Origin: a virus
IMG/VR virus record: IMGVR_UViG_3300049491_000357
Coordinates: 22,839 to 86,838 of that record
Length of the DNA: 64,000 nucleotides
Direction: 5' to 3' (one strand)
Part shown: positions 1 through 64,000 of the stretch, piece after piece
Layout of the letters: every line of letters begins with the position of its first letter
Position numbering within the stretch: the first letter of the stretch is position 1
Position numbers and translations under genes: made by a program
The notes under the pieces: generated by a model
Told to the model about the DNA's origin: nothing
What the model saw: only the letters and a program-made list of their open reading frames with translations
The model's database searches: none

Positions 1-958
1 CCGTTCGGAGGTCAGCGATATCCCGAGGCACAAAGATGTCGTAGAACAAGCTATCTGGTCGATCACTCGGACCAGGGGAAGCTACGCCGCCGTTTTGATT
101 GGTGTTGCGATCAAAGGCATTGGAGTTACGTCGAAACACGACCGCCAAAGGGATCGCGTACATGTACCCATCTACCGTACCAAGAGCGTTCGTAGGGATA
201 CCATCCCCTGCCCGCCAAAGACCTGCGTCCCCGGCTGCATCCTGGCTAACATAGGGGAAGATGGTTGCAACTCCATCCGGGGTTGCAGCGTTCGGAGGAA
301 CCGAGTTAGCCACCACCGTAGGGTCATTGATGACCAGAGGGAACGCGAAAGGATCGACTCCCTGGATGACTCGAAGTCGATATTGAATCTGTACTCGTTT
401 GGTAGACTCCGATCCCAACGTCGCATCTTTGATGTCATCAGGGAAATTCAGGAGGGCATCATCTGCGGGGGAGATCTTAACGTTACCGTCTCGCCAAATA
501 CGACCTGACGGGCTCTTACCGTCAAGAGAAGGAGCTGCCGTAAGCAGCCGTCGCCAAACCTCCAACACGACGAAGTCAGCTCGCTTAGCCCCGGGGCCAA
601 CAGGGGCAAGCCCCATATCGATCGTGTTCGTCCCGTCGTTTTTGCCTGTGTTTTGGACAGGGATGATCCACCCATTCACATGGGACAGAAGCGTAGGTGA
701 GGCGTAAAAATTCGCAGTGGGGGACGGAAGGAAGATGGCCTCCGACATGTCACTGGAGGCCAAAAAGTCCGCCGACAGCCACCCAGAGGGCATGGCCACA
801 CGAAGAGCTAGTTGTCCTGCACCCCCATCAACATCCTGCTGAAGGTTTAGCTCTGTGTCGAGAACTGGCTTTCCGGCCTGAAATACAGTCGTCTCCCACG
901 CACGACCATCCGGGTTCAGGTAGCCGCTTACACCAGGTCCGAAGTTTTTGGATCCCAT
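1..958 (-). CDS. Baseplate/tail-fibre structural protein, DUF6519/DUF4815-like N-terminus (3' partial)
   Basis: Not in ORF track because it runs off the window. Manual translation from ATG 958 gives MGSKNFGPGVSGYLNPDGRAWETTVFQAGKPVLDTELN...RADFVVLEVWRR...ESTKRVQIQYRLRV. Confidence 0.75.
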   Translation of the reverse strand, partial: MGSKNFGPGVSGYLNPDGRAWETTVFQAGKPVLDTELNLQQDVDGGAGQLALRVAMPSGWLSADFLASSDMSEAIFLPSPTANFYASPTLLSHVNGWIIPVQNTGKNDGTNTIDMGLAPVGPGAKRADFVVLEVWRRLLTAAPSLDGKSPSGRIWRDGNVKISPADDALLNFPDDIKDATLGSESTKRVQIQYRLRVIQGVDPFAFPLVINDPTVVANSVPPNAATPDGVATIFPYVSQDAAGDAGLWRAGDGIPTNALGTVDGYMYAIPLAVVFRRNSNAFDRNTNQNGGVASPGPSDRPDSLFYDIFVPRDIADLRT

Positions 959-1032
959 GTTTTACACCCTGGCTTCTGTAACAGAAGACCTTCGATGATG
1001 GTCGATGCATACGGTCTTCATACGACGCCGAC

Positions 1033-1677
1033 TAAGAAGGAAAGCCGCCAGACGATCGTGAGCGTCGAAGTTGCAGGCTTGTTGATGACAGGAAACGTCA
1101 AGTAGTTGACCAACGTCTCTTTGGTGGTGAGGTCTACGGTAGGGTTGTACGGACCGTTTGGAGGAGAAACGGGGTTCTTGATCGACAGGTTCGTAGAGAC
1201 GTTACCCCCGATGATCCCCATCTCAACCAAAGGTCCAACCGCCTCGGCTTCCGTGAACGTTGTTTGGAAGTCGACGACATTGGTCGGGATGGCTACCGGA
1301 AGCCCACCCCCGTCGATGAACTGAGTATTCGAGAAGGTTTTTCGAGTGATCTCAGCGTACAGGGCTCGTTGGGTGTTCGTTGGAGCCGGAGGAGCCATGG
1401 GGTTCCACCCGGTATCTCCTGTACCCACAGCCAAGCAAAAACACCCGTGAGGGGGTTCCTGCGAGTCCTTCATCAGACGTGCGATCAGGATCGAAGCATC
1501 CTTGACGACAAGATTCCGCTTCTCCCACTCATGTTGAAGCTCACCTGTAGCCCCGTCATGCATCTTGATGAAAACGTCTCCCCGAATGTAGAATCGGGCG
1601 TTTTCATCGTACTTTGGAGATAGGACTACCCCCAAGTTACCTTCAGTGGTTGGAGAAAAAGCCTCGACATTTTTCAT
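1033..1677 (-). CDS. Tail-collar/fibre-attachment domain protein (ends at TTA)
   Basis: Start MKNVEAF at 1677; motif AVGTG..PAPTNTQRAL..E..RK..VVDF.TTF...EA.G.L.E.G; ends IVWRLSF then TTA 1033-1035 (standard-code stop 1018). Confidence 0.7.
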
Positions 1678-1726
1678 CTGTATTTCCCTCTGTGCATCTG
1701 AAGGGTCCGATAAGAGGAACCGCGGT

Positions 1727-2905
1727 TCAGGGCTGTAGAATGATGGTTGTGGTGGGTCCTGGGGGGATAGGCCCCAGATTGTTGGCGCAGATGAAGACAG
1801 GAGGCGTGGCCATACTCGTGTTGTCAAACAATAGCCAGGCTGAATTGTTGAGCAGTGATACAAAAGATGGGTCCCAAGGCTCGGTAAACGTAGCTGTGCA
1901 TGGCCCATCCACAGCTTGAGGGCCAACATCCACATGTTGAACCTGAAGGTTTGTCCGCGCCTCAACCAACCTGGGGAAGGCAGCCCACAGCACAGTCTGG
2001 CTGTTCAGAGAGCCTGCCAGAGCTGCGGAAGTCCCGAATGTGTAGAGGACCGGGGGGTCCGCCATCACGGGAAACGCGTAAACATCAAACGCCTTCGTAC
2101 AGACCTCAACCGAGTCGACCTGGATGATCGAGTCGCTGACCGCAGCATCCAGAGCGGGGCTGAAGTAAACGAGACCTGCGTGATCCGTCAGAAGGCCGCT
2201 TTGAACTTCGCCCGAAAACTTGGCAATTGGGATGGATGTTGCCAGCGTAGGCTCAATCCACTGAAGCTTCTGGGTCGCAGGCACGACCGTCAGACCAGAG
2301 ATTGCCGAAACAATCCCGGGACCGACCGTCGTGACGTACCACTCAGCCGCCGTCATGTCTGTCCCCAAGAGGAGCACAACCGCCCGAGGGTTAGAAGCCC
2401 CCTGTTCGGACGTAACCGACGTAACGGGGACCACGTTGCCTTGGATATCCGTGACCAGGTACGAGGCAGGGTCAAGAATCGCAACGTTCAACAACATCGG
2501 TTCCGAGAACACCAGACGAAGGCGAGTTTTTCGAACGCCGACCGGCAAGTACTGGGGAATCGATGGGACGCCTGTAAACGTGGCAGTTTTGAAGAGCGGG
2601 TTGAGAATGGCACCCGACTGGCTCAAAGCCGCCGTTACGGTAACCGTGTACACCCCGAACAGCTGAACCGACGTTATCAGCCTGATGGTTGTCGCATTGT
2701 AGACCTGTACGGCAACAACCGTTAGACCAGGGATTGAGTAATTCGCAGAGTCTAGGATTGGAGGGAACCCTAGATTCAGAGGGAGAGAGAATTGAACAAG
2801 GACCGTCGTGGGGTCTAGCGCCAAGGCCCCAATAACACGAAACGAATCTGCGGCACTCCCATAGGGGCTTGACCCGTACTCGTCTTGTCCAAAAGCTCCA
2901 GCCAT
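1727..2905 (-). CDS. Virion structural protein with Ig-like beta domains
   Basis: 392 aa; two LVxFSxP...DxAxYxI modules typical of bacterial Ig-like domains. Confidence 0.65.
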   Translation of the reverse strand: MAGAFGQDEYGSSPYGSAADSFRVIGALALDPTTVLVQFSLPLNLGFPPILDSANYSIPGLTVVAVQVYNATTIRLITSVQLFGVYTVTVTAALSQSGAILNPLFKTATFTGVPSIPQYLPVGVRKTRLRLVFSEPMLLNVAILDPASYLVTDIQGNVVPVTSVTSEQGASNPRAVVLLLGTDMTAAEWYVTTVGPGIVSAISGLTVVPATQKLQWIEPTLATSIPIAKFSGEVQSGLLTDHAGLVYFSPALDAAVSDSIIQVDSVEVCTKAFDVYAFPVMADPPVLYTFGTSAALAGSLNSQTVLWAAFPRLVEARTNLQVQHVDVGPQAVDGPCTATFTEPWDPSFVSLLNNSAWLLFDNTSMATPPVFICANNLGPIPPGPTTTIILQP

Positions 2906-2921
2906 AAGTCCATGTCCGATG

Positions 2922-5900
2922 TCATGAGTCGATGGAGATTAGCACAGAAGCCGTTGCTGGGTCACGAGTTAGTTTGTAGTCGTGGAACGCTCCGTCGTAC
3001 CAATCGAAGGGGATGCCACCCAACACTGCGAGAGTATTTTGGTCGACGAGCAACACATACCGTTCGCCTAGCGGAGTCGTCACGAAAGCAAGGCTCAACG
3101 TGAATCCAGCGGAAGACGAGAAACCAAGACGTACCTGAGAGTCCCCAAGGCCCAACGTGGTGTCCTGAAGAACCCGCATCCGGAATTTCACCTCTGTCAC
3201 CAGAGACAGAGAGTCCGGCAAAGACGTTGGGTTACGGTAAACCGTTCGAGTAGGGCCCGTTGTTGCGTAGGTCAGCACCCCAGAGAACGGAGTTGCTGAC
3301 ACGTTGGCGGGAACATCAGAGACGAGCTGCCATGCAGGCGTGTTTCCCGAGTTCTCAGGAAGAACAGCCCCGTCGTAAACCAGGCAGACCTCTTTCGTCC
3401 AGTACAACGTACCCCAGTCGGGGGTCTCACAAGAGTCACAGAATGGGGTGATGAGATTCTGTTCGCCGACACTCTTTTCGGTGACTACCAGGCTCGTATA
3501 GAGCACATCATCAGGGATTTTGAGGGTGTGTCGAACAGACCCGTCGTTGAACTTGAAGTCCCCGTCAAAGTTCATCAAGTCTTCGATGCTATTGAACGAA
3601 GAGACGAACTCAGTGGTAGGTGTTGGGACCTGTACATCAGTCGATTGCGTCGAGGGAACCAGCGGCGTCCCCTCATTCAAAAGCGTGTAGGCAACCAGAA
3701 GAGGGTTCTGGAAAAAGTCGGGAGTTGTTTGGGGAGGGATCCCCGTTGAGCTGCTCCAATAGTCGGTATGGCTGTGAGGGATGCTCGTGTAGAGGTGTTC
3801 CGGGGAAGCCATCACATTCCGCTGGTTAAGAATCTGATGGTGCGGGGCAATCCTCAGCTCAGACGGAGAACGGGTGATGCCATACCGGACGAAGTCCCAA
3901 AGAGTTGAGGACAAGTTCGTTGGGTCAAACGCTCCCCAAGCGATACAGGGGAGGCCCCCAGACAAGACTGTGGGTACACCAGCGCTTGACGGCGGGACTT
4001 CGAGTTCGTTGTACCCAATGGTGATGAGAGGCTGTGGCGTCGAGTCCAGAATAAGGGTGAGATTCCCATCAGGCACTCTTGCAATGCGGTACTTGTGGGG
4101 TACCGTCCAATCAACCTCCTGGGGGACTCGGTAGTTAACGATCGAGGGCTGCACCGGAAAGGTTATAACCGAGGAGACCGTGAGAGTTGTCGGGGTCACC
4201 GATCCAATCGTGTAGACCCCCTTGTTTGAGCCGTTGTCAATAACAAGTTGGTCTCCGACCAACACCCCTGCGACAACGAAATCAGCAAGGGGGTCATTCA
4301 GAACGTTCCCAACAACGGCTGCTCCAACTCCGTTTGCTGTCAGCGGGAGATGGTACCCAATCAGCGAGTCTGAGTCGGTTCCTTTCCAGAAACCTACCCA
4401 CTTTTGGGTGCTAGGCAGGACACGCCAGATGTTGGCGTAAAACCAATCTACGTTCGACGTTGCGCCCATAGAGATGGGTGTAGATGAACCCCAAGAGATA
4501 ATACCGGTGGCAGGCCCCACCACACCAGAGAAGTTGACGTAAGGTACTGTCCCCAGGAGTGCACCATCTGCCATGACGGTGATGGTGCCCCCAGTCTTGA
4601 CCATTCGGAGGATGTGGGGTTCATCGTCATCCCACTCAAATGGGAACTGCACCGGACCAGGGAGAAGGCTACCCTCAGAGTGGGGGGCAACGTATCTCAC
4701 TCCCGCGATGTCGAGGAACAAGAGCCCAAGATCTCGGCTTCCGTCGTAGACACTGCACTGAACCCCAGAAAAGCCGCCCGGATCAGGGGTGTGGGATCGG
4801 ACATGGCACTTGAACTCAAACATCCAGTCCGTGGTGGCGTCCACGATTCTAGCGTCAGTGCCGACACCAGCCACATCGTCTCGGAAGTACACCCGACCAT
4901 CCGTCAACGACGTGTCGTTGATACGCAGGGTCCGTCCAATCATCTCTACCGCTGAGCCACCAAGAGGGGTCCAGGGGGTGGGCAGGAAGTCTTGAGGGAA
5001 GCTTCGACCCCCATAGGAGAATTTCGGAGCTGCTTTTCCTGGGAAAAAACAGAGTTGGAGAAGGCGTTTACCGTCATCGATGGCAGCCATCACAGCATTG
5101 GGAGTAATCCCATGCGTCTCCGTAAGGAGCTGAACATTTACGTCCAGGATGACATCGCTGGATACCGCCAAAAGAGGCTCAATCCTTAGGAATCCTCTGA
5201 AGTCACCCCCTACCAACCCAACTGCTGCCTCCGTGGCTAGGTCCGTGGCGGAAGTGGAATCCACCTGGAGGGCGCTCGACGTTACAATGGACTCGTTTCC
5301 GTGGTAGCCCACTGGAGTCCATGGAGGGGTAGCCGTCTCGGGGAAGTCGTTGCCCTCGTAGGATACGAAAACACTGGGAGCGGTTTGGTAGGGGTTCGTC
5401 GGGAGAATGAGGTACCGGACGAAGTCCCACGTGCTCTGGTTGACTGCGGGCCGAGAAAGGCTTCCGAAGTATACGTTTTGAACTTGATTGAAGGGGTCGT
5501 TTAGCTCCTCCAGGAAGGGGAGTTCATCCTCCAATACGCGTAGATTCTCGACGATTTCCCCGTCAAAATAGACCCTAACTACCCCGTTGGCCTGGAAGAT
5601 GCGGAAACTGTGGAGAAGGGTCCAGTCTAGGTCCGCCGGAAGGCCAGTTGAGGTGTTACCCGAAAGCCCACCAGTCCAGGCAGTTACCTGAGACGGGTCG
5701 TTACCGAAGCCCCTCTTCAAGATACCAACCTGTTTGACGCCAGCCACCTCGACATAGCCAACGACGATTGCTTTTTTAGAGTCCGAGAATCCAACAGCCA
5801 AGCCCGACCATACACCCTCAAATACCGTCACTGCATTGATTTGGACTTGCCAAGTAGCTGCAAAAACGGCTGGGAAGGTGAGGTCGATGGGCCGCGCCCA

Positions 5901-8549
5901 GTAAAGGGGTTCACCACTGGGGAAGGGTCCTGTGGTGGTGTCCCCAACGACCAGTTGGTCGAAAACAATATTCGCTGTACCTGCCCCTTTTCGCTCCCAA
6001 GGTGCAGGAGATGCCTCAGGGAGCACAGTTGGCAGATAATTGATGAACGACGATTCAACCGTACGCTCCAAAGGAGGGTACGCAATGTGGTGGTAGGGCG
6101 AGTTGAAAAGCAGGAGGTTGGGGTCGTTCCAAAGAGCACTGTAGGCTCTCTCGTAGGCCCTGTACTTCAAGTCACGTTGGAGAGGCTGAGCCAACGTGGC
6201 CTGCATGTCATCAGCCGTGTAGTTGCTCGGCGTAATGAGCACGTTGTTGAACCGATAGTGGTGCCCCGCCACATCGTGGGGGTACCCTTGATCTCGATTC
6301 CAAGCGTTGAGTCGAAATTCCTTTGAATTGAGTCGACGAACTTCAACCGTAGGATTACAGAGGTAGGAGTAGTCCACCTTCACGTCGTCGGTAGACGACG
6401 GAGGGGCCGCCAAGACAATCTGCCCCAGAAGCCCGATAACGGCCAAAACTGGGGTGATGACGTTATTGATCCGAACCACTACATCTGCGGGGTCATCGGC
6501 AATTTCCCCGTTCCGTGGGTCGTAAACCTCCCAAGTTGTAGCGGCCTGCATTCCATCAGGGGAGTGCAGGTTGGCCTTTACTCGGATCTGCGTCGGAGAG
6601 AGCCACGCTGAGATCTGGAACGTCCCAGAGTTAGCTGCGCTGACCCCCAATATGATGTAGAGCCCGACCACAGTCGGAGAAAGAGAACCCCCCGTCAACG
6701 TCAACGTCGTAGGGTCATTGATGACCACCCCAAGACCCGTCTGAATCGTCAAGGGTGGCTTCGAGATGGGCCCACGATCAACGAAGATAGATCGTATGGT
6801 TAGAGGTACACTCGTCGTGAAAGCCGCTGCGTTATACGAGGGATCGAGCGGGTTGCCTGCAATGTCCTTCGGCGTACCTGAGGCATTGACGAAAACCTCG
6901 TAGAAGCCAACCCCAAAGCCGATCGTCTTCAAAAAGACAGAAGAGTCGTCCAGGGTCTCCACCGATTGAACGGTGACTGAGGTAGGACCAGAGATGGTGT
7001 ACTCAGCCGGATCTGTGAGAGCAAAGTCCGCCCTCATTGGCTGATCGAACGTAACAACAACCCCACCCTCCTCAGGTTCGAACTCGATCCCCAGTACCCT
7101 AGGCTGAGAGGATACGGCAGCGAACTCCGTGTGGAACGAGAGGGTCCCAGTCTGCTTTTTACGGAGGTCGTCCGCAGCCAGCTCATACCTCTTCCCATTC
7201 GTTGGCTTGCTAATGGTGAGGATGACGGCCTGAACTGCTCCCGACAATACCCACGTAAGTTGCCCATTTCGAGGGTCAGACGTGAAGAAGGGGAGGTCTA
7301 CAGCTAGACGAGTCGGAGTGAGGACGTCCTCAACCCGAGCCAGGACATTGGGGTTGTACTCAGAGTCCTCGAAAAATACGTAGTCCCCCACTTCCACAAA
7401 GCCCAAGGGAAGATCCCTGAGTTCTAGAAACTGAGAGTGGATTGGAAGTGACGGTGACTCAGCATCCGTAATCGTCAGAAGGTCTCGACGATGGATGATG
7501 GCCAAAGATTCATGTACGGTAAGACGCTCTCCAAGCGTGACTCCCGTCCCAGTGACGGGGGGAGCATCATCAATGACCCCCTGAACCCCCTTGACCTTTG
7601 CACGCTGGATGGGGGTTACACGGTCAATACGAATCGGGACACCCCCATCCACGGGCCGGAGACGATAACGAAGAAGATCAAGCGCATCTTCGATTCGAAT
7701 TTCAGTCGGGAATGTGAGGCGAAGCGTGAAGTCGTCCAAGGACTCCACGAAGATGGCCTCCAATGCCACCACTTCAGCGATCGAAAGACTTTCCTGGGGC
7801 CCTACCGTAAGGGATGCCACAGGGGTTGCCCCCTCTGTTACGACAAGGGACTCTGCGATCTGAACGACATTCTCAACCAGCAGCATCTCTGTGATGCTGA
7901 GGGTCTCTGAGACCACTACCTCGCCACCTTCTGTGGCATCAGAAAGTTCGGTGATGGTCAGAGACTCTGACAATGGAACAAGGAATGTCCCACCTGTCGG
8001 AACCATCGCTTCCGTGATGGTCAAAGACTCCGCAAGCCCAACAGGCGGAGCACCCTTCGTGCCTGTAACCCCCTCAGTGATCGTCAGAGACTCAGAGAAG
8101 TTATGTACGTTCGGGAAGAACGCCTTCTGGGTCTCCGTGATGGTAAGAGACTCGAAGATGTTGACCGGAGGATGAACGACTGGGGGGATAACTACACCCC
8201 CAATATCGAGCGTAAACGCCCCCAGCTTACCCGCAGAGAAGCTTGTGGCTTCAATCGTGTACGACCCAGGAGGCAGATGCGGAATCTGGATAAGAGCTTG
8301 AAATCCAGGCCCTGAGTCATCGTCTTCGTAAAGAACCGTTCCCGTGAAGCTGGTCCCCTGAAGCAGGTACAGGTAGGTGTCCGTGAACCCCGTACCCGTC
8401 ATCTGAATAACTACATCAGTGGCCCCATTGGTGACCGTGAACGTGTAGAACTTGGCGTATGCTGCCCTGTGCGTCGAGGAACAAGTTGCCGTCAACGCAT
8501 CCGAAATCGGACCGCCATTGACAGAAATAGGAGTCAGAGCACACGCCAC
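2922..8549 (-). CDS. Large multidomain fibre/baseplate protein (PPC-like N-terminal domain, ESLTITE repeats, Ig-like and lectin-like domains)
   Basis: 1875-aa ORF; DTYLYL...DDDSG...YTIEATSF (PPC-like); repeated ESLTITE; repeated LPE..P.W beta-sandwich modules. Confidence 0.75.
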   Translation of the reverse strand: MACALTPISVNGGPISDALTATCSSTHRAAYAKFYTFTVTNGATDVVIQMTGTGFTDTYLYLLQGTSFTGTVLYEDDDSGPGFQALIQIPHLPPGSYTIEATSFSAGKLGAFTLDIGGVVIPPVVHPPVNIFESLTITETQKAFFPNVHNFSESLTITEGVTGTKGAPPVGLAESLTITEAMVPTGGTFLVPLSESLTITELSDATEGGEVVVSETLSITEMLLVENVVQIAESLVVTEGATPVASLTVGPQESLSIAEVVALEAIFVESLDDFTLRLTFPTEIRIEDALDLLRYRLRPVDGGVPIRIDRVTPIQRAKVKGVQGVIDDAPPVTGTGVTLGERLTVHESLAIIHRRDLLTITDAESPSLPIHSQFLELRDLPLGFVEVGDYVFFEDSEYNPNVLARVEDVLTPTRLAVDLPFFTSDPRNGQLTWVLSGAVQAVILTISKPTNGKRYELAADDLRKKQTGTLSFHTEFAAVSSQPRVLGIEFEPEEGGVVVTFDQPMRADFALTDPAEYTISGPTSVTVQSVETLDDSSVFLKTIGFGVGFYEVFVNASGTPKDIAGNPLDPSYNAAAFTTSVPLTIRSIFVDRGPISKPPLTIQTGLGVVINDPTTLTLTGGSLSPTVVGLYIILGVSAANSGTFQISAWLSPTQIRVKANLHSPDGMQAATTWEVYDPRNGEIADDPADVVVRINNVITPVLAVIGLLGQIVLAAPPSSTDDVKVDYSYLCNPTVEVRRLNSKEFRLNAWNRDQGYPHDVAGHHYRFNNVLITPSNYTADDMQATLAQPLQRDLKYRAYERAYSALWNDPNLLLFNSPYHHIAYPPLERTVESSFINYLPTVLPEASPAPWERKGAGTANIVFDQLVVGDTTTGPFPSGEPLYWARPIDLTFPAVFAATWQVQINAVTVFEGVWSGLAVGFSDSKKAIVVGYVEVAGVKQVGILKRGFGNDPSQVTAWTGGLSGNTSTGLPADLDWTLLHSFRIFQANGVVRVYFDGEIVENLRVLEDELPFLEELNDPFNQVQNVYFGSLSRPAVNQSTWDFVRYLILPTNPYQTAPSVFVSYEGNDFPETATPPWTPVGYHGNESIVTSSALQVDSTSATDLATEAAVGLVGGDFRGFLRIEPLLAVSSDVILDVNVQLLTETHGITPNAVMAAIDDGKRLLQLCFFPGKAAPKFSYGGRSFPQDFLPTPWTPLGGSAVEMIGRTLRINDTSLTDGRVYFRDDVAGVGTDARIVDATTDWMFEFKCHVRSHTPDPGGFSGVQCSVYDGSRDLGLLFLDIAGVRYVAPHSEGSLLPGPVQFPFEWDDDEPHILRMVKTGGTITVMADGALLGTVPYVNFSGVVGPATGIISWGSSTPISMGATSNVDWFYANIWRVLPSTQKWVGFWKGTDSDSLIGYHLPLTANGVGAAVVGNVLNDPLADFVVAGVLVGDQLVIDNGSNKGVYTIGSVTPTTLTVSSVITFPVQPSIVNYRVPQEVDWTVPHKYRIARVPDGNLTLILDSTPQPLITIGYNELEVPPSSAGVPTVLSGGLPCIAWGAFDPTNLSSTLWDFVRYGITRSPSELRIAPHHQILNQRNVMASPEHLYTSIPHSHTDYWSSSTGIPPQTTPDFFQNPLLVAYTLLNEGTPLVPSTQSTDVQVPTPTTEFVSSFNSIEDLMNFDGDFKFNDGSVRHTLKIPDDVLYTSLVVTEKSVGEQNLITPFCDSCETPDWGTLYWTKEVCLVYDGAVLPENSGNTPAWQLVSDVPANVSATPFSGVLTYATTGPTRTVYRNPTSLPDSLSLVTEVKFRMRVLQDTTLGLGDSQVRLGFSSSAGFTLSLAFVTTPLGERYVLLVDQNTLAVLGGIPFDWYDGAFHDYKLTRDPATASVLISIDS

Positions 8550-8563
8550 CTAGCGGCCTCAGC

Positions 8564-9094
8564 TAACGTGATGGTCGAAGTGTACGTCACAGACAAGGTG
8601 TCGTTCGTGTTGAGCGTCCTTGTTGCAAACTGGACCTCATGAGCCATGACCCCGCCGACATTCGCATCGAAAACAGCGGACTTCTGTACGCCTTGTGGGG
8701 GGATACCGAGGTACGTGAACATGTAGGCGATCGTCGTCTGATTCGCAGGGACGATAGGCAGCGTCACCGTAGCCAGGGCTCGGGTCAACCCGCTACCCGC
8801 CAGCTCTGCGGGCAAACTCGTGTCTGTCGCCAGAGGAGCCGCAGCATCGTTCGACAGACCGATGTAGTTGAACCCACCTCCAAGTGAACCACGGGTCGGA
8901 ACCGAAGCTGCCGTGGCATAAATGTAGGCGTGGATTCGAACGAGTCCCGCATTGGTGACGAGGTTGTCAACCACCTGATCTTCATCCACCTGACGGTACA
9001 CGTACAGCCCACGCTTCTCGTCGAAGTCGTATGCCTGCTCATGGTGGATTCGAACACGGGCCCTTGGACGAAGCGTTTCAGTGACGATATGCAT
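8564..9094 (-). CDS. Small tail-fibre/collar-domain structural protein (ends at TTA)
   Basis: AGGAGGAGG SD before ATG 9094; NLVTNAG...YIGLS...ATDTSL..EL...GLTRA; TTA at 8564-8566 removes overlap with next gene (start 8549). Confidence 0.7.
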
Positions 9095-9146
9095 AGCTGC
9101 CTCCTCCTTAGGAGGTGATGAAAGGGTTAGGGGTAGACGGCAAAGG

Positions 9147-9962
9147 TCAGAAGTCAAAAGAGTGATCTTCAGCCGAAACTGTCTTGTTGACCTTTGTGCC
9201 CAAACGGTCACGATCCCGAATACCCTGACAGTACATGCGGAAATCGTCGTAGTAGTACGACGACATGTACCAACGCATGGCATCAAGAATTTTCCCAAGG
9301 GGATCGTTGGGGATGTACTTGTCTTGGAAGAGGTACCTTAGACGATACAGGGTATGGGCAGGCCGGACAATGTCGAGAATTGCTCTGGTGGCAGAGTCGG
9401 CGGCGAAAAGATCCGGGGGGAACCCCCCGCCTATCGGGATAACCACGTCGACGTCAAAGCCGAACTGGTCGGAAATATCCAGCCCAGAAGCACCCTTTCG
9501 GATGAGGATGAAGTTCTCTCGGACAAGGATATCCCCCTTGATGAAGAGGCTGGCCACATCCCCCATAGACTTGGGGATTGAACCCTGGAAGTAGATGCGG
9601 ATGAGGTTGATGAGTACGTCCCGGAACTGATCGTCGGACCATTGAAGGTTGGGGATAGCCCCATTTTGGAAGAGGAAGTACCCGATGATCGAGTACAGGA
9701 AGTCCGACCGAGTGGTGTCTACGGTACGGTCCCAATCAACATCCTCAAGGGCCAGCTCTAGCCGTGCCAGTTCGACCGCTACCGCCTTCAACTCGTTCGT
9801 ATAGTTTGGGCCCTGGACAGCCGAGATATAGTTGCTGGCAAGCAAGTTGAGCAACGTGGTGAAAATTGGTTGGGCTCGCTGGAGAAGTCTGAGATTGTAC
9901 TCTTTTCCAGTTTGGGAGACGGTGTAATTGATCCGAGATGGGTCACGAACGAAACGAGCCAT
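9147..9962 (-). CDS. Putative baseplate wedge subunit (P2 gpI-like)
   Basis: 271 aa directly downstream of baseplate J-like gene; ILDIVRPAHT motif typical of wedge subunits. Confidence 0.65.
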   Translation of the reverse strand: MARFVRDPSRINYTVSQTGKEYNLRLLQRAQPIFTTLLNLLASNYISAVQGPNYTNELKAVAVELARLELALEDVDWDRTVDTTRSDFLYSIIGYFLFQNGAIPNLQWSDDQFRDVLINLIRIYFQGSIPKSMGDVASLFIKGDILVRENFILIRKGASGLDISDQFGFDVDVVIPIGGGFPPDLFAADSATRAILDIVRPAHTLYRLRYLFQDKYIPNDPLGKILDAMRWYMSSYYYDDFRMYCQGIRDRDRLGTKVNKTVSAEDHSFDF

Positions 9963-9966
9963 CAGA

Positions 9967-10143
9967 TCACCCGCACTTCCTGATGGGGTTCACCATCGAT
10001 GCTGCCAGGCACTGCACGCACACGCGACGGTGCTTCTCGACGTCCTTTGGCCACTCAGTCCATGGAGTCCCGACGACCCCGTTGATGACAGGGAGAGCCC
10101 TCTGATTCTGCCCATGCTTTTCGCAATCAATCGTGAGATTCAT
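9967..10143 (-). CDS. Small putative zinc-binding protein (58 aa)
   Basis: Below ORF-track cutoff; MNLTIDCEKHG...RVCVQC...IRKCG*; exactly fills the gap between flanking genes. Confidence 0.6.
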   Translation of the reverse strand: MNLTIDCEKHGQNQRALPVINGVVGTPWTEWPKDVEKHRRVCVQCLAASMVNPIRKCG

Positions 10144-10146
10144 GGG

Positions 10147-13100
10147 TCAGTCCACTTCAGAGTAAGTGATCGTCAATTCCCCTAGGCTCAAGAACTCGAC
10201 TGCTGCTGCTGCGAAGTCCTTTGCCCCCTTGTCTCCACGAACGACATAGGAACACGCATAGCTGTGGTTGCCCGGGTCATCTGGGGGAAGAACGGTAGCC
10301 ACCAAGGCCACAACGATGTGATTGGCGGTTCGACGAAGCCTTTCAGCCGCTCTGGCTTCAGGGGTCGTAAATCCAGCAGCCGTGAGGGTTGCATCGTCTG
10401 AGTAGCCATTGATGACCGCACCATCAGCTCCAATGATGTATGCCTGATTTGGCCCCGATGCCACGGACGTAAGAACCGAGGCCATCGTCATAGCCACATC
10501 GTCTTGGAAGACCCCGTGGTGCTCAGTTGGGAGCCCACCCCCATCTGTCGTTGGGCTAGTCAATGGGTTGGTAAGGATGTACGCCCTTTGAGCCCCAATA
10601 TCAAGCGTTGCAAGACGAACGTGAGTCGAAAGGATCCCCTCTCGGATACGACGACTCCCATCAGAGTAGGCCATCTTAGCCAGGGGCACAATCTCGAAAT
10701 CAACTCCTGCGGAGGAGTCCACAGCGTTGATCACATCAGACTGGGCGGCACCCTGACCAATGAGTCTCTTGTCGAGATCGATCGAGACATTTGAACGAAT
10801 CCCAGGGTCTGTGCGGTCTTTCGTTGCCCCCTTCAAAAGCTGAACGGTGGTTTCAATGTCAATCGGATTGTCGATTGTTTGCTTCACCAAAACATCAGCC
10901 GTGACGTGACGTCGGACATTGACGACCTGCTGAAGCTGCTGGAGAAGGTCGTTGATGACGTACGTGACGTTGAAGTTTTCGTCGTGTACGTAGTCCACCG
11001 ACACTAGCTGACCGTTGGCGATAACAGAGCTAGCCGTTCGAACAATCTTGGCAGGCTTGGTGGCCGTTCCCTCCACGATGTCGAAGTCCGGGAGAGTCGT
11101 TTCTGGGCCGTTGTACTCAACCGTACGTGCCTGATTGAAGACCCTGATGGTCTTCGTGTTGATGCCGATCGAGTCAAGAGGCTCCTGGACGAAGCCAATC
11201 AACACGTGTTGTTCGTCGTTGACCGTAAACTGAGAACCCGAAGGCTTCCCAGCAAATTGCGTCACCTGGAGGTAGTCTTTGGCGATTGTGCTCTCACCCT
11301 CAAGAAGCGGGTCTTCTGTCTTGTACAGCAGATAGTTCGAGTTTGGGACGAGAGGGCCAGAAACAGCCCCCACCACAGAGACAACCCTGCGTACTGGTTG
11401 GAAGGTGAAGAAGAACTTGTTGATAGACCGGAAACGGTAGTCCGCCAATATGACGTCATCGATGAACGTCACCGGTTGGGGGATAGCCGTGTTTATCCTG
11501 AAGGTGTTGTAGTCAAGGATGATCACACCTGTCAGGTCGTAATCTGCCCCAAGTGTTGCGTTTCTGACCCCAAGACCTTGAGCCGGGTTGTTCAAGATCT
11601 CGATGATCGGATTCTGCGGCGTCACCCGAGAGTCGAGTACTCGGAATGTCAACGTCAACAGATCGATAACCTGACACAGGATGTCGCGAGCGATCTCGAA
11701 CTGGAAAGCAAAGTTCTCCGTGATTGTGCGTTCTCGGAGGCCCTGCACCCACAGGTCAACCTTGCCCCCAATGTGCTTCTTTCGAATCGGGTCCCAGTCA
11801 CGCATCATGAGCGAGTCCCCAGACTTCACGACTTTGGCCTTGATGATGCCACTCTGCTCAGCAGCCGTTTGGTAGTACCCACCTTCAGTGCCCGTGTCGA
11901 CCGAGGCAAAAGAAAGGATACACCATGCCGCTAGTTCGGCATTGGACTGGATGTCCGTACCAAAGACTGTGGCTTCGGTGTTCTTGACCAGCACCCCAGG
12001 GATGTTGATCGACTTGATCGATCCTGCTGGGCGGTTGCCGTTTTCTCCGATGGCTTCTGCCGATATGTCGACAGTCAGCTCATACAACTTGGTGTTGAAG
12101 TTGTAGTACGCATCCGCGTTAGCGGCGGAGATGATGTAGGACCCCCCGATGCGAAAGCGAACCGCTGGGAGGTTGTTTACTGTGTCGGTCTCGGTCGATA
12201 CGAACGAGCCCGCGGGGATAGGGATGTCAGCAGTCGGTCGGGTAGGGGTGTAAACAACTGCTTGCCCTACAGCAGCCCGTCCGGGGAGTCTGTCCTTGTT
12301 GACGTTTTTGGCCAGCTTGTCAAATTGCTGGTTGATGAGGTTTTGCGTTGCCTCATCGCTCGTGTACCCGACCGCAGCTCGAAGAGCGGTCTTGTAGGAC
12401 GACGCCGAAACAGGGTCCGAAATACCATCCCCATTGGCATCATCAATCTGAAGGAGAGTCAGGAAGCTCTGGCTACGATGGATGAAGTCAAGCAAGAACC
12501 AAAGACGATCCGCCTCCGACGAGAAAGGATCGATCGAGACATCACGCGTGGTCGAACCTGGGTTCAACGTGATAGCCTGATTGACTCTCACGATCGCGGT
12601 CACATAGTCCGTGACGATCTGAAGTCGTTGACGACTTGGAAGGTCTCGGATGCTGGTATCCAGCGTGAGAGGGGTCCCCAACACCTCTTGTGAGTAAGGG
12701 GTCTCTATCTCCTGTGATGTCGAGGGGTCGAAGTAAACCCCGGTGAAGACATAGTAGAGAGGGAGGGCAGAGTTGACGTTGACGAATTGATCGGAGTTGA
12801 TGATCCCAGCCCCGCCAGCACGATCATGCACAAACTTCGAAAACTTGGTGATGACGTAACTCTCGACAGTCGAGGTGAAACGAATGCTGTCGAAATAGGC
12901 GCTCACATCCTCGACAACATCGAGACGTGTGCCGAGGACATTTTCGAACTCGTCCTCTTCCTGCACCACAATACGAAGGTTTTGGAGCTTACCGTCACTC
13001 CAAGTGGTCTTCTCTGTGGTCGTGGAGAGAACATCCTCTTCAAAGGTAGAGTCCGCCTCCGTGATGAGGCTCTCGTTGATCCGGAAGTACCCCGTTGTCC

Positions 13101-13596
13101 CACCAGGCGAGGACGACGCGTAGAGGTTGAACCCTAGAAAGTCAGGGGTCGCAGTGATATTGCCCGAAGACCCACGGATTGGGAGAGGGATGGCGGAAAG
13201 CAGCGTGACGGTATTGCGGTTCCTACGAGCCCTAATCCCGCTAGGAATCTGAACCCCTACAAGCGAGATCTCCCGGACACGGGTAACGTTTACCGTAGCC
13301 GCAGGTGAGATCTTGCCAAGGATGTCAATGACCCGAAACTGAATGGTATTAACCCCAAGATCAAGGAGTTGCCCCTCAGGGTAGACGTTGGGGTTAGGGA
13401 AAGTGAACTTGTCGAGGTCCAGTTTGATGAGGTTAGGGTCTGTGACAAAGGCGCCCCCATTAACACTCACCTGGATGGTAGCGATGTTCAGCTCGACTTT
13501 ACCGTAGACAAAGATTGCCTCCTGGTTCGTCGAAAAGACGAGATTTGTAGTATAGCCGGAGCTATCGCGAAATTGGATTTGCGGTGTAGTGGCCAT
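10147..13596 (-). CDS. Baseplate J-like wedge protein (extended)
   Basis: 1149 aa; PGSTTRD, RLPGRAAVG, IPAGSFV, GENGN.PAGSI, GTD.QSNAEL, GGKVDLWV motifs. Confidence 0.85.
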   Translation of the reverse strand: MATTPQIQFRDSSGYTTNLVFSTNQEAIFVYGKVELNIATIQVSVNGGAFVTDPNLIKLDLDKFTFPNPNVYPEGQLLDLGVNTIQFRVIDILGKISPAATVNVTRVREISLVGVQIPSGIRARRNRNTVTLLSAIPLPIRGSSGNITATPDFLGFNLYASSSPGGTTGYFRINESLITEADSTFEEDVLSTTTEKTTWSDGKLQNLRIVVQEEDEFENVLGTRLDVVEDVSAYFDSIRFTSTVESYVITKFSKFVHDRAGGAGIINSDQFVNVNSALPLYYVFTGVYFDPSTSQEIETPYSQEVLGTPLTLDTSIRDLPSRQRLQIVTDYVTAIVRVNQAITLNPGSTTRDVSIDPFSSEADRLWFLLDFIHRSQSFLTLLQIDDANGDGISDPVSASSYKTALRAAVGYTSDEATQNLINQQFDKLAKNVNKDRLPGRAAVGQAVVYTPTRPTADIPIPAGSFVSTETDTVNNLPAVRFRIGGSYIISAANADAYYNFNTKLYELTVDISAEAIGENGNRPAGSIKSINIPGVLVKNTEATVFGTDIQSNAELAAWCILSFASVDTGTEGGYYQTAAEQSGIIKAKVVKSGDSLMMRDWDPIRKKHIGGKVDLWVQGLRERTITENFAFQFEIARDILCQVIDLLTLTFRVLDSRVTPQNPIIEILNNPAQGLGVRNATLGADYDLTGVIILDYNTFRINTAIPQPVTFIDDVILADYRFRSINKFFFTFQPVRRVVSVVGAVSGPLVPNSNYLLYKTEDPLLEGESTIAKDYLQVTQFAGKPSGSQFTVNDEQHVLIGFVQEPLDSIGINTKTIRVFNQARTVEYNGPETTLPDFDIVEGTATKPAKIVRTASSVIANGQLVSVDYVHDENFNVTYVINDLLQQLQQVVNVRRHVTADVLVKQTIDNPIDIETTVQLLKGATKDRTDPGIRSNVSIDLDKRLIGQGAAQSDVINAVDSSAGVDFEIVPLAKMAYSDGSRRIREGILSTHVRLATLDIGAQRAYILTNPLTSPTTDGGGLPTEHHGVFQDDVAMTMASVLTSVASGPNQAYIIGADGAVINGYSDDATLTAAGFTTPEARAAERLRRTANHIVVALVATVLPPDDPGNHSYACSYVVRGDKGAKDFAAAAVEFLSLGELTITYSEVD

Positions 13597-13599
13597 ACA

Positions 13600-14739
13600 T
13601 CATCCAGTGAGTGCGTACTTCTGAAGGGATTCTCGGAAAATCCCTTGAGCCTGGGTGGACCCAAGAAGGTCGTGGGGCAGAGGGACCCTGACCCCGCGAT
13701 CAATCTGAACGGGCTTCTGGGACCTGTTCTGTACAGTGGTATTGATGAAAATGACCGTGGGGTCTTGCTGGCTTTGTTGTAGGTCAACCGCCAGCAGACG
13801 AAAGGGAAACTCTTCGTCTGTAACGATTTGGCCCACAGCATCTTCCTGCTGCCGCTTGATGCTTTGCCACCGATTGAAAGCTGTGTAGATATCCGACACG
13901 ATGGTGTTCTGAAGGATGCCCCCCATCGTGAGCTTCTTACCGATTGACTCGGAAATGATCGTCCCATACCAGGTGTAGAATGGGTTCGTGCCTCGGACTG
14001 TGTAGAAAAGTTTGAGGTGCTCTTGGATGAGGAGCGCTTCGTCCGTTACCTGGATAACCTCCCCTGTAGTCCCGTAAACCCAGTCGTTCTCAACCCCCAG
14101 CCCACCACAACGACGGCACTCCTGCTGAAGTGTCACGTAGTTGATCTCAGCGTAGTCCCCAAACCCCTTCAAGGGCTCGTCAAATACAATGAGGCGTGTG
14201 GGTCGATCAAGGAGCGTGTTGGGGTCGTTAATCAACGTCCACCCCGGTACTACCTGCTTACCTCGCCAGTGTCTGGTGGTGGGGATCCCCAGAACAGACG
14301 CCAAAGGGGAGTCGGAGGGGATAAAAGCCGTTGCTTGTTTCCCCTCGCGGTCGGTTTGGAATCCTACCCTACGTTCATCGACGAAGAACTGGGCCCCACG
14401 AATCTGAGCTGAAAGTTGGGCCACAATCAGCTCGGGGGTGATCTTCAAACCCCCGTTGATGACCGCCACCTGCATCGGACCCTCATTGACCTGAATCCGG
14501 AATGTATCCGAGACCCCTGTTTGAACCTTGTAGGGGCCCTCTTTCGATCCCACCGTACGGGCTGGCGTAGCAACCCCCGGAGAAGGCACAGTGATCGCGC
14601 TGTTCAACCGAACCTCAACCGAGTTGGAAGAGGAAATCGGTCGTAGAGGTTGCACCACAGTACCTGAGGCATCGAGGTAGATTGCTTCCTCGACAACCCG
14701 ATGAGGGCAGACCTGGTCCAGCTTTCGATCGTAGCTCAT
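13600..14739 (-). CDS. Baseplate wedge/sheath initiator with C-terminal gp25-like domain
   Basis: C-terminal LIQE.LK...TVRGTNPFYTWYGT; CPH and CRRCGG motifs; precedes baseplate J. Confidence 0.75.
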   Translation of the reverse strand: MSYDRKLDQVCPHRVVEEAIYLDASGTVVQPLRPISSSNSVEVRLNSAITVPSPGVATPARTVGSKEGPYKVQTGVSDTFRIQVNEGPMQVAVINGGLKITPELIVAQLSAQIRGAQFFVDERRVGFQTDREGKQATAFIPSDSPLASVLGIPTTRHWRGKQVVPGWTLINDPNTLLDRPTRLIVFDEPLKGFGDYAEINYVTLQQECRRCGGLGVENDWVYGTTGEVIQVTDEALLIQEHLKLFYTVRGTNPFYTWYGTIISESIGKKLTMGGILQNTIVSDIYTAFNRWQSIKRQQEDAVGQIVTDEEFPFRLLAVDLQQSQQDPTVIFINTTVQNRSQKPVQIDRGVRVPLPHDLLGSTQAQGIFRESLQKYALTG

Positions 14740-15476
14740 ACAGTCTCTCCTGGATCAATCGCCCCTGTGGTGCCTGTGTCTCTACCGTAAAGGTCATCTG
14801 GAGCACGATCAGGTCCAGCAGCATATGGTTTGAAGGGAGCGTAGATTTTCTTCCCCATCGCATCCTTGCCCTTGTCATCGTAGATGGCCCGATAGACAGG
14901 ATCGTTGATAAGGTCGGTGATAAGCTTGAAAACGTTTTCAAACGACCCCTCTACATCGCCTGCCGAAGCAACAAGAGTCAAGTAGTTGATCTCATCCTCA
15001 AGTTGCTCAGCATAGTCGACCGCCTTTCGGATCTTGTGTTCTAGGTAGTCCCTGCGAAAGTCGATCGTGTCATCCAGCCAAGCTCTTGCGTTTTCCATCA
15101 GCTCAGCAGACTTAGCGTCAGCCAGACCAGGCTTAGGCAAAACCTCCCCATTGGAGAGGAGCTGAGCAGGCGTCCCTTCGTCCCCAGCAAGCAGGTAGAC
15201 CGCTTGTGCTTTTGACCTGATGTTGAGGTCAAAGAACGGGTCACCCCCCAGGACTTCGTATGCCGCCACCAGTTTTCCGATGTAGCTGGTGTCGTCAGGA
15301 ACATATGTGGTGGGGACACCCCCTGAATCGAAGGCAAAGGCAAGAGAACCCACCCGAGTCTGCTCAAAAGCCAAGTGGTTGATCCTACCCGCCAAATCGG
15401 CCTTCTGGGCACGTGCGAACGCCACAAACCGTGTGAACAGGCTCGAATTGAACGTTCCCTTAAAATCCCAAGCCAA
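14736..15476 (-). CDS. Hypothetical protein (baseplate cluster)
   Basis: 246 aa, TTG start with GAGGAG SD, ATGA overlap with next gene. Confidence 0.7.
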   Translation of the reverse strand: MAWDFKGTFNSSLFTRFVAFARAQKADLAGRINHLAFEQTRVGSLAFAFDSGGVPTTYVPDDTSYIGKLVAAYEVLGGDPFFDLNIRSKAQAVYLLAGDEGTPAQLLSNGEVLPKPGLADAKSAELMENARAWLDDTIDFRRDYLEHKIRKAVDYAEQLEDEINYLTLVASAGDVEGSFENVFKLITDLINDPVYRAIYDDKGKDAMGKKIYAPFKPYAAGPDRAPDDLYGRDTGTTGAIDPGETV

Positions 15477-15517
15477 GGCTGAACTCCTCGGTAATAGTAA
15501 GCGTACAAGTGGGATCG

Positions 15518-17857
15518 TCAGAATATCGCCGAAAAGGCAGCCTCAAATGCAGCGACATCGACAGCTAGGTAAGCCAACGTGATGCTGGCTGTGTAGCCGC
15601 TTGGCCCAGAGGGGGGCTCGTTTTGAGCCACGTCCAGTGCATCGAACCACTGCCCCACATCTCCGGTGAGCCCCGTCACAGACAAGAAGTAAAAGCCAGC
15701 GGAAAGGCTCTCGATGTAGTTCAGGATTTCAATGAGGAACTGAATGAACCGCTCAAGCACATCAATTTTGCGGATCAACAACTCAATAAACGCCTTCAGC
15801 TCCTCAATGACCCCCTTGAAGGCATCATACAGGGCTTGGATTTTGGCCAATAGGTCATAGAGCAGTTGGCCTGACCAAGGCAAGATATCCCGAAGAAGGC
15901 TGAGCTGGATCCAGTTGGGAGGGACACCCTGGTACCCCAGAGCCAACAGGTAGTTTACAGCTCGTAGGACATTCTTACGGACGATGGGGTCACTGAAGGC
16001 TGACCCATAGGTTGCTGCGGTGTTTTGGTCTACTGTTGAAGTCCCAAACACATCGGTTGAGAACACATCCGTCTCAAGTGCTGCTGAAGCGGCCTTTCCA
16101 ACAGCGCTCTGTTCGAAGTCAACCTTCGTCAAAGCAAAGACAACTTGCTCCAAGGTAGTCAGACCAGTGAGCGTTCCTCCTGTGGTCGGCACACCGGCAG
16201 GCAGATTATTCTGCATGAGTTGCCGGAAATTCTCCGCGAGGGTCGAGTCCACCTCAAGGAAGACTCCCGCGAACTTCACCGCAAGACGTGCCGCTGCGTA
16301 CCGAACTCTTTTCAACTGCCAAGGCATCTGGGGTAGTTGACCCGTTGCCGGGTTCGCAACGTACTGTACAGACCCCAACTGGCCATCCAGGTCAATGACG
16401 GGCACCGAGGTGTAAGATCCAAGGGCCCCCGCCAAAGTGGTCAGGGAGTTCCGGCCGATGTCCGTAGTGGTCAGCGGAGGGAGAGGATCACCGTTGGCCG
16501 CAAACTGCGGCTTATACACAGTGTACCCCTGGGCATCCAAAACGTCATGCCCCAAAGCGTCCTTCAAAGGTGTTGCTGGGGGGAGAGGGAGATGGAAGTT
16601 GAGACTGAACGCGGTCAAGAAGAGGCGCCGAAGGACCTCAACCACATCGAACTTGGGATTGAACTTGGGTACCTTACCCCTGACGATCGGGGAAGGTCGA
16701 CCAACAATGACGGGATCATTGGGGTCTTTGGACGGCCACTCAAAGTACAACGTACCCCCATCGTTCATATTGGGGGTGATAGCGGTCAAGGGGTAAGAAA
16801 GACTCCCAATCGAAGCATTTTCAGCGAAAGACAAATTACCGCTGTATGCCCTGACACGATAGAAGTAGGTCTTGTCCACTTCGACATTGGTGTCGATGAA
16901 GCGGAATGTCCCGAGTTGACCCAAGAAGAACGAAGCAGGGTTGTTTCCAGGGGAGATAACAGCATACGCCTGGAATTTAATGAAGGGGTCCCCGTTTTGG
17001 TCCTTGACTTTGACCTTCCTTGGGATCTGTTTGTTGGCAGGCACCCCAGGAGCTGGACGAGGATTGATGAACCCCGTCATCACAGTCCCAGTGACTTGGC
17101 CCGCCTCAGCCGGGTCTCCAATCTGATCTGAACGAACCTCGTTGTTAAGAGGGATCGCCGAACGTTCAATGAGCCACTTAGGGGGAAAGAATTCTTGAGA
17201 TAGTTCTGTGGCCAACCCCTGGAAGGCAGGGTCAGCGGACGGTAGATTCGTCGGCAAAGACCACTCAATCGCCAGAGCCTTTACCTGATTCTTGAAGACC
17301 TTGGTGACGGCCAAGATTGGGTCACCCTTCTCCCCAACTGGAACCACCCTGACATTCGAGGGTGGTTGGTACTTGGGCTTCAAGAACTCCTGCCCGAAGA
17401 AGCGGAGGAGGATTTTAACCAGGGCAATCAGCTTAGCAGGGCCGTTAGCATCCGCGACGATGACAACGTATCCGCCCTTGAGTGCCCCCGCGATGGGTTG
17501 CGGGCGGTTAAAGTCCTGAGCATCAACCAACGACCCCTTCCATCGGAGTTTGAACCGTTGGAAACCACCTGCATGCCGAAGAAGCTTGGGGTCGAGAAAC
17601 AGGTCTGGGGTATCGAACAGAGCGTAGATGCCTGTCCGCTTCAAGGCTTCGATGAGCGTGTTGATCAGATTGAGGAGAGCCTCAAGAAGGGTCTTGAGAG
17701 GATTCCCAAAGTCCTTCAAAAACGCCTTGACCGTCTCTAGAAACGTTTTGATGACCTCCAGGTAGACCAAGAGGGTCTCAAGGATATTCCTAGCCTTTTT
17801 GAGCAGATCCTTCCCAGGGACCTGAATCGCTAGAGACTTCCAAGCGGGACCAGCCAT
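15518..17857 (-). CDS. Virion structural protein with helical termini and FN3-like region
   Basis: 779 aa; amphipathic helices at both ends; FIDTNVEVDKTYFYRVRA FN3-like motif. Confidence 0.7.
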   Translation of the reverse strand: MAGPAWKSLAIQVPGKDLLKKARNILETLLVYLEVIKTFLETVKAFLKDFGNPLKTLLEALLNLINTLIEALKRTGIYALFDTPDLFLDPKLLRHAGGFQRFKLRWKGSLVDAQDFNRPQPIAGALKGGYVVIVADANGPAKLIALVKILLRFFGQEFLKPKYQPPSNVRVVPVGEKGDPILAVTKVFKNQVKALAIEWSLPTNLPSADPAFQGLATELSQEFFPPKWLIERSAIPLNNEVRSDQIGDPAEAGQVTGTVMTGFINPRPAPGVPANKQIPRKVKVKDQNGDPFIKFQAYAVISPGNNPASFFLGQLGTFRFIDTNVEVDKTYFYRVRAYSGNLSFAENASIGSLSYPLTAITPNMNDGGTLYFEWPSKDPNDPVIVGRPSPIVRGKVPKFNPKFDVVEVLRRLFLTAFSLNFHLPLPPATPLKDALGHDVLDAQGYTVYKPQFAANGDPLPPLTTTDIGRNSLTTLAGALGSYTSVPVIDLDGQLGSVQYVANPATGQLPQMPWQLKRVRYAAARLAVKFAGVFLEVDSTLAENFRQLMQNNLPAGVPTTGGTLTGLTTLEQVVFALTKVDFEQSAVGKAASAALETDVFSTDVFGTSTVDQNTAATYGSAFSDPIVRKNVLRAVNYLLALGYQGVPPNWIQLSLLRDILPWSGQLLYDLLAKIQALYDAFKGVIEELKAFIELLIRKIDVLERFIQFLIEILNYIESLSAGFYFLSVTGLTGDVGQWFDALDVAQNEPPSGPSGYTASITLAYLAVDVAAFEAAFSAIF

Positions 17858-17862
17858 ATCAG

Positions 17863-18114
17863 TAAGGACCCATACGTGAGCTTGTCCAGTTTCCGACGGA
17901 GAAGGTCAAGCTCTGCATTCGAGACCTCGATCGTGCCCCGAACCACTTCCTTCAGTTTCGTGTGGATGCCAAATTCGTTCTTGAACTGCCATTGAGCCCG
18001 TGGGGGGTCGGCATTTTCTTCCGAGCCCGATCCCTCCTCCGTTACGGGAGGGATCTTTTCGGTGTCTGGAGACTCGTCCTCCAATGTGGGATCTTCTGGG
18101 CCACTCATCGTCAC
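17863..18114 (-). CDS. Small acidic/coiled-coil hypothetical protein (ends at TTA)
   Basis: Ends KLDKLTYGS then TTA 17863-17865, 5 nt before ATG 17857; start 18114 (GTG) or 18108 (ATG). Confidence 0.6.
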
Positions 18115-21100
18115 ACCGTTGTCTGCACTGAAAGGATCTTCAAAAGGTCGTTGTACAGTTTGGTTGTAGCCGCAATGCGGTTAGCCACAGCGCGCTGGAT
18201 GACATACAAACTGCCTGTTTCAAGATTCGTTCTCGCGTCAATCCAAGCATACCTCTTGTCGTAGAGCTTGTCTCTAGTTTTCACGATGGCTTCAACTTTG
18301 ACGACAGGAGAGGCTGTGGGGCTGGTTACCACTGCGGTTCGGGCCGCCACCGCTGCCGCCCGTACGGGCAAGGTAGTCGAAGACAAGGGGTTTGCGTAAA
18401 TGAAGGGGTCGATAACCCCAGGAGGGACGAAGACATTGGTTGTAGCAGTGATGATCCCCAAAAAGCTCTGTGTGTCAGACGAAAAAGACTGAGCATCCGC
18501 TCGGATTTGGAAGAGGTCTTGAAGGGCCAACAGGCCCACCCCAAGAGTCTGCACGATGCGGTAGGTCACAGGACCAACGACAGGGAACGGGGTCGTTATG
18601 GTGAGCTGGGTGGGAGAAACGACAGAGTCCACCTGATAGAAGCCTGCATCAGCCCCCGTCTCAACGTAGACGAAGTGAGAAGCATTGACCCCAGCCGCGA
18701 TGAAGTCCTGAGAGAGATCCGTTAGCGTCGATCCGGCCACATTACCGGGATTGAGGGTCGGAGTAAGAAGATCCGTTAGCACCCCGTACGTTGTTGGAGG
18801 TAGAGGGTGCCCCTCAAAGAATCGGTCAATCGCGATGCTGACCGCATCTACAACAGACGGAGTGATGTCGTGGTCATTCACGGTGAGCACGTTAACCTCG
18901 GTCAACGTAGCCCCAGAAACCGCACTCCAGTTGGAGTAGGTGCACAGATGGTTCGACACACGATAATTCGTAGCCACCAAAAATGGCACGGGGTGGTCAA
19001 GCTGGAGTTGGGTGGGGGACAACCGAGCTACTACCTGACGGCGCACTCCGGCATTTGCTCCCGTCGTCAAAACCACCGTATGTCCAACCTGAATGGCAAC
19101 GCTCAACCCAGGGTCATCCAAGGTCGTGGCCGACGGAAACGTTGCCGTACCTGTAGCGAGGTTGGTGGTTGCTGTGATGACTGCATTTCCTACCGAGCTA
19201 GGATTCGGGAAAGCTGAGTCCACCGTGACGGTAGTGGGACCTACAGCCGTGATTCTACGGAAACCAGACCCTGCGTTTGGTCCGGTGATGAACTCCACCA
19301 GATCGAACACTTGAGGCAAGGGGGCCGGGAAGACACCCGTATAGGTCAAGACAGTGCCCGTCACCCCCACCGTAACACCCACAAGCGTAGTTGGAGTGGT
19401 AGTGTCCGACAGTACCGACGCGATTGCAGTGGCCTCTAGGGTGAGAGCAGAGACCTCTTGGGTAGGAGCGGGGCTCAGGATTGGGATGCTTTGATCATTG
19501 CAGTCAGATCCAGTCCCCCCATACAAGGCCGGGAATTTGTACGGGGTCTTCGCAACCTGAAGGATCCCCACAGAGTCCATCTCTAGAAACTCGCCTGCGT
19601 TGGGAGTTTGGATCTGCAAAGGGGCAGGAACCAACGGGGTAGACCCGTCAAATGGCGGGTATGGCTTCACATAGATGAGCTGCCCCTCATTTGAGTCCAC
19701 CGCGATATCAAACCCCTGTCGATAGAGCTTCCAGTACACCGTGTCGGGGGTTAGTCCCGTATTGCAGAGGTAAACCGTTGCCCCACGAGGGATGGGGATA
19801 GGAAGAGGCCCTACCTGAATCCGTTCCGGGGAAGCTAGTACAGCAGTCACCGTCAGAGGGGTAGCATCGGAAATCAAGACGACCCCGTCACGATTCGTGA
19901 TGACCACCTTCATCCCGACAGCAAAGGAAGGCCGGAAGAACGTTGAGGTTCCTTGAGCGTTATCGACAAATAGCGTGGTGTCGCCCGTTGCAGCGTCAGA
20001 CGTGATGTGTGCTCTGGGGAGTCGTCGGTAGATCGTATCGGAAAGAGAAGTCAGAGACTTCTGGGCCAAGTCCTCGATCCTGTCTCCCGTGTTAGCTCCC
20101 GTGTTGGCCCCACCCGTAGTCACCCCAAAAAGATGGGCTTTGGCTGTTGGGTACAGACGAGAAAACCCGGAGGGCTGGTACAACGCGAGGTACGTGCCCA
20201 CATACGTTAGAGCCAGGGGCGGAAAGGTAAACGTGACTGGATAATCCGAGATTTTGAAGACGTCATCAATCTCGTTCGTCACCGTTGCGTAGGAGGTCCT
20301 AACCGGATTGGTGACGCTCCCATCAAAACGAAAACGACCATTCACATCCCCAATGATCCGACCGTCTTCGTCTTCGAGAACATCCTCAAGTCGATTCGTG
20401 TTGTCGTTGAAGAACTTGAGATATGACCGGCTCACATAGTCGACGTTAGCCATGTGTCCCTCAGTAAAGAACAGAGACTCTCGTCCTTGTTGGTACAACG
20501 TAGGGGTAGAGGCATTTGAGGTTGTAGGTCCACCAGAAGGGGAACTTCCTTGTGCACTCTGTTGCAACTCTTGCAGAACCTCCCCAGAGAAGTTCGTCAG
20601 AGTCTCAACCCGATAGTAGAAAGAGTCCTCTGAGACCAAGGAATAGTCAGCTTTGAGTATCTGTCCTTCCAGCCCGTTTGAACTAGAAGGTGTGATCAAA
20701 GCCACATAGCTTGCCCGCAAACGAACACCAGCTTGTACGATGCGGTACCCGGTGTACAGAATGCTCAAAGACTCGTTTACCCGAAGCGTCTGAGCATAGG
20801 TCAGCGTTCCGCTGGCATCGAGTTTGTACTCTGACGGGCTGGACAGGATTTCCCCTGGCTGCCCTTCAGTCCGCCTGAAGACCGTCACCACCTCAGACCC
20901 CAAGGGGACGTTCTTCGTGAAGGCTTGGGTCACCCCATCCTCAATGATGGGCCGCACAGACCGCTTCAAAATCATCGAGTTTGGCGTGTACTGCCGCAGT
21001 GCATTCTGAGTGAAAACGACCGTGGTTACGCCATCTTTGAACGTTGCCCCAGACACGTAGTAGAAGTCATACGTGGTAGCATTGTCCGTGAATAGTATGA

Positions 21101-24100
21101 TTGTCCCTGTCGGGTAGTTGAGCGTTTGGTCTCCGGCCAGAAGCACGCGAGGCATACCCCTAGGCACTGTCTGGACCGAAGACATTTCGATCACGAAGTA
21201 ACTAGGGAACGAAGGCGAAGGCGAAGTTCGGACAAGCCCAGAAGACAGGTAAAGCCGCGGGTTCACAAAATCGTCCGCAAATGTCGCCCCAAAAGCCAAC
21301 GTGATCGTTGTCTGATCTGACCCCGGGTCGTAAACAGAGGACCCGATGAGGTAAACCTGTTCCTTCTCGATGCGAAGCAGGTAGTTGGGGGGGAATGTTG
21401 CCGTCTGATCCCCAACGAGTACGAATCCAGGAGCGCCACTAGAGATAGACACCTGAGCGGCAAAAATCGGAGGCTGAAGAACCGTGAAGGTCTTCTCTCC
21501 CCCAACCGCCTCGTACACGTAGTAGTCCACCAGGATGCGCTCATCGACTTCGACAACGTTCCCTGACGGGAGAGCGTTGGTCATGAACCCGACATTAGCT
21601 AGGAACTGAATCGTCGAGGTGGCACTGTGGATCGTGATCTGAGAGCTATCCTGCGGTCTGCCCCCACGAAAAACAGCAGGAGCAGGGTTGTCAGCTACGG
21701 TTCGTCCCGCAGGGTTGAACTGCACTGTGTCTGTGACCGCAAGACGAGGGTAGGGAAGAGTCAACTCTTTTCGGATGAGAAATCGGACGCGCTCTTCAAC
21801 TGGAGGCAAAACGCCAGTTGAAGTCACAGGTCGATAGGTGATGAACATCTCATCGTTCGTAAGCAAACGTTCGGTCAGCTCAACGAAACCAAGGTCTTTG
21901 CTGACCCTGTAGTCAATCTGTAGTTTTAGCGCACGCGCCCAAAAGACCGTCACCCCACTCGTGATATCAACCGTAGAGAAGTTTAGATCCCCCGTCTCCA
22001 GGGATACCTCAACCGTACCCGCAGGCAGCAGACCAGGAGCAGTGAAGACAGAGTTGGTAGCTACCTGTACAAGAGAGGCGAAAATCAAACCGAGCCGGAT
22101 TCTCGTCGTTGCGATGTAGTTCACCGGTACACGTAGCCGCCGTTCGATCTGGTAGTTAGCGCTAGGATAGGACGTAAACGCTCTATCGACCGTCAGCGTA
22201 CTAGCCTCGACAATCGTAACCGTACGATAGCTGTTGCTATCTGGCCCAGAGGTCAGCCGTACCGTATCCCCAGGGAGAACTCCATCCACAACAAAGTCTG
22301 TGGAGGTGTCAGTCATCGTTGTGGGGGTGTCAAAAACGCCTGGATTCACCCCAGTAAACACCACGACACTATTGACGATGGGCCCCAAACTACGGACTTT
22401 TTCGATCTTAGTGTTGGGATCGACCGGAACCGTCTCTTGGAAGAAACGATCGGCAATGACCTCACTGCCAGATCGAACTTCGTAAGGGGTTGCCCCAACA
22501 GGGATAGGAGAAGGTACGTCGGTCGTAAGGGTGGTGGCAGTGACAGTCGTAACACCATAGACCCCAGCCGCCGATCCAGTTGCGATGACCAGAAGGGCTC
22601 CTGGGGTCACCCCAGAGGTGATGAAGTTGACCGAAGTATCAGTCAGGGTACTGCCAACGAATGCTGTTGCAGTACTGTCGACAACAAGCGTCCCGAACTG
22701 ATCCGTGAGAGTCACGATCGCAGTAGCAGGGTCAAAAAACGCAGTCGACCCAAGACCCAAAGGGTTAAAGATCCCCGTCCCAGGGCCCGTCTCCAACTCA
22801 AGAAGTAGATTCTCTGGCCGAACAGGTACATCCTGTAGTTGGATTGTGCCGCCCGGCTCTTGGAACGGTACTAGTTGATTGACCTTCCGCTGAGCGAAAA
22901 GAAGCTGTTTTGCCTCATAGTCGAGGATATACCCAAGGCCAACAGGGGGAGCCGGGACCCCAAGATCTGGGAGAACGCCCGTGAAGCTCCCTGTTCCTTG
23001 CTCCACATAAATGGAGATAGGGTACCCAGGATCTTGCAAGGGGGTAGCGGGAAGAAGGACGTAGGGTACCTGAATGATGGGAGAGGCAAAGACAGCCCCT
23101 TGTGTCGTGTACAGAAGAGATACGTCTTTGACGGAGGGGTCCGTGCCGTCCAGATTGACAGGAGAGCGAAAGAACCGCATCGCTACGCCACGTTCAATGG
23201 GCAGGTCACCTCTTGTGACAGTAACCGTCGTTGCTCCGTATTGAGCTTGGTCTGCGGCTGAGAACTGCACCGCCCCATCGGTTCGAAGCTGCACCTCTCC
23301 GGCCGTCCCAACGTCAAAAACCGTGACCCGTCGAACGGAGGGGAACTGGTACCCTGAGGGCAACCGGAATATGAGATCTCCCCCAGGTGCGGGAACGGGT
23401 AGAACCGGAAGTGGTACGAGTACTGTTCCGCCAGGTGCGGAGGGGAGAGGGATCTTCCATCCGAAAAGCGTACCATCGTAGTACACAGGCTTCCCAGCGT
23501 TAGCCAGTACATCCCCAGAGTTGAGCTTGATGCGCCCCGTATTAAGCGCCCACTCAACGGTTCCGGCCACAGGATCTGGGGAGAACCCTCCCTCTGTTGC
23601 CACCTGGATAGGCGTCAGGTGAAATCCAAACCCAAGTCGGATGAGCGGGAACTGCCCAGCTCCCGGCAAAGGGTTCAGGATCAGAATGGTATCCTGAGTC
23701 AACCCAATGCGGCCAGAAGAATCCGTATAGTCGAAGTAGCTTTGCTGTTGGAACCTGACTTGTTGCCCAAGATAGGTAACCAAGTCAGCTGCCGCCCAGT
23801 TGAGATTCCCCGTTGCTTGAGACAGCTCAACTGATCCTGGGACTGGAGCACCGAAGGCCCCGTCATTGGGGACCAGAAGAACGTTAAACGTCGTCCCAGA
23901 TCCAGCCCCTACGGCCAACCTGAATGGGTCATCCACTAGTACCCCAATCGGGGGTAGTACCCTCAACCTGGCTGTATTGGCGTCAGACTGCAATTCCCCA
24001 ACGAGTGTCGGGCCAGATCCCGGTAGAGGCTTAAAGAGTCCGTCAGACCCATTATAGTCGAAGCGGCGGACCACCGCAGTCGTGGTCCCCTCATTTTTAG

Positions 24101-24308
24101 TCCACCCAAAGGTGGCCTGAACAAGAAGGCCCTCCGTTTGAACCACTACGAGGTAGTCCGTTCGAGAGACGCCTTCTACCCCTGGAGTGTAGTAGGCGTC
24201 AAAAGCCCCCTGGTCCTCAATGAAATCGTTAGGGGTGAAAGTAAACGGAGAGTTCGACGCCCCAACACGAGGGGGCTCCAAACAGTAACCCTTGTTGGAA
24301 AGTCCCAC
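18111..24308 (-). CDS. Very large virion structural protein (baseplate/fibre) with repeated beta-barrel modules
   Basis: 2065 aa; repeated LTD.S.DF...GV.PGD.V....G.D.G.Y.V..V modules. Confidence 0.75.
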   Translation of the reverse strand: MGLSNKGYCLEPPRVGASNSPFTFTPNDFIEDQGAFDAYYTPGVEGVSRTDYLVVVQTEGLLVQATFGWTKNEGTTTAVVRRFDYNGSDGLFKPLPGSGPTLVGELQSDANTARLRVLPPIGVLVDDPFRLAVGAGSGTTFNVLLVPNDGAFGAPVPGSVELSQATGNLNWAAADLVTYLGQQVRFQQQSYFDYTDSSGRIGLTQDTILILNPLPGAGQFPLIRLGFGFHLTPIQVATEGGFSPDPVAGTVEWALNTGRIKLNSGDVLANAGKPVYYDGTLFGWKIPLPSAPGGTVLVPLPVLPVPAPGGDLIFRLPSGYQFPSVRRVTVFDVGTAGEVQLRTDGAVQFSAADQAQYGATTVTVTRGDLPIERGVAMRFFRSPVNLDGTDPSVKDVSLLYTTQGAVFASPIIQVPYVLLPATPLQDPGYPISIYVEQGTGSFTGVLPDLGVPAPPVGLGYILDYEAKQLLFAQRKVNQLVPFQEPGGTIQLQDVPVRPENLLLELETGPGTGIFNPLGLGSTAFFDPATAIVTLTDQFGTLVVDSTATAFVGSTLTDTSVNFITSGVTPGALLVIATGSAAGVYGVTTVTATTLTTDVPSPIPVGATPYEVRSGSEVIADRFFQETVPVDPNTKIEKVRSLGPIVNSVVVFTGVNPGVFDTPTTMTDTSTDFVVDGVLPGDTVRLTSGPDSNSYRTVTIVEASTLTVDRAFTSYPSANYQIERRLRVPVNYIATTRIRLGLIFASLVQVATNSVFTAPGLLPAGTVEVSLETGDLNFSTVDITSGVTVFWARALKLQIDYRVSKDLGFVELTERLLTNDEMFITYRPVTSTGVLPPVEERVRFLIRKELTLPYPRLAVTDTVQFNPAGRTVADNPAPAVFRGGRPQDSSQITIHSATSTIQFLANVGFMTNALPSGNVVEVDERILVDYYVYEAVGGEKTFTVLQPPIFAAQVSISSGAPGFVLVGDQTATFPPNYLLRIEKEQVYLIGSSVYDPGSDQTTITLAFGATFADDFVNPRLYLSSGLVRTSPSPSFPSYFVIEMSSVQTVPRGMPRVLLAGDQTLNYPTGTIILFTDNATTYDFYYVSGATFKDGVTTVVFTQNALRQYTPNSMILKRSVRPIIEDGVTQAFTKNVPLGSEVVTVFRRTEGQPGEILSSPSEYKLDASGTLTYAQTLRVNESLSILYTGYRIVQAGVRLRASYVALITPSSSNGLEGQILKADYSLVSEDSFYYRVETLTNFSGEVLQELQQSAQGSSPSGGPTTSNASTPTLYQQGRESLFFTEGHMANVDYVSRSYLKFFNDNTNRLEDVLEDEDGRIIGDVNGRFRFDGSVTNPVRTSYATVTNEIDDVFKISDYPVTFTFPPLALTYVGTYLALYQPSGFSRLYPTAKAHLFGVTTGGANTGANTGDRIEDLAQKSLTSLSDTIYRRLPRAHITSDAATGDTTLFVDNAQGTSTFFRPSFAVGMKVVITNRDGVVLISDATPLTVTAVLASPERIQVGPLPIPIPRGATVYLCNTGLTPDTVYWKLYRQGFDIAVDSNEGQLIYVKPYPPFDGSTPLVPAPLQIQTPNAGEFLEMDSVGILQVAKTPYKFPALYGGTGSDCNDQSIPILSPAPTQEVSALTLEATAIASVLSDTTTPTTLVGVTVGVTGTVLTYTGVFPAPLPQVFDLVEFITGPNAGSGFRRITAVGPTTVTVDSAFPNPSSVGNAVITATTNLATGTATFPSATTLDDPGLSVAIQVGHTVVLTTGANAGVRRQVVARLSPTQLQLDHPVPFLVATNYRVSNHLCTYSNWSAVSGATLTEVNVLTVNDHDITPSVVDAVSIAIDRFFEGHPLPPTTYGVLTDLLTPTLNPGNVAGSTLTDLSQDFIAAGVNASHFVYVETGADAGFYQVDSVVSPTQLTITTPFPVVGPVTYRIVQTLGVGLLALQDLFQIRADAQSFSSDTQSFLGIITATTNVFVPPGVIDPFIYANPLSSTTLPVRAAAVAARTAVVTSPTASPVVKVEAIVKTRDKLYDKRYAWIDARTNLETGSLYVIQRAVANRIAATTKLYNDLLKILSVQTTV

Positions 24309-24311
24309 AGC

Positions 24312-24554
24312 TCACGCCCCAAAAGGACCAGAAGAAGCCTGAAGATCGATCCCATTCGCATCACACGTAAGGCGAACCAAGGCATCAAAGGTTTCCTCGG
24401 ATACTTGCACCTCGTGTGGAGATCCCCCCAAGTCGAAGACAGCAAATCGACGATGTTCACCTGGTACCAGGTCCCCATCAATGAGCTTTATGTCCCGAGA
24501 CTCTCTCAGGTCAGTTACTGGAACAAGCAAGGAGGTTACTTTGATGTCGTTCAT
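24312..24554 (-). CDS. Hypothetical protein
   Basis: 80 aa; ATGA overlap with upstream gene, 3 nt gap to downstream gene. Confidence 0.6.
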   Translation of the reverse strand: MNDIKVTSLLVPVTDLRESRDIKLIDGDLVPGEHRRFAVFDLGGSPHEVQVSEETFDALVRLTCDANGIDLQASSGPFGA

Positions 24555-25120
24555 ACGATCTTTCCGGTGCCGGAACCAGCACCAGGGGAAGGGCCAGAAG
24601 GTCCTACGATTGGTATCGGAGAAGTAAAAGCTGCAAAAGTCTTATCGAAAGCCAGCCCCAAAGCCAAGGCCATTTGAGCTGAGGTAGGACCGACCATACC
24701 CAACGTCGCAAAAGCCTGCTGAAAACTCGTGTATGCGGGAGGAGATGTAACACGTACTACACCGGATCCGGACCCTACTCCGACAACAGTGGCCAACAAA
24801 ATGCCTTGTACGAGGGCTGCCGATAGACCGTTAGCCAACCCGAGAGCCGTAAGGGGACTGAAAGGACCGTGTATACCAAACGACAAGAAGCTGGTCTGAA
24901 GATTGGCCAAAAGAAGGGGCTGAGGCACCAGAAGAGGCAAGGTAGCTACTCCGGTCCCGTTCGTTCCAGCTCCTGTGACGCTGACGGTTGCTTTAGTAGA
25001 CCAAATCGATACCCCCAGAGCTACCCCCTGGGCAAACTTTGGCATGACCACCCCTATGTGCCCAGTCGCAACCAAGTTTGTGCCCAAAATAATGGCTACC
25101 GCAGGTGGAGCGAGCGGCAT
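24551..25120 (-). CDS. Gly/Ala-rich spike-associated protein
   Basis: 189 aa; TGATG overlap with spike gene; ends GAGSGTGKIV. Confidence 0.6.
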   Translation of the reverse strand: MPLAPPAVAIILGTNLVATGHIGVVMPKFAQGVALGVSIWSTKATVSVTGAGTNGTGVATLPLLVPQPLLLANLQTSFLSFGIHGPFSPLTALGLANGLSAALVQGILLATVVGVGSGSGVVRVTSPPAYTSFQQAFATLGMVGPTSAQMALALGLAFDKTFAAFTSPIPIVGPSGPSPGAGSGTGKIV

Positions 25121-27315
25121 CAGTTAGACATGACCGTGAGAGAGCCAAGTAGTGGCGTACCTGTGATGGGGTCCAACGTTGGAGTGCCAGGAGGAAGGGA
25201 GGGTATTCCTCGACAGACGCCCAGAACAGCCGAGGGTCCCCCAAGCTGAATGAGAGGAGCCACCATCGAAACGAGAGCCCCTGAGGTCAAGGTGATGGCC
25301 AAGCCAGCCGTCAACGTGAGTGCAGCTCCGGCCGTTATTGATACCGCTCCAGCACCCGCCGTGATTGCTACAGCACCTGCTGCAGCGGTCATCGTCAAAG
25401 CCCCACCCCCAACGTTGACGAGGTACCCACCCGCTCCGATGTTCGTTACCTGTCCACCCACTCCGATGTTCGTTACCTGTCCACCCGCAGCGATGGTTTC
25501 GATCAAACCACCAGCTAGAATGGTAGACACTTTACCCCCAGCGATGATCGTCTCCAGTACAACCAGAGCATGATTGTACTGGGTCTTACCCGCAACAAGG
25601 ATGTCCATGCTGCTGAGCATCGCTGAGTAACCTTGCAGAGCGTTTACGTTGATTCGATCTGCCTGGAGAGCATACCCACCATTGACCGTCGTGCTCTTAG
25701 CCCCATTGATCGTTTCAATGAAGTCCCCAGAGGTGGCCAGCCCATAGTTGCCCTGAATGTCTTCGCTTTTAGCGAAGCCGTCTTCGTTAGCCACTCCAGA
25801 TTGGTAGTTGACCGCAACACCAGAGTGGAACGTAATATCGATGGCGTTACCGGTGTCCTTGTTGTGTCCAACTTCGGCTTTGATACCGCCTTGCAGAAAT
25901 GCCTGGATACTCGTGTTGTTTTTGTCTGAACCCCCGATGAACATCTTGAGGGCCCCCAACAAGTTCATCTCCACAGAGATACCAGAGTCGTCAGGATACC
26001 TTTCGACTGTAGGCTTGGGAACGTTGATGTATACTTTGCCTTGTTTTTCAACAGACACCGCGAAAGGATTGTCGTCCGTAGCTCCGTAAGGGCACCAAAT
26101 GCGAAAGAGGTATGCTGCTGCTGACGTGAGAGTATTGGTGTCCCCTTTTGCTGCCCGCTCTACCTCGGACAGCAAGAATTTCCCCGGGCCATCCGTCGAA
26201 AAACTCTGCCACAGTTCTGGCTGAAGAACTTTGCCGTATTGCTTAAGCCCTTGAGTTCCAGTCGTGTCGTTACCTACGACAGTCCCGTAGACCCGCTCGA
26301 TGAACGGGCGTCGTTTCACGATCGCAAAACCATCAACCTCAGACAGCACCTCTTGCACGAGATCCGTGTCGTGGGCCATCTCCATACGGTCTTCTGTAAA
26401 GGCGTTCCCAGGACCTGCTTCCCCATCCTCGATCCCCGTAGCGTAAACAGTTGAGGGGTAGAAGACCCTCTTACCATTGGAGTATGTTGTTGGGGGGTAA
26501 GTGGCGGTATCATTGAAAAAGTCGAGCACGACCCCAGACGAGTTTGCGTACTTCGTTGGGGAATCAGGGATGCCAGGCCCAAGAGCTTTAAGCTCATCCG
26601 AACCAAAGTAACGATCTGCTTCTCCCTTGAGCTGACGACCCGTTTTGAAGATGTCCTGAGGGAGAAAGTTCTCAATACGACGAGCCGGACCCGAAGTGTA
26701 CTTGATGCCCGAGGTAGAGTCGAAGCGATGGATAGCTTGCGTGACAAGCGTTCGCTCAGCATCTCGAAGTTCAATGAGGTCACCTGCCCGGTTACTCATC
26801 CGAACATCTTTAGCTAGGACAAACTCAGCACCATCAGAGGACATGCCCCCCACATTACCGGACCGGAGCTTTAGACGCTTGTGTCGAACCGTTCGGCCGA
26901 TGAACTGGTCGTAGATGCTCTTTTCAGCGGGATCTGTAGGGACATCTGAAGGGTTCGTAGGCGAGAAAGGGTCATAACGAAGCCCGCTTTTGTTGCCCAC
27001 GGGGATGAACCCAAGGATCACGGGCTCCCACACCTGTTTGTGCTTCATCCGATAGGCCAAGACAACAAGGGAGTTGACCTCGGGAACCCCTCCCCAAAAA
27101 GACCTTGGGCCACACATCGCCTGAGTGAGATCAACCTCCGGGACTGTTTGTCCACCGCGAGTGATGACCTTGACATCACCCTTCATGTTGATCTCGTCGA
27201 TCCGCGTAAGAATTCCTACATGGAGCCCTTGGGGGAAACCATTGTCTCCGAATCCCTTTCCAGGCGTATGCCCAGTGGGGTACTTTTTTCGGAAGTCTCC
27301 TACACGGATAGTCAT
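25120..27315 (-). CDS. Baseplate central spike (gp5/GpV-like: OB-fold plus beta-helix)
   Basis: N-terminal GILTRID...GGVPEVNSLVVLAY (OB-fold-like); C-terminal ~9-aa xAGG repeats; follows hub. Confidence 0.75.
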   Translation of the reverse strand: MTIRVGDFRKKYPTGHTPGKGFGDNGFPQGLHVGILTRIDEINMKGDVKVITRGGQTVPEVDLTQAMCGPRSFWGGVPEVNSLVVLAYRMKHKQVWEPVILGFIPVGNKSGLRYDPFSPTNPSDVPTDPAEKSIYDQFIGRTVRHKRLKLRSGNVGGMSSDGAEFVLAKDVRMSNRAGDLIELRDAERTLVTQAIHRFDSTSGIKYTSGPARRIENFLPQDIFKTGRQLKGEADRYFGSDELKALGPGIPDSPTKYANSSGVVLDFFNDTATYPPTTYSNGKRVFYPSTVYATGIEDGEAGPGNAFTEDRMEMAHDTDLVQEVLSEVDGFAIVKRRPFIERVYGTVVGNDTTGTQGLKQYGKVLQPELWQSFSTDGPGKFLLSEVERAAKGDTNTLTSAAAYLFRIWCPYGATDDNPFAVSVEKQGKVYINVPKPTVERYPDDSGISVEMNLLGALKMFIGGSDKNNTSIQAFLQGGIKAEVGHNKDTGNAIDITFHSGVAVNYQSGVANEDGFAKSEDIQGNYGLATSGDFIETINGAKSTTVNGGYALQADRINVNALQGYSAMLSSMDILVAGKTQYNHALVVLETIIAGGKVSTILAGGLIETIAAGGQVTNIGVGGQVTNIGAGGYLVNVGGGALTMTAAAGAVAITAGAGAVSITAGAALTLTAGLAITLTSGALVSMVAPLIQLGGPSAVLGVCRGIPSLPPGTPTLDPITGTPLLGSLTVMSN
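25434..25486. repeat. 27-bp tandem duplication inside spike gene
   Basis: ctccgatgttcgttacctgtccaccc at 25434-25459 and 25461-25486; encodes GGQVTNIG(V/A) twice. Confidence 0.9.
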
Positions 27316-27333
27316 AAAAGGTACGGCTTTAGG

Positions 27334-30300
27334 TCAAAGCTGTTGGAGTTTGAATTTGTCGTCTGTGATCTGCTGGATGAGCTTCGCTTGGGAAGCTTGG
27401 GCGTTAGCCAACTGCGTTTGCAACGAAGGGGAGGTGATGATCTGTGCTCCACCTTTTTGGGACTCAATGTCCTTTTGCAGTCGCTGGATCTCTGTGTTGG
27501 TGGCACCCAGTTCTTTCTCTGCCATTTTGATCTGGCCCTCTATTAGGGCTCGATCCGTGTTTTTCTTGAGATTGGTCCCGAAGTCTGACCACTGCTTAAC
27601 GAGGTCAGACTTCGCAGAGTTTGCTTGAGCCGCGAAGGCTGCCGGGTCCCCGACTGCCAACCGATTGGCTGGGTTGAAAGGGGGACTTAGTTCAGGGTCA
27701 GGGTTACCCGGTTGCCCGAATCGGACTTCCTCTGCGGAAGGAAATTTGATGTCCAGAGTTTCACCCCTGAGGGCTGACTCTAGTGCTTCATGGGGGGTAT
27801 CTAGGGCCTCATACAAACTGAAGAGGAACTGATCAATCTGGAGTAGAGCATTCTTCCCGCCAAAGGCTGCCCGGTATTGTTCGTCCGTAACGGGGGTACT
27901 CCCCCTGATGGCGTCCTGGATAAGCTGATTTCCTCCAATGACAGTTGGAGGAAGAACTCGTGCCGTCCCAGCTCCCCCAGGCAAGGTGCTGCTGTCAGGA
28001 GCTACACCGCCCATCGTATTTACGTTCAACGGTTTAAGCTGGTACCCAACATTCATGAAGGCCAAGTCGGACCGGCCTGAAAGACACGAACATTGTGAGT
28101 CTTGTTGCCCAGGGTCTCGTACAATGTTCAGTTCCGCGATCGTCAAGGCACGGCTTAGCTGACCAGCTTCCACCGAGAGGGGCATGCCTTTTTGCTCTGG
28201 GGAGCCGAGCGGAGCAGAGTCCACAAAGTTGGTGCCTGCCCCGATGAACGACTGTTGAATGGACCCAGCAGTTGGTTCGTTTTGCGTACCAGCTGTTTGA
28301 AGATCCTCAGGCTGAAGACGGGTGATGGCGTCAATGGGGTTGGCGTACGTCGTTGTGAGGGTAGTGATGCCCTGGGATTGGGCTGAAAGGCTTGCAAACA
28401 GGTCTCCCGCCAGAGCCACCTGAAGGTCTACCGAAGCCGCCTTGTTCTTCTGATTTGGGTCATACACAAGACGCCCATCACGAAGAGCCAAACCACGCCC
28501 ATATCGGAAGTGCCCTACAACCTCAAAGCCACGCTCGTCTGACACTGGGCGCAACATTCCGGTTGACCCACTGCCAAACAGATTTGCCGTAGTGGCACTC
28601 CCGTCGTACTGAACCGTGACGTTCTTGTTGGGGATGAACGTCACTTCTCCAAAAACCTTGCTTTGATCGTGGACGTAAATGAACACGCCAGCAGAGTTCA
28701 GCCCGTATTGGTACCGGTTGTTGAGTAGGCTATCTCGTGCCTTGTCCACCTCAGAGGCAACGTTCTTTTTTCCAATGTCCGCCTGAAGCTGTTGGAAAGC
28801 CTGTTTGGCTACAACTGGGGTGATCGTTTTCTTGATGTAGTTGCTGACGTTTTTCGCACTCTGCCCTGCGTTGGCCCCAAGTTGATCCTTGGGTGGCGCA
28901 AACGGGCGTGTGTAGATCATGTTGACGTTGGGGTACCCAACAACACGTCCAGTCTTAGGGTGCCGCAAAATCAGAGGGGCGTAAGGATTGTCCTTGGCGA
29001 AAGACTGGAGCTGATCAATCGTCGGAGGGGTGGTGGCCGCCAACCCAACGTTGACGGTAAACTTTCCGCTTTGGGCGAGTTGCCTAGACGTGTACTTGAA
29101 CGGGAGGAGGCTTGAAGGTGATGGAGTCGCCTTTTGATTGCTCTCAGCATTTTTTGTCCCAGGCTGAGGCTTTTTGGAAGCGGCCTCCTTCGCCGTGGGA
29201 CCCGTATAGCTGGTCATGTAGATACGCCCAATACCTCGGGGGGCCAAGAACTTTTGCCTCTTTGCCGTCAAGGTCAAAGTAGTCGTAGCTCTGCCGCCAA
29301 ACGCGAGATTGTGCGAGATCCCTTGGATGTACCAAATCTGATCAAGAGGGGCTACGTAGATAGGGAACCCCAACCGAAGCTCAGGACGCATCGGGATGGT
29401 GACTGTTGCTCTGTGCCGCTTCGAGTTGATGCGGTCTAGGATGTCCATCCCGTGGTAGAACATGAGCTGTGTGTCGCCCATGAACTCGGAGTTGAACGTG
29501 TGCGTTCGCCATCCGTACTTCCGAAGAAGATGGTAGTCCGTAACTGAGGTAAACGGCGTGACATCCTCTGGGAACCCATAGTCTACGTTGCCCCCAAACG
29601 AACCCTGCATCGTAAGCTGGGTGACTACCTCAGCCTCAGACTCCGAGAAGTCCCAGTTGATTACATCAATGTCCTGGATCCAGGACACCGGCTTGTTGGA
29701 GAGAATGTCTAGGTTGTAGAATGGGGGCTTAAAGACAATGTCCCCCGTCACATCCATGAAGAACTCGTACCCGATGGCCTCTTTTGCGGCGTTAGCAAGT
29801 TCCAACTTGGTCTGGAATTCGCTGGACCAAAAGTTGACCTGCCCTGCCTGGCTAAACTGAGTTCGAAACGCCACAACTGACTTGTCGGTCGGGTCAAACA
29901 CCATTTGACCGGCGTTAGGTCCTCCGTTGGCGTTACGAACCGCAGTAGAGGCAAAGGGCTTTGAGAACTCCCCTTTCTTCTGCTTATTGAACGACTCGTA
30001 GAGGGTATCCCCACGGACAGCAACGCCGTTCGTGCCGTACAGAAGTAGGTTCGAGCGGACACGAGAGAACCTTTGCTCCCAGTACGCCATGATGTCACCA
30101 AGAGCTTCAGTGAACACCTGTCGTTGACCGTTCTCTTTGACCAAGCTGACGAGCGATCCAGACCCTACAACAACGTCCCCGAATGCCTGTTGGGCACAAG
30201 ACCAAATCACATCGAACGGATTCATACCAAAGAACACGTTCCCGAAGATGTTTCGGCCTTCCTGCCCGGCTGCGGCTGTAAGGGCAGGGTTGACACTCAT

Positions 30301-30741
30301 CTTGCACAACTCCCACCACTTTAGGATGTCGTTGGCTTGGATACTTACTGTGTGCTCACCGTTGTCGTAGGAGTTACCCACCTCAGTGACAATACCCCAA
30401 AAGACCGGATAATATTGAGGGACACCTTCAACTAGGTAGAACCCTTTGGCAAAGACCTCAATCTCCATCATGGGAGAGATGAGGGGATTCCCTTCAAAGT
30501 AGAAGTCGTCCACGGAGTGTCGTGGGATCGCCATGCTGACCGAAGCCGATCCAGGAGCGGACTCAACTGAAAGGTCGATCGTGACGTTGGTGATGTAGGA
30601 GTTGAAGTCAAACTTACGTCGACAACTAGGGCAACCAATAACATCCGACTCCCCATTGATGTAGACAAGCACATCCGGCCCATGGACAATGGTTGGCCGA
30701 ATGTTCGGCTGGTATGTACCCTGAAAAGGTCCGCGAGGCAT
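27334..30741 (-). CDS. Baseplate hub protein (gp27/GpD-like) with long C-terminal extension
   Basis: 1135 aa; VFWGIVTEV, YEFFMDVTGDIVFKPPFY, RPELRLGFPIYV...WYIQGISH. Confidence 0.8.
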   Translation of the reverse strand: MPRGPFQGTYQPNIRPTIVHGPDVLVYINGESDVIGCPSCRRKFDFNSYITNVTIDLSVESAPGSASVSMAIPRHSVDDFYFEGNPLISPMMEIEVFAKGFYLVEGVPQYYPVFWGIVTEVGNSYDNGEHTVSIQANDILKWWELCKMSVNPALTAAAGQEGRNIFGNVFFGMNPFDVIWSCAQQAFGDVVVGSGSLVSLVKENGQRQVFTEALGDIMAYWEQRFSRVRSNLLLYGTNGVAVRGDTLYESFNKQKKGEFSKPFASTAVRNANGGPNAGQMVFDPTDKSVVAFRTQFSQAGQVNFWSSEFQTKLELANAAKEAIGYEFFMDVTGDIVFKPPFYNLDILSNKPVSWIQDIDVINWDFSESEAEVVTQLTMQGSFGGNVDYGFPEDVTPFTSVTDYHLLRKYGWRTHTFNSEFMGDTQLMFYHGMDILDRINSKRHRATVTIPMRPELRLGFPIYVAPLDQIWYIQGISHNLAFGGRATTTLTLTAKRQKFLAPRGIGRIYMTSYTGPTAKEAASKKPQPGTKNAESNQKATPSPSSLLPFKYTSRQLAQSGKFTVNVGLAATTPPTIDQLQSFAKDNPYAPLILRHPKTGRVVGYPNVNMIYTRPFAPPKDQLGANAGQSAKNVSNYIKKTITPVVAKQAFQQLQADIGKKNVASEVDKARDSLLNNRYQYGLNSAGVFIYVHDQSKVFGEVTFIPNKNVTVQYDGSATTANLFGSGSTGMLRPVSDERGFEVVGHFRYGRGLALRDGRLVYDPNQKNKAASVDLQVALAGDLFASLSAQSQGITTLTTTYANPIDAITRLQPEDLQTAGTQNEPTAGSIQQSFIGAGTNFVDSAPLGSPEQKGMPLSVEAGQLSRALTIAELNIVRDPGQQDSQCSCLSGRSDLAFMNVGYQLKPLNVNTMGGVAPDSSTLPGGAGTARVLPPTVIGGNQLIQDAIRGSTPVTDEQYRAAFGGKNALLQIDQFLFSLYEALDTPHEALESALRGETLDIKFPSAEEVRFGQPGNPDPELSPPFNPANRLAVGDPAAFAAQANSAKSDLVKQWSDFGTNLKKNTDRALIEGQIKMAEKELGATNTEIQRLQKDIESQKGGAQIITSPSLQTQLANAQASQAKLIQQITDDKFKLQQL

Positions 30742-30744
30742 CAG

Positions 30745-32937
30745 TCATTTCCCAGGAGGGGCTTTGGGCCCAGAGGTTTTCGGCTTACCTAGAGTGGTGG
30801 AGATGAACTCGCCCTTCTCAGGTTGCTTGGATAGCCCAAAACTGGACTCCGTTTCTGCGGCGGCAAAAGGCGAAAATGGGGTCCCAGTCAGGTCTGTTTT
30901 CTCCAAGAGTTTCTGCCTGTACGCCAATTCCACATCAGAGAGCGGCCGAGAAGGAGTACCTGAAGCGCTAAGCGTCGCGGAGTCCGTTGGGATAGTATTT
31001 TGACCACGTTGGAAATTCGTCGCGAAGAGCGAAGAGGCCCCGTAGTTTTCTTTGGGGTCAGGGATTCGGTCTAGTTCGAACTTGGCTCGCACGGTGAAGG
31101 AGTAGTCATACTCCAACGAGAACGGTTTGTCGTCGGTCTCGTTGACATTTAGCGAGTCAAACGAACCGATGTACAACACGTTGTCGTAGTAGATGTACAC
31201 GGAGCCTACAAGGGCCAAATTGTTGGCTGTAGGGTCCTTACGGGCAAAGTCCTCCAACCAGATCGTTCCGTTGTTACGGTAGATCAAATAGAGGGAGAGG
31301 AAGTTTTGGTAGGAGGCAGAGAAGTTTCTCGCCATCCGGGTTAGCCCTGGGGACGTCCCAGAGGCCCCATTGGGAGACCCCCCGATGTCTAGGGAGAAGA
31401 ATCCGGCCAACTTACCAGATGCCGTCAACTTTGCCTGAGCCTCTCCCCAGTGCTCAACAAGGGGGCCAGGACCATTTCGACCGTAGCTACCGTCAGCTAT
31501 GATCTTCTCTTCCGATACTTTGAAGCTGGTTGGATTGACCAACATTCGTAGTGGGGGTGTACGACGCATCTGCTCAATGGCAATCTGAAGGGCCAAGATG
31601 TAGTCCTTCTGAGCACCCTGAAGCTGTTGCCCTAGCTCAGATAGGTTAAGGTCTCGGTCTGCTGCCTTATCGGCGTCCTTAGCTGCCTTGCTGGCCGCAT
31701 CTGACCCTTTCCCCGCCCATGACGTCGGAGAACCATTCGGGTCGACAGGTGGGGCCTGCACGCTCAAAGAACAGGCATCATTGTAGTACGAGTACTTGGT
31801 GAATCTGTTGGTGGAAGCGGTGTACGCCGCCTGATTTGTTTTTGGTGTGATACCCTGTTCAGTTATAAAGGCAGGGGGACTAGCCTTTCCAGAAAGGGCT
31901 GCCTTCGTCCACCCTACCCGATTTCGGTAGTCCACAGAGTACTCACGAAATGCACACGAATCTGGGGCATTGGTCGGAAGGCCACTAACATCCCACGAAG
32001 GGCCGCCCGCCTTCTTGACCCCCGCCGACGCCTCCTTCAACAGGGCTGGGAAAAGACCCTCCTTCGGGGACTTACTGGTTCCATGATAGTAGATCTCAAC
32101 GGACTCCCCGTAGTACCCGCCTTGGGCCAAAGACGTCATGTAACCCATGACGTCTCCCGACTGTGCCGCCGCCCTTGTGTTTGGGTTCCCGTATACGTGC
32201 CGGATCATTGCAACCGCCCCGGTGGCGGTACTTTCGTAGGTGTTGAAGTATGATCCGTTCTTATTCAAGAACGTACCAGGTTTGGCTTTAGGGTAGTTCC
32301 CAATGAATCCAGGGTTATTGTTTGGCCACGCCCCACTGGTCTCACGCATCGACTGTGCTGTGATGAAGAGCATTTCAGTGGGGGAAGGCTCGTGTCCAAA
32401 TACCTTCACGTAAGCATCATGGAAAATGTGATACATCTCACCAGGCGAGTGTTTGGTGATCACGGGCGGCCCCATGTCCTCACCCGTAGCTCCAGGTTGG
32501 ATTGGGATACCCGTTGTATTAGCCCCCCCAGAGGGCTGGATCTGGTACCCCGGTACGGTAACAATGTACCCCGCAGAGGCGGAGGATGCTGCGGATACCC
32601 CACTATTTTGAGGAAGCGGTTCTGAGACATCTACGTTCTGAGCAAGGCCGTTCCTGTTGGCAACGGTAGCTGAACGGTCCAGTAGTCTCCCCGTAACATT
32701 GGCCGAAGGCGGCAAAAGACCAATGATGAATAGCTTAGTATCCCGTGAGCTTCGACGGGGTACGTCAGTCAGGGGGATGAACTGGCTCGCCAGAGAGTCA
32801 GACTCTGCATTCCAGTTCGCACGCTGGAATGTCAGCAGGTCGTATAGTTCCGGAGGAAAGAAATCAGCAAGCCCCTCGATCTGTTCGTAGGTTCGAGCGG
32901 AAGGGGGTGCTGGGGAGGGGGCTGTGTTGTCAGCCAC
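30745..32937 (-). CDS. Tube-initiator/baseplate protein with lysozyme-fold (GH73-like) domain
   Basis: AQSMRETSG..NNNPG...FNTYES...GGYYG; C-terminal PPLRMLVNPTSF..HWGE domain paralogous to 32930-33724. Confidence 0.6.
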   Translation of the reverse strand: MADNTAPSPAPPSARTYEQIEGLADFFPPELYDLLTFQRANWNAESDSLASQFIPLTDVPRRSSRDTKLFIIGLLPPSANVTGRLLDRSATVANRNGLAQNVDVSEPLPQNSGVSAASSASAGYIVTVPGYQIQPSGGANTTGIPIQPGATGEDMGPPVITKHSPGEMYHIFHDAYVKVFGHEPSPTEMLFITAQSMRETSGAWPNNNPGFIGNYPKAKPGTFLNKNGSYFNTYESTATGAVAMIRHVYGNPNTRAAAQSGDVMGYMTSLAQGGYYGESVEIYYHGTSKSPKEGLFPALLKEASAGVKKAGGPSWDVSGLPTNAPDSCAFREYSVDYRNRVGWTKAALSGKASPPAFITEQGITPKTNQAAYTASTNRFTKYSYYNDACSLSVQAPPVDPNGSPTSWAGKGSDAASKAAKDADKAADRDLNLSELGQQLQGAQKDYILALQIAIEQMRRTPPLRMLVNPTSFKVSEEKIIADGSYGRNGPGPLVEHWGEAQAKLTASGKLAGFFSLDIGGSPNGASGTSPGLTRMARNFSASYQNFLSLYLIYRNNGTIWLEDFARKDPTANNLALVGSVYIYYDNVLYIGSFDSLNVNETDDKPFSLEYDYSFTVRAKFELDRIPDPKENYGASSLFATNFQRGQNTIPTDSATLSASGTPSRPLSDVELAYRQKLLEKTDLTGTPFSPFAAAETESSFGLSKQPEKGEFISTTLGKPKTSGPKAPPGK

Positions 32938-33724
32938 TTCTCGTTCCTCCCGTTGAAGCGTTGGCTACGCCGATAGTTGGACCCGCCGCCCCAGATCCAG
33001 TAGCGGACACAGGTACAGCTCCGTTGGGGTTTGTCCTGAGTGCGTTTTGCGTTTGAAACTGTGGGACTTGGATACCAGTAGGCACAAAGCTCCGACGGAC
33101 CCCCTGCACATTCGCCTGATCCCTGGGGACTACCTGTCCAGGGATCTTCACCAACGTCTGTTTGACCTTGAAGCTCCAAGACAACTTGAAAGCGAACGGG
33201 CTCTCTTCCGTCTCCTCGTAGTCGAACGAACGGAAGTACCCAAGGAACGTTCCCCGATCGTACATCAGCATCACATTGCCCTGGAGGACGATATTCCCGA
33301 ACGGGTCGTATACGCTACCGTTATTGTGGAACACGTCATAGAGATCACGGAACCGATCCCAGGCAATCGTTCGTTGGCGCAACACAGAGGTCACCCCTGT
33401 GTAGATGTTCATAAACGCCCCTGTGGACCCATCCGCCGAGATCTCAGATAGGTCGTCGGGCCAATGCTGTTCGACGAAGCCACCACGCGTCTGAAATCGC
33501 TCAATCTTCTTGGTGTGAGTCTCTGAAAGAGACGAGGGGTTGACATGCATCACAAGAGCATGCGGAAGAAGAGCTTTGGTGCCGTCGAATGGACTGGTGA
33601 TCTGGAACGCCATCGGGATGGGGCCCCGACGAGCCTCAGCCCCATGCTGGTACCTTGGAGGACCAGGAGCATCCAACCGAGGACTGTTGGGGTTAGGCGA
33701 ACGGATAATAGGAGTTCCAGCCAT
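32930..33724 (-). CDS. Tail tube initiator/baseplate protein
   Basis: LVMHVNPSSL...TRGGFVEQHW...GYFRSF...ESPF; directly downstream of tape measure. Confidence 0.7.
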   Translation of the reverse strand: MAGTPIIRSPNPNSPRLDAPGPPRYQHGAEARRGPIPMAFQITSPFDGTKALLPHALVMHVNPSSLSETHTKKIERFQTRGGFVEQHWPDDLSEISADGSTGAFMNIYTGVTSVLRQRTIAWDRFRDLYDVFHNNGSVYDPFGNIVLQGNVMLMYDRGTFLGYFRSFDYEETEESPFAFKLSWSFKVKQTLVKIPGQVVPRDQANVQGVRRSFVPTGIQVPQFQTQNALRTNPNGAVPVSATGSGAAGPTIGVANASTGGTRSG

Positions 33725-33729
33725 GGGTC

Positions 33730-36700
33730 TAATCTGTTCTTCATGGCAGCCATGTGCTCAACCACGACATTTTGAGCTGTGGCTTCGACGAACTGCTTAA
33801 GATCCCCCTTCAAGGACAACTCCACTCGCACCTGACCACCTCCGCCCCCTCCTCCTCCGGCGGGAACGATACGTTCCCCCTTGCCAATGGACGTAAGACC
33901 CTCCCCTGGGGCAGGACTGATCTTAGCCAAACCTCCAGCCACAGACGATACCATACCTCCAGCTGCGTTGGCTTTAATGCCATACTCATCCTCATGTTTG
34001 CCCGCATACTCCCCAGCAAACTTCATAGCAGACTTGGGATCACTGACCCCACCTTCAGCGAAGTCATCCTTCCACCCCTTCACCTTGTCTGAGAAGGCGA
34101 GCATGGCGAATTCAAAGAGAGCCACTCGAAGAGAGTTGAGGGTTGATTCCTCAATCATCTTCGCCATTTGATTCTCCATGAAGGACTTGTTCAGTTTGAT
34201 GCCCTTGTTCTTGAGGACGTTCTCAATCTCACCCAAAGTCCCCAGGGTTGCCTCCTGTGCTTCCACCCCAGTTTCCATGACTCCAGTCTGAGTTTCAGGA
34301 GCAGCGGTGCCTCCAAATGTGGCTTTGATGGCATCTTCGACATGAGTGTCGTGGGTGTATGCTGTAGAGTTTGTGGTTAGCGCCTTCCCAGCCTCTTCTG
34401 TGTTGGGGAGTGCCTTTGCAACACCATCTCCAACAGCGGCTGACTGTTCCTCTTTGGTGAGAGCAGAGGGGCCGCCCACTTTTGCTGTATCCCCCAATAG
34501 CTTAACAAGGTCTGTGGGCATCATTCCACCAAGAGCGGACTCACGCGCTTTGGCTCGATCACCCCCAAAGTCAGAATCAATGTCTCCCTCCCCATAACGA
34601 TCTTCAAGAGTCTTCTGAACCAATGCTTGTTTCTGATCTAGGGCGTCAGCTTCTTTCCTCAACGCATCGCTTTTGGCTTTAGCTCTAGCTGCTTCAGGCC
34701 CAGTAGCCCCATATGCCTCTCGATCAACATCCTCAGCCTCAGCTCGTTTGGATGCCCCAGCTTCCCCCTTCGCCATCTTAGATAGCTTCTCAACCTCCTT
34801 GAAAGCATCCGTTTGCTTCAGCGCTTTATTTTGATCCCGCCAATCCTTGTTATCTTTAACGGCAGCAAGGATTGCAGGATCTTTTGTCTTTTGAGCCTCC
34901 ATTTTTGTCTTAGAGGAAGAACTGGCCCCAGGCAATCCGGTAAGAGTTTCCCAGATACCAATGATCGCTTCGTAGAAGGTGTGCATCATCCAGTCGATGA
35001 ACACCTGAAGTTGCTCCATGATACTCTGGACCCGAGTGCCCATTCGCTTGTTAGCTTCCTCCTGGGCATCTTTCCCGTCGGCTGTATCTTTTGTGGCTTG
35101 GTCCATGGTGTCGTAGATCTTGGTCCAAGAAGCATCCTTCGCTTCTTGTGCCGACATCTTCCCCCGTTTGACCAACTCCTCTCGTTGCTCCGCAATCTGC
35201 TCTGCCATATTTTGGTATAGCTGACGCGTTTCATCATCTAGTCCAGCCAAGGAGTCACCGGCTATACTACCCAAATGTCCCTCATCGCTACCAAAACGTG
35301 TAGTTTCGGCATACTTGTGTTCAGCCGCAGCCACCACGCTAACTTTGGAGAGTGCTCTGGCATTTCCTACCAAACCCCCCTTAGCCATTCTCTTCTCGGC
35401 GTTCAGGCTGGAGACGGCCTCCTTCAGGGTGCCTACCTTTGACTTATCCCCTGACTCAGCGACCTTTTTGATCATATCTCGAACAGCGTCTTTACCCGCC
35501 GGGCCAGCTTCAAGAGCCTTCTTGACATCCTGGACAGTGCCCCCACCAGCATCTGCAATAGCCTTCGCGATGGAGCTGTTTTTTGATGCAATGTCCTCCG
35601 CAACAAGTTTGGCAGTCTTGGCAGGCCCTGCGAGTAGGGAGGACTTGACCTTGTCTTGGAAGCTAGCTCCCTTGTATGCATTCATAGCGGACTGCATGAA
35701 TTTCTGAGCATTTCGTGGGCTCATCACCTTACCAAGCTTACCCAAAAGCTTGACCGCATCTTCAAGACGAGTGTTGTATAGACTAAGGTCAGCGGACACT
35801 CCTCGGATCATGGCGTAAAACTTATTGCTGGCGATCCCAGAATCTTCAGCACTTCTCGTAATCATGCGAAACGAATCAACCGTCTGACCGAGACTTTGCC
35901 CCAGCTCAGTCATCATCTCAGCCTGGAAGCCCGTAACCTCCTGCAAAGAGATACCCATCGAGCGGGAGTATGCCACCGCTGCTTGAGTCACTGAGCCAAA
36001 ATCCTTAGAAAACGCAGCGGACTTCTGGTTTAGTTGCCCAAACTGCTGCTCCAACGCCGTAAGCTGCACACCTTCCGCCTGAAGACTAGAAAGCACTTCT
36101 TTATGAGTGTCCGCAGAGATCCCCCAATCCAAGTTATTGGACGCATTGTAAGCTGACTCACGGATGTTTCTCAGTGAGTCATCCATCTTACTCAAGCCTT
36201 CCTCAACATTACCCATCGATCCCGAAAACCACTGAGCTGTTCCAGCAGAAGCCAAGATGTCCTTGTTGAACTCTTTGACCATGGCCTCGGCGTCAACGAA
36301 CATCTTCACGAGCCCGAAGATCGAACCCCCCAAAGTGCCCAGAAGTGGCCCGAGTTTGGATACGGTTGAAATGACCGGCCCCATCTTGCCTGCGATTGCC
36401 CCAAGCCCCTTAAGGGCTGCCCCCATCGCTGCTTCAGGTCCCCCACCCTTTGCTTGAAGTGCAGCACCCTTGGCGGACAACGACCCACCAACCTTGCTCA
36501 GCTTCCCACCAAGGTGTCCCCCGGCTGCCTTGAGGCCCCTGCCAGCAAGCTTAGCAAAGCTCTTCCCCGCCCCTTCAACATCCTTGTGCAACAAGGCTGA
36601 AAGCGGTTCAGCCAGCTCCTTACCAGCCTCAAGAGCGGCCTTCGTGAGTTCATTGCCACTGAACTCGAACTTCAGGTCATTGACCTTGTCGGAGAGGTCT

Positions 36701-37146
36701 TCAGCCTTTCTTTGGATAGACTCGAAACTCTTTTGAGCTGCTTCAGTTCGCTTTTTATACGCCTCGACAGCCTTCTTCGACTCATCCAACGCAACTTGAT
36801 GGGTTGCCTTCTCTGCCTCAGACAGCTTCTCAAAGTCTCTCGTCTGTTGGCGAAGGAGCTTCGACTTCTCCTTGAACAGACTCTCCTCTTGCTTGTATGC
36901 TTTTCGAGAAACAAGGAGCTGTGCGTTGTACAGCTTCAGAGACTTCTCGGCCTTCTTGACAAGTTTAGGAACCTTGTTGAAGCCGTCAGACATCTTGGAC
37001 AAGAAGCCGCCAATAGCCCCCTGGCCCTCTTTTTGTGCCCTCTTGGCACTCTTTTCCATGTCGTGAAACGACTTCTCATACGACCGACGAAACTTGTCGG
37101 CCTTCATCTCTACGCTTAGAGATAGCGTAATGTCTTCGGTAGCCAT
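33730..37146 (-). CDS. Tail tape measure protein (ends at TTA)
   Basis: Long Ala/Lys/Gly-rich helical protein after tube and chaperones; ends MAAMKNR then TTA 33730-33732, 5 nt before ATG 33724. Confidence 0.85.
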
Positions 37147-38429
37147 CACTGTCTCCAGGGCTTGCCCGGCGTTTTAACCGGAGGCAGGGGAATTGCGGTC
37201 TCAGGATCCTTGTCAGAGGTTCCCACAGTTGTCGACACACCAGGGGCAATACCCCAACGATCCATAAAGCGTTCCATCTTTTCGCTTTCCTCTGGCGTTG
37301 GCTGTACAAAACCCTGAGATACTCGTTGTGCTTCGATTTGCTTTTGGCGAGCAATTCTCTCTTGCACCTGTGCCCTGGTAAGCCCAATCGTATCAGACCC
37401 CCCATAGATAGTCTGACCACGGAATGACTCCTCAGAGGCTTTCGCTGCTGCAACAAGTTGTTCGCGTTGTGCCGCAACACGGTCTTTGATCCGCTGCTCA
37501 TGAGCATCAACAACTTCATCGTGCCAGTCTTTTTCGCCCTTCAGGGACTTGGCCACCTGATCTGCAAGCTGCTCTGTTGTTTGAGCGAGAAGAACTACCT
37601 GCCCATCACGAAGAGTTGGCCCTTCGTCCAAAGAGATACCCTCATAGACATGCCGAAGAAGGCGATCTTTTCTAGCAATCTTGTCCTGCATCTCTTTGCG
37701 GTGGCGATCATGATCTCGGTTGTAGATCTTCTGAATGCCCTTGCCTGCCATACACGACCCAACAAATTTCGCGTTTTCCCACTCCCGCTCTGCGGCAGCC
37801 GACGTGTCTTCAAAGTAGTTGATGGCTCGCCATGTAAGCTGAGCCCAGTTCAACCCCAGGTCAGCCGTCCCCGCTATACCAGTCACCGCCGCCAATGAGA
37901 GGTCCAACCCGTGAAGCTGAGCCCACCTGTAGCGAGAATAGTTTTCCATCGCATACGCCTCAACAAGCACCGTAGCGTTTGAGGCTCGACGGTTTAGTTC
38001 CGACAAATGACGGATGACCTTGGCCCTGGCTGTGGGCTGCATGTCACGAAACATGTTGGCGATTTTCGGCATCCACCTTTGCCGGTCCACGAGTACATTC
38101 TGACCATCCACCATGAATACACCAAACGCCAAAAAGAGGTCCCAAAACCTAGAGGTCACCCTACCTTCGTTGGCGAATCCGCCCATCAGGCGAGTCAATT
38201 CAAACTCGTGCTGATTGAGGCTCTTGAACACAAAGAGGACGTCGTTGATTTCCGCGGTACTCGTCAAGAATCCGCGAAAGAGCACTGATGTAACATCCTT
38301 GTATACCTCAGGATTAACTTCTGGGGCCTGAGGGATGACCGTGCGAAGGTCGTCAGGGTCATCCTCTCCCTCCGACTTGCGGCGGAGTTTTTCTTGTTCT
38401 TCTCCGTATTGCTCCGCAGTCTGAGTCAT
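37146..38429 (-). CDS. Putative tail assembly chaperone
   Basis: 427 aa between tube and tape measure; TGATG overlap with tape measure start. Confidence 0.6.
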   Translation of the reverse strand: MTQTAEQYGEEQEKLRRKSEGEDDPDDLRTVIPQAPEVNPEVYKDVTSVLFRGFLTSTAEINDVLFVFKSLNQHEFELTRLMGGFANEGRVTSRFWDLFLAFGVFMVDGQNVLVDRQRWMPKIANMFRDMQPTARAKVIRHLSELNRRASNATVLVEAYAMENYSRYRWAQLHGLDLSLAAVTGIAGTADLGLNWAQLTWRAINYFEDTSAAAEREWENAKFVGSCMAGKGIQKIYNRDHDRHRKEMQDKIARKDRLLRHVYEGISLDEGPTLRDGQVVLLAQTTEQLADQVAKSLKGEKDWHDEVVDAHEQRIKDRVAAQREQLVAAAKASEESFRGQTIYGGSDTIGLTRAQVQERIARQKQIEAQRVSQGFVQPTPEESEKMERFMDRWGIAPGVSTTVGTSDKDPETAIPLPPVKTPGKPWRQ

Positions 38430-38437
38430 AGGTCACC

Positions 38438-39523
38438 TCAGATTTTGGAGGGCGGGCGGAACTTCGGATTCACACCACCCAAGGAACTTGGGTGGGAGTC
38501 CAAAATCCCAGAAAGTTGTTCGTTGGCTTGTTGTTCTGTGAGCAAAGCCATGGGGCGTAGTTCCACCGCTTCAGACCGAACCACAGGAACCCCATGCAAC
38601 GTGTGATCTGCCAACACCCCTGCTACATCAGCATCCCCCTCTAGAGCCGCCAACTCAGCCGCTCTAGACGAGACGGACGTTTGCTTGGGGGCCTGATGAG
38701 TTGGGGTGGGCTGATGGGTTTGGGCAGGGGCCGGAAGAGGGGCTTTAGGGACAATACGCTCAGGCGGCGGAACAGGCACTTGTTGATGCAAGGGCTTGCG
38801 GTTGGCCATGATGCTGGCTGCTGATACCACCCCAGGCTCAGGCTCAGGCTCTGGGGGTGAAGCTTCTTTTGTCGGTTCCGGTTGAGCCGCTGCTTCCTCT
38901 TCTCGACGCACCTTGTCGAGAATCTCCTCAGCATGTTTCATCTCTGCCAAGGTAGACTTTCGAATCAAACCATAGTCGTCAAGAATCTTGGCAAAAAGAG
39001 TGGAGGGTAGGTCATCTTCCAACTCCACAGCTTCCCCTAGAAGGCGACGAATGCGCTCCTCCACCGACTCCTCAGCTTGGGCAAACTGAATTCCCTCTCT
39101 GGCAGCAGTTGATGCCTTCAGGGTGCAGTCTCCAATTTTAAGGTACGTTAGGTGGATAGCGTCAGGACCCCAAGACGAAAGGATCTTGTCCATCAGCCAC
39201 TTGTGGCGTTCGACTCGGACCTTGCGCGTTGACCCTGGTTTTTTGGGATCAGGCTCCTCATCATCGATGAAGTCTACAGCTCTTAGATCCACACCATCAA
39301 ACTCAACCAAACCTCGGGCCACATGTTCCCCTTGGTACACGTTGAGGTATGTGAGATCTTCAAGTCCCTTACAGGAAGCAAGAACTGCCTCTACTTCCGT
39401 TGGTCGAAGATTGCGAACTACAAGGCTGTGACCAAGAATTTCGAACGGCTCCTCGGTGACACCCATATCGAGTGCCTTACCAAGGGAATTGATGAGGTCT
39501 CTCGCTGAAACACTGCTACCCAT
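38438..39523 (-). CDS. Putative tail assembly chaperone
   Basis: 361 aa directly after tube; LVVRNLRPTE motif; Pro-rich C-terminus; AAGGAG SD. Confidence 0.6.
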   Translation of the reverse strand: MGSSVSARDLINSLGKALDMGVTEEPFEILGHSLVVRNLRPTEVEAVLASCKGLEDLTYLNVYQGEHVARGLVEFDGVDLRAVDFIDDEEPDPKKPGSTRKVRVERHKWLMDKILSSWGPDAIHLTYLKIGDCTLKASTAAREGIQFAQAEESVEERIRRLLGEAVELEDDLPSTLFAKILDDYGLIRKSTLAEMKHAEEILDKVRREEEAAAQPEPTKEASPPEPEPEPGVVSAASIMANRKPLHQQVPVPPPERIVPKAPLPAPAQTHQPTPTHQAPKQTSVSSRAAELAALEGDADVAGVLADHTLHGVPVVRSEAVELRPMALLTEQQANEQLSGILDSHPSSLGGVNPKFRPPSKI

Positions 39524-39550
39524 TTTGATCTCCTTTGATTTGATCTAAAT

Positions 39551-39631
39551 GGGGGTTCGGTATTTCGTTTGAGACCTACACCTGCTCAAAAGAAGTGTAT
39601 TGGTTTGATCTCATCTGAACTACCGACCCCC
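39551..39631. promoter_or_regulatory. Long intergenic imperfect hairpin
   Basis: GGGGGT(T)CGGTA pairs with TACCGACCCCC; inner TGAGA/TCTCA and TACAC/GTGTA stems. Confidence 0.6.
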
Positions 39632-39644
39632 AGTAAACGCCGAC

Positions 39645-40361
39645 TCAGAACGTAGGCGCCGCAGCACCACCAGAGCCGAACCGAACCGAGAAGCCCTTGC
39701 CCGCAGCACCATTGGCCGCAATCGGAGCCAACCCAGTATCGATGAACTCACCGTACTGACCAAGCCCATCGATGATGTCGGTCACAGTCACGGAGGAGTT
39801 CTCAGAGACCATCGCAGCATCCGACGTAAAGCTCGCCCCATACGAGTTGAACCAGCAACCCTCAAAGTACGTGAAGAGGGCTGTGATTGGAGTCAGAATG
39901 TTGTCCGCAGTACCAGAAGTACCACCCGAACCTGGCTGGATTGTGGCGCCCGGAGTCGAGTTGCCATCCAGCTTGCCCGCGATTTCCGAGAAGACCAGTT
40001 CCTGCTTGATGTCGAACGGCCAACGGTGGTGACGCAAAGACCGAACGAGTCCGTCAATGCCTCCCTTGTATCCAACCATCTGGAAGAGGTTGGCTGTGTA
40101 TAGGAGCGTCTTGTTGAGAGTCAGGGTCATCGGTTCAGTGACGCCTGGCACCAACTCAGCGATCATATCGCCAAAGCCAACACCACGAACTGGGTCAATC
40201 GTACGAGACTCGTCGAAGCCGAACTCGCTGATCGCTCCAAGCTGCTGAAAGCCCTTGGCCCCCGTGGAGTAGCCGAACACCTTGTTCTTTTGAGAGACAG
40301 CCGAACGAGTGTTCGGGGCCGTTCCCATCCTGTAAATGTAATTTTTGTTGTCGACAGGCAT
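39645..40361 (-). CDS. Tail tube protein
   Basis: 238 aa; ESRTIDPVRGVG..IAELVPG, WPFDIKQE, YFEGCWFNSY; position between sheath and tape measure. Confidence 0.8.
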   Translation of the reverse strand: MPVDNKNYIYRMGTAPNTRSAVSQKNKVFGYSTGAKGFQQLGAISEFGFDESRTIDPVRGVGFGDMIAELVPGVTEPMTLTLNKTLLYTANLFQMVGYKGGIDGLVRSLRHHRWPFDIKQELVFSEIAGKLDGNSTPGATIQPGSGGTSGTADNILTPITALFTYFEGCWFNSYGASFTSDAAMVSENSSVTVTDIIDGLGQYGEFIDTGLAPIAANGAAGKGFSVRFGSGGAAAPTF

Positions 40362-40379
40362 CTGATGTCTCCCTTGTTC

Positions 40380-41216
40380 TCAGAGCTTGGCATTGGCGAA
40401 GAGAGCGTAAAGACCCTCACACTTCTTCGCCAACTTTTGAAGGTCACCTGTGACCCACGGTTCAGCAATGTCCACCTGACGAAGTACGTCCTGGAGGTTT
40501 GCCGTAACAAGATGCAAGTCAGTGCGAGCTTTCGAAGCATTGAACTTCCTGCCAGCAGTCACGAGTGCATCGATCTTGACATCCGTCTCAGCCACCTGGG
40601 AGATGATCTCCTCAGCTAGCTTGAGATTTGCCTGGAACGTAGCAAAACTCGCACTCTTACCAAGAGGGTGAGTGACTGCCGAAGGTGGGGTATACGCCCC
40701 GGGGTCCTCGACGGTGTCCACCTTTGGTGCACCCATACCGTAGAACGCATCGTTCTTCGATTGGTCCCCAACCTCAAGAAGCTTGATTGAGGCAACCGAG
40801 GTTTGCAGTGCTGTGGCGCCCTCTGGTGTGGGGTTGGACGCCAAGTTCTGAATGACTTGCTCAATCTCTGCGAGCTTGTTGACGAATGCAGCCTTGTCCA
40901 TGTGGTATGTACCTCGAAGTGGAACGACGTCTCGATCAGTTGCCTCGATAAGTGAAGTAGTGGAAGGGAGGACGGCTGACCAACGAGACCTTTTCGGAGT
41001 CAGGAACTGGAAAAGGGCGTCCGTGTTCAGGACCACCATGACCTTCCCCTCCTTCAAAAACTCGTCAAGAGCATTTCGACGTGTTTGAAGACCAGGGATG
41101 AGTTTTGTGACCAGTTGAAGAATTGAGGTCGCACCAAGTGCGTAGCGAACTCCATCAGGGGTTTCTACGTAGTCGATGACACCATCAGTGCCGATGGTCA
41201 CAGATGATTGAGGCAC
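40380..41216 (-). CDS. Hypothetical protein (possible head-internal protein)
   Basis: 278 aa, helical; KAAF and KSASF motifs. Confidence 0.65.
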   Translation of the reverse strand: MPQSSVTIGTDGVIDYVETPDGVRYALGATSILQLVTKLIPGLQTRRNALDEFLKEGKVMVVLNTDALFQFLTPKRSRWSAVLPSTTSLIEATDRDVVPLRGTYHMDKAAFVNKLAEIEQVIQNLASNPTPEGATALQTSVASIKLLEVGDQSKNDAFYGMGAPKVDTVEDPGAYTPPSAVTHPLGKSASFATFQANLKLAEEIISQVAETDVKIDALVTAGRKFNASKARTDLHLVTANLQDVLRQVDIAEPWVTGDLQKLAKKCEGLYALFANAKL

Positions 41217-41246
41217 ACCCTACACAACGTACGAAAGGATTTTCAG

Positions 41247-42095
41247 TCAAACCCTCAGAAATACCTGCAAAAGGTGCTCGGGAAGAATTACCGTTCCACC
41301 CAAAGGGGAACGAAGCCAGTCCTCATCCACCGACCAGTCGGACGGAAACCCCATTGCGACCTCCATCTCGTTCAAAATAGCTGCCGCTTTCATCAGGTCA
41401 AAAGCTACAAATGGGCTCTTCCGACTGGCCAATACAGCTCTTCGGCCATCATCAGACTCTGGCCCCAACACAAGCCCCCGAAGCCAGCCATTGCTGTACA
41501 GAGCAGTCCAGACACGAAGAAGAGAGGACTCTTTTGTTGTGGCGAACACAAAACCGTTCGTTCCTGTGTCGATCACTCGGTAAGTGACAGGAAACAGCTG
41601 CCCCTCAAGGGTGCCCGATTGCAGGTACGTTCGAACAGACTGAATAGCGGCCATCAACCAACCCTCATTCATCGGGTCAGGGGCCTCTGTGAGCTGATAG
41701 ACCAGGTGCCCTACCTCCAAGCTAGCGTGACCTAGCACCGTAAATCCCCGACGATGAAGAAGGTCTAGGGTAAAGACAAATCCTGGGGTTCGCTCTAGGA
41801 TTGCCAGGTCCCTATGTAGGAATAGAGCCATCGCAACAATGGTGTCCATCCCCTCGATGCGATGGGTGACGAATCTCTCAGGTAGAGGTCTACCCAAGAT
41901 CAAGTCTTCGTAAAAAACAGACAGAGCCCCGGGAGAGGCGGCGTTAAATCCTTCTCCATGGTGGTTGTAGGCGAAAGATTTAACATCCCTCACTTGCTCC
42001 CTAGTGGCCCCCGTCTCGAAAGTCACCAAGTCGGATGAGACCGCAGGAGCCTTAGGGTCAATGCTGATACTAAGCTGAACAGAGATGGCTTTCAC
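41247..42095 (-). CDS. DHH-like phosphoesterase-fold protein (NHH variant)
   Basis: 282 aa; FETG...AYNHHG...MDTIVA pattern resembles DHH family. Confidence 0.45.
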   Translation of the reverse strand: MKAISVQLSISIDPKAPAVSSDLVTFETGATREQVRDVKSFAYNHHGEGFNAASPGALSVFYEDLILGRPLPERFVTHRIEGMDTIVAMALFLHRDLAILERTPGFVFTLDLLHRRGFTVLGHASLEVGHLVYQLTEAPDPMNEGWLMAAIQSVRTYLQSGTLEGQLFPVTYRVIDTGTNGFVFATTKESSLLRVWTALYSNGWLRGLVLGPESDDGRRAVLASRKSPFVAFDLMKAAAILNEMEVAMGFPSDWSVDEDWLRSPLGGTVILPEHLLQVFLRV

Positions 42096-42605
42096 TCAGC
42101 AAGGTATACACCCAGTTGGAGGTGCCTGGGGCTGAACTTGCATAGGAAAATCTGGGTACACACGGATGACCCTGTACTGCCAAGTTTCCATGGGACACGG
42201 GGGAGGAGAGTCGTAATTCTCCCGTCCGTCGAGTGCCGCCACATAGTGGGACAAGGCCAGGAAGATGTTGCGTGGCAACTCAGCCGTTTCCGCTTCCCAG
42301 GACTGTATCTCCGGGACAGTGACCCCCAAAAAAGTTGCAGCCTCCGTCTCAGACCATGGGATAGCAAATCTCAAGAATTGGAAAGACTGCCCTCGAATGA
42401 GCCCTGTTTGAGCCAAAGTAGATCCCGCCCGCAACTCCGCCTGATGGGTATGCCTGGGGTCAAATACTGGACCCCAGGCACGAAGTATTGCAGGCAGCTG
42501 GGCTACAAAGTAGACGTTTGTGTTGCCCACCCGCATGAGATAATCAACAAGGATTTGGCATGCGTCTACGACGATTGGCAGACAGGGATCGTCACAGCAA
42601 GCCAT
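42096..42605 (-). CDS. Cro/C1-type HTH protein (MqsA-like architecture)
   Basis: GQSFQFLRFAIPWSETEAATFLGVTVPEIQSWEA; Cys-rich termini. Confidence 0.65.
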   Translation of the reverse strand: MACCDDPCLPIVVDACQILVDYLMRVGNTNVYFVAQLPAILRAWGPVFDPRHTHQAELRAGSTLAQTGLIRGQSFQFLRFAIPWSETEAATFLGVTVPEIQSWEAETAELPRNIFLALSHYVAALDGRENYDSPPPCPMETWQYRVIRVYPDFPMQVQPQAPPTGCIPC

Positions 42606-42608
42606 CTA

Positions 42609-43220
42609 CTATCTCCGGAATCGCTGGTACTCTTTTTCGGCCCAGGCAAGCTGCTTTGGGGAAAGCAGTCCTTTGTAGCGAACCAACCGTTGTAGCATGT
42701 CCGCGAAGATGCTTGCATTTGGAGACCTCGACTGGGAAAGCGCCTCCAGCATCTCGATCTGCCGCTCCTGCTCAGATTTTGCCTGCTCAGGATTGTTCTC
42801 GATGTACTTCTTCTGCTCCTCACGAACGGTAGTCATCTGCTCCGACTTCTGCCGTTCTTCCTTCGAGTCCTCAAAGATCTCGATGGCGTCCTCGATTCGT
42901 GAGCGGAGGTTGTCCCTCCAATTCATCGTGCGGTGGACACGCTGCATCTTGCCCGCGATTGGACGATCGGTCTTCAGGTTGATGAGGGTCACACGAATCG
43001 AGTCTTCCCCCTCACCACGAGCGTTGGCCCCATCAAAGATCGAAGTCTGGACCTTGATGACGTTGTTCGGCTCATCGTCGTCAGGCGTCAGGATATAGAC
43101 CCACTCACCCCAGCGGCTCTTCTCTTTCCGAGGACTGAGGGCACGGAAGCCACGACGAATGGCCTTGTCCATGTCCTCCATGGTGATTTGGGTAAACGTT
43201 GCTGCCGCTGTAACGATCAC
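42609..43220 (-). CDS. Hypothetical protein
   Basis: Likely GTG start overlapping helicase stop (GTGA); ARGEGEDSIRV...RVHRTMNWRDNL; tandem TAG TAG stop. Confidence 0.65.
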   Translation of the reverse strand: MIVTAAATFTQITMEDMDKAIRRGFRALSPRKEKSRWGEWVYILTPDDDEPNNVIKVQTSIFDGANARGEGEDSIRVTLINLKTDRPIAGKMQRVHRTMNWRDNLRSRIEDAIEIFEDSKEERQKSEQMTTVREEQKKYIENNPEQAKSEQERQIEMLEALSQSRSPNASIFADMLQRLVRYKGLLSPKQLAWAEKEYQRFRR

Positions 43221-46200
43221 GACGCACCTCCACTGAAGTCGTAAGAGTACCCTTCGGGACCCTCCTCTGGGTCGGGACCCATATCCTGGAAGGCACTCAC
43301 GGCCCAATCGCCTTGGGAGGCAGTCTTTGGCGTCCCATCCTCGCTCTCGCTTTGGATGTTCTCCCCTGGTTTGAGGTCCGCCTCGTACACAAAGGAGCTG
43401 ATGCCTGCCGGTTTCCCACCCAGAGAATTGGGGCATACGATCCGAAGGTTTTTTGCGGCACGAGTCAAAGCAACGTACCCCAGACGGCGTTCGTCCTCCC
43501 AACGCTCCTGTTCCTTCACCGGATCGGGAGGAGGATCTCCAGGCTTTGGTTTGAACTCGATAGGGAACTTACCCCTTGGCATCTGAACATAGACGTTCTT
43601 CCACTGGGCTCCCTTGACCGAGTGGACAGTCCCAACATAGACACCCGGGGGCCGTCGCCGTTGCTCGGGCGGGAGAGCCTCTTGCTCCTTGTTCCACTTG
43701 TCTGTGTCAGTACGAAGGTCACGCATTCTAGTTGCGTACCTGGACATTTTATTGGCGAACCCGATCGGCGTCGTGGGGGGAGAAAGGGAGTCCCCTTCAT
43801 CCGTGGGGTCAGGTTCCGCCAACTGGTAGAGGAAAGAGACGTTACCAAGGCCCTTGGTCTCGTCCTTCTCCTCGTCCTTCTCCTCGTCCTCGTTATCGTC
43901 GTCAGGCTCATCTCCGCCCATGGCGTTACGAAGATTCGTCTTGAGACTCTCACGGAAGGTTTGATCCACTACCTGGCCATCTTCAAACGTAACACCCTTG
44001 ATCTCCAGGATGTCATCGAAAAGATCTGTGGTCTTGTAGTCAGGGTCACTTGTTCGAACCTTCATGTCTTGAAGGGTGTAGAGAAGGTCTTTGACCTTCT
44101 CCTCAAACTTGTAGCCCTTCCCTGTTCGAGTGAGCTTGGCCAAAGCAGTGGCCAAAATCCGCACGAAGGTGATGTCCTCAAGGGCAGCCAGCGGATTGAT
44201 GCTCTTAGCACTAGTTCCTTTGATACGAGCATACTGGGAAAAGCACTCTTCGATCGCCTCAGGGGCTTTCTTGGGGTCGCTGAGGAAGAACCGATTTGGG
44301 TTGTTGATGACAGCACCAAGAGACTTCTGAGCCTTCTCGAAGTCTGTCCCTGTCACGAGCTGCACATACCCGAGAACCGCAGCCGTTTCAGGGGACCCCA
44401 AGAACGAACCTGACCCTCGGCGAGCATAGGGGATCCCACGGATGATACAGGCCGTCTCGTATGAGTTCAGCTCCTTGTTCGTTCGACACAGGATGGCGTT
44501 GTCTGTGAGGTCCCCCCCGAGGACTTGGTCTTGCTTGATTTCGTTGATCGTGGAAATGGCAGCATCAGCCTCATCCGCAGGTCTACTGACTCGAATGCTC
44601 CCAACCCCACGTTTCCGATCAGGGGCAGGAACTTGGGGGATAGGAACGTTCCCCTCGTTTTGGGAGATGAGATTGTTGGCAGCGTCAACGATCTCGGGTT
44701 CGCAACGGTAATTTGTGCGAATCACACGAGTCTTCCAACCCTCTTTCTCGAAAATATCCTTGAAAAGCGAAGCCTTGGCTCCCTGGAAAGAGTTGATCGC
44801 CTGCTTGTCATCTCCGACGATCCAAACGGACTTCCCGTCAGCACCATCTGTGATGTGCTCGGACATCATATCGATGATGTCCGCCATGAGCCCGTTTCGG
44901 TCTTGGGCTTCGTCCACAATGATGTGGTCGAACATGCCTTGAACCTTGCGGCGTACAGCTGGGTCTCGCTTCAAGATGTCTCGGTACATCTTGAGCATGT
45001 CCGTGAAGTCTCCCAGCCGTTGGCCGTTCGCCCGGAACCTCGCCATGAAGCCTTCGTACGCCTTCGTTTGGCAAGGGGGCTTCCAGTTAGGGGTAACGCC
45101 CTTCAACCCCTCATAGATCTCATACCACTGGGCAGTCAGTTTCTCCTCTTGGGTGGTGGCTTCCGCAGCCGCTTGTTGTGGTGAGATGTCATTTCCAGAC
45201 CACTTCGTCTTGTTCATCACAGCGGTCTTCAACTTGGGCGCAGGACCGAGCTTTTCCTTGTAGCAGTCCTCCCAAATCTTCTGGACAGCGTAGGCGATTT
45301 TTTCGCCCCCTTGAACGAACCCTGGCCCCAAGGCGTTCTTTTCAGAACCCGTCCCAAACTCCGAGACGAACCGTCGGAAAAGAGAGTGCATGGTCCCCAC
45401 GGACATTTGTTGTAGGGCATCCGCTCCAGCAGAACGTCCGATCTTCTCCTTCAGTTCAGAGGCTGCTTTGCTGTTGAAGCTCGTGACAAGGATCCGGCTG
45501 GGATTCGCCCGCCTGTCACTCACAAGATAGTCCACCCTTGCTACCAAGGTGGTGGACTTCCCAGAGCCAGCTCCAGCAAAGACACCAACACGACCATCTG
45601 TGAGGGCAGCCGCTCGCTGCTCATCGTCGAGCTTTCGAAGAGACTCAGGGACGTTTTGGGGATTGTCTGGGTCACTCGTGACAGCCGCAGCCGTCGCCGC
45701 AGCCACACCAATGACCTCAGATCGAGTCAGGGGCTTGTCTTCCTCCCCTGACTTGACGATCGCCTTCTTGGCCGTTTCTGTGGCGGCCACCTCAATCTCT
45801 CCCAGACGCTCGGCCCGAGCGTCTGAGGCAGCCACAGCTCGCTCAGATGCAAGGTCACCACCATCTTGACGAACTCGATCCCCAAGAAGCTTTGTCGTTG
45901 CGTCAGTGGCCCCCTTCGTGGCTTCCTGTACAGGGTTGATGATGGCAGTGCCAGGCTGCACCACCGCAGACGCCTCATCAATCCAAGCCTCTAGTCGCTT
46001 GTTCTTCAGAACGAGGGCGGAGAACTTGTTGAGGGCAGCATCGGCATCCTCAATCATCGAGGCTTCGATTGCTTCCTGTACCTCACGACGAGCTTTCGTT
46101 GACGTCCCAAAGACAGCCTTCGTTGTCGTGGTCCCACCCTTGGAGAGGACCGTACGAAGTTTCAACGCTCGAACTGAGGCCCCCTTGGGCGTCGGAGGCG

Positions 46201-46495
46201 GACGCATAGCCGCTTCAAGCAAAGCAATACTGGCCTTTGAGACCAAGTTCGACTTGATGAATGATGTAATCACATCAAGATTCTGACGCTCAGCGAAACG
46301 TAGAAGGGTTAGCCCTTTTTGAAGGGTCTGAGACTCTTCTGGGTTGGGATCTCCCGACTCATCGAGGTACCGCATGAAGGTATCAAGAGCGAACAAAAAT
46401 ACCACATAGTCCGCAATGACCAACTCTTGAAGGCCAATATCCTCTTCCTCAAGATTGGCTTTTCTCGACGGGGCTGAGTAGTCGTAGGTGAGCAT
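43217..46495 (-). CDS. UvrD/Rep/PcrA-family SF1 helicase with long N-terminal extension
   Basis: AGAGSGKST, VDEAQD, VGDDKQAINSFQGA, TNYRC, TVHSVKG, ERRLGYVALTRA; start ATG 46495 after GAGG. Confidence 0.95.
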   Translation of the reverse strand: MLTYDYSAPSRKANLEEEDIGLQELVIADYVVFLFALDTFMRYLDESGDPNPEESQTLQKGLTLLRFAERQNLDVITSFIKSNLVSKASIALLEAAMRPPPTPKGASVRALKLRTVLSKGGTTTTKAVFGTSTKARREVQEAIEASMIEDADAALNKFSALVLKNKRLEAWIDEASAVVQPGTAIINPVQEATKGATDATTKLLGDRVRQDGGDLASERAVAASDARAERLGEIEVAATETAKKAIVKSGEEDKPLTRSEVIGVAAATAAAVTSDPDNPQNVPESLRKLDDEQRAAALTDGRVGVFAGAGSGKSTTLVARVDYLVSDRRANPSRILVTSFNSKAASELKEKIGRSAGADALQQMSVGTMHSLFRRFVSEFGTGSEKNALGPGFVQGGEKIAYAVQKIWEDCYKEKLGPAPKLKTAVMNKTKWSGNDISPQQAAAEATTQEEKLTAQWYEIYEGLKGVTPNWKPPCQTKAYEGFMARFRANGQRLGDFTDMLKMYRDILKRDPAVRRKVQGMFDHIIVDEAQDRNGLMADIIDMMSEHITDGADGKSVWIVGDDKQAINSFQGAKASLFKDIFEKEGWKTRVIRTNYRCEPEIVDAANNLISQNEGNVPIPQVPAPDRKRGVGSIRVSRPADEADAAISTINEIKQDQVLGGDLTDNAILCRTNKELNSYETACIIRGIPYARRGSGSFLGSPETAAVLGYVQLVTGTDFEKAQKSLGAVINNPNRFFLSDPKKAPEAIEECFSQYARIKGTSAKSINPLAALEDITFVRILATALAKLTRTGKGYKFEEKVKDLLYTLQDMKVRTSDPDYKTTDLFDDILEIKGVTFEDGQVVDQTFRESLKTNLRNAMGGDEPDDDNEDEEKDEEKDETKGLGNVSFLYQLAEPDPTDEGDSLSPPTTPIGFANKMSRYATRMRDLRTDTDKWNKEQEALPPEQRRRPPGVYVGTVHSVKGAQWKNVYVQMPRGKFPIEFKPKPGDPPPDPVKEQERWEDERRLGYVALTRAAKNLRIVCPNSLGGKPAGISSFVYEADLKPGENIQSESEDGTPKTASQGDWAVSAFQDMGPDPEEGPEGYSYDFSGGAS

Positions 46496-46511
46496 CCTGA
46501 TTACCTCAATC

Positions 46512-46754
46512 CTATAGGAGAAAAGCAAAAAAGCTACTTGCTAGGAGCCAATACCCCTTCATCAATGAGTCTCCCCAGCAAGCTTTTGTGAGTGCTTCTC
46601 GTCGATTTGCCTCACAAGCCTCGGAACGAATTCGAGTCCCTGGGAATTGGCCACGATACGACTCGGCCGTGACTCCATGCACCGCCTTGAGATGGCGGGC
46701 CAGAGTCACGGCCGAGTGTTCGCACAGAAGACATAGAACGTGGTCTTCGGGCAT
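46512..46754 (-). CDS. Small MucR/C2H2-like zinc-finger protein, possibly truncated
   Basis: CLLC...LARHLKAVHGVTAESYRGQFP. Confidence 0.6.
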   Translation of the reverse strand: MPEDHVLCLLCEHSAVTLARHLKAVHGVTAESYRGQFPGTRIRSEACEANRREALTKACWGDSLMKGYWLLASSFFAFLL

Positions 46755-46816
46755 CTAAGTCCGAAGCTAGCCTTGGACTATGTCTGTCAGTCCTTTATTC
46801 TTATTTCTGCCTGCCC

Positions 46817-49800
46817 TAAGATTCTTGCCCTGAGGTTGAAAGTCAGAATGATGTACAAAAGTGGGAAGATTGGCTGGTAGTACGCCTCAAACCTCATGAC
46901 CGTGGGGTCATCAGGGTCGATCGAGGATGTGATACCCGTGAAGGCCCCAACGATCTCCGCCTGAAGCAGTCCCTTGAAGAGGGTCGTCATCGTGACGTTA
47001 ACCTCGTTCGTTCGGCTAGCCAAGAACTTCGTCCCAATGAAGGCATCAAGGACAATACGGCTCTGCTGCTGGACGAAGTCAGCGATCTGCGTGACTGTTG
47101 GAAGTCGCGTCAGAACGTTGCTCATGTTGGTGGTGAGACCCTGTCGAACCCGGATGATGGGGTCAAGGTCCTCAAGCAGGGTGATACCTGCCACCGCCGT
47201 CTGGTTTGCCTCAACAGGGTCGAGGATGCGTGGGATCCGAGTGAATCCAACGATGTTACGCCGCGTGTATGGGGTTGCCACGTCCACGGCTGGCGAGACC
47301 ACAGCTCCTGACATCGCCGCAGCGAAGAAGGTGCCGTCGACAAGCTGTTCGAAGTTCTGACCCAATTCGTCAGTCAAAGTGATGACCGCCGAATCCGGGT
47401 AGAACGCTACCATACGATTCGAGTTGAGAGCCCGTGCGATAGCCTGAGCACTCAAAGGGGTCGTCCCAGAGGCGAACCCAATGAAGCCCATACGTTCTGC
47501 TTGAGCCCGAATCGTGCTCTGGGTCTCGACGTGCTGTGTGAGGTACGAGTACACCGCAGTCGAGGTTGCCAGAGGCACCAAGAGGTCAGGCTTGATGTTG
47601 CCCGGCAGCGGAGTGGCCAGCCCATCGATTGCCGCGATGAAGCTCTGGTCACTCGCTTGGTTCGTGTTCGGAACCTTGAGGACCTGCTTCACCCCAACGA
47701 GAAGGGCTCCGTTGAGGATCGCAAGGTACGCACCCAACGTTGCACGGTTTTCGCCGGAGGCTTTCCCAAAGGTCGCTTCGATCGTCTTGAGCTGACGGTA
47801 GAGGCGGGTCGAAAAGTCCTGCTTCAAGTACAGGTAACTGATGAAGTAGAAGTCACCGACCTTGGGTTCAACCCCACCTGGGTTGAACGTCTGGAGTGAA
47901 GCGGTGTCATTCACCGCAACCCCAACCGTGTTGTACACGAGGGTCTCCAAACCTGGAACCGCGTAGAACGGTCGGCTTGGATCCACCATGAAGGTCGGCG
48001 AGACCGTCATGGTGAACGAGCCACCATTCGTGTAGAGACCCGTTGAGGCAGGGAGCACCGTAAACCGGAGGCCCGTGACTGCATCGGTGTACGTCTGCCC
48101 AGGGATACCCGTTCCCGCCGAACCCGAGGGGTTGTTCGACGAGACAGTGTAGATCTGCTGAGCATCTTCCCCGTTATCACCATCCGTACCAGGAGTGATC
48201 TTCGTTCCCGTGGTCACGTTGAAGGCAGAGTTTGCTGCATTCAAGAAGGCAACCGAGGAGGTCGTGAGACCTACTGTGATCGACTCAAACGTGATGTAGG
48301 TCGCGCCATCGAGGGTGGTTGCGTACGCAAACCCATCCACTTGGAAGCCAACCGTGTCCATCAGGACATCAACGACTTCTTGGGGGTTCACGAGAGTCTG
48401 CGACGCAGAGTCATTTTGGTTGAAACCAAGGGTGGCATTTGCGTTGCCATCCAAGATAACCAAACTGCTGGTTGCATCATTGACCGTCGAGAGGAGACGG
48501 AGGTGGTCGAGATTCAGCAGAGTACCTGCTGATGCAACACCCGGGGTCACCGCGTTGACGGCAGCAGCCACAGCCGCTGTGGTTACAGCCACACCAGCAG
48601 GCAATGTGGCTGCGTAGTCTGTCCCGTTCACCCTGTACTTGAAGGTGTCGTTGAGGCCCGTCGTGATGTTGAACGGACCAGCGATTGACCCAAGCAGGGT
48701 GGCGGCCTTGTTGATTGCACCCGTGGTTCCTGCTGAGCCCTGGAAGGCTGTGAAGCCCAAGACCTGCTCAACATTACCCGACTCAATGCGGACAGTTGAA
48801 ACCACATCCAGACCACCAGGGAGAGCCCCAGGGGTCGTCGTGCTCTTGATGATGAACACGATGTCGCCCGTGAGGGGGCCAATCTGGAGGTACGAGGCAA
48901 CAACCGAACCAACCGCAACGTTGATGTCGCTGACGATTTGGGCCGGTGTGCGGTTACCCGCAGTCAGGGCAACCGGATAGACTGTCCCATCAACACTGAC
49001 ATTCAACGTACTCAGAGCGGGGATCGTGATCTTCCCCGTGTCGATACCCGTCTGGATCGGCACAACGTGCCCACCAATCAGGTAGGCGGGAGCCGCCGTC
49101 GCGAGGTTGGTTGTGTAGGTGACCCCGTTGAGCTGCGTTGTCCAGGTTGCCGAGGTTGGGCTGAAGAACGAGTAGGGACCCTGACCCTTGATGGTGTAAG
49201 CTGCGTTTTTCGCAACATCCATCGAGAAGAGGACCGTAACTGTCTCAGAAACCGGGGTCCCAGCACCCGTGTGGAATGCGTCGGGGATCTGCTCAACACC
49301 ACGAGGCCACTGCACAATCTGAGGCAGACCCGTCTTCGACCCAAATCGGGTCTGAAGGAGGTTCGCGTTTTGCGTCGTGGAGAAGACCGTGTACTGTCCA
49401 GCCCCCACAGGTCCAGGCACCGTGCAGGTGAGGAGGTAGGTGTCGTCAACGATCCGGTTGTAGTAGAACGTTGCAAACGCGAACCAATCGGGCGGGACGG
49501 GGTCCTTGAGGGTGACAAGACGATTCACACCGTCAACCGAGATCACCGTTGCAGCTGGTCGATTCAGTGCGTCTCGGAGGTTGCGGCCAACACGAACCAC
49601 CACCAGATCAGGGCGATTCGTAACAACGTCCTGCTTGCCGTTGGTGATCGAGTTGTAGAGCGGTAGCCCCAACGTCGTATCACGCCCGTTACCCGTCGTA
49701 GGCACTTCGGGCAAGTAGAACTGCGTGGTCGAAACGACAGCAGGGATCGTCGTGTTATTGACGAACCGATCACACTCCCCAAGGTACAGTTTGTCATCGC

Positions 49801-51052
49801 TCAACGAAGGGGTGACCTGGGTGTTGTCGAAGGGTTCCGAACCAGGCGTCGTATTCCCAGACGTGACCTGGACGCTGGTGCCCCAGTGCACAACCGACAC
49901 ATCCTCACTTGGGTTTTGGATGACGAAATCCTGCCCCTGGATGTAGTCCGAACGACCTGGTGCAATACCACACCGAAGCACCGTCGTAACGAAGGTGTTC
50001 GGGAGATAGTCGAACGTGTCCTGCCAGGTGTTCGCCCAGTAAGTCACTGTGACGGTCGAACCGAGCGTCGGAGCGAACGATAGGGTAACGGTACCGTTGG
50101 CACCGTCCACCGCAGTGGGGATCGTCTGGATGTTGTTGACCTTGACGACCACCTTTGAGGTGTCGGTCGTTGTGAGACCACCCCCAGAACCGTCCACGAT
50201 GGGGCGGTTGAAGACCTGGAAGGTCTTCTGGCGATTGGTCTTCGTCCCAGGTTGGAAACCAAGAGGTCCGTTTGCGGTGCCAGCCTCGATCTCGATCTCC
50301 TGTGTCGCCGTGAACAACAGGTGATCCAAACCCTGGTTGTCGGTGAAGACGGCGGTTGAGAAGTTCGGGATGAGCGCCGCATCAATCTGCGTCTTCATCC
50401 CGTTGGCAGTAGTCGAACCTGCCGCAAAGATGACCGTGTAGGAGGTGCCGTTCACCTTTAGAGTGAACGTGTCGTTCGACCCCGTAACGATGGCGAAAGG
50501 AGAGAAACCGGGCGTCGTAAGCTGAGCTGCCGTCGAAGTCACCTGTGCCGACACGTCATCCGTGAAGGCAGTGTCCCCTCGATGGAAGAAGTACGTCACC
50601 CGAACCAGGTCGGTCGGCTGCGTCGGGATCTGAAGTGTGACGAGACCCTTCTGGCCATTGACCGCACCCACAGAAACGGGCACACCGTTCACCGTCACTG
50701 TGACGGTTCGGATGTCGTTGGTTACTCGTCCGAAGCCCTGCCCATCAACGATGGGGTAGTTACGAACACGAAACGTCGTACGTGTCCCATCTTGTGCTCC
50801 AAGGATGGGGTTCAAAGGGTTCGTAGCATCTACGATCCAAGACAAGCTCACATCTTCATTGTTGATCTGCTGATCAACAGTGGCAGACGAGCCACGAACG
50901 ATCTCCACGTCGTTCTGGGTCAGTTCTTCCTGACCCACACCAATCACCACAGGGATACGCAATCCCGCAGTGAAGTTGGTGAGATTCGCTTCAGTCAATG
51001 TTCGGGTGTATGCACCCGGCGGGACGTACCCGACGAAAGGCCCCTGAGCCAT
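46817..51052 (-). CDS. Tail sheath protein (ends at TTA)
   Basis: N-terminal YVPPGAYT; C-terminal IRVRQGLTT...FIGTKF...YQPIFPLLYIILTFNLRARI then TTA 46817-46819 (standard-code stop 46787). Confidence 0.92.
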
Positions 51053-51198
51053 AGTAGAGATCTCCTCAGTGAGTGAAATTTGATACAGATATTAGGGATT
51101 CGACTCTCTCTTATCCCTTTGAGGCGGATCCGATTTGCGTATGGGTCTGGGTCTGGGTATCTTCTATCCTAGGGGCACAAGAAGATTACTCAACTCCC

Positions 51199-51636
51199 TT
51201 AGCGGGAGGCACGACTTGTCTGAACTGCGGTAAGAATCTTCTTTGCCCTGTCTTTTCGACTGGCCAACCCAGTGTCGGTCATGGGCTCGTACTCGATGTA
51301 CCCCTCACCTTGGTGCCGGATGAGGGCATGGGTCGCACCCTTTGTTCGAGCTTCGTTCTTCACCTTCTTACGATCCTCATAAGAAGCCCAACGATTTGTA
51401 GCCGAACGCCCGACCGCTTGGTCGGCTGTAGGGTAATCTTCCTTGTGGACTCCTGAGTTGCCAACCTTCTCGGTGGGAACCTGGAACCCAAATGCGAATC
51501 CTTCCCCCTCAAGACATCGGGGAGCGTCTTCACCACACGATGGACACACGAAGGTAGGGTACTCAGCCATCTTCAACATGCGTTCGAATCGACAGTTGCA
51601 GACTTCATTTTGACACTCAAAAACGTAGCGTGGCAT
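51199..51636 (-). CDS. FmdB-like zinc-ribbon protein
   Basis: MPRYVFECQNEVC...FE...CPSCG. Confidence 0.8.
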   Translation of the reverse strand: MPRYVFECQNEVCNCRFERMLKMAEYPTFVCPSCGEDAPRCLEGEGFAFGFQVPTEKVGNSGVHKEDYPTADQAVGRSATNRWASYEDRKKVKNEARTKGATHALIRHQGEGYIEYEPMTDTGLASRKDRAKKILTAVQTSRASR

Positions 51637-51661
51637 AGGGGGCTCTGATTTGATGAGAGGG

Positions 51662-52822
51662 TTACTTAATTCGTTCGTAATCGTTGTTGCGGCCAGCAAT
51701 TATGGGGAACGTTGCCATGAACATACCAGGGGTTTGCACAACCAAACCGGCCGAACTTGTGGTCTTCTCTGTAGAGACCTTCGATATAGCCAAGGGCAGC
51801 GGGATGTGCATTTCCCAGTCGGATCGAAACTGGAGGCTCAAGGACGCCTGGTAGTAGTTGAGGTCCCCCGTCTCGTCGTAAATTTCTTCACTTTCGCCCC
51901 CGATAGAGATGTCCACTATCTCTATTCCTTCGAACTCCAACAGGGCCTTCTTTTCTGCCCACAGATACATGACCACAAGGTCAGCCAACTCCTCTGTGGC
52001 TACAGCATCAAGAGAGATGACATCGAGGTCGAAACTTACTTCGAACTTACCCCCATAGGCCAAAGCGGCATCGGTTCGGTCAGGACTAACCGCAATCGCA
52101 ACCTTATCTCCAACCTTTGACCGTTTACCAAAGGCCAGCACAACACCAGGAAGCGTAGTGAAGTCGCTTGTATTCCATTGGTACTTAAACGGGCCTCTGC
52201 TCTCCTCCGAAAACCTGTAGTCCGCAGCCACAAGGTCATTTGGGTTGAAACGTACCAAGAATTGAACGGCCCCTGTCTGGTAATCGATGGTGTAGTCGAC
52301 CCCATCCTTGAGGAGAACGCGTTGGTTCAACCACAAACGCACAGTTCCCTGCAAAGGGACATTTTGAAGCTGAGCCTCTCGCTCAATTCCCGACTGAAAA
52401 TGAGCGAGAGGCTCTTCGGTCACAGTGCGTAGAGGGTCTACGGCAAACGAACCGAAGCCCTGAGGGTTCTCAGGCACCTCCAAGATCTCCAAGTAGTAGA
52501 TCCCAGGGGGCGTGGGCATCTGTCCATTGTTGGCCCGCACCGCATTAAGGTCCTCTCGGACCCACTCAATAGGGTAGACAGGCTCCCCAACGTAAGAGAG
52601 CATCACAAAGCTCTCGACGTTACCCATGAAGTTGTCCCCCGACAAGGACACCTTATTGGCGCTTGACCCCTTCACGATGATCCCCATCTGGGGACGTTCT
52701 TTGAAAGAGAAACGGTTTTGGATGTTCGGGGCAACCTTCGAGTAAATCGGATGCCTGCTGAAGCTGTCCTGTAGCTCCAACACCAAACGACGCTTCAAAG
52801 CGGAGACAAGATAGTAGTAAAT
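51662..52822 (-). CDS. Putative tail completion/terminator protein (probable ATT start)
   Basis: Upstream of sheath; FDLDVISLDAVATEELADLV; frame open to ATT 52822 behind GAGGTG; ORF track starts at TTG 52798. Confidence 0.65.
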   Translation of the reverse strand: MYYYLVSALKRRLVLELQDSFSRHPIYSKVAPNIQNRFSFKERPQMGIIVKGSSANKVSLSGDNFMGNVESFVMLSYVGEPVYPIEWVREDLNAVRANNGQMPTPPGIYYLEILEVPENPQGFGSFAVDPLRTVTEEPLAHFQSGIEREAQLQNVPLQGTVRLWLNQRVLLKDGVDYTIDYQTGAVQFLVRFNPNDLVAADYRFSEESRGPFKYQWNTSDFTTLPGVVLAFGKRSKVGDKVAIAVSPDRTDAALAYGGKFEVSFDLDVISLDAVATEELADLVVMYLWAEKKALLEFEGIEIVDISIGGESEEIYDETGDLNYYQASLSLQFRSDWEMHIPLPLAISKVSTEKTTSSAGLVVQTPGMFMATFPIIAGRNNDYERIK

Positions 52823-52849
52823 GACCCACCTCTTTTCAGGTCACTCAGG

Positions 52850-53860
52850 TCACTCAGAGTACTCTTCACCGGCCAACACAAGAAGCCCCTCCGCAACAGC
52901 GGTCATAGGGTCACTGGCCATGCGGATCTCAGAGATGGGGATCGGAAAACCACGCTTGTTAACCAGAGCGTACTCTTCTCGGAAAACCTCTTCGAACCCC
53001 CCTGCCTTGGTGGTTCCACCCGAAATGACGAACGGGATGGGGTCTGGGAGGCTGATCGTATTGGCCGCCTGTCGGAACTGGGCTGCGATGTTCTCCAGAC
53101 AGTACCTAATGAGAGCCCTGACGTAGAGAACGATGGCTTCTTCTTCTCGGTTCTTGGGGTTGAGAAGGTCGACCCCTTTTTCCTTCACGGCACACATACG
53201 TGAAGCGGTTGAACCTAGGGCTTTTGCCGCGTGATTGTCGATGTAGTCCCCACCCCGAGCGAGCGAGAACTCCAACCCCTTCACGGTTTGATAAGCCAAG
53301 GCAACATTGCACATACCTGAGCCGAAGCTGACAGCCAGTCCGCTAAACTGCTCAGCAGCACACTGGCTGTAGATGATCGCCATTGCTTCATTCATCGGAT
53401 GGGGGGTGTACCCGTGCTCCGATAGAATCTTGCGGAAAACCTCTGTGTGGTAAACCACATCCTGGTTGGGGTCATCCAGTGGGGAGGCAGGCACGCTGTA
53501 GTAGCAGTGCTCTCGCTCCGTAATCGGCTCGGAGAGAACGTTGAAGATGAGCAACGACAAGATCTTTTGTGCTGACATCTCTCCGGCCGCAATAACCCCA
53601 CGGCTAAGAGGTCGACGCACTTCCTGTTTGAAGAGGTTGGCCATCGTGAGAGCTGAGTCGCCCAACACGACCAATGACCCCTCCTCCTCAACGTACGAGA
53701 CCTTGGACAGCTTCAGGGTTTTCTTCGCCTCAAGCTCAAGATCAATGAAAGCGTCTCGAACACGCTTTGTCGTTGTACGCCCGGCTTCAGTTGTACGGGC
53801 TGACACGATATTCATCGTGCCAATATCGAGTCCTACCCCAGGCTTGTTCTCAGATGCCAT
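52850..53860 (-). CDS. Actin-like ATPase (MreB/MamK superfamily)
   Basis: Phosphate-1 GLDIGTMNIV, connect NEAMA, phosphate-2 VSFGSGMCN, adenosine ISGGTT, DPMTAVAEG; GGAG SD before ATG 53860. Confidence 0.88.
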   Translation of the reverse strand: MASENKPGVGLDIGTMNIVSARTTEAGRTTTKRVRDAFIDLELEAKKTLKLSKVSYVEEEGSLVVLGDSALTMANLFKQEVRRPLSRGVIAAGEMSAQKILSLLIFNVLSEPITEREHCYYSVPASPLDDPNQDVVYHTEVFRKILSEHGYTPHPMNEAMAIIYSQCAAEQFSGLAVSFGSGMCNVALAYQTVKGLEFSLARGGDYIDNHAAKALGSTASRMCAVKEKGVDLLNPKNREEEAIVLYVRALIRYCLENIAAQFRQAANTISLPDPIPFVISGGTTKAGGFEEVFREEYALVNKRGFPIPISEIRMASDPMTAVAEGLLVLAGEEYSE

Positions 53861-53888
53861 TTTTGATCTCCATCTAATGTAGTGATTT

Positions 53889-54623
53889 TTACTTCTTCCA
53901 CGCCGAGTCATTCGGCAGGGGGATACCCGAGGATGAGAACTTCATCGTCGTATCGAGCTGAGTGCGTTGCTTGAACAGATAGATCAACGTCTCGTGTTCA
54001 TCCGCATATCCTTGCAGTAGGTTGTCTGTCCCAGGCGTAAGTACATCTTGGGCCTTCAAAGCGGCGTAGGCGAGGTCAAAGACCTCCATGAACCCCAGCA
54101 CAGCCAAGAAGGAGCATTGAACCATGACTTCGGCAGAAGCCGAAGTTGAGTTTGGGGCCTCACGGTAGATGACCTGCGTGTACCTTTGCATCATATTGAC
54201 TTGATGCAAAGGTTCGACCAAGGAAGGGACCCCCAAGCCAACCGCTCGTTCGGCAAGCCCATCCACCATCTCAAAAGTAGTATTGTAGGCTCGATCAAAA
54301 AGCTGATGGTCGGCGTAAAACTGCGGCCCACTTGTCGCCCAATGATGGGATTGGTGCAGTTGAGCCTCTGCCCTAAGAACAGCCAAAAGAACAGCTAGCT
54401 CTGCTGCCTTCGACCCTTTTTGGAAAAGAGGCAACGACTGACCAAAGAACTGCCGAAGGGCCTGCTTGAACACATCTGCCTGATTGGCCCGAACTCCCAA
54501 AGAAGCTGTTTTGGCCTGCTTTCGGGAGACTTCAGGCTGAGCGGGTAGATACGGAGGTCCGTCCCGAAAAGGGTCAAACGCAAGCGGGTCGACCAGAATT
54601 GTTCGATCCGAAGGAGCAGTCAC
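53889..54623 (-). CDS. Dps/ferritin-like protein
   Basis: HHWATSGPQFYADHQLFDRAY...VDGLAER Dps-type signature. Confidence 0.8.
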   Translation of the reverse strand: MTAPSDRTILVDPLAFDPFRDGPPYLPAQPEVSRKQAKTASLGVRANQADVFKQALRQFFGQSLPLFQKGSKAAELAVLLAVLRAEAQLHQSHHWATSGPQFYADHQLFDRAYNTTFEMVDGLAERAVGLGVPSLVEPLHQVNMMQRYTQVIYREAPNSTSASAEVMVQCSFLAVLGFMEVFDLAYAALKAQDVLTPGTDNLLQGYADEHETLIYLFKQRTQLDTTMKFSSSGIPLPNDSAWKK

Positions 54624-54889
54624 TTCTCTGCCTTGGCATCAGACTTCAGTTCCTTGGTCACATCCCCCATGTTGAACTTCTCGGGCTTTGCCGAGAAGGA
54701 CTTGCCCGAGTACGGGGACTTGACCGTTGTCTTCTTCTCCGTGAGGTAGAAGTCTTTACCCGAGTCGGGGTCCGTGTACTTGAACAGGGTGGGCACCGAA
54801 GTCTTTGGCGTCGCCTGCTGCTTCTTGGCGGCAAGACGACCCACAAGGTCATTGGTCTGGGTCAGGATGGAAGCTTGACGAGGGTGCAT
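54620..54889 (-). CDS. Small basic hypothetical protein
   Basis: 89 aa; AGGAG SD; GTGA overlap with next gene. Confidence 0.7.
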   Translation of the reverse strand: MHPRQASILTQTNDLVGRLAAKKQQATPKTSVPTLFKYTDPDSGKDFYLTEKKTTVKSPYSGKSFSAKPEKFNMGDVTKELKSDAKAEK

Positions 54890-54923
54890 GGAAGTCTCCT
54901 AAGAGTCAGGTTACGCAAGAGGA

Positions 54924-55481
54924 TTATTCCCCCTTGCGTATCTTTCGTAGGGCAGACCGTGCATCTGTGACGCTGCCCCCCTCTGTTTGACCTTCCGATA
55001 CCGTGACCCTGGCCTCCTGGCTGTCGCTTCGGATCTGAGAAGGGATGAAGGTGGGGGTGTCCACCTCGACGACGGCAACAGCTGGTCTCCCAGGGGCGGG
55101 TACACCCGTTGAGGGGCCTACCTTAGATGGGGCGGAGAACATCGGGATCTGCCCAGATCGGAGAAGATTCAACACGTCTTCGATTTTTGCCTGCTGGGCC
55201 AACGTTTGGTGCAACTCTGCGTTTTCCTTTTCCAACGTAGCAATACGCGCCTTTAGTTGGGCAATCTCCTCCGTCGGAGGTCTGACATGAGGAGCCACAA
55301 TAGGAGAGGAAGAACTAAGCTTGAACACCCTTCTCTGGCTAATTGCTCGCCAGAGGTCTTTTGACGCTGTCGCTTTTTCACCGGGGATCCAAACAGCAAC
55401 CCCATGAGCAACATCAAGCCCGATATCAGGGAGCTGCACGGTCTCAGGGACGAGACCAACCACTTGAACGTCACCCATCAT
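54924..55481 (-). CDS. Hypothetical coiled-coil protein
   Basis: Start MMGDVQVVG at 55481; the ORF-track upstream extension overlaps the previous gene and contains an in-frame TTA at 55500-55502. Confidence 0.65.
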   Translation of the reverse strand: MMGDVQVVGLVPETVQLPDIGLDVAHGVAVWIPGEKATASKDLWRAISQRRVFKLSSSSPIVAPHVRPPTEEIAQLKARIATLEKENAELHQTLAQQAKIEDVLNLLRSGQIPMFSAPSKVGPSTGVPAPGRPAVAVVEVDTPTFIPSQIRSDSQEARVTVSEGQTEGGSVTDARSALRKIRKGE

Positions 55482-55488
55482 TTGGCTG

Positions 55489-55977
55489 TCATTTCCCTGT
55501 AAGTGTTTTTGCAATCTCCCGACGTAGCAGATCAGGAAGTGTCTTCTTAGCCCATGCCTTAGTCTCTCGTCGAGCCAATTCCACAAAATTAGATGGCTTC
55601 CTACCGGGATGGATCCACTTACCATCAGCCATCGACTTTGCAGTAGCCGATCGGAAGATCAACTTCCCCGACTCCGTGATGATAGGGATAGGAGCCTTGG
55701 CTCGTTTGAGCCAGAGCATTTGCCGGGACTTTTGCCCCTCAACCATGGGACGCCACGCAGGGTGCAAAACCGTCAGCAAGATAGACGATTTCTTGACCTC
55801 AATCTTCATCGCCTTCGAAAAGGCCCTCTTGGCATCATTTGAGAACCCTGTCTGAGAGAGTTGAATTCGAAGACGCCTAAGAAATTGTCGTTCAACCTTC
55901 TTCAGAACGGTTGCGACATCCCCCTTCAGTTCTCCTGTGAGGGGCTTCTTGTATATCGCTTTGACGCCAGACTTCAT
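55489..55977 (-). CDS. Basic neck/tail-completion protein (HK97 gp10-like)
   Basis: 162 aa; KWIHPGRKPSNFVE; neck-gene context. Confidence 0.55.
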   Translation of the reverse strand: MKSGVKAIYKKPLTGELKGDVATVLKKVERQFLRRLRIQLSQTGFSNDAKRAFSKAMKIEVKKSSILLTVLHPAWRPMVEGQKSRQMLWLKRAKAPIPIITESGKLIFRSATAKSMADGKWIHPGRKPSNFVELARRETKAWAKKTLPDLLRREIAKTLTGK

Positions 55978-57326
55978 AAGTAAGTCGTATTTTCCCAGGT
56001 GATCGTACGACCTCTCAACTCACGCTCGTCTGGGATATTGGGCTTCTCCGTGATTGGCGTCGGCCCATTATTGGGGAACTCAGGAAGGATTCTCCCAGCC
56101 GCCACCCGAAGAGGATCCCCCATGGGGACCTTCAATCGCACGTCCTGTTCATCGATGTGCCCGATATTGAAGTGCTGTTGAAGGACCATGCCTCGTGAGG
56201 ATGGGAATCTAACAGCACCCACAGAGTATCGTTCACCGTTGAGCTTCACCAAGAAGTCGCGTTGAGACAAGATGGGGGTTGGTCCCGTCCACACCTCGTA
56301 GGTATGTTCGACGGTTCGTCCCTTGTCTTTCTGCGCAATCCTACGCTCAGCATCATCAGGGGCGATGATGGCATCGTAGGGGCCCTCATACCCCCCAACG
56401 ATTGCAGTGCCGAAACAGATGAGGCAGTCGTTTTGAGGCTGCTTGTGGTACGAGTCCCCCACGCACGGACAGTCAATACCCACGTTTTTACGCAAGAAAA
56501 AGCGTACTCGCTCTCCCCCCTGCTCCAGGATCCAACGGTTCCGACGAACGGCTTCCCGCCACTGCCAATCAAGCTTCTCGACCTCAAAGCTTGACACTGC
56601 CACAGCCCGCTCAAGTGGAGTCTCCACCAAATCCGCAGCAGTGCAGCTACAGGGATCACACCCAGCAGGCAAACCCACCGTGGTGACTCGGTAGAAGACC
56701 CTCTGCATGAGGTCTGTCTTGAGGAGAGACTTCATCCTCCGGTAAGAGCAAGTGACTTTGAAACCAGGTTCAGGGGTCACCGCAGGATCAAGGTTTTGAA
56801 GCGTGACGTTGTTGTAATGCGTCACATCAATCTCGACTTCCCCCGAGAAGCCATCAACCGACTTGATGCGGGCTAGTTGATCTCCAACAAATACCTGCAC
56901 ATCGGAAGGTTCATCCGCGTAGGTACCTTGAGACCCAGACTTGACGATGGGCCCATTGCGAACTTGGAAAACGAAGCGGGGCCAGTAGTTCTGGACAGAG
57001 TTCACCCCCTCAATACGAAATTGATCCGTGACATCCTCAGTCACGAACTCAATGTCTGTCCGATCTTTCCAGTATGTCGTCTGGACAAGGAAGTCAGTCA
57101 GACGGGTAAACGGCCCGTACTCCGAGTCAAAGCTCCGATAGATGTTGACACCCAGGACACGAAACCGGCTATTCAAAGCCAGGATGCTGGGTTCATCCCA
57201 TTGGAGATCAAACGACCCTGGTTGCCACCCACTCGTCAAGAACAAGTTGAGGGGGGCAACAGGCAGAGCTACCCTCGTCAGCTCTAGATCCGAGGGTACC
57301 CTGTCTCGGTTTGAGGCGTAAGACAT
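55977..57326 (-). CDS. Neck/head-closure protein with FN3-like N-terminus and zinc finger (ends at TTA)
   Basis: GGERVRFFLRK...CPC...CLICFGT..GGY.GP; ends WENTTY then TTA overlapping next ATG (TTATG). Confidence 0.7.
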
Positions 57327-57360
57327 GATTGCTGATCATGCCTTACGACAAGAGGAAGTG

Positions 57361-57657
57361 TCAGGCCACCGGAGGAGGATTCTTGTCCCCGCTACTGTGG
57401 GCCACAATCTGTCCCGTTTGCCCGTCGATCTCGATGGGGGTTCCCGGCGGGAGTCCACGTTCCAGCAAAATGCGGTTGAAAACGCGTGCCTTCTCGTCGT
57501 CGATTTGCTTCGCACTGACCAAGATCGTCACCCGTCGTTGCTCCAGCTCCAAGAGTGCATCAGCAGCGTCATAACGTGCTGCCGTCAAGTCGGCCAGCTG
57601 CTTGACCGTCTCTGGGTCCACAGGATCATTGATGGTCTTCTTATTTTCGTCGCTCAT
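57361..57657 (-). CDS. Hypothetical coiled-coil protein
   Basis: 98 aa; AAGGAG SD. Confidence 0.7.
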   Translation of the reverse strand: MSDENKKTINDPVDPETVKQLADLTAARYDAADALLELEQRRVTILVSAKQIDDEKARVFNRILLERGLPPGTPIEIDGQTGQIVAHSSGDKNPPPVA

Positions 57658-57732
57658 TCGATTTTCTCCTTTGATCGGTCAGACCCCTTACCTTAGTACG
57701 AGTACCCATACAAGGGAAAGGACTAAATTCAC

Positions 57733-58011
57733 GTGCATTCGCTTCAGAAGCGGCTTGACTCCCGTACTAACGGTGCCCTATCGGCATTCAATCGAAATGT
57801 AAGCAGCATGGGCCTGAAGGGCCACATCACCATAGCCCCCCTCCCTGCGGGAGACGCGATCTTCATCTTCACGGGGTACAAGGACGGTCACACGAAGTTC
57901 TTTCGTAGCGTCTTGGTCAAGCACGCCGAGGACCTAGCCGCCGAGGTAGCTACTTCAGAAGAGATTCGAACGATGCGCAAACAGAAGACTCGCAAGGTGA
58001 CTTGGTCTTAA
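57733..58011 (+). CDS. Hypothetical protein (only plausible plus-strand gene)
   Basis: 92 aa filling a gap; GGAAAGGA upstream; shares TTAA 58008-58011 with the convergent gene's stop. Confidence 0.5.
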   Translation: MHSLQKRLDSRTNGALSAFNRNVSSMGLKGHITIAPLPAGDAIFIFTGYKDGHTKFFRSVLVKHAEDLAAEVATSEEIRTMRKQKTRKVTWS

Positions 58012-58643
58012 GCGTCCGATCGGTCAAACAACCCAGACAGCTTCTGGATATCAACCCGAAGATCTCCGACCCAAGATTGCAGGGCCTCAAAGAGGCCAAG
58101 CTGTGTTGCGTCCAAAATCTCAGTCCGGTCAAGGTCCTTGGCGAGGAGAAGGAGGAGAAACTGTACCTCCTTCTCGAACTCGATCGCATACGACTTTGCT
58201 CGGACGTACCGAGTTAGCTCACCTAGAAGGCGTTCGACCTCTCGTGTCGCCCCAGGCTGGGAGACTGGCCTAGAGAGGCCCCTCAGCCAGGTATTGGCGG
58301 CAAGACCGACCTCCTTCAGGAGGGTGTTAGACCGTACAGTCTGACGTGCCCATTCCTCGATCTGGTCTGTTGGTCGAATCGGCCAAGGACCATGAAGAGT
58401 ACCAGGCACTTTTTGTACGCTCTTAGGTAGAGTGAGGTTGTTCTCCCCACATTTATTGAGCCAGTAGATATAGAAGGCCCCGTAACTCAACCCACGGGCT
58501 GCTTTTTCTTCGGTTCGTGACACCTCTCGCCAAAGAGTGACGGCCTGTTCATCCACAGACGCCTCAATCTCAGGGGGAAGACGAAATTTAGAGCCGCCTT
58601 GGAGTTTGAATCGGGCAGCAACCTTTTCTACAACGGAGGTCAT
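58008..58643 (-). CDS. Hypothetical protein (possible head-internal protein)
   Basis: Start MTSVVEKVAARF at ATGA overlap with upstream gene. Confidence 0.65.
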   Translation of the reverse strand: MTSVVEKVAARFKLQGGSKFRLPPEIEASVDEQAVTLWREVSRTEEKAARGLSYGAFYIYWLNKCGENNLTLPKSVQKVPGTLHGPWPIRPTDQIEEWARQTVRSNTLLKEVGLAANTWLRGLSRPVSQPGATREVERLLGELTRYVRAKSYAIEFEKEVQFLLLLLAKDLDRTEILDATQLGLFEALQSWVGDLRVDIQKLSGLFDRSDA

Positions 58644-59065
58644 AGCTTCTTGAGGTCTCTGATAAGAGTACCACCGACAACCCACCCACGATCTCTGTAC
58701 CGCTTCCTAAGGGCAAGCAAGAAGAATCCGAATGTGCTGACGTCTATATCGGCGCACTCCAATGAGTATAGTTGGTGTGCGGAAAAAAGGTCCGGGCAGT
58801 TTGACTCATGCTGCCCGTCGTCACGTCGACACAGCATACACCGTCGAGGTTTGCCACAAGACTGTCTGAGCGCCTCCATACGACGTGTCAGCAGAAGTCC
58901 ACGGGGGTCGGAGCGATCTTTCCACTCAAGGCAAGTTCGACGGTGCTTTTTCTGGGCAGCAATAGAAGGTGGTTCGAACCCACAAACACACGTGAAAAGT
59001 CTGGCGGACCTTGGCTCAACTAGTTTGGAAGATGAGTCCTTGGCCCGAAAAAGAGGGTAGCCCAC
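58640..59065 (-). CDS. Cys/His-rich hypothetical protein
   Basis: CVCG...HRRTC and CMLC....H...C motifs. Confidence 0.6.
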   Translation of the reverse strand: MGYPLFRAKDSSSKLVEPRSARLFTCVCGFEPPSIAAQKKHRRTCLEWKDRSDPRGLLLTRRMEALRQSCGKPRRCMLCRRDDGQHESNCPDLFSAHQLYSLECADIDVSTFGFFLLALRKRYRDRGWVVGGTLIRDLKKL

Positions 59066-59073
59066 GCTACTCC

Positions 59074-59307
59074 CTACACCGACTTCTGTCGATTTCTCTC
59101 CTTACATCGAGCACACGGCAAAAAGTAGACGAACGCCTGTTTTTCAGACCCTACCGCAATGAGTCTGCCCTTCCAAATTCGAATGCCGACAAGCGTCTGA
59201 CCCAAGGCCCGAAACTTCGACTGGGCATCTTCAGCAGCCTTGATGGCCGCCCCCATAGCCCTCAGGTCCAATGAGTCGTCAGCGTCAACCGGAACCCCAA
59301 GGATCAT
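59074..59307 (-). CDS. Small hypothetical protein with CxxC
   Basis: 77 aa; ATGA overlap with upstream gene. Confidence 0.5.
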   Translation of the reverse strand: MILGVPVDADDSLDLRAMGAAIKAAEDAQSKFRALGQTLVGIRIWKGRLIAVGSEKQAFVYFLPCARCKERNRQKSV

Positions 59308-60203
59308 ATGCCCATGAATTTGCGGGGGGACAAAACACCACGTCCCACATAGGGACCAAAGGCTGAGCGAATACCCATCCCATAGCGAGGCTGTTGAAGC
59401 CCACGAATGATATTGACCGTTGCTTTGGCCTTTTCAATCTGCTTGTCGAACTGCTCACTTGCGGATGAGGCAGCAGACTCGTACTTACTAGCCTTGTCAA
59501 TACTGAGGCTGATGCCTCCGATCGAGTAATCGAACTCGTCTGCAATCCAGTTGATCCGAACAGCATTCAGGGCCCAGTACATTGCCCCAGTGAGCAACAA
59601 ACTCTTCCATGCCGGATATTGGCCGCCCATCTGGTCCAAGCTTTGGAACGCGGTATACGGTGGATAAAGAGCAATGGAGTTCATGCTTTGCTCAAGGTAC
59701 TCCTTCAACTCATCGTCAAGCCAGATGTACCCAAAGACCTTGTTGAACTGTCGGACCGTCTCTTCGTGAGTGGGAGGCCGGAAGTGGTAGTTCCGATCAG
59801 GGTTGTTGTCACGAAGAAGGGTGCGGAGCCGACGCACAAGATCTGCTTCAGTGACCGTCAGAGGGCTCGTCACCAAAGAGGCACTCGTCACCTGATCAAT
59901 GATATTGAACTCTTGCACGACTCTTTGAATAGGCCCGCTAACCGTTTCTCGGAACTGCCAACGAATTCGATAAGCACCAAGGTTCGCATCGAGAGGGATG
60001 ATGATGCTTGCAAAGTACTCTCCGACCGAAGGGTTGGCAGGAGTTCTCTGGGGGCTCCCAAGAAGTACCTCCGAACCGGTCGTGAAGTCGTACATAGCGT
60101 AGGAAATCTCAGCGGCGTTAACCGGAGTCCCGTTGGCGTTCGTAAGGAAAATGTCGAGCCCACCACGACCAAGTTGCTGCCCTTTGTAGAATGCCGTGCT
60201 CAT
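59304..60203 (-). CDS. Neck/head-tail adaptor protein with N-terminal Ig-like domain
   Basis: LRTLLRD, WLDDELKEYL, EFDYSIGGISLSIDKASKY pattern resembles head-tail adaptors. Confidence 0.65.
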   Translation of the reverse strand: MSTAFYKGQQLGRGGLDIFLTNANGTPVNAAEISYAMYDFTTGSEVLLGSPQRTPANPSVGEYFASIIIPLDANLGAYRIRWQFRETVSGPIQRVVQEFNIIDQVTSASLVTSPLTVTEADLVRRLRTLLRDNNPDRNYHFRPPTHEETVRQFNKVFGYIWLDDELKEYLEQSMNSIALYPPYTAFQSLDQMGGQYPAWKSLLLTGAMYWALNAVRINWIADEFDYSIGGISLSIDKASKYESAASSASEQFDKQIEKAKATVNIIRGLQQPRYGMGIRSAFGPYVGRGVLSPRKFMGI

Positions 60204-60212
60204 GATTTCACC

Positions 60213-61070
60213 TTAGCAGTCCCATCCAAACTTATGCTTGCGTTTCGGGTCACAGGGAGTCCTCATCGCTGCATCCAAGACACGGAAGTACTCGGTATAG
60301 GTCTCGACCCCACAGCCAGGCGATTTCTCCCAAGACCAAACGATCGCCCAGTTACCTGGCTGACCGCACTCCCCAGCCACCCCTGTCGCATAGAAGCACC
60401 CATCAGACGTCATACCAGGAGTTCTACTTTCCGCCCCTCGAAGCTGCTGATACCCGCCAGGCAACACCTGGTAAATGGCGAAAGAGATACACGAAGGGAT
60501 GCTGGAAGGGCAAAGAACAAGGCCCCCAGCTCCAAGTGTCTGCATGTACGAGAACGTCTGCTGAGGGCGTGTGGGACAACAGATGGGGCGAGGTACGCAA
60601 ATCAGCTCCAGGTTCCCTACAAGGGAACCAACCCCATTGATTGGATTAGGGCCATTCCAAACCAGTTGCCCCTGCCCGATGGTTGCCCCACCCATCAAAT
60701 GTACAATGACCGCAGAAGCACTTGGTGTGCTGGAACCTGTGGTCGTACCTGCCAGCAAGACCTGCCCAATGCTGAGCTGCCCCGACCCATAGGCAGTCCC
60801 AGAGCACAGTATGGTGGTGTAGGTAGATACAACAACAGCCGCCCCGAACGCTTCCTGAGAAGTAATGCCGGTAGGGGCAAGTACGGTTGCTACGAAAGGA
60901 GCCCCAAACGCCTCTTCACTGGGGATACTCGTTGGAGCTACCGTGATGATGCTCGTGTTGAGCACCGTGGCTGCCCCGAACGCTTCCTCCGAAGCAATAC
61001 CGGAGACCCCAAGGATCAAGACCTCCAGGGGAGTGCCAAATGCTTCAGCGGAGGGGATCCAAGTAGCCAT
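60213..61070 (-). CDS. Structural protein with SEEAFG repeats and Cys-rich Ig-like domain
   Basis: 285 aa; four IPSxEAFG-type repeats; C-terminal domain resembles N-terminus of 59304-60203. Confidence 0.65.
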   Translation of the reverse strand: MATWIPSAEAFGTPLEVLILGVSGIASEEAFGAATVLNTSIITVAPTSIPSEEAFGAPFVATVLAPTGITSQEAFGAAVVVSTYTTILCSGTAYGSGQLSIGQVLLAGTTTGSSTPSASAVIVHLMGGATIGQGQLVWNGPNPINGVGSLVGNLELICVPRPICCPTRPQQTFSYMQTLGAGGLVLCPSSIPSCISFAIYQVLPGGYQQLRGAESRTPGMTSDGCFYATGVAGECGQPGNWAIVWSWEKSPGCGVETYTEYFRVLDAAMRTPCDPKRKHKFGWDC

Positions 61071-61080
61071 AAATGATCTC

Positions 61081-62472
61081 TAATGGTTGGTCCACAACAA
61101 AGCTTTGCACAGGTACTCCAAACACCTCTTCGGACGGGACACCAGGAGGGCTTATGACGGAGGACGTCAAGACAAACTCCTGTACAGGTGTTCCCATTGC
61201 TTCTGCCGTTGGGATGTACGGAGGGTTCAAGTACAGGACAAATGTAACGAACCCAAATCCTTCCTCACTTGGGATACCTGTGGGGAAGATATCATGCGAA
61301 ACGATGATGTTGAACGTGATCGACGGAGCCGCTGCAAGGGTCAACCTTGCATTCAAGTCAGCCTGAGCCGACGAATTCAGTTGCGCACTGGACGAAAGAG
61401 ATGTCGTCGGATTAAACGTCGTACTCGGACTGAAACTCAAGCTTGACTGAGCTGGGTACGTTACGGTACCCGCCGCATTTAGCTGAGTTGCTCCAACCCA
61501 CGAAGCTCCCGAGTTGAAGGTGGAAGACAGGTCAATTGATAGCCCCACAGATGCAGTGAACCCAGCACTTTGACCAAATGTCGTAGACCCTAGAGCGTCG
61601 ACCACATTGGAGCCCACATGGCTCGAAGTTGCTGTGAGGTTGGTAGCCCCCACAGCATCCAAGACACTAGACACCGAAAGCCCTGTGTTCGTTGCGGCAC
61701 TGAGGGACCCTACAAATGCCGCCTCACAGGTACTCGTGTGCCCGGCCGAAGCCCCCACGCTAAAGGAGGCTGGAATGTCCATTACCGCGTAGGTGGACCA
61801 CCCAGCTACTGCCGCAAAGGCATTTTGAACACTATAGTCTGTTGAAACACTTTCTGTCTGAGAAGCTGTGCTTTGGGTAGTGATGTCCCCCACAGCATCC
61901 AAGTTGCCTGTTTCTGAGACATCCGCTGTCTGAGACAGTGCAAGATCTGGGTACCCGTCAATCGATCCTGAACTCGTGATCTGAGGGAACGTTCCAAAAG
62001 TAAGCGTTGAGCTGTACGTATCTGGGACATTGTACAGCCGAACGTCTGCAACATTCGGGTCCGGGGGGACTCGAAGCCAGACGTCGAATCGTGTGGAGTA
62101 TCGATCCGACACGAAAATCACAGACGTGAGCGTTAGCTTAGGGGCCGCCGAAACGACAATCGCATTGACCAGGCCGATTGTCGGAGTAAGGGCGAGGACT
62201 GGGGACGAAACAGCAGTGATCCCAGGTGCAACTGGGGGGACTCCAATCAGGACGTCATTAGGCCCAATCGTTGGGCTGGTGACGAACGTTGTAGTGCGGG
62301 GAGCCAGTGTTGGGGTAGCTGGGACCCCAATGAAGTTCGTGATGGTCGCAGCAACGACCACAGAAATGATGGGGGAGAGAATAGACGTGACCCCAGTTTC
62401 GACGCTAGGGGCTCTCACCCTAACGTCCGCCGGTTCAATCTCTCCGCTGAAGAGTCGGACATCAGCCGACAT
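61081..62472 (-). CDS. Ser/Thr/Ala-rich fibre/decoration protein (ends at TTA)
   Basis: Ends VVDQP then TTA 61081-61083, then GAGATCATTT and ATG 61070. Confidence 0.7.
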
Positions 62473-62485
62473 GATCTAACCCCTT

Positions 62486-62944
62486 CTAAGTAGGGGAGAT
62501 CACAAGAGAACTCCCAACAATAGTTGGATCTGGCTGCTGATCCGTGACACGAACATAGTAGGGGCCGTTAGAGGGCACTACAAACAGGTAGTTGCCCCCC
62601 AGATCCGAAACCGTGCTCTGCACATAGGCATTGGATCCCTGTAGGAACAAGTCTACCTGACAGTTCCCGAGAGGCACCCCCGCATTATCTCGGGTCACCC
62701 CGATGACCTGCCAGAACACTTGAGGTTTGGGGGACCTGAACTGTGGATAGGGGCCATCATTCGTAACCCCCCACCCCTTGAGAGCACCTGTTGCACGAAG
62801 AGCACTATTGCCCACAGGATTTGCGGAGGGCCCCTGTGCACCCCCGTACTGCAAGTTGCCTTGAGGAGCCCCAGGGGCACCAAGTCCACCCCCACCAAAG
62901 TGAGGGGAACGTCCACCAATCCCTGAGGTCCAAAAGGTAGGCAT
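62486..62944 (-). CDS. Structural protein with carboxypeptidase-regulatory-like domain
   Basis: IGVTRDNAGVPLGNCQVDLF...STVSDLGGNYLF. Confidence 0.65.
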   Translation of the reverse strand: MPTFWTSGIGGRSPHFGGGGLGAPGAPQGNLQYGGAQGPSANPVGNSALRATGALKGWGVTNDGPYPQFRSPKPQVFWQVIGVTRDNAGVPLGNCQVDLFLQGSNAYVQSTVSDLGGNYLFVVPSNGPYYVRVTDQQPDPTIVGSSLVISPT

Positions 62945-62974
62945 CAGCTAAGTCCCATCTGAGGAAACTGCCTG

Positions 62975-63535
62975 TAAATTGAGCGATTCCACCATGTATT
63001 GGTGCACAGTGAGCGAGCCCGTGGCCACCGTCTGCGTAAAGAACAGGTCGAGGGTGTTCGCCGCCGTGGAGTCGAAGCCTGTACCGACGGCAGGAGCCGC
63101 GTTCCAAGGTAGGATGGCCGACACGACACCCTTTGGTGCAGTCGCAGGCACACCAAGGATGTCTTCACAGGTCCAAGTGCCCTGCCCAAAAAGCGTAGCC
63201 GCAACACCAGAACCAATCGAACGACAGGTCAGCAGGAGGTCCAACTTCCAACCAACGTTGGTATGGGCTGCCACCGTATCAAGCAGGATTGCCTGAGAGT
63301 CAAAGGCAACAACAGCACCCACACGGACGTCGAATCGGGCAGTTCCAGGGGTCGTGATAACGCTGCTGATACGACCAGAAGCCGTGATGCGAAGCATGCG
63401 GCCTACATAGAAGTAGTTGTTGGGGAGCGTGATCTTCGCTGCCGTTGGGATCGCGGTTGCTGCTGCCGCTGCCGTGAGGGTAGGGCCGTCAGTTGTCGAG
63501 TTGACGAGAGTTTCCTGCCAGGTCTGAAGGGACAT
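62975..63535 (-). CDS. Beta-rich structural protein (ends at TTA)
   Basis: Own GGAG SD and ATG 63535 (MSLQTWQE); ends HQYMVESLN then TTA 62975-62977. Confidence 0.7.
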
Positions 63536-63547
63536 TTGAATTCTCCG

Positions 63548-63955
63548 TAAGGGGATCGAGATCACGAGGGAAGGACAGCTTGCTGTTACACCAGCAGCGA
63601 AAGCCGTGGTACCAACGGTTGCATCACAACCTTGGTCGATGGTGCCTACTGTACCATCATGTACAGGAGTCTCATCAGATTTCAAGAGGCGATACCACCT
63701 AACGTCAACGGTGTTGAGGATGACTGCGGAACTGATTGCATTGGCCGTCTTTGTGCCGCTGATTGCCGCCGCAAAAGCCACAGGACTCAGATTCAACCGA
63801 ACAGCTTTGGTCTGGTCCGTCACCACCACGTCAGGACTCGCGGGCTGACCGGATCCACCACCATAGAAGTCCATGAAGCCTCCACCCAGGACGTCGAGGG
63901 CTGCATCAAGGGCTGCATTCTTAGCAACAGCAGAGTAAGTCGGATTTCGAGCCAT
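63548..63955 (-). CDS. Small structural protein (ends at TTA)
   Basis: MARNPTYS..AKNAALD; ends SLVISIP then TTA 63548-63550; the standard code fuses it to the next gene. Confidence 0.7.
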
Positions 63956-64000
63956 CAGCTTTGCACAGCGGTCACAGTCACATTCAAGGTGTCCCCGGAC
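63955..64000 (-). CDS. 3' end of a fibre/collar-like protein (5' partial)
   Basis: ...SGDTLNVTVTAVQS*; TGATG overlap; resembles the C-terminus of 8564-9094 (NDTLSVTYT). Confidence 0.55.
   Translation of the reverse strand, partial: SGDTLNVTVTAVQS

What the first reader, a model, noticed from the sequence alone, without database searches (positions are those of the whole stretch)
33550..33732. Tape measure: TTA stop removes a 175-nt overlap
Seen: ...AAG AAC AGA TTA GACCC ATG. In the standard code the tape measure runs about 60 codons further, out of frame over the tube-initiator gene, giving an atypical hydrophobic tail. With TTA as stop the gap is 5 nt, like neighbouring junctions. Established: the tape-measure C-terminus docks in the baseplate, so such an extension is unlikely to be tolerated.
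Basis: partly seen in the sequence, partly recalled or inferred. Interest (0 to 1): 0.7.

Follow-up and report, generated by a model that had tools for sequence, protein, structure and literature searches.

The report
Phage uses TTA as stop codon
In this fragment of a giant phage genome the leucine codon TTA behaves as a fourth stop codon, ending the tape measure gene and about a fifth of all genes, which would be the first such code change seen outside mitochondria.

Summary
On the minus strand the 1199-codon tape-measure ORF (33550..37149) reads ...AAG AAC AGA TTA GAC CC ATG, and by table 11 it overlaps the next gene (32930..33724) by 175 nt.

In-frame TTA is as rare as TAA or TAG (13 in frame, against 178 and 87 in the other two frames). 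Every in-frame TTA lies either in the last codons of an ORF or upstream of a likely start.

- In 119 of 123 related loci the tape-measure homologue ends with TGA, TAA or TAG from 15 nt before to 1 nt into the downstream start. None carries the extension.
- The other 4 loci (3 phages) have TTA at that position.
- The downstream gene's N-terminus is conserved, so the overlap region codes in that frame.
- Two relatives (322 kb and 205 kb contigs) show the same genome-wide pattern.
- In 25 homologous pairs a TTA end aligns within 3 residues of a standard stop.
- Phage tRNA arrays of the TTA-stop phages lack tRNA-Leu(UAA). Three of four standard-code relatives carry it.

The host and the release mechanism are unknown. 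Six literature searches found no report of this in a phage or bacterium.

The parts
33730..33732 (-). TTA codon that ends the tape-measure reading frame (proposed stop)
   Evidence: Homologues have TGA, TAA or TAG at this position.
33733..37149 (-). Tape-measure-like gene. It runs 1139 codons from GTG 37149. By comparison with L069 the start is more likely ATG 37146, which overlaps the upstream TGA as TGATG.
   Evidence: There is no Pfam, PHROG or NCBIfam match. Identity rests on position, size and a C-terminal motif conserved in 60 loci.
33725..33729 (-). 5-nt spacer (GACCC) between TTA and the next start
32930..33724 (-). Tail-tube-fold / tube-initiator-like gene, 264 aa, starting at ATG 33724
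   Evidence: In 67 of 80 related loci the match begins at query residue 8 or earlier. The N-terminal motif M-x-x-I-x-S-x-N-P-D...Y-x-H-G...IPMAFQI is conserved. Its fold matches baseplate tube-initiator chains.
33550..33729 (-). Stretch that table 11 adds to the tape measure (59 codons plus TGA). It is not coding in that frame.
   Evidence: No homologue has it. Homology-aligned codons of the ORF stop before index 1147.
63548..63550 (-). TTA separating two genes that lie in the same frame. It is followed by CGGAGAATTCAA ATG (GGAG, then ATG at 63535).
62975..62977 (-). TTA 10 codons before the standard stop (TAG) of the ORF ending at 62948
61081..61083 (-). TTA ending the gene that starts at 62472. 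The next ATG (61070) is 10 nt downstream. Table 11 gives a 26-nt overlap.
55977..55979 (-). TTA directly followed by TGA. The orthologue in G001 has TTA at the same aligned position.
46817..46819 (-). TTA ending the 1424-codon gene that starts at 51052. The G001 orthologue ends with TAA at the aligned residue (unaligned tails 0 and 0).
17863..17865 (-). TTA in a small ORF, 5 nt before ATG 17857 of the 779-aa gene (candidate; the small ORF has no homologue)
8564..8566 (-). TTA 14 nt before GTG 8549 of the 1875-aa gene, with GAGG between them. Table 11 gives a 16-nt overlap.
1033..1035 (-). TTA 6 codons before TGA. The G001 orthologue ends with TGA at the aligned residue (tails 0 and 0).

Best explanation
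In this phage TTA does not encode leucine. Translation ends there, so TTA works as a fourth stop codon beside TGA, TAA and TAG.

The tape-measure protein therefore ends at Arg-1139 (...EHMAAMKNR). Five nucleotides later the tube-initiator-like gene starts. The 175-nt overlap is an artefact of reading the DNA with table 11.

Shown:
- The codon statistics.
- The junction anatomy.
- The coincidence of TTA with homologues' standard stops.
- The same pattern in related jumbo phages.

Inferred:
- No tRNA-Leu(UAA) is available to the ribosome during infection. The phage-borne tRNA arrays of TTA-stop relatives lack exactly this isoacceptor.
- A release activity frees the peptide at UUA. This could be a host or phage release factor with relaxed reading of the second base, or a rescue or drop-off route.

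Which of these acts is not known. Whether the host shares the code is also not known.
For: 1. Frame specificity. In 37 window ORFs TTA occurs 13 times in frame among 20,333 codons, against 178 and 87 in the other two frames. That matches the profile of TAA (5/79/191) and TAG (3/159/92). CTA occurs 152 times and TTG 411 times in frame.

2. Position.
- All in-frame TTAs of the 86.8-kb contig lie in one of two places: 1-61 codons before the standard stop (12 genes), or between the previous gene's stop and a Shine-Dalgarno-like motif plus start.
- In 6 of the 12 genes the next start follows TTA by 2-14 nt.

3. Control over all 61 sense codons. TTA is the sole outlier, at 0.25 per 1000 in ORF bodies against 8.33 in the last 30 codons. 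The next most enriched is ATA, at 6.8-fold.

4. Tape-measure homologues.
- 59 of 60 loci end with a standard stop at the residue aligned with R1139.
- In 123 loci the first of the four codons lies from 15 nt before to 1 nt into the downstream start: TGA 88, TAA 29, TAG 2, TTA 4.

5. The downstream start is real. In 67 of 80 loci the match begins at residue 8 or earlier, and the N-terminal motif is conserved.

6. Replication in relatives.
- G001 (322,633 bp): body 0.52 against tail 11.73 per 1000.
- Contig C1 of G002 (205,069 bp): 0.61 against 10.67.
- L026 has TTATG junctions at the tape-measure end and at one more gene.

7. Orthologue ends.
- Alignments reach within 3 residues of both ends for 7 of 10 (G000), 16 of 29 (G001) and 23 of 36 (C1) TTA-ended ORFs that have a strong homologue.
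- The partner's stop is TGA 14, TAA 7, TAG 4 or TTA 21 (examples).
- The junction upstream of the tape measure is TGATG here and TTATG in L069.

8. No TTA lies inside homology-aligned parts of real G000 genes. The only 2 exceptions sit at the last aligned position, where the orthologue also has TTA.

9. The distance from TTA to the next standard stop has a median of 10, 15 and 16 codons in the three genomes. That is roughly the distance I would expect between stops in non-coding sequence (my own estimate, about 14 codons; no call computed it).

10. tRNA arrays.
- G001 has 39 tRNAs with Leu caa, cag, gag and tag but not taa.
- G007 has 32 tRNAs and no taa.
- Standard-code relatives G008, G010 and G012 carry Leu-taa.

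11. The TTA at 33730-33732 is identical in contigs from a second study.
Against: - No peptide, ribosome-profiling or other expression data exist. The case is comparative only.
- No release-factor (RF-1, PCRF) or peptidyl-tRNA-hydrolase domain was found in G000, G001 or G007. Nothing of the kind appeared among the 263 G001 ORFs scanned, out of 299 called. No agent that reads UUA is identified. These records are 18%, 68% and 48% complete.
- Cellular contigs of the metagenome bin that holds phage contig C1 use TTA as an ordinary sense codon (2.29 per 1000 in bodies against 2.02 in tails). If that cell is the host, the phage would have to impose the change itself, and no mechanism for that is known.
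- One standard-code relative (G009) also showed no tRNA-Leu(taa) in the parts fetched. One small contig of the same bin (C98) does carry it. The tRNA correlation rests on few genomes.
- In the 64.6% G+C record G007 the enrichment is weaker (0.68 against 3.35 per 1000) and blurred by spurious ORFs.
- For 3 of 10, 13 of 29 and 13 of 36 TTA-ended ORFs the best alignment did not reach within 3 residues of both ends.
Confidence: 0.85

Rival explanations
1. TTA is leucine as usual. The tape measure really carries a 60-residue C-terminal extension encoded out of frame over the start of the next gene.
For: The frame is open by table 11. Overlapping genes do occur in phages.
Against: None of the 119 loci whose homologue ends with a standard stop has the extension. 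The tail reads like out-of-frame sequence and itself contains a second TTA. This reading also leaves the genome-wide confinement of TTA to ORF ends unexplained. It would require parallel stop losses in about 20-30% of the genes of three phages.
Confidence: 0.03
2. A local accident: a TAA-to-TTA stop-loss mutation or a sequencing or assembly error at this one site.
For: L001, among the closest relatives found, has TAA at the aligned position, one substitution away.
Against: The letters are identical in contigs from a second study. Eleven other genes of the same contig end the same way. L069, L131 and L026 have TTA at the same junction.
Confidence: 0.01
3. TTA is not recognised by a release factor. 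It is an unassigned 'hungry' codon: the ribosome stalls for lack of tRNA-Leu(UAA). The chain is then freed by a non-canonical route, such as peptidyl-tRNA drop-off, a +1 slip into an overlapping TAG or TAA, or ribosome rescue. The practical outcome is the same (the protein ends at TTA), but the mechanism differs.
For: - The tRNA arrays of the TTA-stop phages lack Leu-taa.
- The close relatives L128 and L001 have no in-frame TTA on the coding strand at all, which looks like an unassigned state.
- G follows TTA in 51 of 117 cases, making TTAG.
- Such routes are discussed for UUA in Streptomyces, where a uORF UUA commonly lies 5 nt before the adpA start (PMC10732093; abstract and introduction read).
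- A tmRNA gene lies on contig C4 of the same bin.
Against: - C or T follows TTA in 63 of 117 cases, so a slip into TAG or TAA cannot be general.
- tmRNA tagging would mark a fifth of the proteome for degradation.
- tmRNA genes also occur in the standard-code relatives G009 and G010.
- No peptidyl-tRNA hydrolase was found.
- Stalling at 20-30% of genes would be costly.
Confidence: 0.25
4. Conditional reading. TTA is read as Leu by host tRNA early in infection. It becomes a terminator only after the host tRNA pool is replaced by the phage's own set, so the tails are made early or at a low level.
For: The phage family carries 32-47 tRNA genes and RNA-repair genes. Cellular contigs binned with one of these phages read TTA as sense.
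Against: TTA ends occur in genes of all classes along the contigs, not in one block. There are no data on timing. The link between bin and host is weak.
Confidence: 0.1

Closest known systems
NCBI translation table 23 (Thraustochytrium aureum mitochondrial code), as recalled; no call tested it
   Same: TTA is a termination codon in addition to TAA, TAG and TGA.
   Different: That code belongs to a protist mitochondrial genome with its own small translation system. Here it is a roughly 0.4-0.5 Mb tailed phage that depends on a bacterial ribosome. There is no evolutionary link between the two.
Stop-codon recoding in phages (TAG to Gln, TGA to Trp; Lak and crAss-like phages; bioRxiv 10.1101/2021.08.26.457843 and PMC9523058, seen as search listings and abstracts only)
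   Same: A phage genome that cannot be read correctly with table 11, and possibly a code that differs from the host's. The phages carry large tRNA sets.
   Different: The direction is opposite. Those phages turn a stop into a sense codon by means of suppressor tRNAs. Here a sense codon becomes a stop, which needs loss of a tRNA and gain of a release activity. TGA, TAA and TAG remain stops here.
Unassigned codons (AGA and AUA in Micrococcus luteus, recalled; CGG in Mycoplasma capricolum, cited in PMC8629427, passage read)
   Same: A sense codon without a decoding tRNA that has vanished from gene bodies. The relatives L128 and L001 look like this state.
   Different: Unassigned codons are simply absent. 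Here TTA is frequent, but only at gene ends: 10 of 51 ORFs of 150 aa or more in G000 and 65 of 216 in G001.
Rare UUA codon and bldA tRNA of Streptomyces (PMC10732093; abstract and introduction read)
   Same: UUA is a codon whose tRNA may be missing, with ribosome pausing. In a uORF an in-frame UUA commonly lies 5 nt before the adpA start, the same spacing as TTA to ATG here.
   Different: There UUA is still leucine and serves regulation in a few genes. Here it replaces the stop codon of about a fifth of all genes and never occurs at conserved leucine positions.
Near-cognate binding of release factor to UUA (human eRF1; bioRxiv 10.1101/2024.09.01.610654, passages read)
   Same: It shows that a class I release factor can engage UUA, one base away from UAA.
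   Different: The factor is eukaryotic, and binding does not trigger hydrolysis. It makes the idea plausible and nothing more.

Membership tests
Genetic code with TTA as a termination codon | TTA is absent from homology-supported coding positions | tested here: met
   no TTA lies in aligned parts of real G000 genes, except 2 at the last aligned residue where the orthologue also has TTA; 0.25 per 1000 in ORF bodies.
Genetic code with TTA as a termination codon | TTA lies where homologues have a standard stop | tested here: met
   for the tape measure; 25 pairs of TTA against TGA, TAA or TAG, with ends within 3 residues.
Genetic code with TTA as a termination codon | Sequence after TTA is not under coding constraint in that frame | tested here: met
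   the distance to the next standard stop has medians of 10, 15 and 16 codons; the tail is absent from homologues.
Genetic code with TTA as a termination codon | No tRNA that reads UUA is available | tested here: inconclusive
   - The G000 fragment has no tRNA genes.
- The G001 and G007 arrays lack Leu-taa, while G008, G010 and G012 have it.
- The host is unknown.
- Cellular contigs of one bin use TTA as a sense codon.
Genetic code with TTA as a termination codon | A release factor or other agent that acts at UUA | not testable with these tools
   No RF-1, PCRF or Pth domain was found in the phage records, and none among the 263 G001 ORFs scanned. The records are incomplete.
Genetic code with TTA as a termination codon | Protein C-termini observed at TTA | not testable with these tools
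   This needs proteomics.
Phage stop-codon recoding (TAG or TGA read as an amino acid) | Genes are interrupted by in-frame TAG or TGA when read with table 11 | tested here: not met
   ORFs of up to 2145 codons are intact by table 11. TAG, TGA and TAA sit at tidy junctions and at orthologue ends.
Tape measure protein | Long gene directly upstream of the tube-initiator and baseplate genes of a tail module | tested here: met
   It is 1139 codons long. The downstream gene has a tube-initiator fold. Baseplate_J and a weak hub hit lie further downstream. The gene order is kept in 123 loci.
Tape measure protein | Match to a tape-measure family model | tested here: not met
   No Pfam, PHROG or NCBIfam hit. 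The name rests on context only.
Tail tube initiator (T4 gp48/gp54-like, Afp7/Pvc7-like) | Tail-tube fold matching baseplate-bound tube-initiator chains | tested here: met
   9qgl_7A E 1.4e-6, 6j0n_b, 9euf_M, 6rao_G, 8kea_P ('baseplate-initiators') and 5iv5_BG. The model has a mean pLDDT of 70.9 and TM-scores of only 0.3-0.4, so this is fold-level evidence only.

The most novel reading that the evidence does not exclude
A previously undescribed genetic code with four stop codons (TGA, TTA, TAA, TAG) is used by several jumbo phages of about 0.4-0.5 Mb. They fall in at least two, probably three, branches of one phage family. The code may be independent of the host's. It would have arisen by loss of the phage-borne tRNA-Leu(UAA) and capture of the freed codon for termination. 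This would be the first sense-to-stop reassignment outside organelles. It would also mean that standard gene callers mis-annotate the 3' ends of 20-30% of these phages' genes.
Probability: 0.8. Interest if true: 0.92.

Novelty: new variant of a known kind. Interest (0 to 1): 0.88.

Why it matters
Known natural code changes in bacteria and phages turn stops into sense codons or swap amino acids. As far as I recall, a sense codon becoming a stop is known only from mitochondria.

If TTA terminates translation here, several things follow:
- The set of stop signals that a bacterial ribosome can use is wider than assumed.
- It gives a live example of codon capture. Relatives with no TTA at all sit next to relatives that use it as a stop.
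- It poses a concrete mechanistic question: what releases the chain at UUA?
- Gene callers and code-inference tools do not look for extra stops, so C-terminal extensions and false gene overlaps in such phages go unnoticed.
- Phage and host may differ in the reading of one codon. That would be a new kind of barrier, or weapon, in infection.

Tried and rejected
- **Downstream gene starting at V58/M59.** This start would sit next to the table-11 stop, as GTGATG at 33550-33555, and would remove the overlap without a code change. Rejected because homology starts at residue 8 or earlier in 67 of 80 loci and the N-terminal motif is conserved.
- **A +1 slip at TTA into TAG or TAA as the general rule.** Rejected because only 54 of 117 TTA ends are followed by G or A.
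- **A -1 shift fusing the tape measure to the next protein.** There is no slippery heptamer, and homologues are separate genes.
- **An apparent alignment through the tail.** tblastn alignments seemed to run through the tail in some loci. They cross the subject's stop codon and reflect DNA conservation of the downstream gene.
- **Close relatives of the tape measure.** Only 3 loci were found, the best at 42% identity. A query with the 463-aa gene 61084-62472 found none. A query with L069's protein found only itself.
- **Phage DNA collection.** No match.
- **Host.**
  - No WhiB domain in 5 records.
  - The protein was found only in G002 among 401 genomes of its order.
  - The bin label Lysinibacter sp. 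is weak, because the bin holds several phage contigs and more than 136 tRNA matches.
- **Agents of release.** No RF-1, PCRF or Pth domains were found. The two RF genes of G002 lie on cellular contigs.
- **Relatives G004, G005 and G006.** TTA is rare or absent, with no enrichment at ORF ends.
- **Sequence searches for the gene's identity.** The profile against solved structures gave only a chance-level hit at E 0.018.
- **RNA runs.** No RNA holder is listed.
- **Literature.** Six searches returned no report of TTA/UUA as a stop in a phage or bacterium. The main text of PMC8629427 has 0 mentions of UUA or TTA. The library lacks most subscription journals, and supplements were not read.
Full report
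**What is there.** The window is bases 22839-86838 of a single 86,838-bp virus record. The record has 54% G+C, no tRNA gene and all long ORFs on the minus strand. CheckV rates it 18% complete. Complete relatives measure 398 and 513 kb, so it is a piece of a jumbo phage.

At the reported place the minus strand reads AAG AAC AGA TTA GAC CC ATG:
- TTA = 33732..33730
- spacer GACCC = 33729..33725
- ATG = 33724..33722

By table 11 the 1199-codon ORF 33550..37149 overlaps the 264-codon ORF 32930..33724 by 175 nt. It adds 60 residues (LDPWLELLLSV...FFRMLL) after ...EHMAAMKNR.

**What the two genes are.** The long gene has no Pfam, PHROG or NCBIfam match. I call it a tape measure on four grounds:
- its size;
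- its Ala/Gly/Lys/Glu-rich sequence;
- a C-terminal motif conserved in 60 loci (...GEGL.S.G.GE.I.PAGGGGGG...);
- its place just upstream of baseplate genes.

The downstream protein was folded from a 25-sequence alignment (mean pLDDT 70.9). The model matches tube-fold chains bound in baseplates of contractile systems: 9qgl_7A at E 1.4e-6, 6j0n_b, 9euf_M, 6rao_G, 8kea_P 'baseplate-initiators' and T4 5iv5_BG.

**A rival that needed excluding.** The table-11 stop TGA (33552..33550) sits in GTGATG. In principle the downstream gene could start at V58 or M59, giving an ordinary 4- or 1-nt overlap and leaving the extension real.

Homology rules this out:
- 149 relatives of the downstream protein exist in the viral collection.
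- In 67 of the 80 loci kept, the match begins at query residue 8 or earlier.
- The N-terminal motif (M-P-x-I-x-S-A-N-P-D...Y-x-H-G...IPMAFQI) is conserved.

The 175-nt region therefore codes in the downstream gene's frame.

- Of 60 loci with a tape-measure C-terminal match, 59 end with TGA or TAA at the residue aligned with R1139. The closest, L001, reads ...VVVRHNAAANNR*.
- A stricter scan covered 123 loci from the viral, genome and metagenome collections. These are not de-duplicated, and several records occur twice.
- In that scan the first stop falls from 15 nt before to 1 nt into the downstream start in every locus: TGA 88, TAA 29, TAG 2, TTA 4.
- The four TTA cases are L069 and L228 (the same contig), L131 and L026. 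In these the next standard stop lies 140-442 nt inside the downstream gene.
- No homologue carries the extension.

**It is genome-wide.** In 37 window ORFs TTA occurs 13 times among 20,333 in-frame codons, against 178 and 87 in the other frames. TAA gives 5/79/191 and TAG 3/159/92. CTA (152), TTG (411) and even ATA (38) are used in frame.

Every in-frame TTA of the contig lies in one of two places:
- 1-61 codons before the standard stop (12 genes);
- between the previous gene's stop and a Shine-Dalgarno-like motif plus start.

In six of the 12 genes the next start follows TTA by 2-14 nt: window 63550, 61083, 33732, 17865 and 8566, and contig position 21207. At 63550 two genes lie in one frame, separated only by TTA, with GGAG and ATG just behind it.

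Across all 61 sense codons TTA is the only outlier. It occurs at 0.25 per 1000 in ORF bodies and 8.33 per 1000 in the last 30 codons. ATA is next at 6.8-fold.

With TTA counted as a stop, ORFs of 150 aa or more end in TGA 30, TTA 10, TAA 7 and TAG 4.

**Independent replicates.**

| Genome | Size and G+C | TTA in ORF bodies (per 1000) | TTA near ORF ends (per 1000) |
|---|---|---|---|
| G001 (record holding L069) | 322,633 bp, 56% (G+C of the L069 locus) | 0.52 | 11.73 (last 30 codons) |
| G002 contig C1 (L131) | 205,069 bp, 58% | 0.61 | 10.67 (last 30 codons) |
| G007 (record holding L026) | 231,025 bp, 64.6% | 0.68 | 3.35 (last 40 codons) |

- G001 uses CTA (1354) and ATA (497) freely in frame.
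- L026 has TTATG junctions at the tape-measure end and at one more gene. Its genome-wide signal is weaker and blurred by spurious ORFs.
- In a tree of the tube-initiator protein, L069 and L131 form one clade (99/89).
- G000 groups with L001 and L128 (100/89). L026 sits elsewhere.
- L001 and L128 have essentially no in-frame TTA on the coding strand and do not use it at gene ends.
- Many other relatives use TTA as an ordinary codon; L034, for example, has 60 in 12 kb.

The trait is therefore scattered across the family. Either it arose more than once or it follows the host.

**Orthologue ends.** ORFs were cut at four stops and compared between genomes. Among TTA-ended ORFs with a strong homologue, the best alignment reaches within 3 residues of both ends in:
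- 7 of 10 (G000)
- 16 of 29 (G001)
- 23 of 36 (C1)

The partner's stop is TGA 14, TAA 7, TAG 4 or TTA 21.

Examples:
- The 1424-codon gene ending at window 46819 (TTA) against its G001 orthologue ending in TAA (tails 0 and 0).
- The gene ending at window 1035 (TTA) against TGA (tails 0 and 0).
- Several G000 genes ending in TGA or TAA against G001 TTA (tails 0 and 0, or 1 and 1).

The junction upstream of the tape measure reads TGATG here and TTATG in L069.

Inside homology-aligned parts of real G000 genes there is no TTA. The only two exceptions sit at the last aligned residue, where the orthologue has TTA too.

The distance from TTA to the next standard stop has medians of 10, 15 and 16 codons. 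By my own rough estimate, which no call computed, non-coding sequence would give about 14.

**Not an artefact.** Contigs from two runs of a second study cover 33675-33838 without a difference.

**Mechanism: shown and inferred.** It is shown that coding ends at TTA. The cause is inferred.

tRNA evidence:
- Relatives carry 32-47 tRNA genes.
- The TTA-stop phages G001 (39 tRNAs; Leu caa, cag, gag, tag) and G007 (32) lack tRNA-Leu(taa).
- So do the arrays on G002 contigs C4 and C74.
- The standard-code relatives G008, G010 and G012 have it. G009 did not show it in the parts fetched.
- Contig C98 of the G002 bin has it.

Searches for an agent:
- I found no release-factor or peptidyl-tRNA-hydrolase domain in the phage records.
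- None appeared among 263 of the 299 G001 ORFs called. What did appear was RNA ligase, LigT, HAD_SAK_2 and TROVE.
- All these records are incomplete.

Cellular contigs binned with phage contig C1, two of which carry the bin's RF genes, read TTA as an ordinary codon (2.29 per 1000 in bodies against 2.02 in tails). If that cell is the host, the code is the phage's own. The bin is clearly mixed, so this is weak evidence.

My best guess is loss of the UUA-reading tRNA plus release by a factor that tolerates U at the second position. A stall-and-rescue route is the main alternative. A +1 slip into TAG or TAA cannot be general, since C or T follows TTA in 63 of 117 cases. A follows in only 3 of 117, which is unexplained.

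**Comparison with what is known.**
- As I recall, TTA is a stop in NCBI table 23 (a protist mitochondrion).
- The sense-to-stop papers in my search listings concern organelles (PMC6821328 and PMC12574857, listings only).
- Phage recoding described so far goes from stop to sense (listings and abstracts).
- In Streptomyces UUA is a rare, tRNA-limited codon, and a uORF UUA often lies 5 nt before the adpA start (PMC10732093; abstract and introduction read).
- Human eRF1 binds UUA without hydrolysis (bioRxiv 10.1101/2024.09.01.610654, passages read).
- Six searches found no report of TTA/UUA as a stop in a phage or bacterium.
- The main text of the Codetta screen does not mention the codon.
- The library is incomplete and I read no supplements.

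**Verdict.** The interest lies less in the tape measure than in the code. I put 0.85 on translation ending at TTA in this phage. The mechanism and the host remain open.

Noticed in passing
window 52850-53911 (-); also L116:9366-10427: An actin-like protein matches Pfam Volactin (PF25216) at E 3.7e-70 here and 6.3e-61 in the related jumbo phage G001. As I recall, the family was named for an archaeal actin. A conserved phage copy is unexpected.
   Followed up: partly
G001:C1:307805-307877 (L086 1499-1573, -); also the G010 tRNA region: A tRNA with anticodon CTA (amber-suppressor type; ARAGORN labels it Pyl) occurs in G001 and in the standard-code relative G010. Yet TAG ends orthologous genes in G001. 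Its role is unknown.
   Followed up: partly
TTA gene ends of G000, G001 and G002:C1: The base after a terminal TTA is A in only 3 of 117 cases (G 51, C 33, T 30). After TGA or TAA, A is common. TTAA is avoided at these ends, and the cause is unknown.
   Followed up: no
L166 12446-12832 (G002 contig C4); the fetched tRNA regions of G009 and G010 (L296-L301): ARAGORN calls tmRNA genes inside or next to phage tRNA arrays. The tags are ANDNVAPRLALAA, ANDNAYATPALAAA and VADLPRDSLGSG. They occur in a contig with TTA enrichment at ORF ends and in two standard-code relatives.
   Followed up: no
L117:39-4769 and L120:8962-13047 (G001), compared with window 43217-46528: The UvrD-type helicase of G001 carries an intein with a LAGLIDADG domain and is 1577 aa. 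The window's orthologue is 1103 aa and shows no intein domain. A SNF2 helicase of G001 also holds intein and LAGLIDADG domains.
   Followed up: no
tRNA arrays of G001, G002:C74, C4 and C2: tRNA-Ile with anticodon TAT, a direct reader of ATA, is present in several arrays of this phage family. ATA is the second-rarest sense codon in the window (38 in 20,333).
   Followed up: no
window 18111-24308 (-), 2922-8549 (-), 46787-51052 (-): Very large ORFs of 2065, 1875 and 1421 aa have no or only marginal family matches (PPC domain; weak DUF2460). All are conserved in G001.
   Followed up: no
window 37076-37519 (-) overlapping 37146-38429 (-): A 147-aa ORF in another frame overlaps the 3' part of the gene upstream of the tape measure. 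I did not check whether this is a chaperone-type frameshift product.
   Followed up: no
L112:70-1098, next to the G001 tRNA cluster; L120, L122, L124 and L125: G001 carries a TROVE (Ro60-like) protein, an RNA ligase, a LigT-like 2',5'-ligase and three HAD_SAK_2 RNA-repair domains. Together they make a tRNA-repair toolkit that may bear on how the phage manages the tRNA pool.
   Followed up: no

What the first reader, a model, noticed from the sequence alone, without database searches (positions are those of the whole stretch)
46787..46819. Sheath ends at TTA; possible conditional readthrough control of essential tail genes
Seen: the sheath ends TFNLRARI-TTA, and the 10 further codons to TGA are AT-rich and look intergenic. 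TTA-terminated genes here are mostly structural (sheath, tape measure, neck, fibres), and seven of nine have a canonical stop 1-12 codons later. Inference: correct C-termini may be made only once UUA termination is switched on late in infection. This would mirror stop-codon-recoded phages that gate late genes, or invert bldA-type TTA control in Streptomyces.
Basis: inference. Interest (0 to 1): 0.7.

Follow-up and report, generated by a model that had tools for sequence, protein, structure and literature searches.

The report
TTA acts as phage stop codon
In this fragment of a giant phage the leucine codon TTA never occurs inside genes but sits exactly where related phages have stop codons, so it most likely ends translation, a genetic-code change so far reported only from organelles.

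Summary
On the minus strand the 1411-codon gene ends ...TFNLRARI-TTA (46819..46817), followed by 9 codons and TGA. It is a tail sheath by fold search and by tblastn. Of 120 listed homologues, 106 stop exactly at that residue. Of 52 related loci, 45 have TAG, TGA or TAA where the window has TTA, and 2 also have TTA.

Across the whole 86.8-kb contig, no in-frame TTA lies inside homologous coding sequence. A relative that uses TTA as sense has 423 in 98,862 codons. Twelve genes, nine of them in the window, have TTA at the orthologues' stop position, often 2-14 nt before the next start codon.

At least four other phages of this clade show the same pattern. TTA and TGA replace each other at orthologous stops in both directions. 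Both trait-positive relatives with enough sequence carry a tRNA with anticodon UAA beside a PTH2 gene. In relatives without the trait, the tRNA at that place reads UGA, UAG or UAA.

Best reading: UUA is a fourth termination codon. The release mechanism and the host are unknown.

The parts
46817..46819 (-). TTA codon that ends the tail sheath gene; proposed termination codon
   Evidence: sequence; of 72 homologous ORFs, 60 are closed and aligned to within 3 residues of their own stop; 58 of these end at the residue before the TTA and 2 end two residues earlier; 106 of 120 homologues end there; 45 of 52 loci have TAG, TGA or TAA at this position and 2 have TTA.
46817..51052 (-). Tail sheath gene, 1411 codons plus TTA (ATG at 51052)
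   Evidence: ORF under table 23. Foldseek on the C-terminal 420 aa gave 27 hits at E <= 0.001, and the listed ones are sheath or contractile-tail entries (8q1i, 6j0n, 3j9q, 6rao); tblastn hits features annotated 'tail sheath' in Tunturiibacter phage Tunturi_5 (33% identity, 70% cover), Bacillus phage G and mycobacteriophages.
46787..46816 (-). Nine codons plus TGA after the TTA; read here as untranslated spacer
   Evidence: coding score upstream of the TTA is 535, downstream -1.5. The tail is not conserved: window LGQAEIRIKD, L007 LGTARAVME, P0001 LPAR; in run X4 a relative's contig loses likeness between 46533 and 46817.
46512..46754 (-). Next gene, small Ros/MucR-like zinc-finger protein (80 aa)
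   Evidence: PF05443, E = 6.2e-07.
63548..63550 (-). TTA ending a 135-aa virion structural protein. Under table 11 it fuses in frame to the next gene.
   Evidence: PHROG 3758 (140 positions) matches residues 7-134/135 up to profile position 137/138; the TTA is followed by CGGAGAATTCAA and then ATG.
62975..62977 (-). TTA ending a 186-aa gene (62975..63535)
   Evidence: coding score 86.5 before and 0.8 after.. No homologue was available.
61081..61083 (-). TTA ending a 463-aa gene; the next gene's ATG is at 61070
   Evidence: No homologue in my set.
55977..55979 (-). TTA ending a 449-aa gene, directly followed by TGA; the next gene's ATG overlaps
   Evidence: 39 homologous ORFs, 31 reach their own stop, 29 of those end at the residue before the TTA; the G002 orthologue has TGA here and the G001 orthologue has TTA.
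33730..33732 (-). TTA ending an 1139-aa gene; the next gene's ATG is at 33724, 5 nt on
   Evidence: 3 of 3 homologues that reach their stop end at residue 1147, with TTA at 1148. G001 and G002 have TGA here.
17863..17865 (-). TTA ending a small gene (about 105 aa); the next gene's ATG is at 17857
   Evidence: the one homologue (G003) ends with TGA at the aligned position..
8564..8566 (-). TTA ending a 244-aa gene; the next gene's GTG is at 8549
   Evidence: 2 homologues end at residues 259 and 256, with TTA at 258..
1033..1035 (-). TTA ending a 214-aa gene (PHROG 5417)
   Evidence: 4 homologues end at residue 323 (three) or 322 (one), with TTA at 324..

Best explanation
In this phage and in some of its relatives, UUA is read as a signal to end translation. 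It is a fourth stop codon beside UGA, UAA and UAG, and is no longer a leucine codon. The sheath is therefore made as a 1411-residue protein ending ...TFNLRARI, and the nine codons up to TGA are spacer.

Shown: the codon's distribution, namely absent inside genes, present at orthologous stop positions, and interchangeable with TGA.

Inferred: how it is recognised. The most likely route, by analogy with organelles that read UUA as stop, is a class-I release factor of the RF2 type with widened second-position tolerance. It could come from the host or from the unsequenced part of the phage, and it would act where no leucine tRNA reads UUA.

The tRNA with anticodon UAA found in trait-positive relatives is read as the matching suppressor tRNA. 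Related phages keep opal, amber or ochre suppressor tRNAs at the same PTH2-linked place.
For: (1) Depletion. In-frame TTA is 9 of 19,774 codons in the window's minus-strand ORFs, against 181 and 90 off-frame. In the whole contig there are 20 in 27,229 stop-to-stop codons, while TTG is 519 and CTA 182.

(2) Position. None of these TTAs lies within homologous coding sequence. Two apparent exceptions are an antisense shadow ORF and a site 2 codons upstream of a start codon.

(3) Stop alignment. In 8 genes with homologues, the relatives' ORFs end at or within 3 residues of the TTA. A ninth is supported by the end of a PHROG profile. Genes without TTA align through to their canonical stop, for example 32 of 33 at g64085-64933.

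(4) Control. Relative G005 (GC 0.555) has 423 TTA in 98,862 codons; 197 are spanned by homologous alignments and 2 are stop-aligned.

(5) Recurrence. G001 has 0 spanned and 6 stop-aligned. G6C4 has 13 stop-aligned, and 40 of 156 genes are TTA-ended by coding score. L007 and L020 have one case each.

(6) Interchange. Two G000 genes that end in TGA have TTA in G001. Three G000 TTA ends are TGA in G001 or G002.

(7) Operon junctions. The next start codon follows the TTA within 2-14 nt at 6 sites, in one case with GGAG. Reading TTA as stop (table 23) removes the long gene overlaps and shortens none of the long ORFs.

(8) tRNA correlation. Both trait-positive relatives with at least 127 kb of sequence have a 76-nt tRNA with anticodon UAA near a PTH2 gene. 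The PTH2-linked tRNA is UCA in G002, CUA in G012 and UUA in G010.

(9) Precedent. UUA is a stop in labyrinthulean mitochondria, peDinoflagellate plastids and Marsupiomonadales mitochondria, inferred by the same criteria and tied to RF changes (PMC12574857, passages read).
Against: No release factor or other terminator was found. PF00472 matched in 0 of 5 relatives' records. In MAG G006 it matched only the cellular RF1 and RF2, on contigs C9 and C17, and these have ordinary PAT and SPF motifs.

The tRNA with anticodon UAA could instead make TTA a sense codon. In G6C4 the PTH2 gene has an internal TTA (codon 57) spanned by 2 homologues, and one further TTA is spanned by 1 alignment.

The host is unknown. 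The cellular-looking contigs of the MAG that holds G6C4 use TTA internally, for example 21 of 11,203 and 26 of 10,379 codons with none in the last 30 codons.

Three of the 12 TTA ends (62977, 61083, g2521) rest on context only. Genes were called with my own codon-score script and starts were not determined. There is no protein-level evidence. The window's contig is a fragment with no tRNA genes, so the tRNA link is shown only in relatives.
Confidence: 0.65

Rival explanations
1. UUA is an unassigned ('hungry') codon rather than a recognised stop. No tRNA reads it in the infected cell, so ribosomes stall. The finished chain is then freed by a rescue route such as slow near-cognate release, peptidyl-tRNA drop-off with hydrolysis, or tmRNA. 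Stop codons have drifted to TTA because the outcome is tolerable.
For: Relatives G002 (26 TTA in 103,041 codons) and G003 (9 in 42,011) avoid TTA almost completely without using it at stops, which looks like an unassigned stage. These phages encode tmRNA (G001, G002, G005) and a PTH2 peptidyl-tRNA hydrolase. No release factor was found.
Against: Stall-and-rescue is slow, and tmRNA adds a degradation tag (established knowledge, recalled). That fits poorly with a sheath needed in hundreds of copies, or with 40 of 156 genes in G6C4. tmRNA is also present in G005, which uses TTA as sense. A suppressor-type tRNA matched to UUA suggests the codon is handled like the canonical stops.
Confidence: 0.2
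2. TTA is a private sense codon that acts as a gate. It is read only by the phage's own tRNA with anticodon UAA. TTA-ended genes are completed, tail included, only when that tRNA is made.
For: A tRNA with anticodon UAA is present in 2 of 2 trait-positive relatives with enough sequence. There is an internal TTA in the G6C4 PTH2 gene. The model parallels bldA control (PMC10732093, abstract read) and stop-recoded phages (recalled).
Against: A gate could sit anywhere in a gene, yet in the window's contig no TTA is internal although TTG (519) is one transition away. The tails are no shorter than chance. Several tails run on in frame into the next gene, although homologues are separate genes and an ATG follows the TTA within a few bases. 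The tails are not conserved between close relatives. The sheath C-terminus is fixed in 106 of 120 homologues.
Confidence: 0.1
3. There is no code change. Extreme codon bias against TTA is combined with independent stop-loss mutations (TAA or TGA to TTA) whose short extensions are harmless.
For: TTA is one substitution from both TAA and TGA. Some homologues tolerate 1-4 extra C-terminal residues (12 of 120).
Against: No other sense codon shows this pattern at stop positions in the contig. Twelve such events in about 70 genes, all to the one codon that is otherwise absent, recur in at least four other phages. Extensions of 60-200 codons and in-frame gene fusions would result.
Confidence: 0.03
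4. Sequencing or assembly artefact, for example a modified base in stop codons that is misread as T.
For: Relative G001 encodes DpdA (7-deazaguanine DNA modification) and several DNA methylases.
Against: The effect is frame-specific. It is seen in independent public assemblies: IMG/VR contigs L007, L014 and L020 and a MAG contig. Logan contigs of run X1 match the window without a difference, though X1 may be the source sample. An artefact would not explain the matching tRNA anticodon.
Confidence: 0.02

Closest known systems
UUA as termination codon in organelles: labyrinthulean (Thraustochytrium) mitochondria (NCBI table 23), peDinoflagellate plastids (UUA/UCA), Marsupiomonadales and Pseudoscourfieldia mitochondria (UUA/UUG). 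Source: PMC12574857, passages read.
   Same: It is the same codon and the same kind of evidence. The codon is absent inside genes and is found only where homologues have stops. The standard stops remain in use alongside it.
   Different: Those are organelle genomes with few genes, and altered RF2 (Ser204) or mtRF1a proteins have been identified. Here it is a large tailed phage of a bacterium. No RF is known, only part of the clade has the trait, and a matching tRNA with anticodon UAA is present. That paper calls the plastid case the first sense-to-stop change outside mitochondria.
Stop-codon recoding in phages (TAG or TGA read as an amino acid, with phage suppressor tRNAs). Recalled from Ivanova 2014 and Borges 2022, not read here. 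PMC10607447 was seen in a search listing only.
   Same: A phage lineage departs from the standard code, and a phage tRNA is matched to the codon concerned.
   Different: The direction is opposite. There a stop becomes sense and interrupts ORFs. Here a sense codon becomes a stop, and no canonical stop interrupts conserved genes.
bldA/TTA control in Streptomyces and UUA-linked bypassing in a Streptomyces phage (PMC10732093, abstract and outline read)
   Same: UUA is a very rare codon whose reading depends on one special tRNA.
   Different: There TTA is an internal sense codon in a few regulatory genes. Here it is absent internally and sits at stop positions.
Unassigned codons in Micrococcus luteus and Mycoplasma capricolum (recalled from Kano 1993 and Oba 1991, not read here)
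   Same: A codon disappears from coding sequence when nothing decodes it. This resembles relatives G002 and G003.
   Different: In those organisms the codon is not used at gene ends.
Tunturiibacter phage Tunturi_5 (PP885688.1), the closest cultured phage; tail sheath gp326
   Same: A jumbo myovirus (308.7 kb) with a homologous giant sheath, 33% identity over 70% of the query.
   Different: It uses TTA inside annotated genes (13 of 11,835 codons) and its 34 checked CDS end in TAA, TAG or TGA.

Membership tests
Genetic code with UUA = stop (sense-to-stop reassignment, as in NCBI table 23) | The codon is absent from conserved internal positions of genes | tested here: met
   No in-frame TTA lies inside a homologous alignment in the contig. 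Control relative G005 has 197 spanned.
Genetic code with UUA = stop (sense-to-stop reassignment, as in NCBI table 23) | The codon occurs where homologues have termination codons | tested here: met
   Eight genes by homologue ends and one by a PHROG profile end. For the sheath, 45 of 52 loci have canonical stops at that position.
Genetic code with UUA = stop (sense-to-stop reassignment, as in NCBI table 23) | Loss of the cognate tRNA-Leu(UAA) | tested here: inconclusive
   The window's contig has no tRNA genes. G001 and G6C4 have no long-arm tRNA-Leu(UAA) in their arrays but do have a 76-nt tRNA with anticodon UAA and G73. The host is unknown.
Genetic code with UUA = stop (sense-to-stop reassignment, as in NCBI table 23) | A release factor altered in its codon-reading region | not testable with these tools
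   No RF was found in 5 relatives' records. The RF1 and RF2 of the MAG that holds G6C4 have standard PAT and SPF motifs, but that MAG is not shown to be the host.
Genetic code with UUA = stop (sense-to-stop reassignment, as in NCBI table 23) | Protein ends verified at the codon | not testable with these tools
   This needs proteomics or ribosome profiling.
Stop-codon-recoded phages (TAG or TGA as sense) | In-frame canonical stops inside conserved genes | tested here: not met
   Long ORFs of up to 2065 aa are intact under table 11, and homologues align through them.
bldA-type TTA regulation | TTA as a rare internal sense codon in selected genes | tested here: not met
   There are no internal TTAs in the window's contig. 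In relative G6C4 two in-frame TTAs are spanned by homologous alignments: codon 57 of the PTH2 gene (2 alignments) and codon 379 of ORF 103088-104855 (1 alignment).
Contractile tail sheath protein | Sheath fold in the C-terminal part and homology to annotated sheaths | tested here: met
   27 Foldseek hits at E <= 0.001, the best 8q1i_I at 2.8e-09. The model is modest (pLDDT 62.2, TM 0.2-0.44); tblastn to features annotated tail sheath; faint PF17482 match (E = 0.083) in homologue P0024.

The most novel reading that the evidence does not exclude
The phage itself, not its host, makes UUA a stop during infection. One way would be to remove or out-compete the host's tRNA-Leu(UAA). Host messages that contain UUA would then be cut short, while the phage's own UUA-free genes are unaffected and can use UUA as a terminator. 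The phage's PTH2-linked tRNA with anticodon UAA would be a private suppressor that tunes read-through, for example of its own PTH2 gene. This would be a virus-imposed change of the genetic code used as a host shut-off weapon.
Probability: 0.2. Interest if true: 0.97.

Novelty: new variant of a known kind. Interest (0 to 1): 0.88.

Why it matters
All alternative codes reported for phages and free-living bacteria change stops into sense codons or swap amino acids. Sense-to-stop changes are reported only from mitochondria and, in 2025, from a plastid (PMC12574857). My four literature searches turned up no report for a phage or a bacterium.

A fourth stop codon in a widespread clade of giant phages from freshwater, sediment and sludge samples would have several consequences:
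- It extends this class of code change to viruses.
- Standard gene callers would systematically mis-annotate these genomes with extended and fused proteins, up to a quarter of genes in one relative.
- The clade offers a natural series for testing how codon capture proceeds: TTA as sense, TTA avoided, and TTA as stop.
- It points to a release mechanism for UUA, and a matched suppressor tRNA, that could be isolated and used in synthetic recoding.

Tried and rejected
- Exact-pattern scan of viral contigs for the sheath end: 0 hits.
- First genome-contig scan with the single protein: 31 stretches matched a pattern but none encoded a relative.
- PDB sequence search with the sheath profile: 0 hits.
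- PHROG and Pfam left most proteins unnamed.
- Release-factor search: PF00472 matched 0 of 5 relatives' records. In MAG G006 only the cellular RF1 and RF2 matched, and their motifs are normal.
- +1 frameshift to TAG or TAA at the TTA: 6 of 11 sites would give one, about what base composition predicts, so this was rejected (my count).
- Backup-stop selection: rejected.
- Promoter and terminator scan of 46400..47000: nothing.
- Host assignment: the phage contig G6C4 is binned in a MAG labelled Lysinibacter, but the bin is mixed. Contig C1 also shows terminal TTAs (11 of 21 in the last 30 codons), while C2, C3, C7 and C8 use TTA internally. No host can be named from this.
- Sequencing runs: no RNA holder is listed. 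Contigs of X1 (possibly the source sample) are identical. X2 and X3 cover parts. X4 is a relative about 90% alike.
- Gene-content screen for a trait-specific factor: four proteins are shared by G001 and G6C4 and have no tblastn match in G002 or G005. They include a metallophosphoesterase and a papain-like protease near the tRNA arrays. These are leads only, because the genomes are incomplete.
- Amino-acid identity of the tRNA with anticodon UAA: not resolved. It has G73 and a short variable arm, and its best pairwise match is a tRNA-Lys.
Full report
What is there. The window is the last 64 kb of an 86,838-bp virus contig (G000; GC 0.544; no tRNA genes). Nearly all genes lie on the minus strand. 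At the finding, the minus strand reads ...ACT TTC AAC CTC AGG GCA AGA ATC TTA GGG CAG GCA GAA ATA AGA ATA AAG GAC TGA. Under table 11 the ORF is 46787..51052 (1421 aa).

The gene is a tail sheath. PHROGs and Pfam gave nothing above threshold. An AlphaFold model of the last 420 residues was built on 34 aligned homologues (pLDDT 62.2). Foldseek gave 27 PDB hits at E <= 0.001, and those listed are sheath or contractile-tail entries: phage 812, PVC, AFP, R-type pyocin and T4. TM-scores are low (0.2-0.44). tblastn against GenBank phages hit features annotated 'tail sheath' in Tunturiibacter phage Tunturi_5 (33% identity over 70% of the query), Bacillus phage G and many mycobacteriophages.

The sheath ends where homologues stop. 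A search of 5.8 billion proteins gave 933 hits at E <= 0.001 among 7,998 scored candidates. Of the 120 listed, 106 end exactly at the residue aligned with the window's RARI. Twelve run on for 1-4 residues. Two (P0001 at 97% identity, and P0016) run on starting with L. In 52 related DNA loci where the C-terminal motif was found, the next codon is TAG (21), TGA (17) or TAA (7). It is one extra sense codon before a stop in 5, and TTA in 2 (L007 and L014).

TTA across the contig. In 39 minus-strand ORFs of the window, TTA is 9 of 19,774 in-frame codons, against 181 and 90 in the two other frames. CTA is 148 and TTG 400. In my codon-score gene set for the whole contig (59 ORFs, 27,229 stop-to-stop codons) there are 20 in-frame TTAs. 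Eleven have coding signal before them and none after. Six lie before the coding signal starts. One is at an in-frame junction of two genes. Two are in doubtful plus-strand ORFs.

I then compared all ORFs with ORFs of four relatives' records and 68 loci. Wherever a TTA-bearing gene has homologues, their ORFs end at the TTA:
- g11068: 4 of 4.
- g21136: 4 end 3 residues before the TTA, each with 2-3 further codons of their own.
- g23856 (window 1035): 4 of 4, within one residue.
- g31372 (window 8566): 2, within 2 residues.
- g40668 (window 17865): 1 of 1.
- g56388 (window 33732): 3 of 3.
- Sheath: 58 of 60, plus 2.
- g78812 (window 55979): 29 of 31.

At 63550 the 140-position PHROG 3758 profile ends at the TTA. 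Genes without TTA align through to their canonical stop, for example 32 of 33 at g64085. One search showed two TTAs 'spanned' by alignments. One is an antisense shadow ORF. The other lies 2 codons upstream of a start codon, in the out-of-frame image of the preceding gene's conserved end. So no TTA lies inside a homologous coding region. Three of the twelve ends (62977, 61083, g2521) rest on context only.

Junctions. After the TTA the next gene's start follows at 2 nt (g21207), 5 nt (33732, 17865), 10 nt (61083), 12 nt with GGAG (63550) and 14 nt (8566). At 55979 the ATG overlaps TTA-TGA. Reading TTA as stop (NCBI table 23) turns a 175-nt overlap and an in-frame fusion into ordinary operon junctions. 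It shortens none of the long ORFs.

Controls and relatives. These phages are giant: the IMG/VR relatives' contigs reach 529 kb. Three states can be seen.
- TTA as sense. G005 (GC 0.555) has 423 TTA in 98,862 codons, 197 spanned by alignments and 2 stop-aligned. It carries a long-arm tRNA-Leu(UAA).
- TTA avoided. G002 has 26 in 103,041 codons (1 spanned, 0 stop-aligned). G003 has 9 in 42,011.
- TTA at stops. These are the window's contig; G001 (251 kb, GC 0.68: 31 in 74,699, 0 spanned, 6 stop-aligned); G6C4, a 127-kb contig binned in a MAG (69 in 38,180, 13 stop-aligned, 2 spanned, and 40 of 156 genes TTA-ended by coding score); L007; and L020.

Between G000 and G001 the stop at orthologous genes switches both ways. 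TGA in G000 corresponds to TTA in G001 at g32985 and g24565. TTA in G000 corresponds to TGA in G001 or G002 at g56388, g11068 and g21136. Both have TTA at the sheath and at g78812. This is how synonymous stop codons behave.

The tail is incidental. The distance from TTA to the next canonical stop does not differ from the distance from ordinary stops to the next in-frame stop. For G000 the medians are 10.5 and 15 codons (p = 0.60). For G001 p = 0.42 and for G6C4 p = 0.63. The tails differ between close relatives. A relative about 90% alike in run X4 loses likeness between 46533 and 46817, so likeness resumes at the TTA.

A matched tRNA. G001 and G6C4 each have, outside their main tRNA arrays, a 76-nt tRNA with anticodon UAA, a short variable arm, G73 and an encoded CCA (Rfam tRNA 47.3 bits). 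It lies next to a PTH2 peptidyl-tRNA hydrolase gene (PF01981, E = 1.3e-06). In G001 it overlaps the ORF's 3' end. In G6C4 it is about 1.5 kb away. Four further records hold a PTH2 homologue. In G002 the nearby tRNA has anticodon UCA, about 0.3 kb away on the opposite strand. In G012 it is CUA and overlaps the gene end, with a second CUA tRNA nearby. In G010 it is UUA, about 3.4 kb away. In G004 there is none of that kind. Several of these tRNAs share the acceptor stem and D-arm. So 5 of 6 PTH2 loci have a neighbouring tRNA that reads a termination codon, and in the two trait-positive phages that codon is UUA. I read this as independent support that UUA has stop status there. It equally shows that read-through is possible: the G6C4 PTH2 gene has an internal TTA at a variable position (A or M in homologues).

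Mechanism. Shown: the distribution of the codon. Inferred: termination. In organelles that read UUA as stop, altered RF2 (Ser204) or mtRF1a proteins are held responsible (PMC12574857, passages read). By analogy, an RF2-type factor with relaxed reading of the second base is my leading candidate. I found none. PF00472 matched 0 of 5 relatives' records, and those records are 27-87% complete. In MAG G006 only the cellular RF1 and RF2 matched, with normal motifs. The alternative is that UUA is simply undecodable and chains are freed by rescue factors, which would fit the phage tmRNA and PTH2. That seems a poor way to make a sheath. The host is unknown. The closest cultured phage infects an acidobacterium and uses TTA as sense (13 of 11,835 codons).

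TTA-ended genes are not confined to structural genes. In G001 a Sigma70_r4 protein gene ends at TTA, with homologues ending 2-3 residues before it. In G6C4 TTA ends occur on both strands and include a metallophosphoesterase gene. In the window's contig the few recognisable non-structural genes (helicase, Ros/MucR-like, zinc ribbon, volactin-like, ferritin-like) end in canonical stops. They are too few for a test.

Literature. Four full-text searches found no report of TTA or UUA as a stop in a phage or bacterium. PMC12574857 calls its plastid case the first sense-to-stop change outside mitochondria. I did not read supplements.

Verdict. The best reading is a fourth stop codon (0.65). An unassigned-codon variant (0.2) and a tRNA-gated read-through variant (0.1) are the serious rivals.

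Noticed in passing
L083:7711-8110 (G001); L139:1826-1901 and G6C4 123364-123690; G002 302161-302848; L140:1455-1848; L171:3254-7002: A PTH2 peptidyl-tRNA hydrolase gene is accompanied in 5 of 6 related phages by a tRNA that reads a termination codon. The anticodons are UCA, CUA (two copies), UUA, and UAA in the two TTA-stop phages. In two cases the tRNA overlaps the 3' end of the PTH2 ORF.
   Followed up: partly
G002 249578-252388; G001 209017-209091; L172:17211-17284: Several phage tRNAs have leucine anticodons (CAA, GAG, CAG, UAG, UAA) and A73 but are only 74-78 nt long, so they lack the long variable arm expected of tRNA-Leu. They sit beside normal 85-88-nt tRNA-Leu genes.
   Followed up: no
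G001 200303-200654; G002 249709-250060; G005 tRNA array: Phage-encoded tmRNAs with tags ANDNVALVALAA, ANDNALVPMQMAA and ANYNGFAQAA lie inside tRNA arrays of 33-42 genes. ARAGORN also calls a tRNA with a four-base anticodon (tcgg) in G001.
   Followed up: no
window 52850-53911 (-): A strong match to Volactin (PF25216, E = 3.7e-70), an actin homologue family described from haloarchaea, in a bacterial-type jumbo phage. It is conserved in G001 (L077:3158-4162).
   Followed up: no
G001 201372-202571 and 205685-206719; G6C4 78851-79849 and 113403-114041: A calcineurin-like metallophosphoesterase and a papain-like cysteine protease are shared by the two TTA-stop phages and have no tblastn match in G002 or G005. 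In G001 both sit in the tRNA array. They are candidates for a trait-linked factor, but the genomes are incomplete.
   Followed up: partly
G006 contigs C1, C4, C5, C10: The MAG labelled Lysinibacter (5.1 Mb) contains jumbo-phage contigs. C4 is one. C1, and perhaps C5 and C10, show the same excess of near-terminal TTAs. The bin is mixed and its taxonomic label says nothing certain about the host.
   Followed up: partly
window 2922-8549, 18111-24308, 10147-13596 (-): There are very long structural ORFs (1875, 2065 and 1149 aa) with almost no family matches (only PPC and Baseplate_J domains). They are conserved across the clade.
   Followed up: no
window 46533-46817: In a relative about 90% alike (run X4), the stretch holding the small Ros/MucR-like gene is replaced by 60 other letters. 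That gene is therefore dispensable or mobile.
   Followed up: no
L082:12605-13327 and L071/L072/L081 (G001): G001 encodes DpdA (7-deazaguanine DNA modification), a PAPS-reductase-like protein and several DNA methyltransferases, which suggests modified DNA. It also encodes ClpX, GroEL, RecA, a ribonucleotide reductase and a Ro60 vWA-domain protein.
   Followed up: no

Follow-up and report, generated by a model that had tools for sequence, protein, structure and literature searches.

The 335-aa open reading frame (ORF) that translation table 11 places at 62948..63955 is probably an artefact of the standard code, covering two adjacent virion genes that are each ended at an in-frame TTA. The window, by which we mean the whole 64,000-nt stretch of viral DNA that was analysed, is the last 64 kb of an 86,838-bp linear IMG/VR record, the completeness of which is estimated by CheckV at about 18%. 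The contig has a G+C content of 54.4%, and its long ORFs are nearly all encoded by the minus strand. The features of the focal region, with the proposed gene boundaries, are as follows.

62948..63955, minus strand: ORF of 335 aa under table 11, translated with the standard code
63551..63955, minus strand: putative gene 1, encoding a 135-aa virion protein (MARNP...LVISIP), homologue of phrog_3758 and 9RKV chain A
63548..63550, minus strand: proposed terminator of gene 1, an in-frame TTA directly after the conserved ISIP (TAG in relatives)
63536..63547, minus strand: 12-nt spacer, CGGAGAATTCAA, with a Shine-Dalgarno-like GGAG separated by 7 nt from the gene 2 start
62978..63535, minus strand: putative gene 2, encoding a 186-aa all-beta (jelly-roll-like) virion protein (MSLQTWQETL...MVESLN)
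62975..62977, minus strand: proposed terminator of gene 2, an in-frame TTA directly after ESLN (TGA or TTA in relatives)
62945..62974, minus strand: 30-nt spacer, read under table 11 as QAVSSDGT and TAG, then CTG before the next start
62486..62944, minus strand: downstream gene of 152 aa (MPTFWTSG...), terminated by TAG, with orthologues in the related contigs L004, L081, L082, L083 and L086

The minus strand reads ...ATC CCC TTA CGG AGA ATT CAA ATG TCC CTT CAG... across the junction of the two proposed genes. The 335-aa ORF contains in-frame TTAs at 63550..63548 (codon 136) and 62977..62975 (codon 327), and each of them is the codon directly after a C-terminus defined by homologues. The first TTA is followed by GGAG (63546..63543), 7 nt, and an ATG in the same frame at 63535..63533. 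Behind it there are 199 codons without a standard stop, and since the next in-frame one is the TAG at 62950..62948, this TTA is not backed up by any standard stop within gene 2. The second TTA is preceded by GAA TCG CTC AAT, encoding ESLN, and nine codons read as LQAVSSDGT then lead up to the TAG. When TTA is translated as Leu with table 11, the result is the junction SIPLRRIQMS and the tail ESLNLQAVSSDGT; when TTA is taken as a stop, the result is two ORFs of 135 aa (63548..63955) and 186 aa (62975..63535). The original prediction had described a TTA at 63548 followed by GGAG and an in-frame ATG at 63535, with no canonical backup stop, and a second gene closing with ESLN-TTA, and all of these elements are present as described, the latter at 62977..62975.

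For gene 1, the phrog_3758 profile (annotated as 'virion structural protein') was matched with an E value of 1.4e-13 over profile positions 5-137 of 140. All eight homologues of the N half were 134-139 aa in size, and a search for a longer one among longer proteins gave none. The C-terminal ...SIP fell at the same aligned column in six of these eight homologues, one residue earlier in P0156 and two residues later in P0160. The AlphaFold model of gene 1 (pLDDT 81.5) matched 9rkv_A in Foldseek with an E value of 5.9e-8, a TM score of 0.76 and 25% identity, and a profile search reached the same chain with an E value of 1.5e-10. The entry 9RKV is the tail-fibre complex of Agrobacterium phage 7-7-1, in which chain A is a 141-aa 'Structural protein' present in 4 chains. 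The paper on phage 7-7-1 describes small homodimeric 'garland' proteins (gp014) that surround the fibres (PMC12796354), and from the small size and the 4 chains we infer that chain A is gp014. Gene 1 is thus related to a small structural protein of the tail-fibre/baseplate complex of phage 7-7-1, and like 9RKV chain A it would encode a stand-alone protein of about 140 aa beside fibre genes. Neither a scan of IMG/VR for N-half relatives with the queries P0001 and the pair alignment A3 nor a tblastn search of the 335-aa ORF against the phage collection gave a match, and Pfam and NCBIfam held nothing for the N half or the C half.

When the 335-aa ORF was searched against 1.84 billion representative proteins, there were 1119 matches at E<=1e-3. 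Among the 150 of them that were listed, 149 covered the C half only and one (P0016, 136 aa) covered the N half only, and no protein among these 150 joined the N-half and C-half families. Residue 1 of the match aligned with query residue 141, the ATG at 63535, in 45 of the 149 listed C-half matches, 28 of the 149 carried other N-terminal parts of more than 30 residues, and the alignments of these 149 never went beyond query residue 330. When 19 full-length homologues were aligned, all of them ended at an N matched to N186, and the 9-residue tail was found only in the protein of the window. Consistent with this C-terminus, a standard stop lay directly at the end of the family in 24 of the 25 IMG/VR relatives inspected, with 3 extra residues in the other. 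The model of gene 2 (pLDDT 93.4) was all-beta with its last strand at 174-184, and the models of both genes finish in a strand at the proposed C-terminus. The homologues of the two halves are therefore separate proteins of the sizes that had been predicted (about 135 and 186 aa), and full-length fusions with a conserved linker in standard-code homologues, which would have spoken for one protein, were not seen among the 150 listed matches.

Six metagenome contigs with N-half proteins 87-92% identical to that of the window were used as close relatives. Gene 1 ended with ...LVISIP TAG in all six, the TAG overlapping the GGAG (TAGGAG), and the gene beginning with MSLQTWQETL started 10 or 11 nt after the TAG, in a different frame, again in six of six. 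Neither the sequence of the spacer after gene 1 nor its length of 4 codons was conserved in the relatives, and because the relatives are out of frame and lack this spacer, the in-frame layout in the window looks incidental. In IMG/VR, an N-half homologue lay upstream in 2 of 80 loci, one in frame and the other not, both ending with TAA. The original prediction had also proposed a codon-controlled fusion switch at this junction; with the in-frame layout and the spacer not conserved, such a switch is unsupported, while a read-through fusion at trace level may be made at the gene 1/gene 2 junction.

At the end of gene 2, ...ESLN was followed by TGA in L083, L086 and L004, and by TTA CCG ATG in L081 (2480-2500) and L082, with no standard stop between the genes in the latter two; L084 and L085 stop short of the end of gene 2 and do not enter this comparison. 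As ESLN TTA CCG ATG is in frame, table 11 fuses gene 2 of L081 and L082 with the next gene, giving 348 and 351 codons. The spacer after the second TTA, 30 nt in the window, is 7 nt in L083, L086 and L004 and 3 nt in L081 and L082. Elsewhere in the window, the TTA at 61081-61083 that ends a 463-aa fibre-like gene is TAG in L004 and L083, and L004 shares with the window the 'TAC TTA TG' at 55977-55979, whose TTA overlaps the next ATG, and has no TGA behind it. The contigs L081-L086 are independent assemblies that may share the sampling campaign of the window, and they are perhaps not independent habitats. Taken together with the separate homologues, the TAG and TGA of relatives at these positions bear out the two TTA-terminated genes, of about 135 and 186 aa, that the original prediction had put forward. 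At the level of the sequence, these comparisons establish the gene boundaries, the equivalence of TTA and stop codons at orthologous positions, and the absence of TTA within genes.

The putative use of TTA as a stop is confined to a subclade, because TTA occurs inside genes in L100 (52% G+C, helicase 50% identical) and in L001 (C half 82% identical). L100 was the only relative, a distant one, obtained with the helicase query and served as the standard-code control. In L001, the N-half homologue was only 40% identical compared with 82% for the C half, which suggests, from these identities, a mosaic exchange of the gene 1/gene 2 module.

Across the minus-strand ORFs of at least 200 codons in the window, TTA accounted for 15 of 20,073 codons, compared with 152 for CTA and 392 for TTG, and in the other two frames of the same ORFs TTA occurred 178 and 85 times, a difference larger than expected by chance. 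The whole contig had 20 in-frame TTAs among the 26,486 codons of 42 long ORFs, and 8 of the 20 lay in the last 15 codons of an ORF (binomial P 1e-8). The share in the last 15 codons was about 3% for the comparison codons (CTA 6/186, TTG 15/498, CTT 19/597), and 25 of 792 TTAs lay there in the pooled relatives (80 loci). The remaining 12 TTAs of the contig comprised 3 immediately before the next start (the focal one, 33732 and one outside the window), 1 behind such a site, and 8 upstream of plausible starts; the latter fall inside or just after the preceding gene, and their placement on the 5ʹ side depends on our choice of start codons. At 33732, 5 nt separate the TTA from an ATG, and gene calling with table 11 would produce an overlap of 175 nt there; at several junctions, 3-14 nt lie between the TTA and the following start. 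By our reading of the start sites, no gene of the contig has an interior TTA.

Low use of TTA is not unusual in itself, and several relatives with 51-57% G+C have 0.8-1 in-frame TTA per 1000 codons. An enrichment within the last 15 codons was likewise seen for ATA (7/38) and AGA (8/104), in most cases with no TTA ahead of them, so the end-enrichment statistic for TTA overstates the case. The stronger support for TTA as a candidate stop comes from the stops of orthologues and the absence of interior TTA, above the end enrichment. Rare codons concentrate at the 3ʹ ends of genes in general, perhaps via overlap with the ribosome-binding site of the next gene.

We consider it likely that TTA ends translation here. 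Translation of gene 1 and gene 2 would each stop at UUA, and gene 2 would be initiated independently from its own GGAG and ATG. In this phage and the phages closest to it, UUA would then join UGA (the main stop), UAA and UAG as a fourth codon for termination. By analogy with organelles, UUA might be read by a class-I release factor of the RF2 type with widened specificity, supplied by the host or by the unseen part of the phage genome, and the translating cell would have no tRNA that reads UUA efficiently. The ending of 33 of the 42 long ORFs with TGA would fit an RF2-type reader of UUA. The 86.8-kb contig, about 18% of the genome by the CheckV estimate, contained no tRNA or tmRNA genes, and no RF-1 domain (PF00472) was found in it even at E<=1.

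Three further candidates were tried and rejected. For a frameshift to an out-of-frame stop after the first TTA, there was no +1 stop in the stretch read and no -1 stop for about 20 codons. An intergenic motif that includes TTA was set aside, as the contexts had the TTA alone in common. An origin from T plus TAG does not fit the TTAC present at both focal sites.

The source of the window is a metagenome assembly, and an error of sequencing or assembly, or population noise, with true codons of TAA, TAG or TGA, would account for TTA at gene ends. The Logan contigs of run X1 (freshwater sediment), a separate assembly, had 0 differences from the window, and records 7 and 8 covered both focal TTAs; X1 may be the source sample of the window, and the agreement is in that case not fully independent. 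Runs X2 and X3 from another study held identical fragments, the listed pieces of which lay elsewhere than the focal TTAs, and run X4 (activated sludge) held a relative about 90% alike, the rows shown lacking letters at the TTA sites. No RNA runs were listed among the sequencing runs that hold the sequence. As L081, L082 and L004 also have TTA at the ends of orthologous genes, as errors confined to stop codons would have no cause known to us, and as long ORFs run unbroken for up to 2145 codons, indicating that random errors are rare, we regard an artefact as extremely improbable. A real 335-aa fusion, with TTA as ordinary Leu, the TAG of gene 1 lost and gene 2 extended by a 9-residue tail after loss of its stop, would be in keeping with the open ORF under table 11, in which the two genes are in frame. 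The C-half domain is joined to other N-terminal parts in P0145, P0007 and P0006, and a single T insertion would make TAG into TTA-G at 61083. But such a history needs independent stop losses in about 11 genes, all to a codon that is otherwise never intragenic, while gene 2 retains its own GGAG and ATG. No homologue among the matches listed joins both families, the fusion is impossible in the six close relatives, where the TAG intervenes and the frame differs, and neither the spacer nor the tail is conserved. We therefore hold a real fusion to be very unlikely.

Alternatively, UUA might be an unassigned or 'hungry' codon in the host, at which ribosomes stall, drop off or are released by rescue, or at which a stall regulates the next start; termination would then be conditional on the supply of tRNA-Leu(UAA), as with bldA-dependent UUA in Streptomyces. 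A study of Streptomyces describes a very rare UUA, a tRNA that is limiting early, and a UUA sensor in a phage (PMC10732093). The TTA-to-start distances of 3-14 nt at several junctions, such as the 5 nt at 33732, and the lack of an RF gene in the 86.8-kb contig would agree with this explanation, which we nevertheless consider improbable. The TTAs replace the stops of orthologues codon for codon and are not placed ahead of a retained stop, and 199 codons without a standard stop follow the first TTA. Proteins rescued by tmRNA are tagged for degradation, which would be the fate of these virion proteins. Streptomyces genomes have a G+C content of about 72% and carry TTA at interior Leu positions of their genes, whereas the G+C content here is 54% and no interior TTA occurs. 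It is also possible, but unlikely, that UUA is a conditional terminator, a stop once a phage factor, encoded on the roughly 80% of the genome outside the contig, is made or the host tRNA-Leu(UAA) is removed, and otherwise, early or in an unsuitable host, a codon through which structural genes yield fusions like the 335-aa product. If this were true, the code change would be a timing device or a host-range lock, and it would likewise be the first sense-to-stop reassignment known outside organelles.

The preferred reading, termination at TTA, has counterparts in organelles. NCBI table 23 is a code with UUA as a termination codon, and in the literature searched, which included few subscription journals, a change of UUA to a stop was described for organelles only, namely mitochondria and plastids. 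According to one report, UUA termination occurs in labyrinthulean (Thraustochytrium) mitochondria and, with UUA/UCA, in peDinoflagellate plastids, and UUA/UUG termination occurs in mitochondria of Marsupiomonadales and Pseudoscourfieldia; the plastid case is called the first sense-to-stop change outside mitochondria (PMC12574857). The same report describes changes in organelle release factors, including a Ser204 substitution in mtRF2a/pRF2 and changes in mtRF1a, and an RF2-type reader is proposed there (PMC12574857). As in these organelle codes, a Leu codon is gone from gene interiors in the window and is placed at the stops of homologues, beside the standard stops. Unlike them, the present case concerns a tailed phage of a bacterium, with no RF gene on a contig of about 18% of the genome.

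Stop-codon recoding in phages, for example in crAss-like and huge phages, consists of TAG or TGA being read as an amino acid. The lineage studied here resembles such phages in being mis-called by table 11 and in having standard-code relatives alongside, but the direction is the opposite, from a sense codon to a stop. Because of this direction, standard gene callers fuse or lengthen genes and do not split them. In Streptomyces, an upstream ORF of adpA contains an in-frame UUA that commonly precedes the main start by 5 nt, and the terminase of phage Hau3 involves UUA-triggered bypassing (PMC10732093). The window resembles these bldA and Hau3 cases in that UUA is nearly absent, is confined to special sites, one of them separated by 5 nt from a start codon, and is exploited by a phage. 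However, UUA is read as Leu or serves as an intragenic take-off site in Streptomyces and Hau3, whereas here it replaces stops between genes and is never intragenic.

The gene 1/gene 2 junction strengthens the case for TTA as an additional stop signal in this group of phages, and it provides a compact test case, in which two proteins (ending ...LVISIP and ...MVESLN) are expected versus one 335-aa fusion. If the reading is true, a sense codon has been turned into a stop codon in a bacterial virus. Standard gene callers would then fuse or lengthen about 1 gene in 7 in such phages, and alternative-code screens limited to stop-to-sense or sense-to-sense changes would miss them. The question raised is which host or phage release factor reads UUA.

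With regard to the function of gene 2, the protein atlas contained only viral hypothetical clusters of 177-186 aa, and a profile search of the PDB gave nothing. Foldseek and VIA returned only generic beta-sandwich, lectin and CBM rows in the background range (TM at most 0.34, Z at most 8.1), and the likeness of gene 2 to lectin, CBM or TNF-like sandwiches is thus at background level only. The gene 2 domain is the very C-terminal domain of longer fibre-like proteins (P0145, P0007, P0006 and P0105), and in P0145 (801 aa) it occupies residues 629-800. Its C-terminal place in fibre-like proteins as long as 801 aa points to a possible role as fibre tip or receptor-binding module, which this phage would encode as a gene of its own. 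A profile scan of genome contigs with the reduced alignment A2 yielded 13 loci, spread over MAG bins from at least nine phyla/classes; we take these loci to be mis-binned phage contigs, and they are accordingly uninformative on the host.

Several features of the sequencing runs were observed beside the focal sites. The X1 Logan contigs are interrupted from 63522 to 63535, where gene 2 begins, and many other contigs pile up near 63046 on a conserved FTQTVATGS stretch (depth 135); gene 2 is probably common to several related phages in the X1 sample. The X4 relative loses similarity at 46533-46817, where 60 other letters replace 283, and its similarity resumes at the TTA that ends a 1411-aa gene. 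Because of this resumption at the TTA, the 10 codons between that TTA and the following TGA look non-coding.

When TTA is taken as a stop in 60900..64000, the genes are 135, 186, 152, 463 and 285 aa, separated by gaps of 12, 30, 13 and 10 nt. A comparison of 10 large neighbouring ORFs with PHROGs yielded no named function. Few of the contig proteins had named relatives, which included a UvrD-type helicase, a minor tail protein family and a DNA-binding family; the tail family was that of the 285-aa gene, which follows the 463-aa gene and matches phrog_13352 (minor tail protein). Within 60213-62472, several copies of an IPSEEAFG-like motif occur, both C-terminally in the 463-aa product and N-terminally in the 285-aa one.
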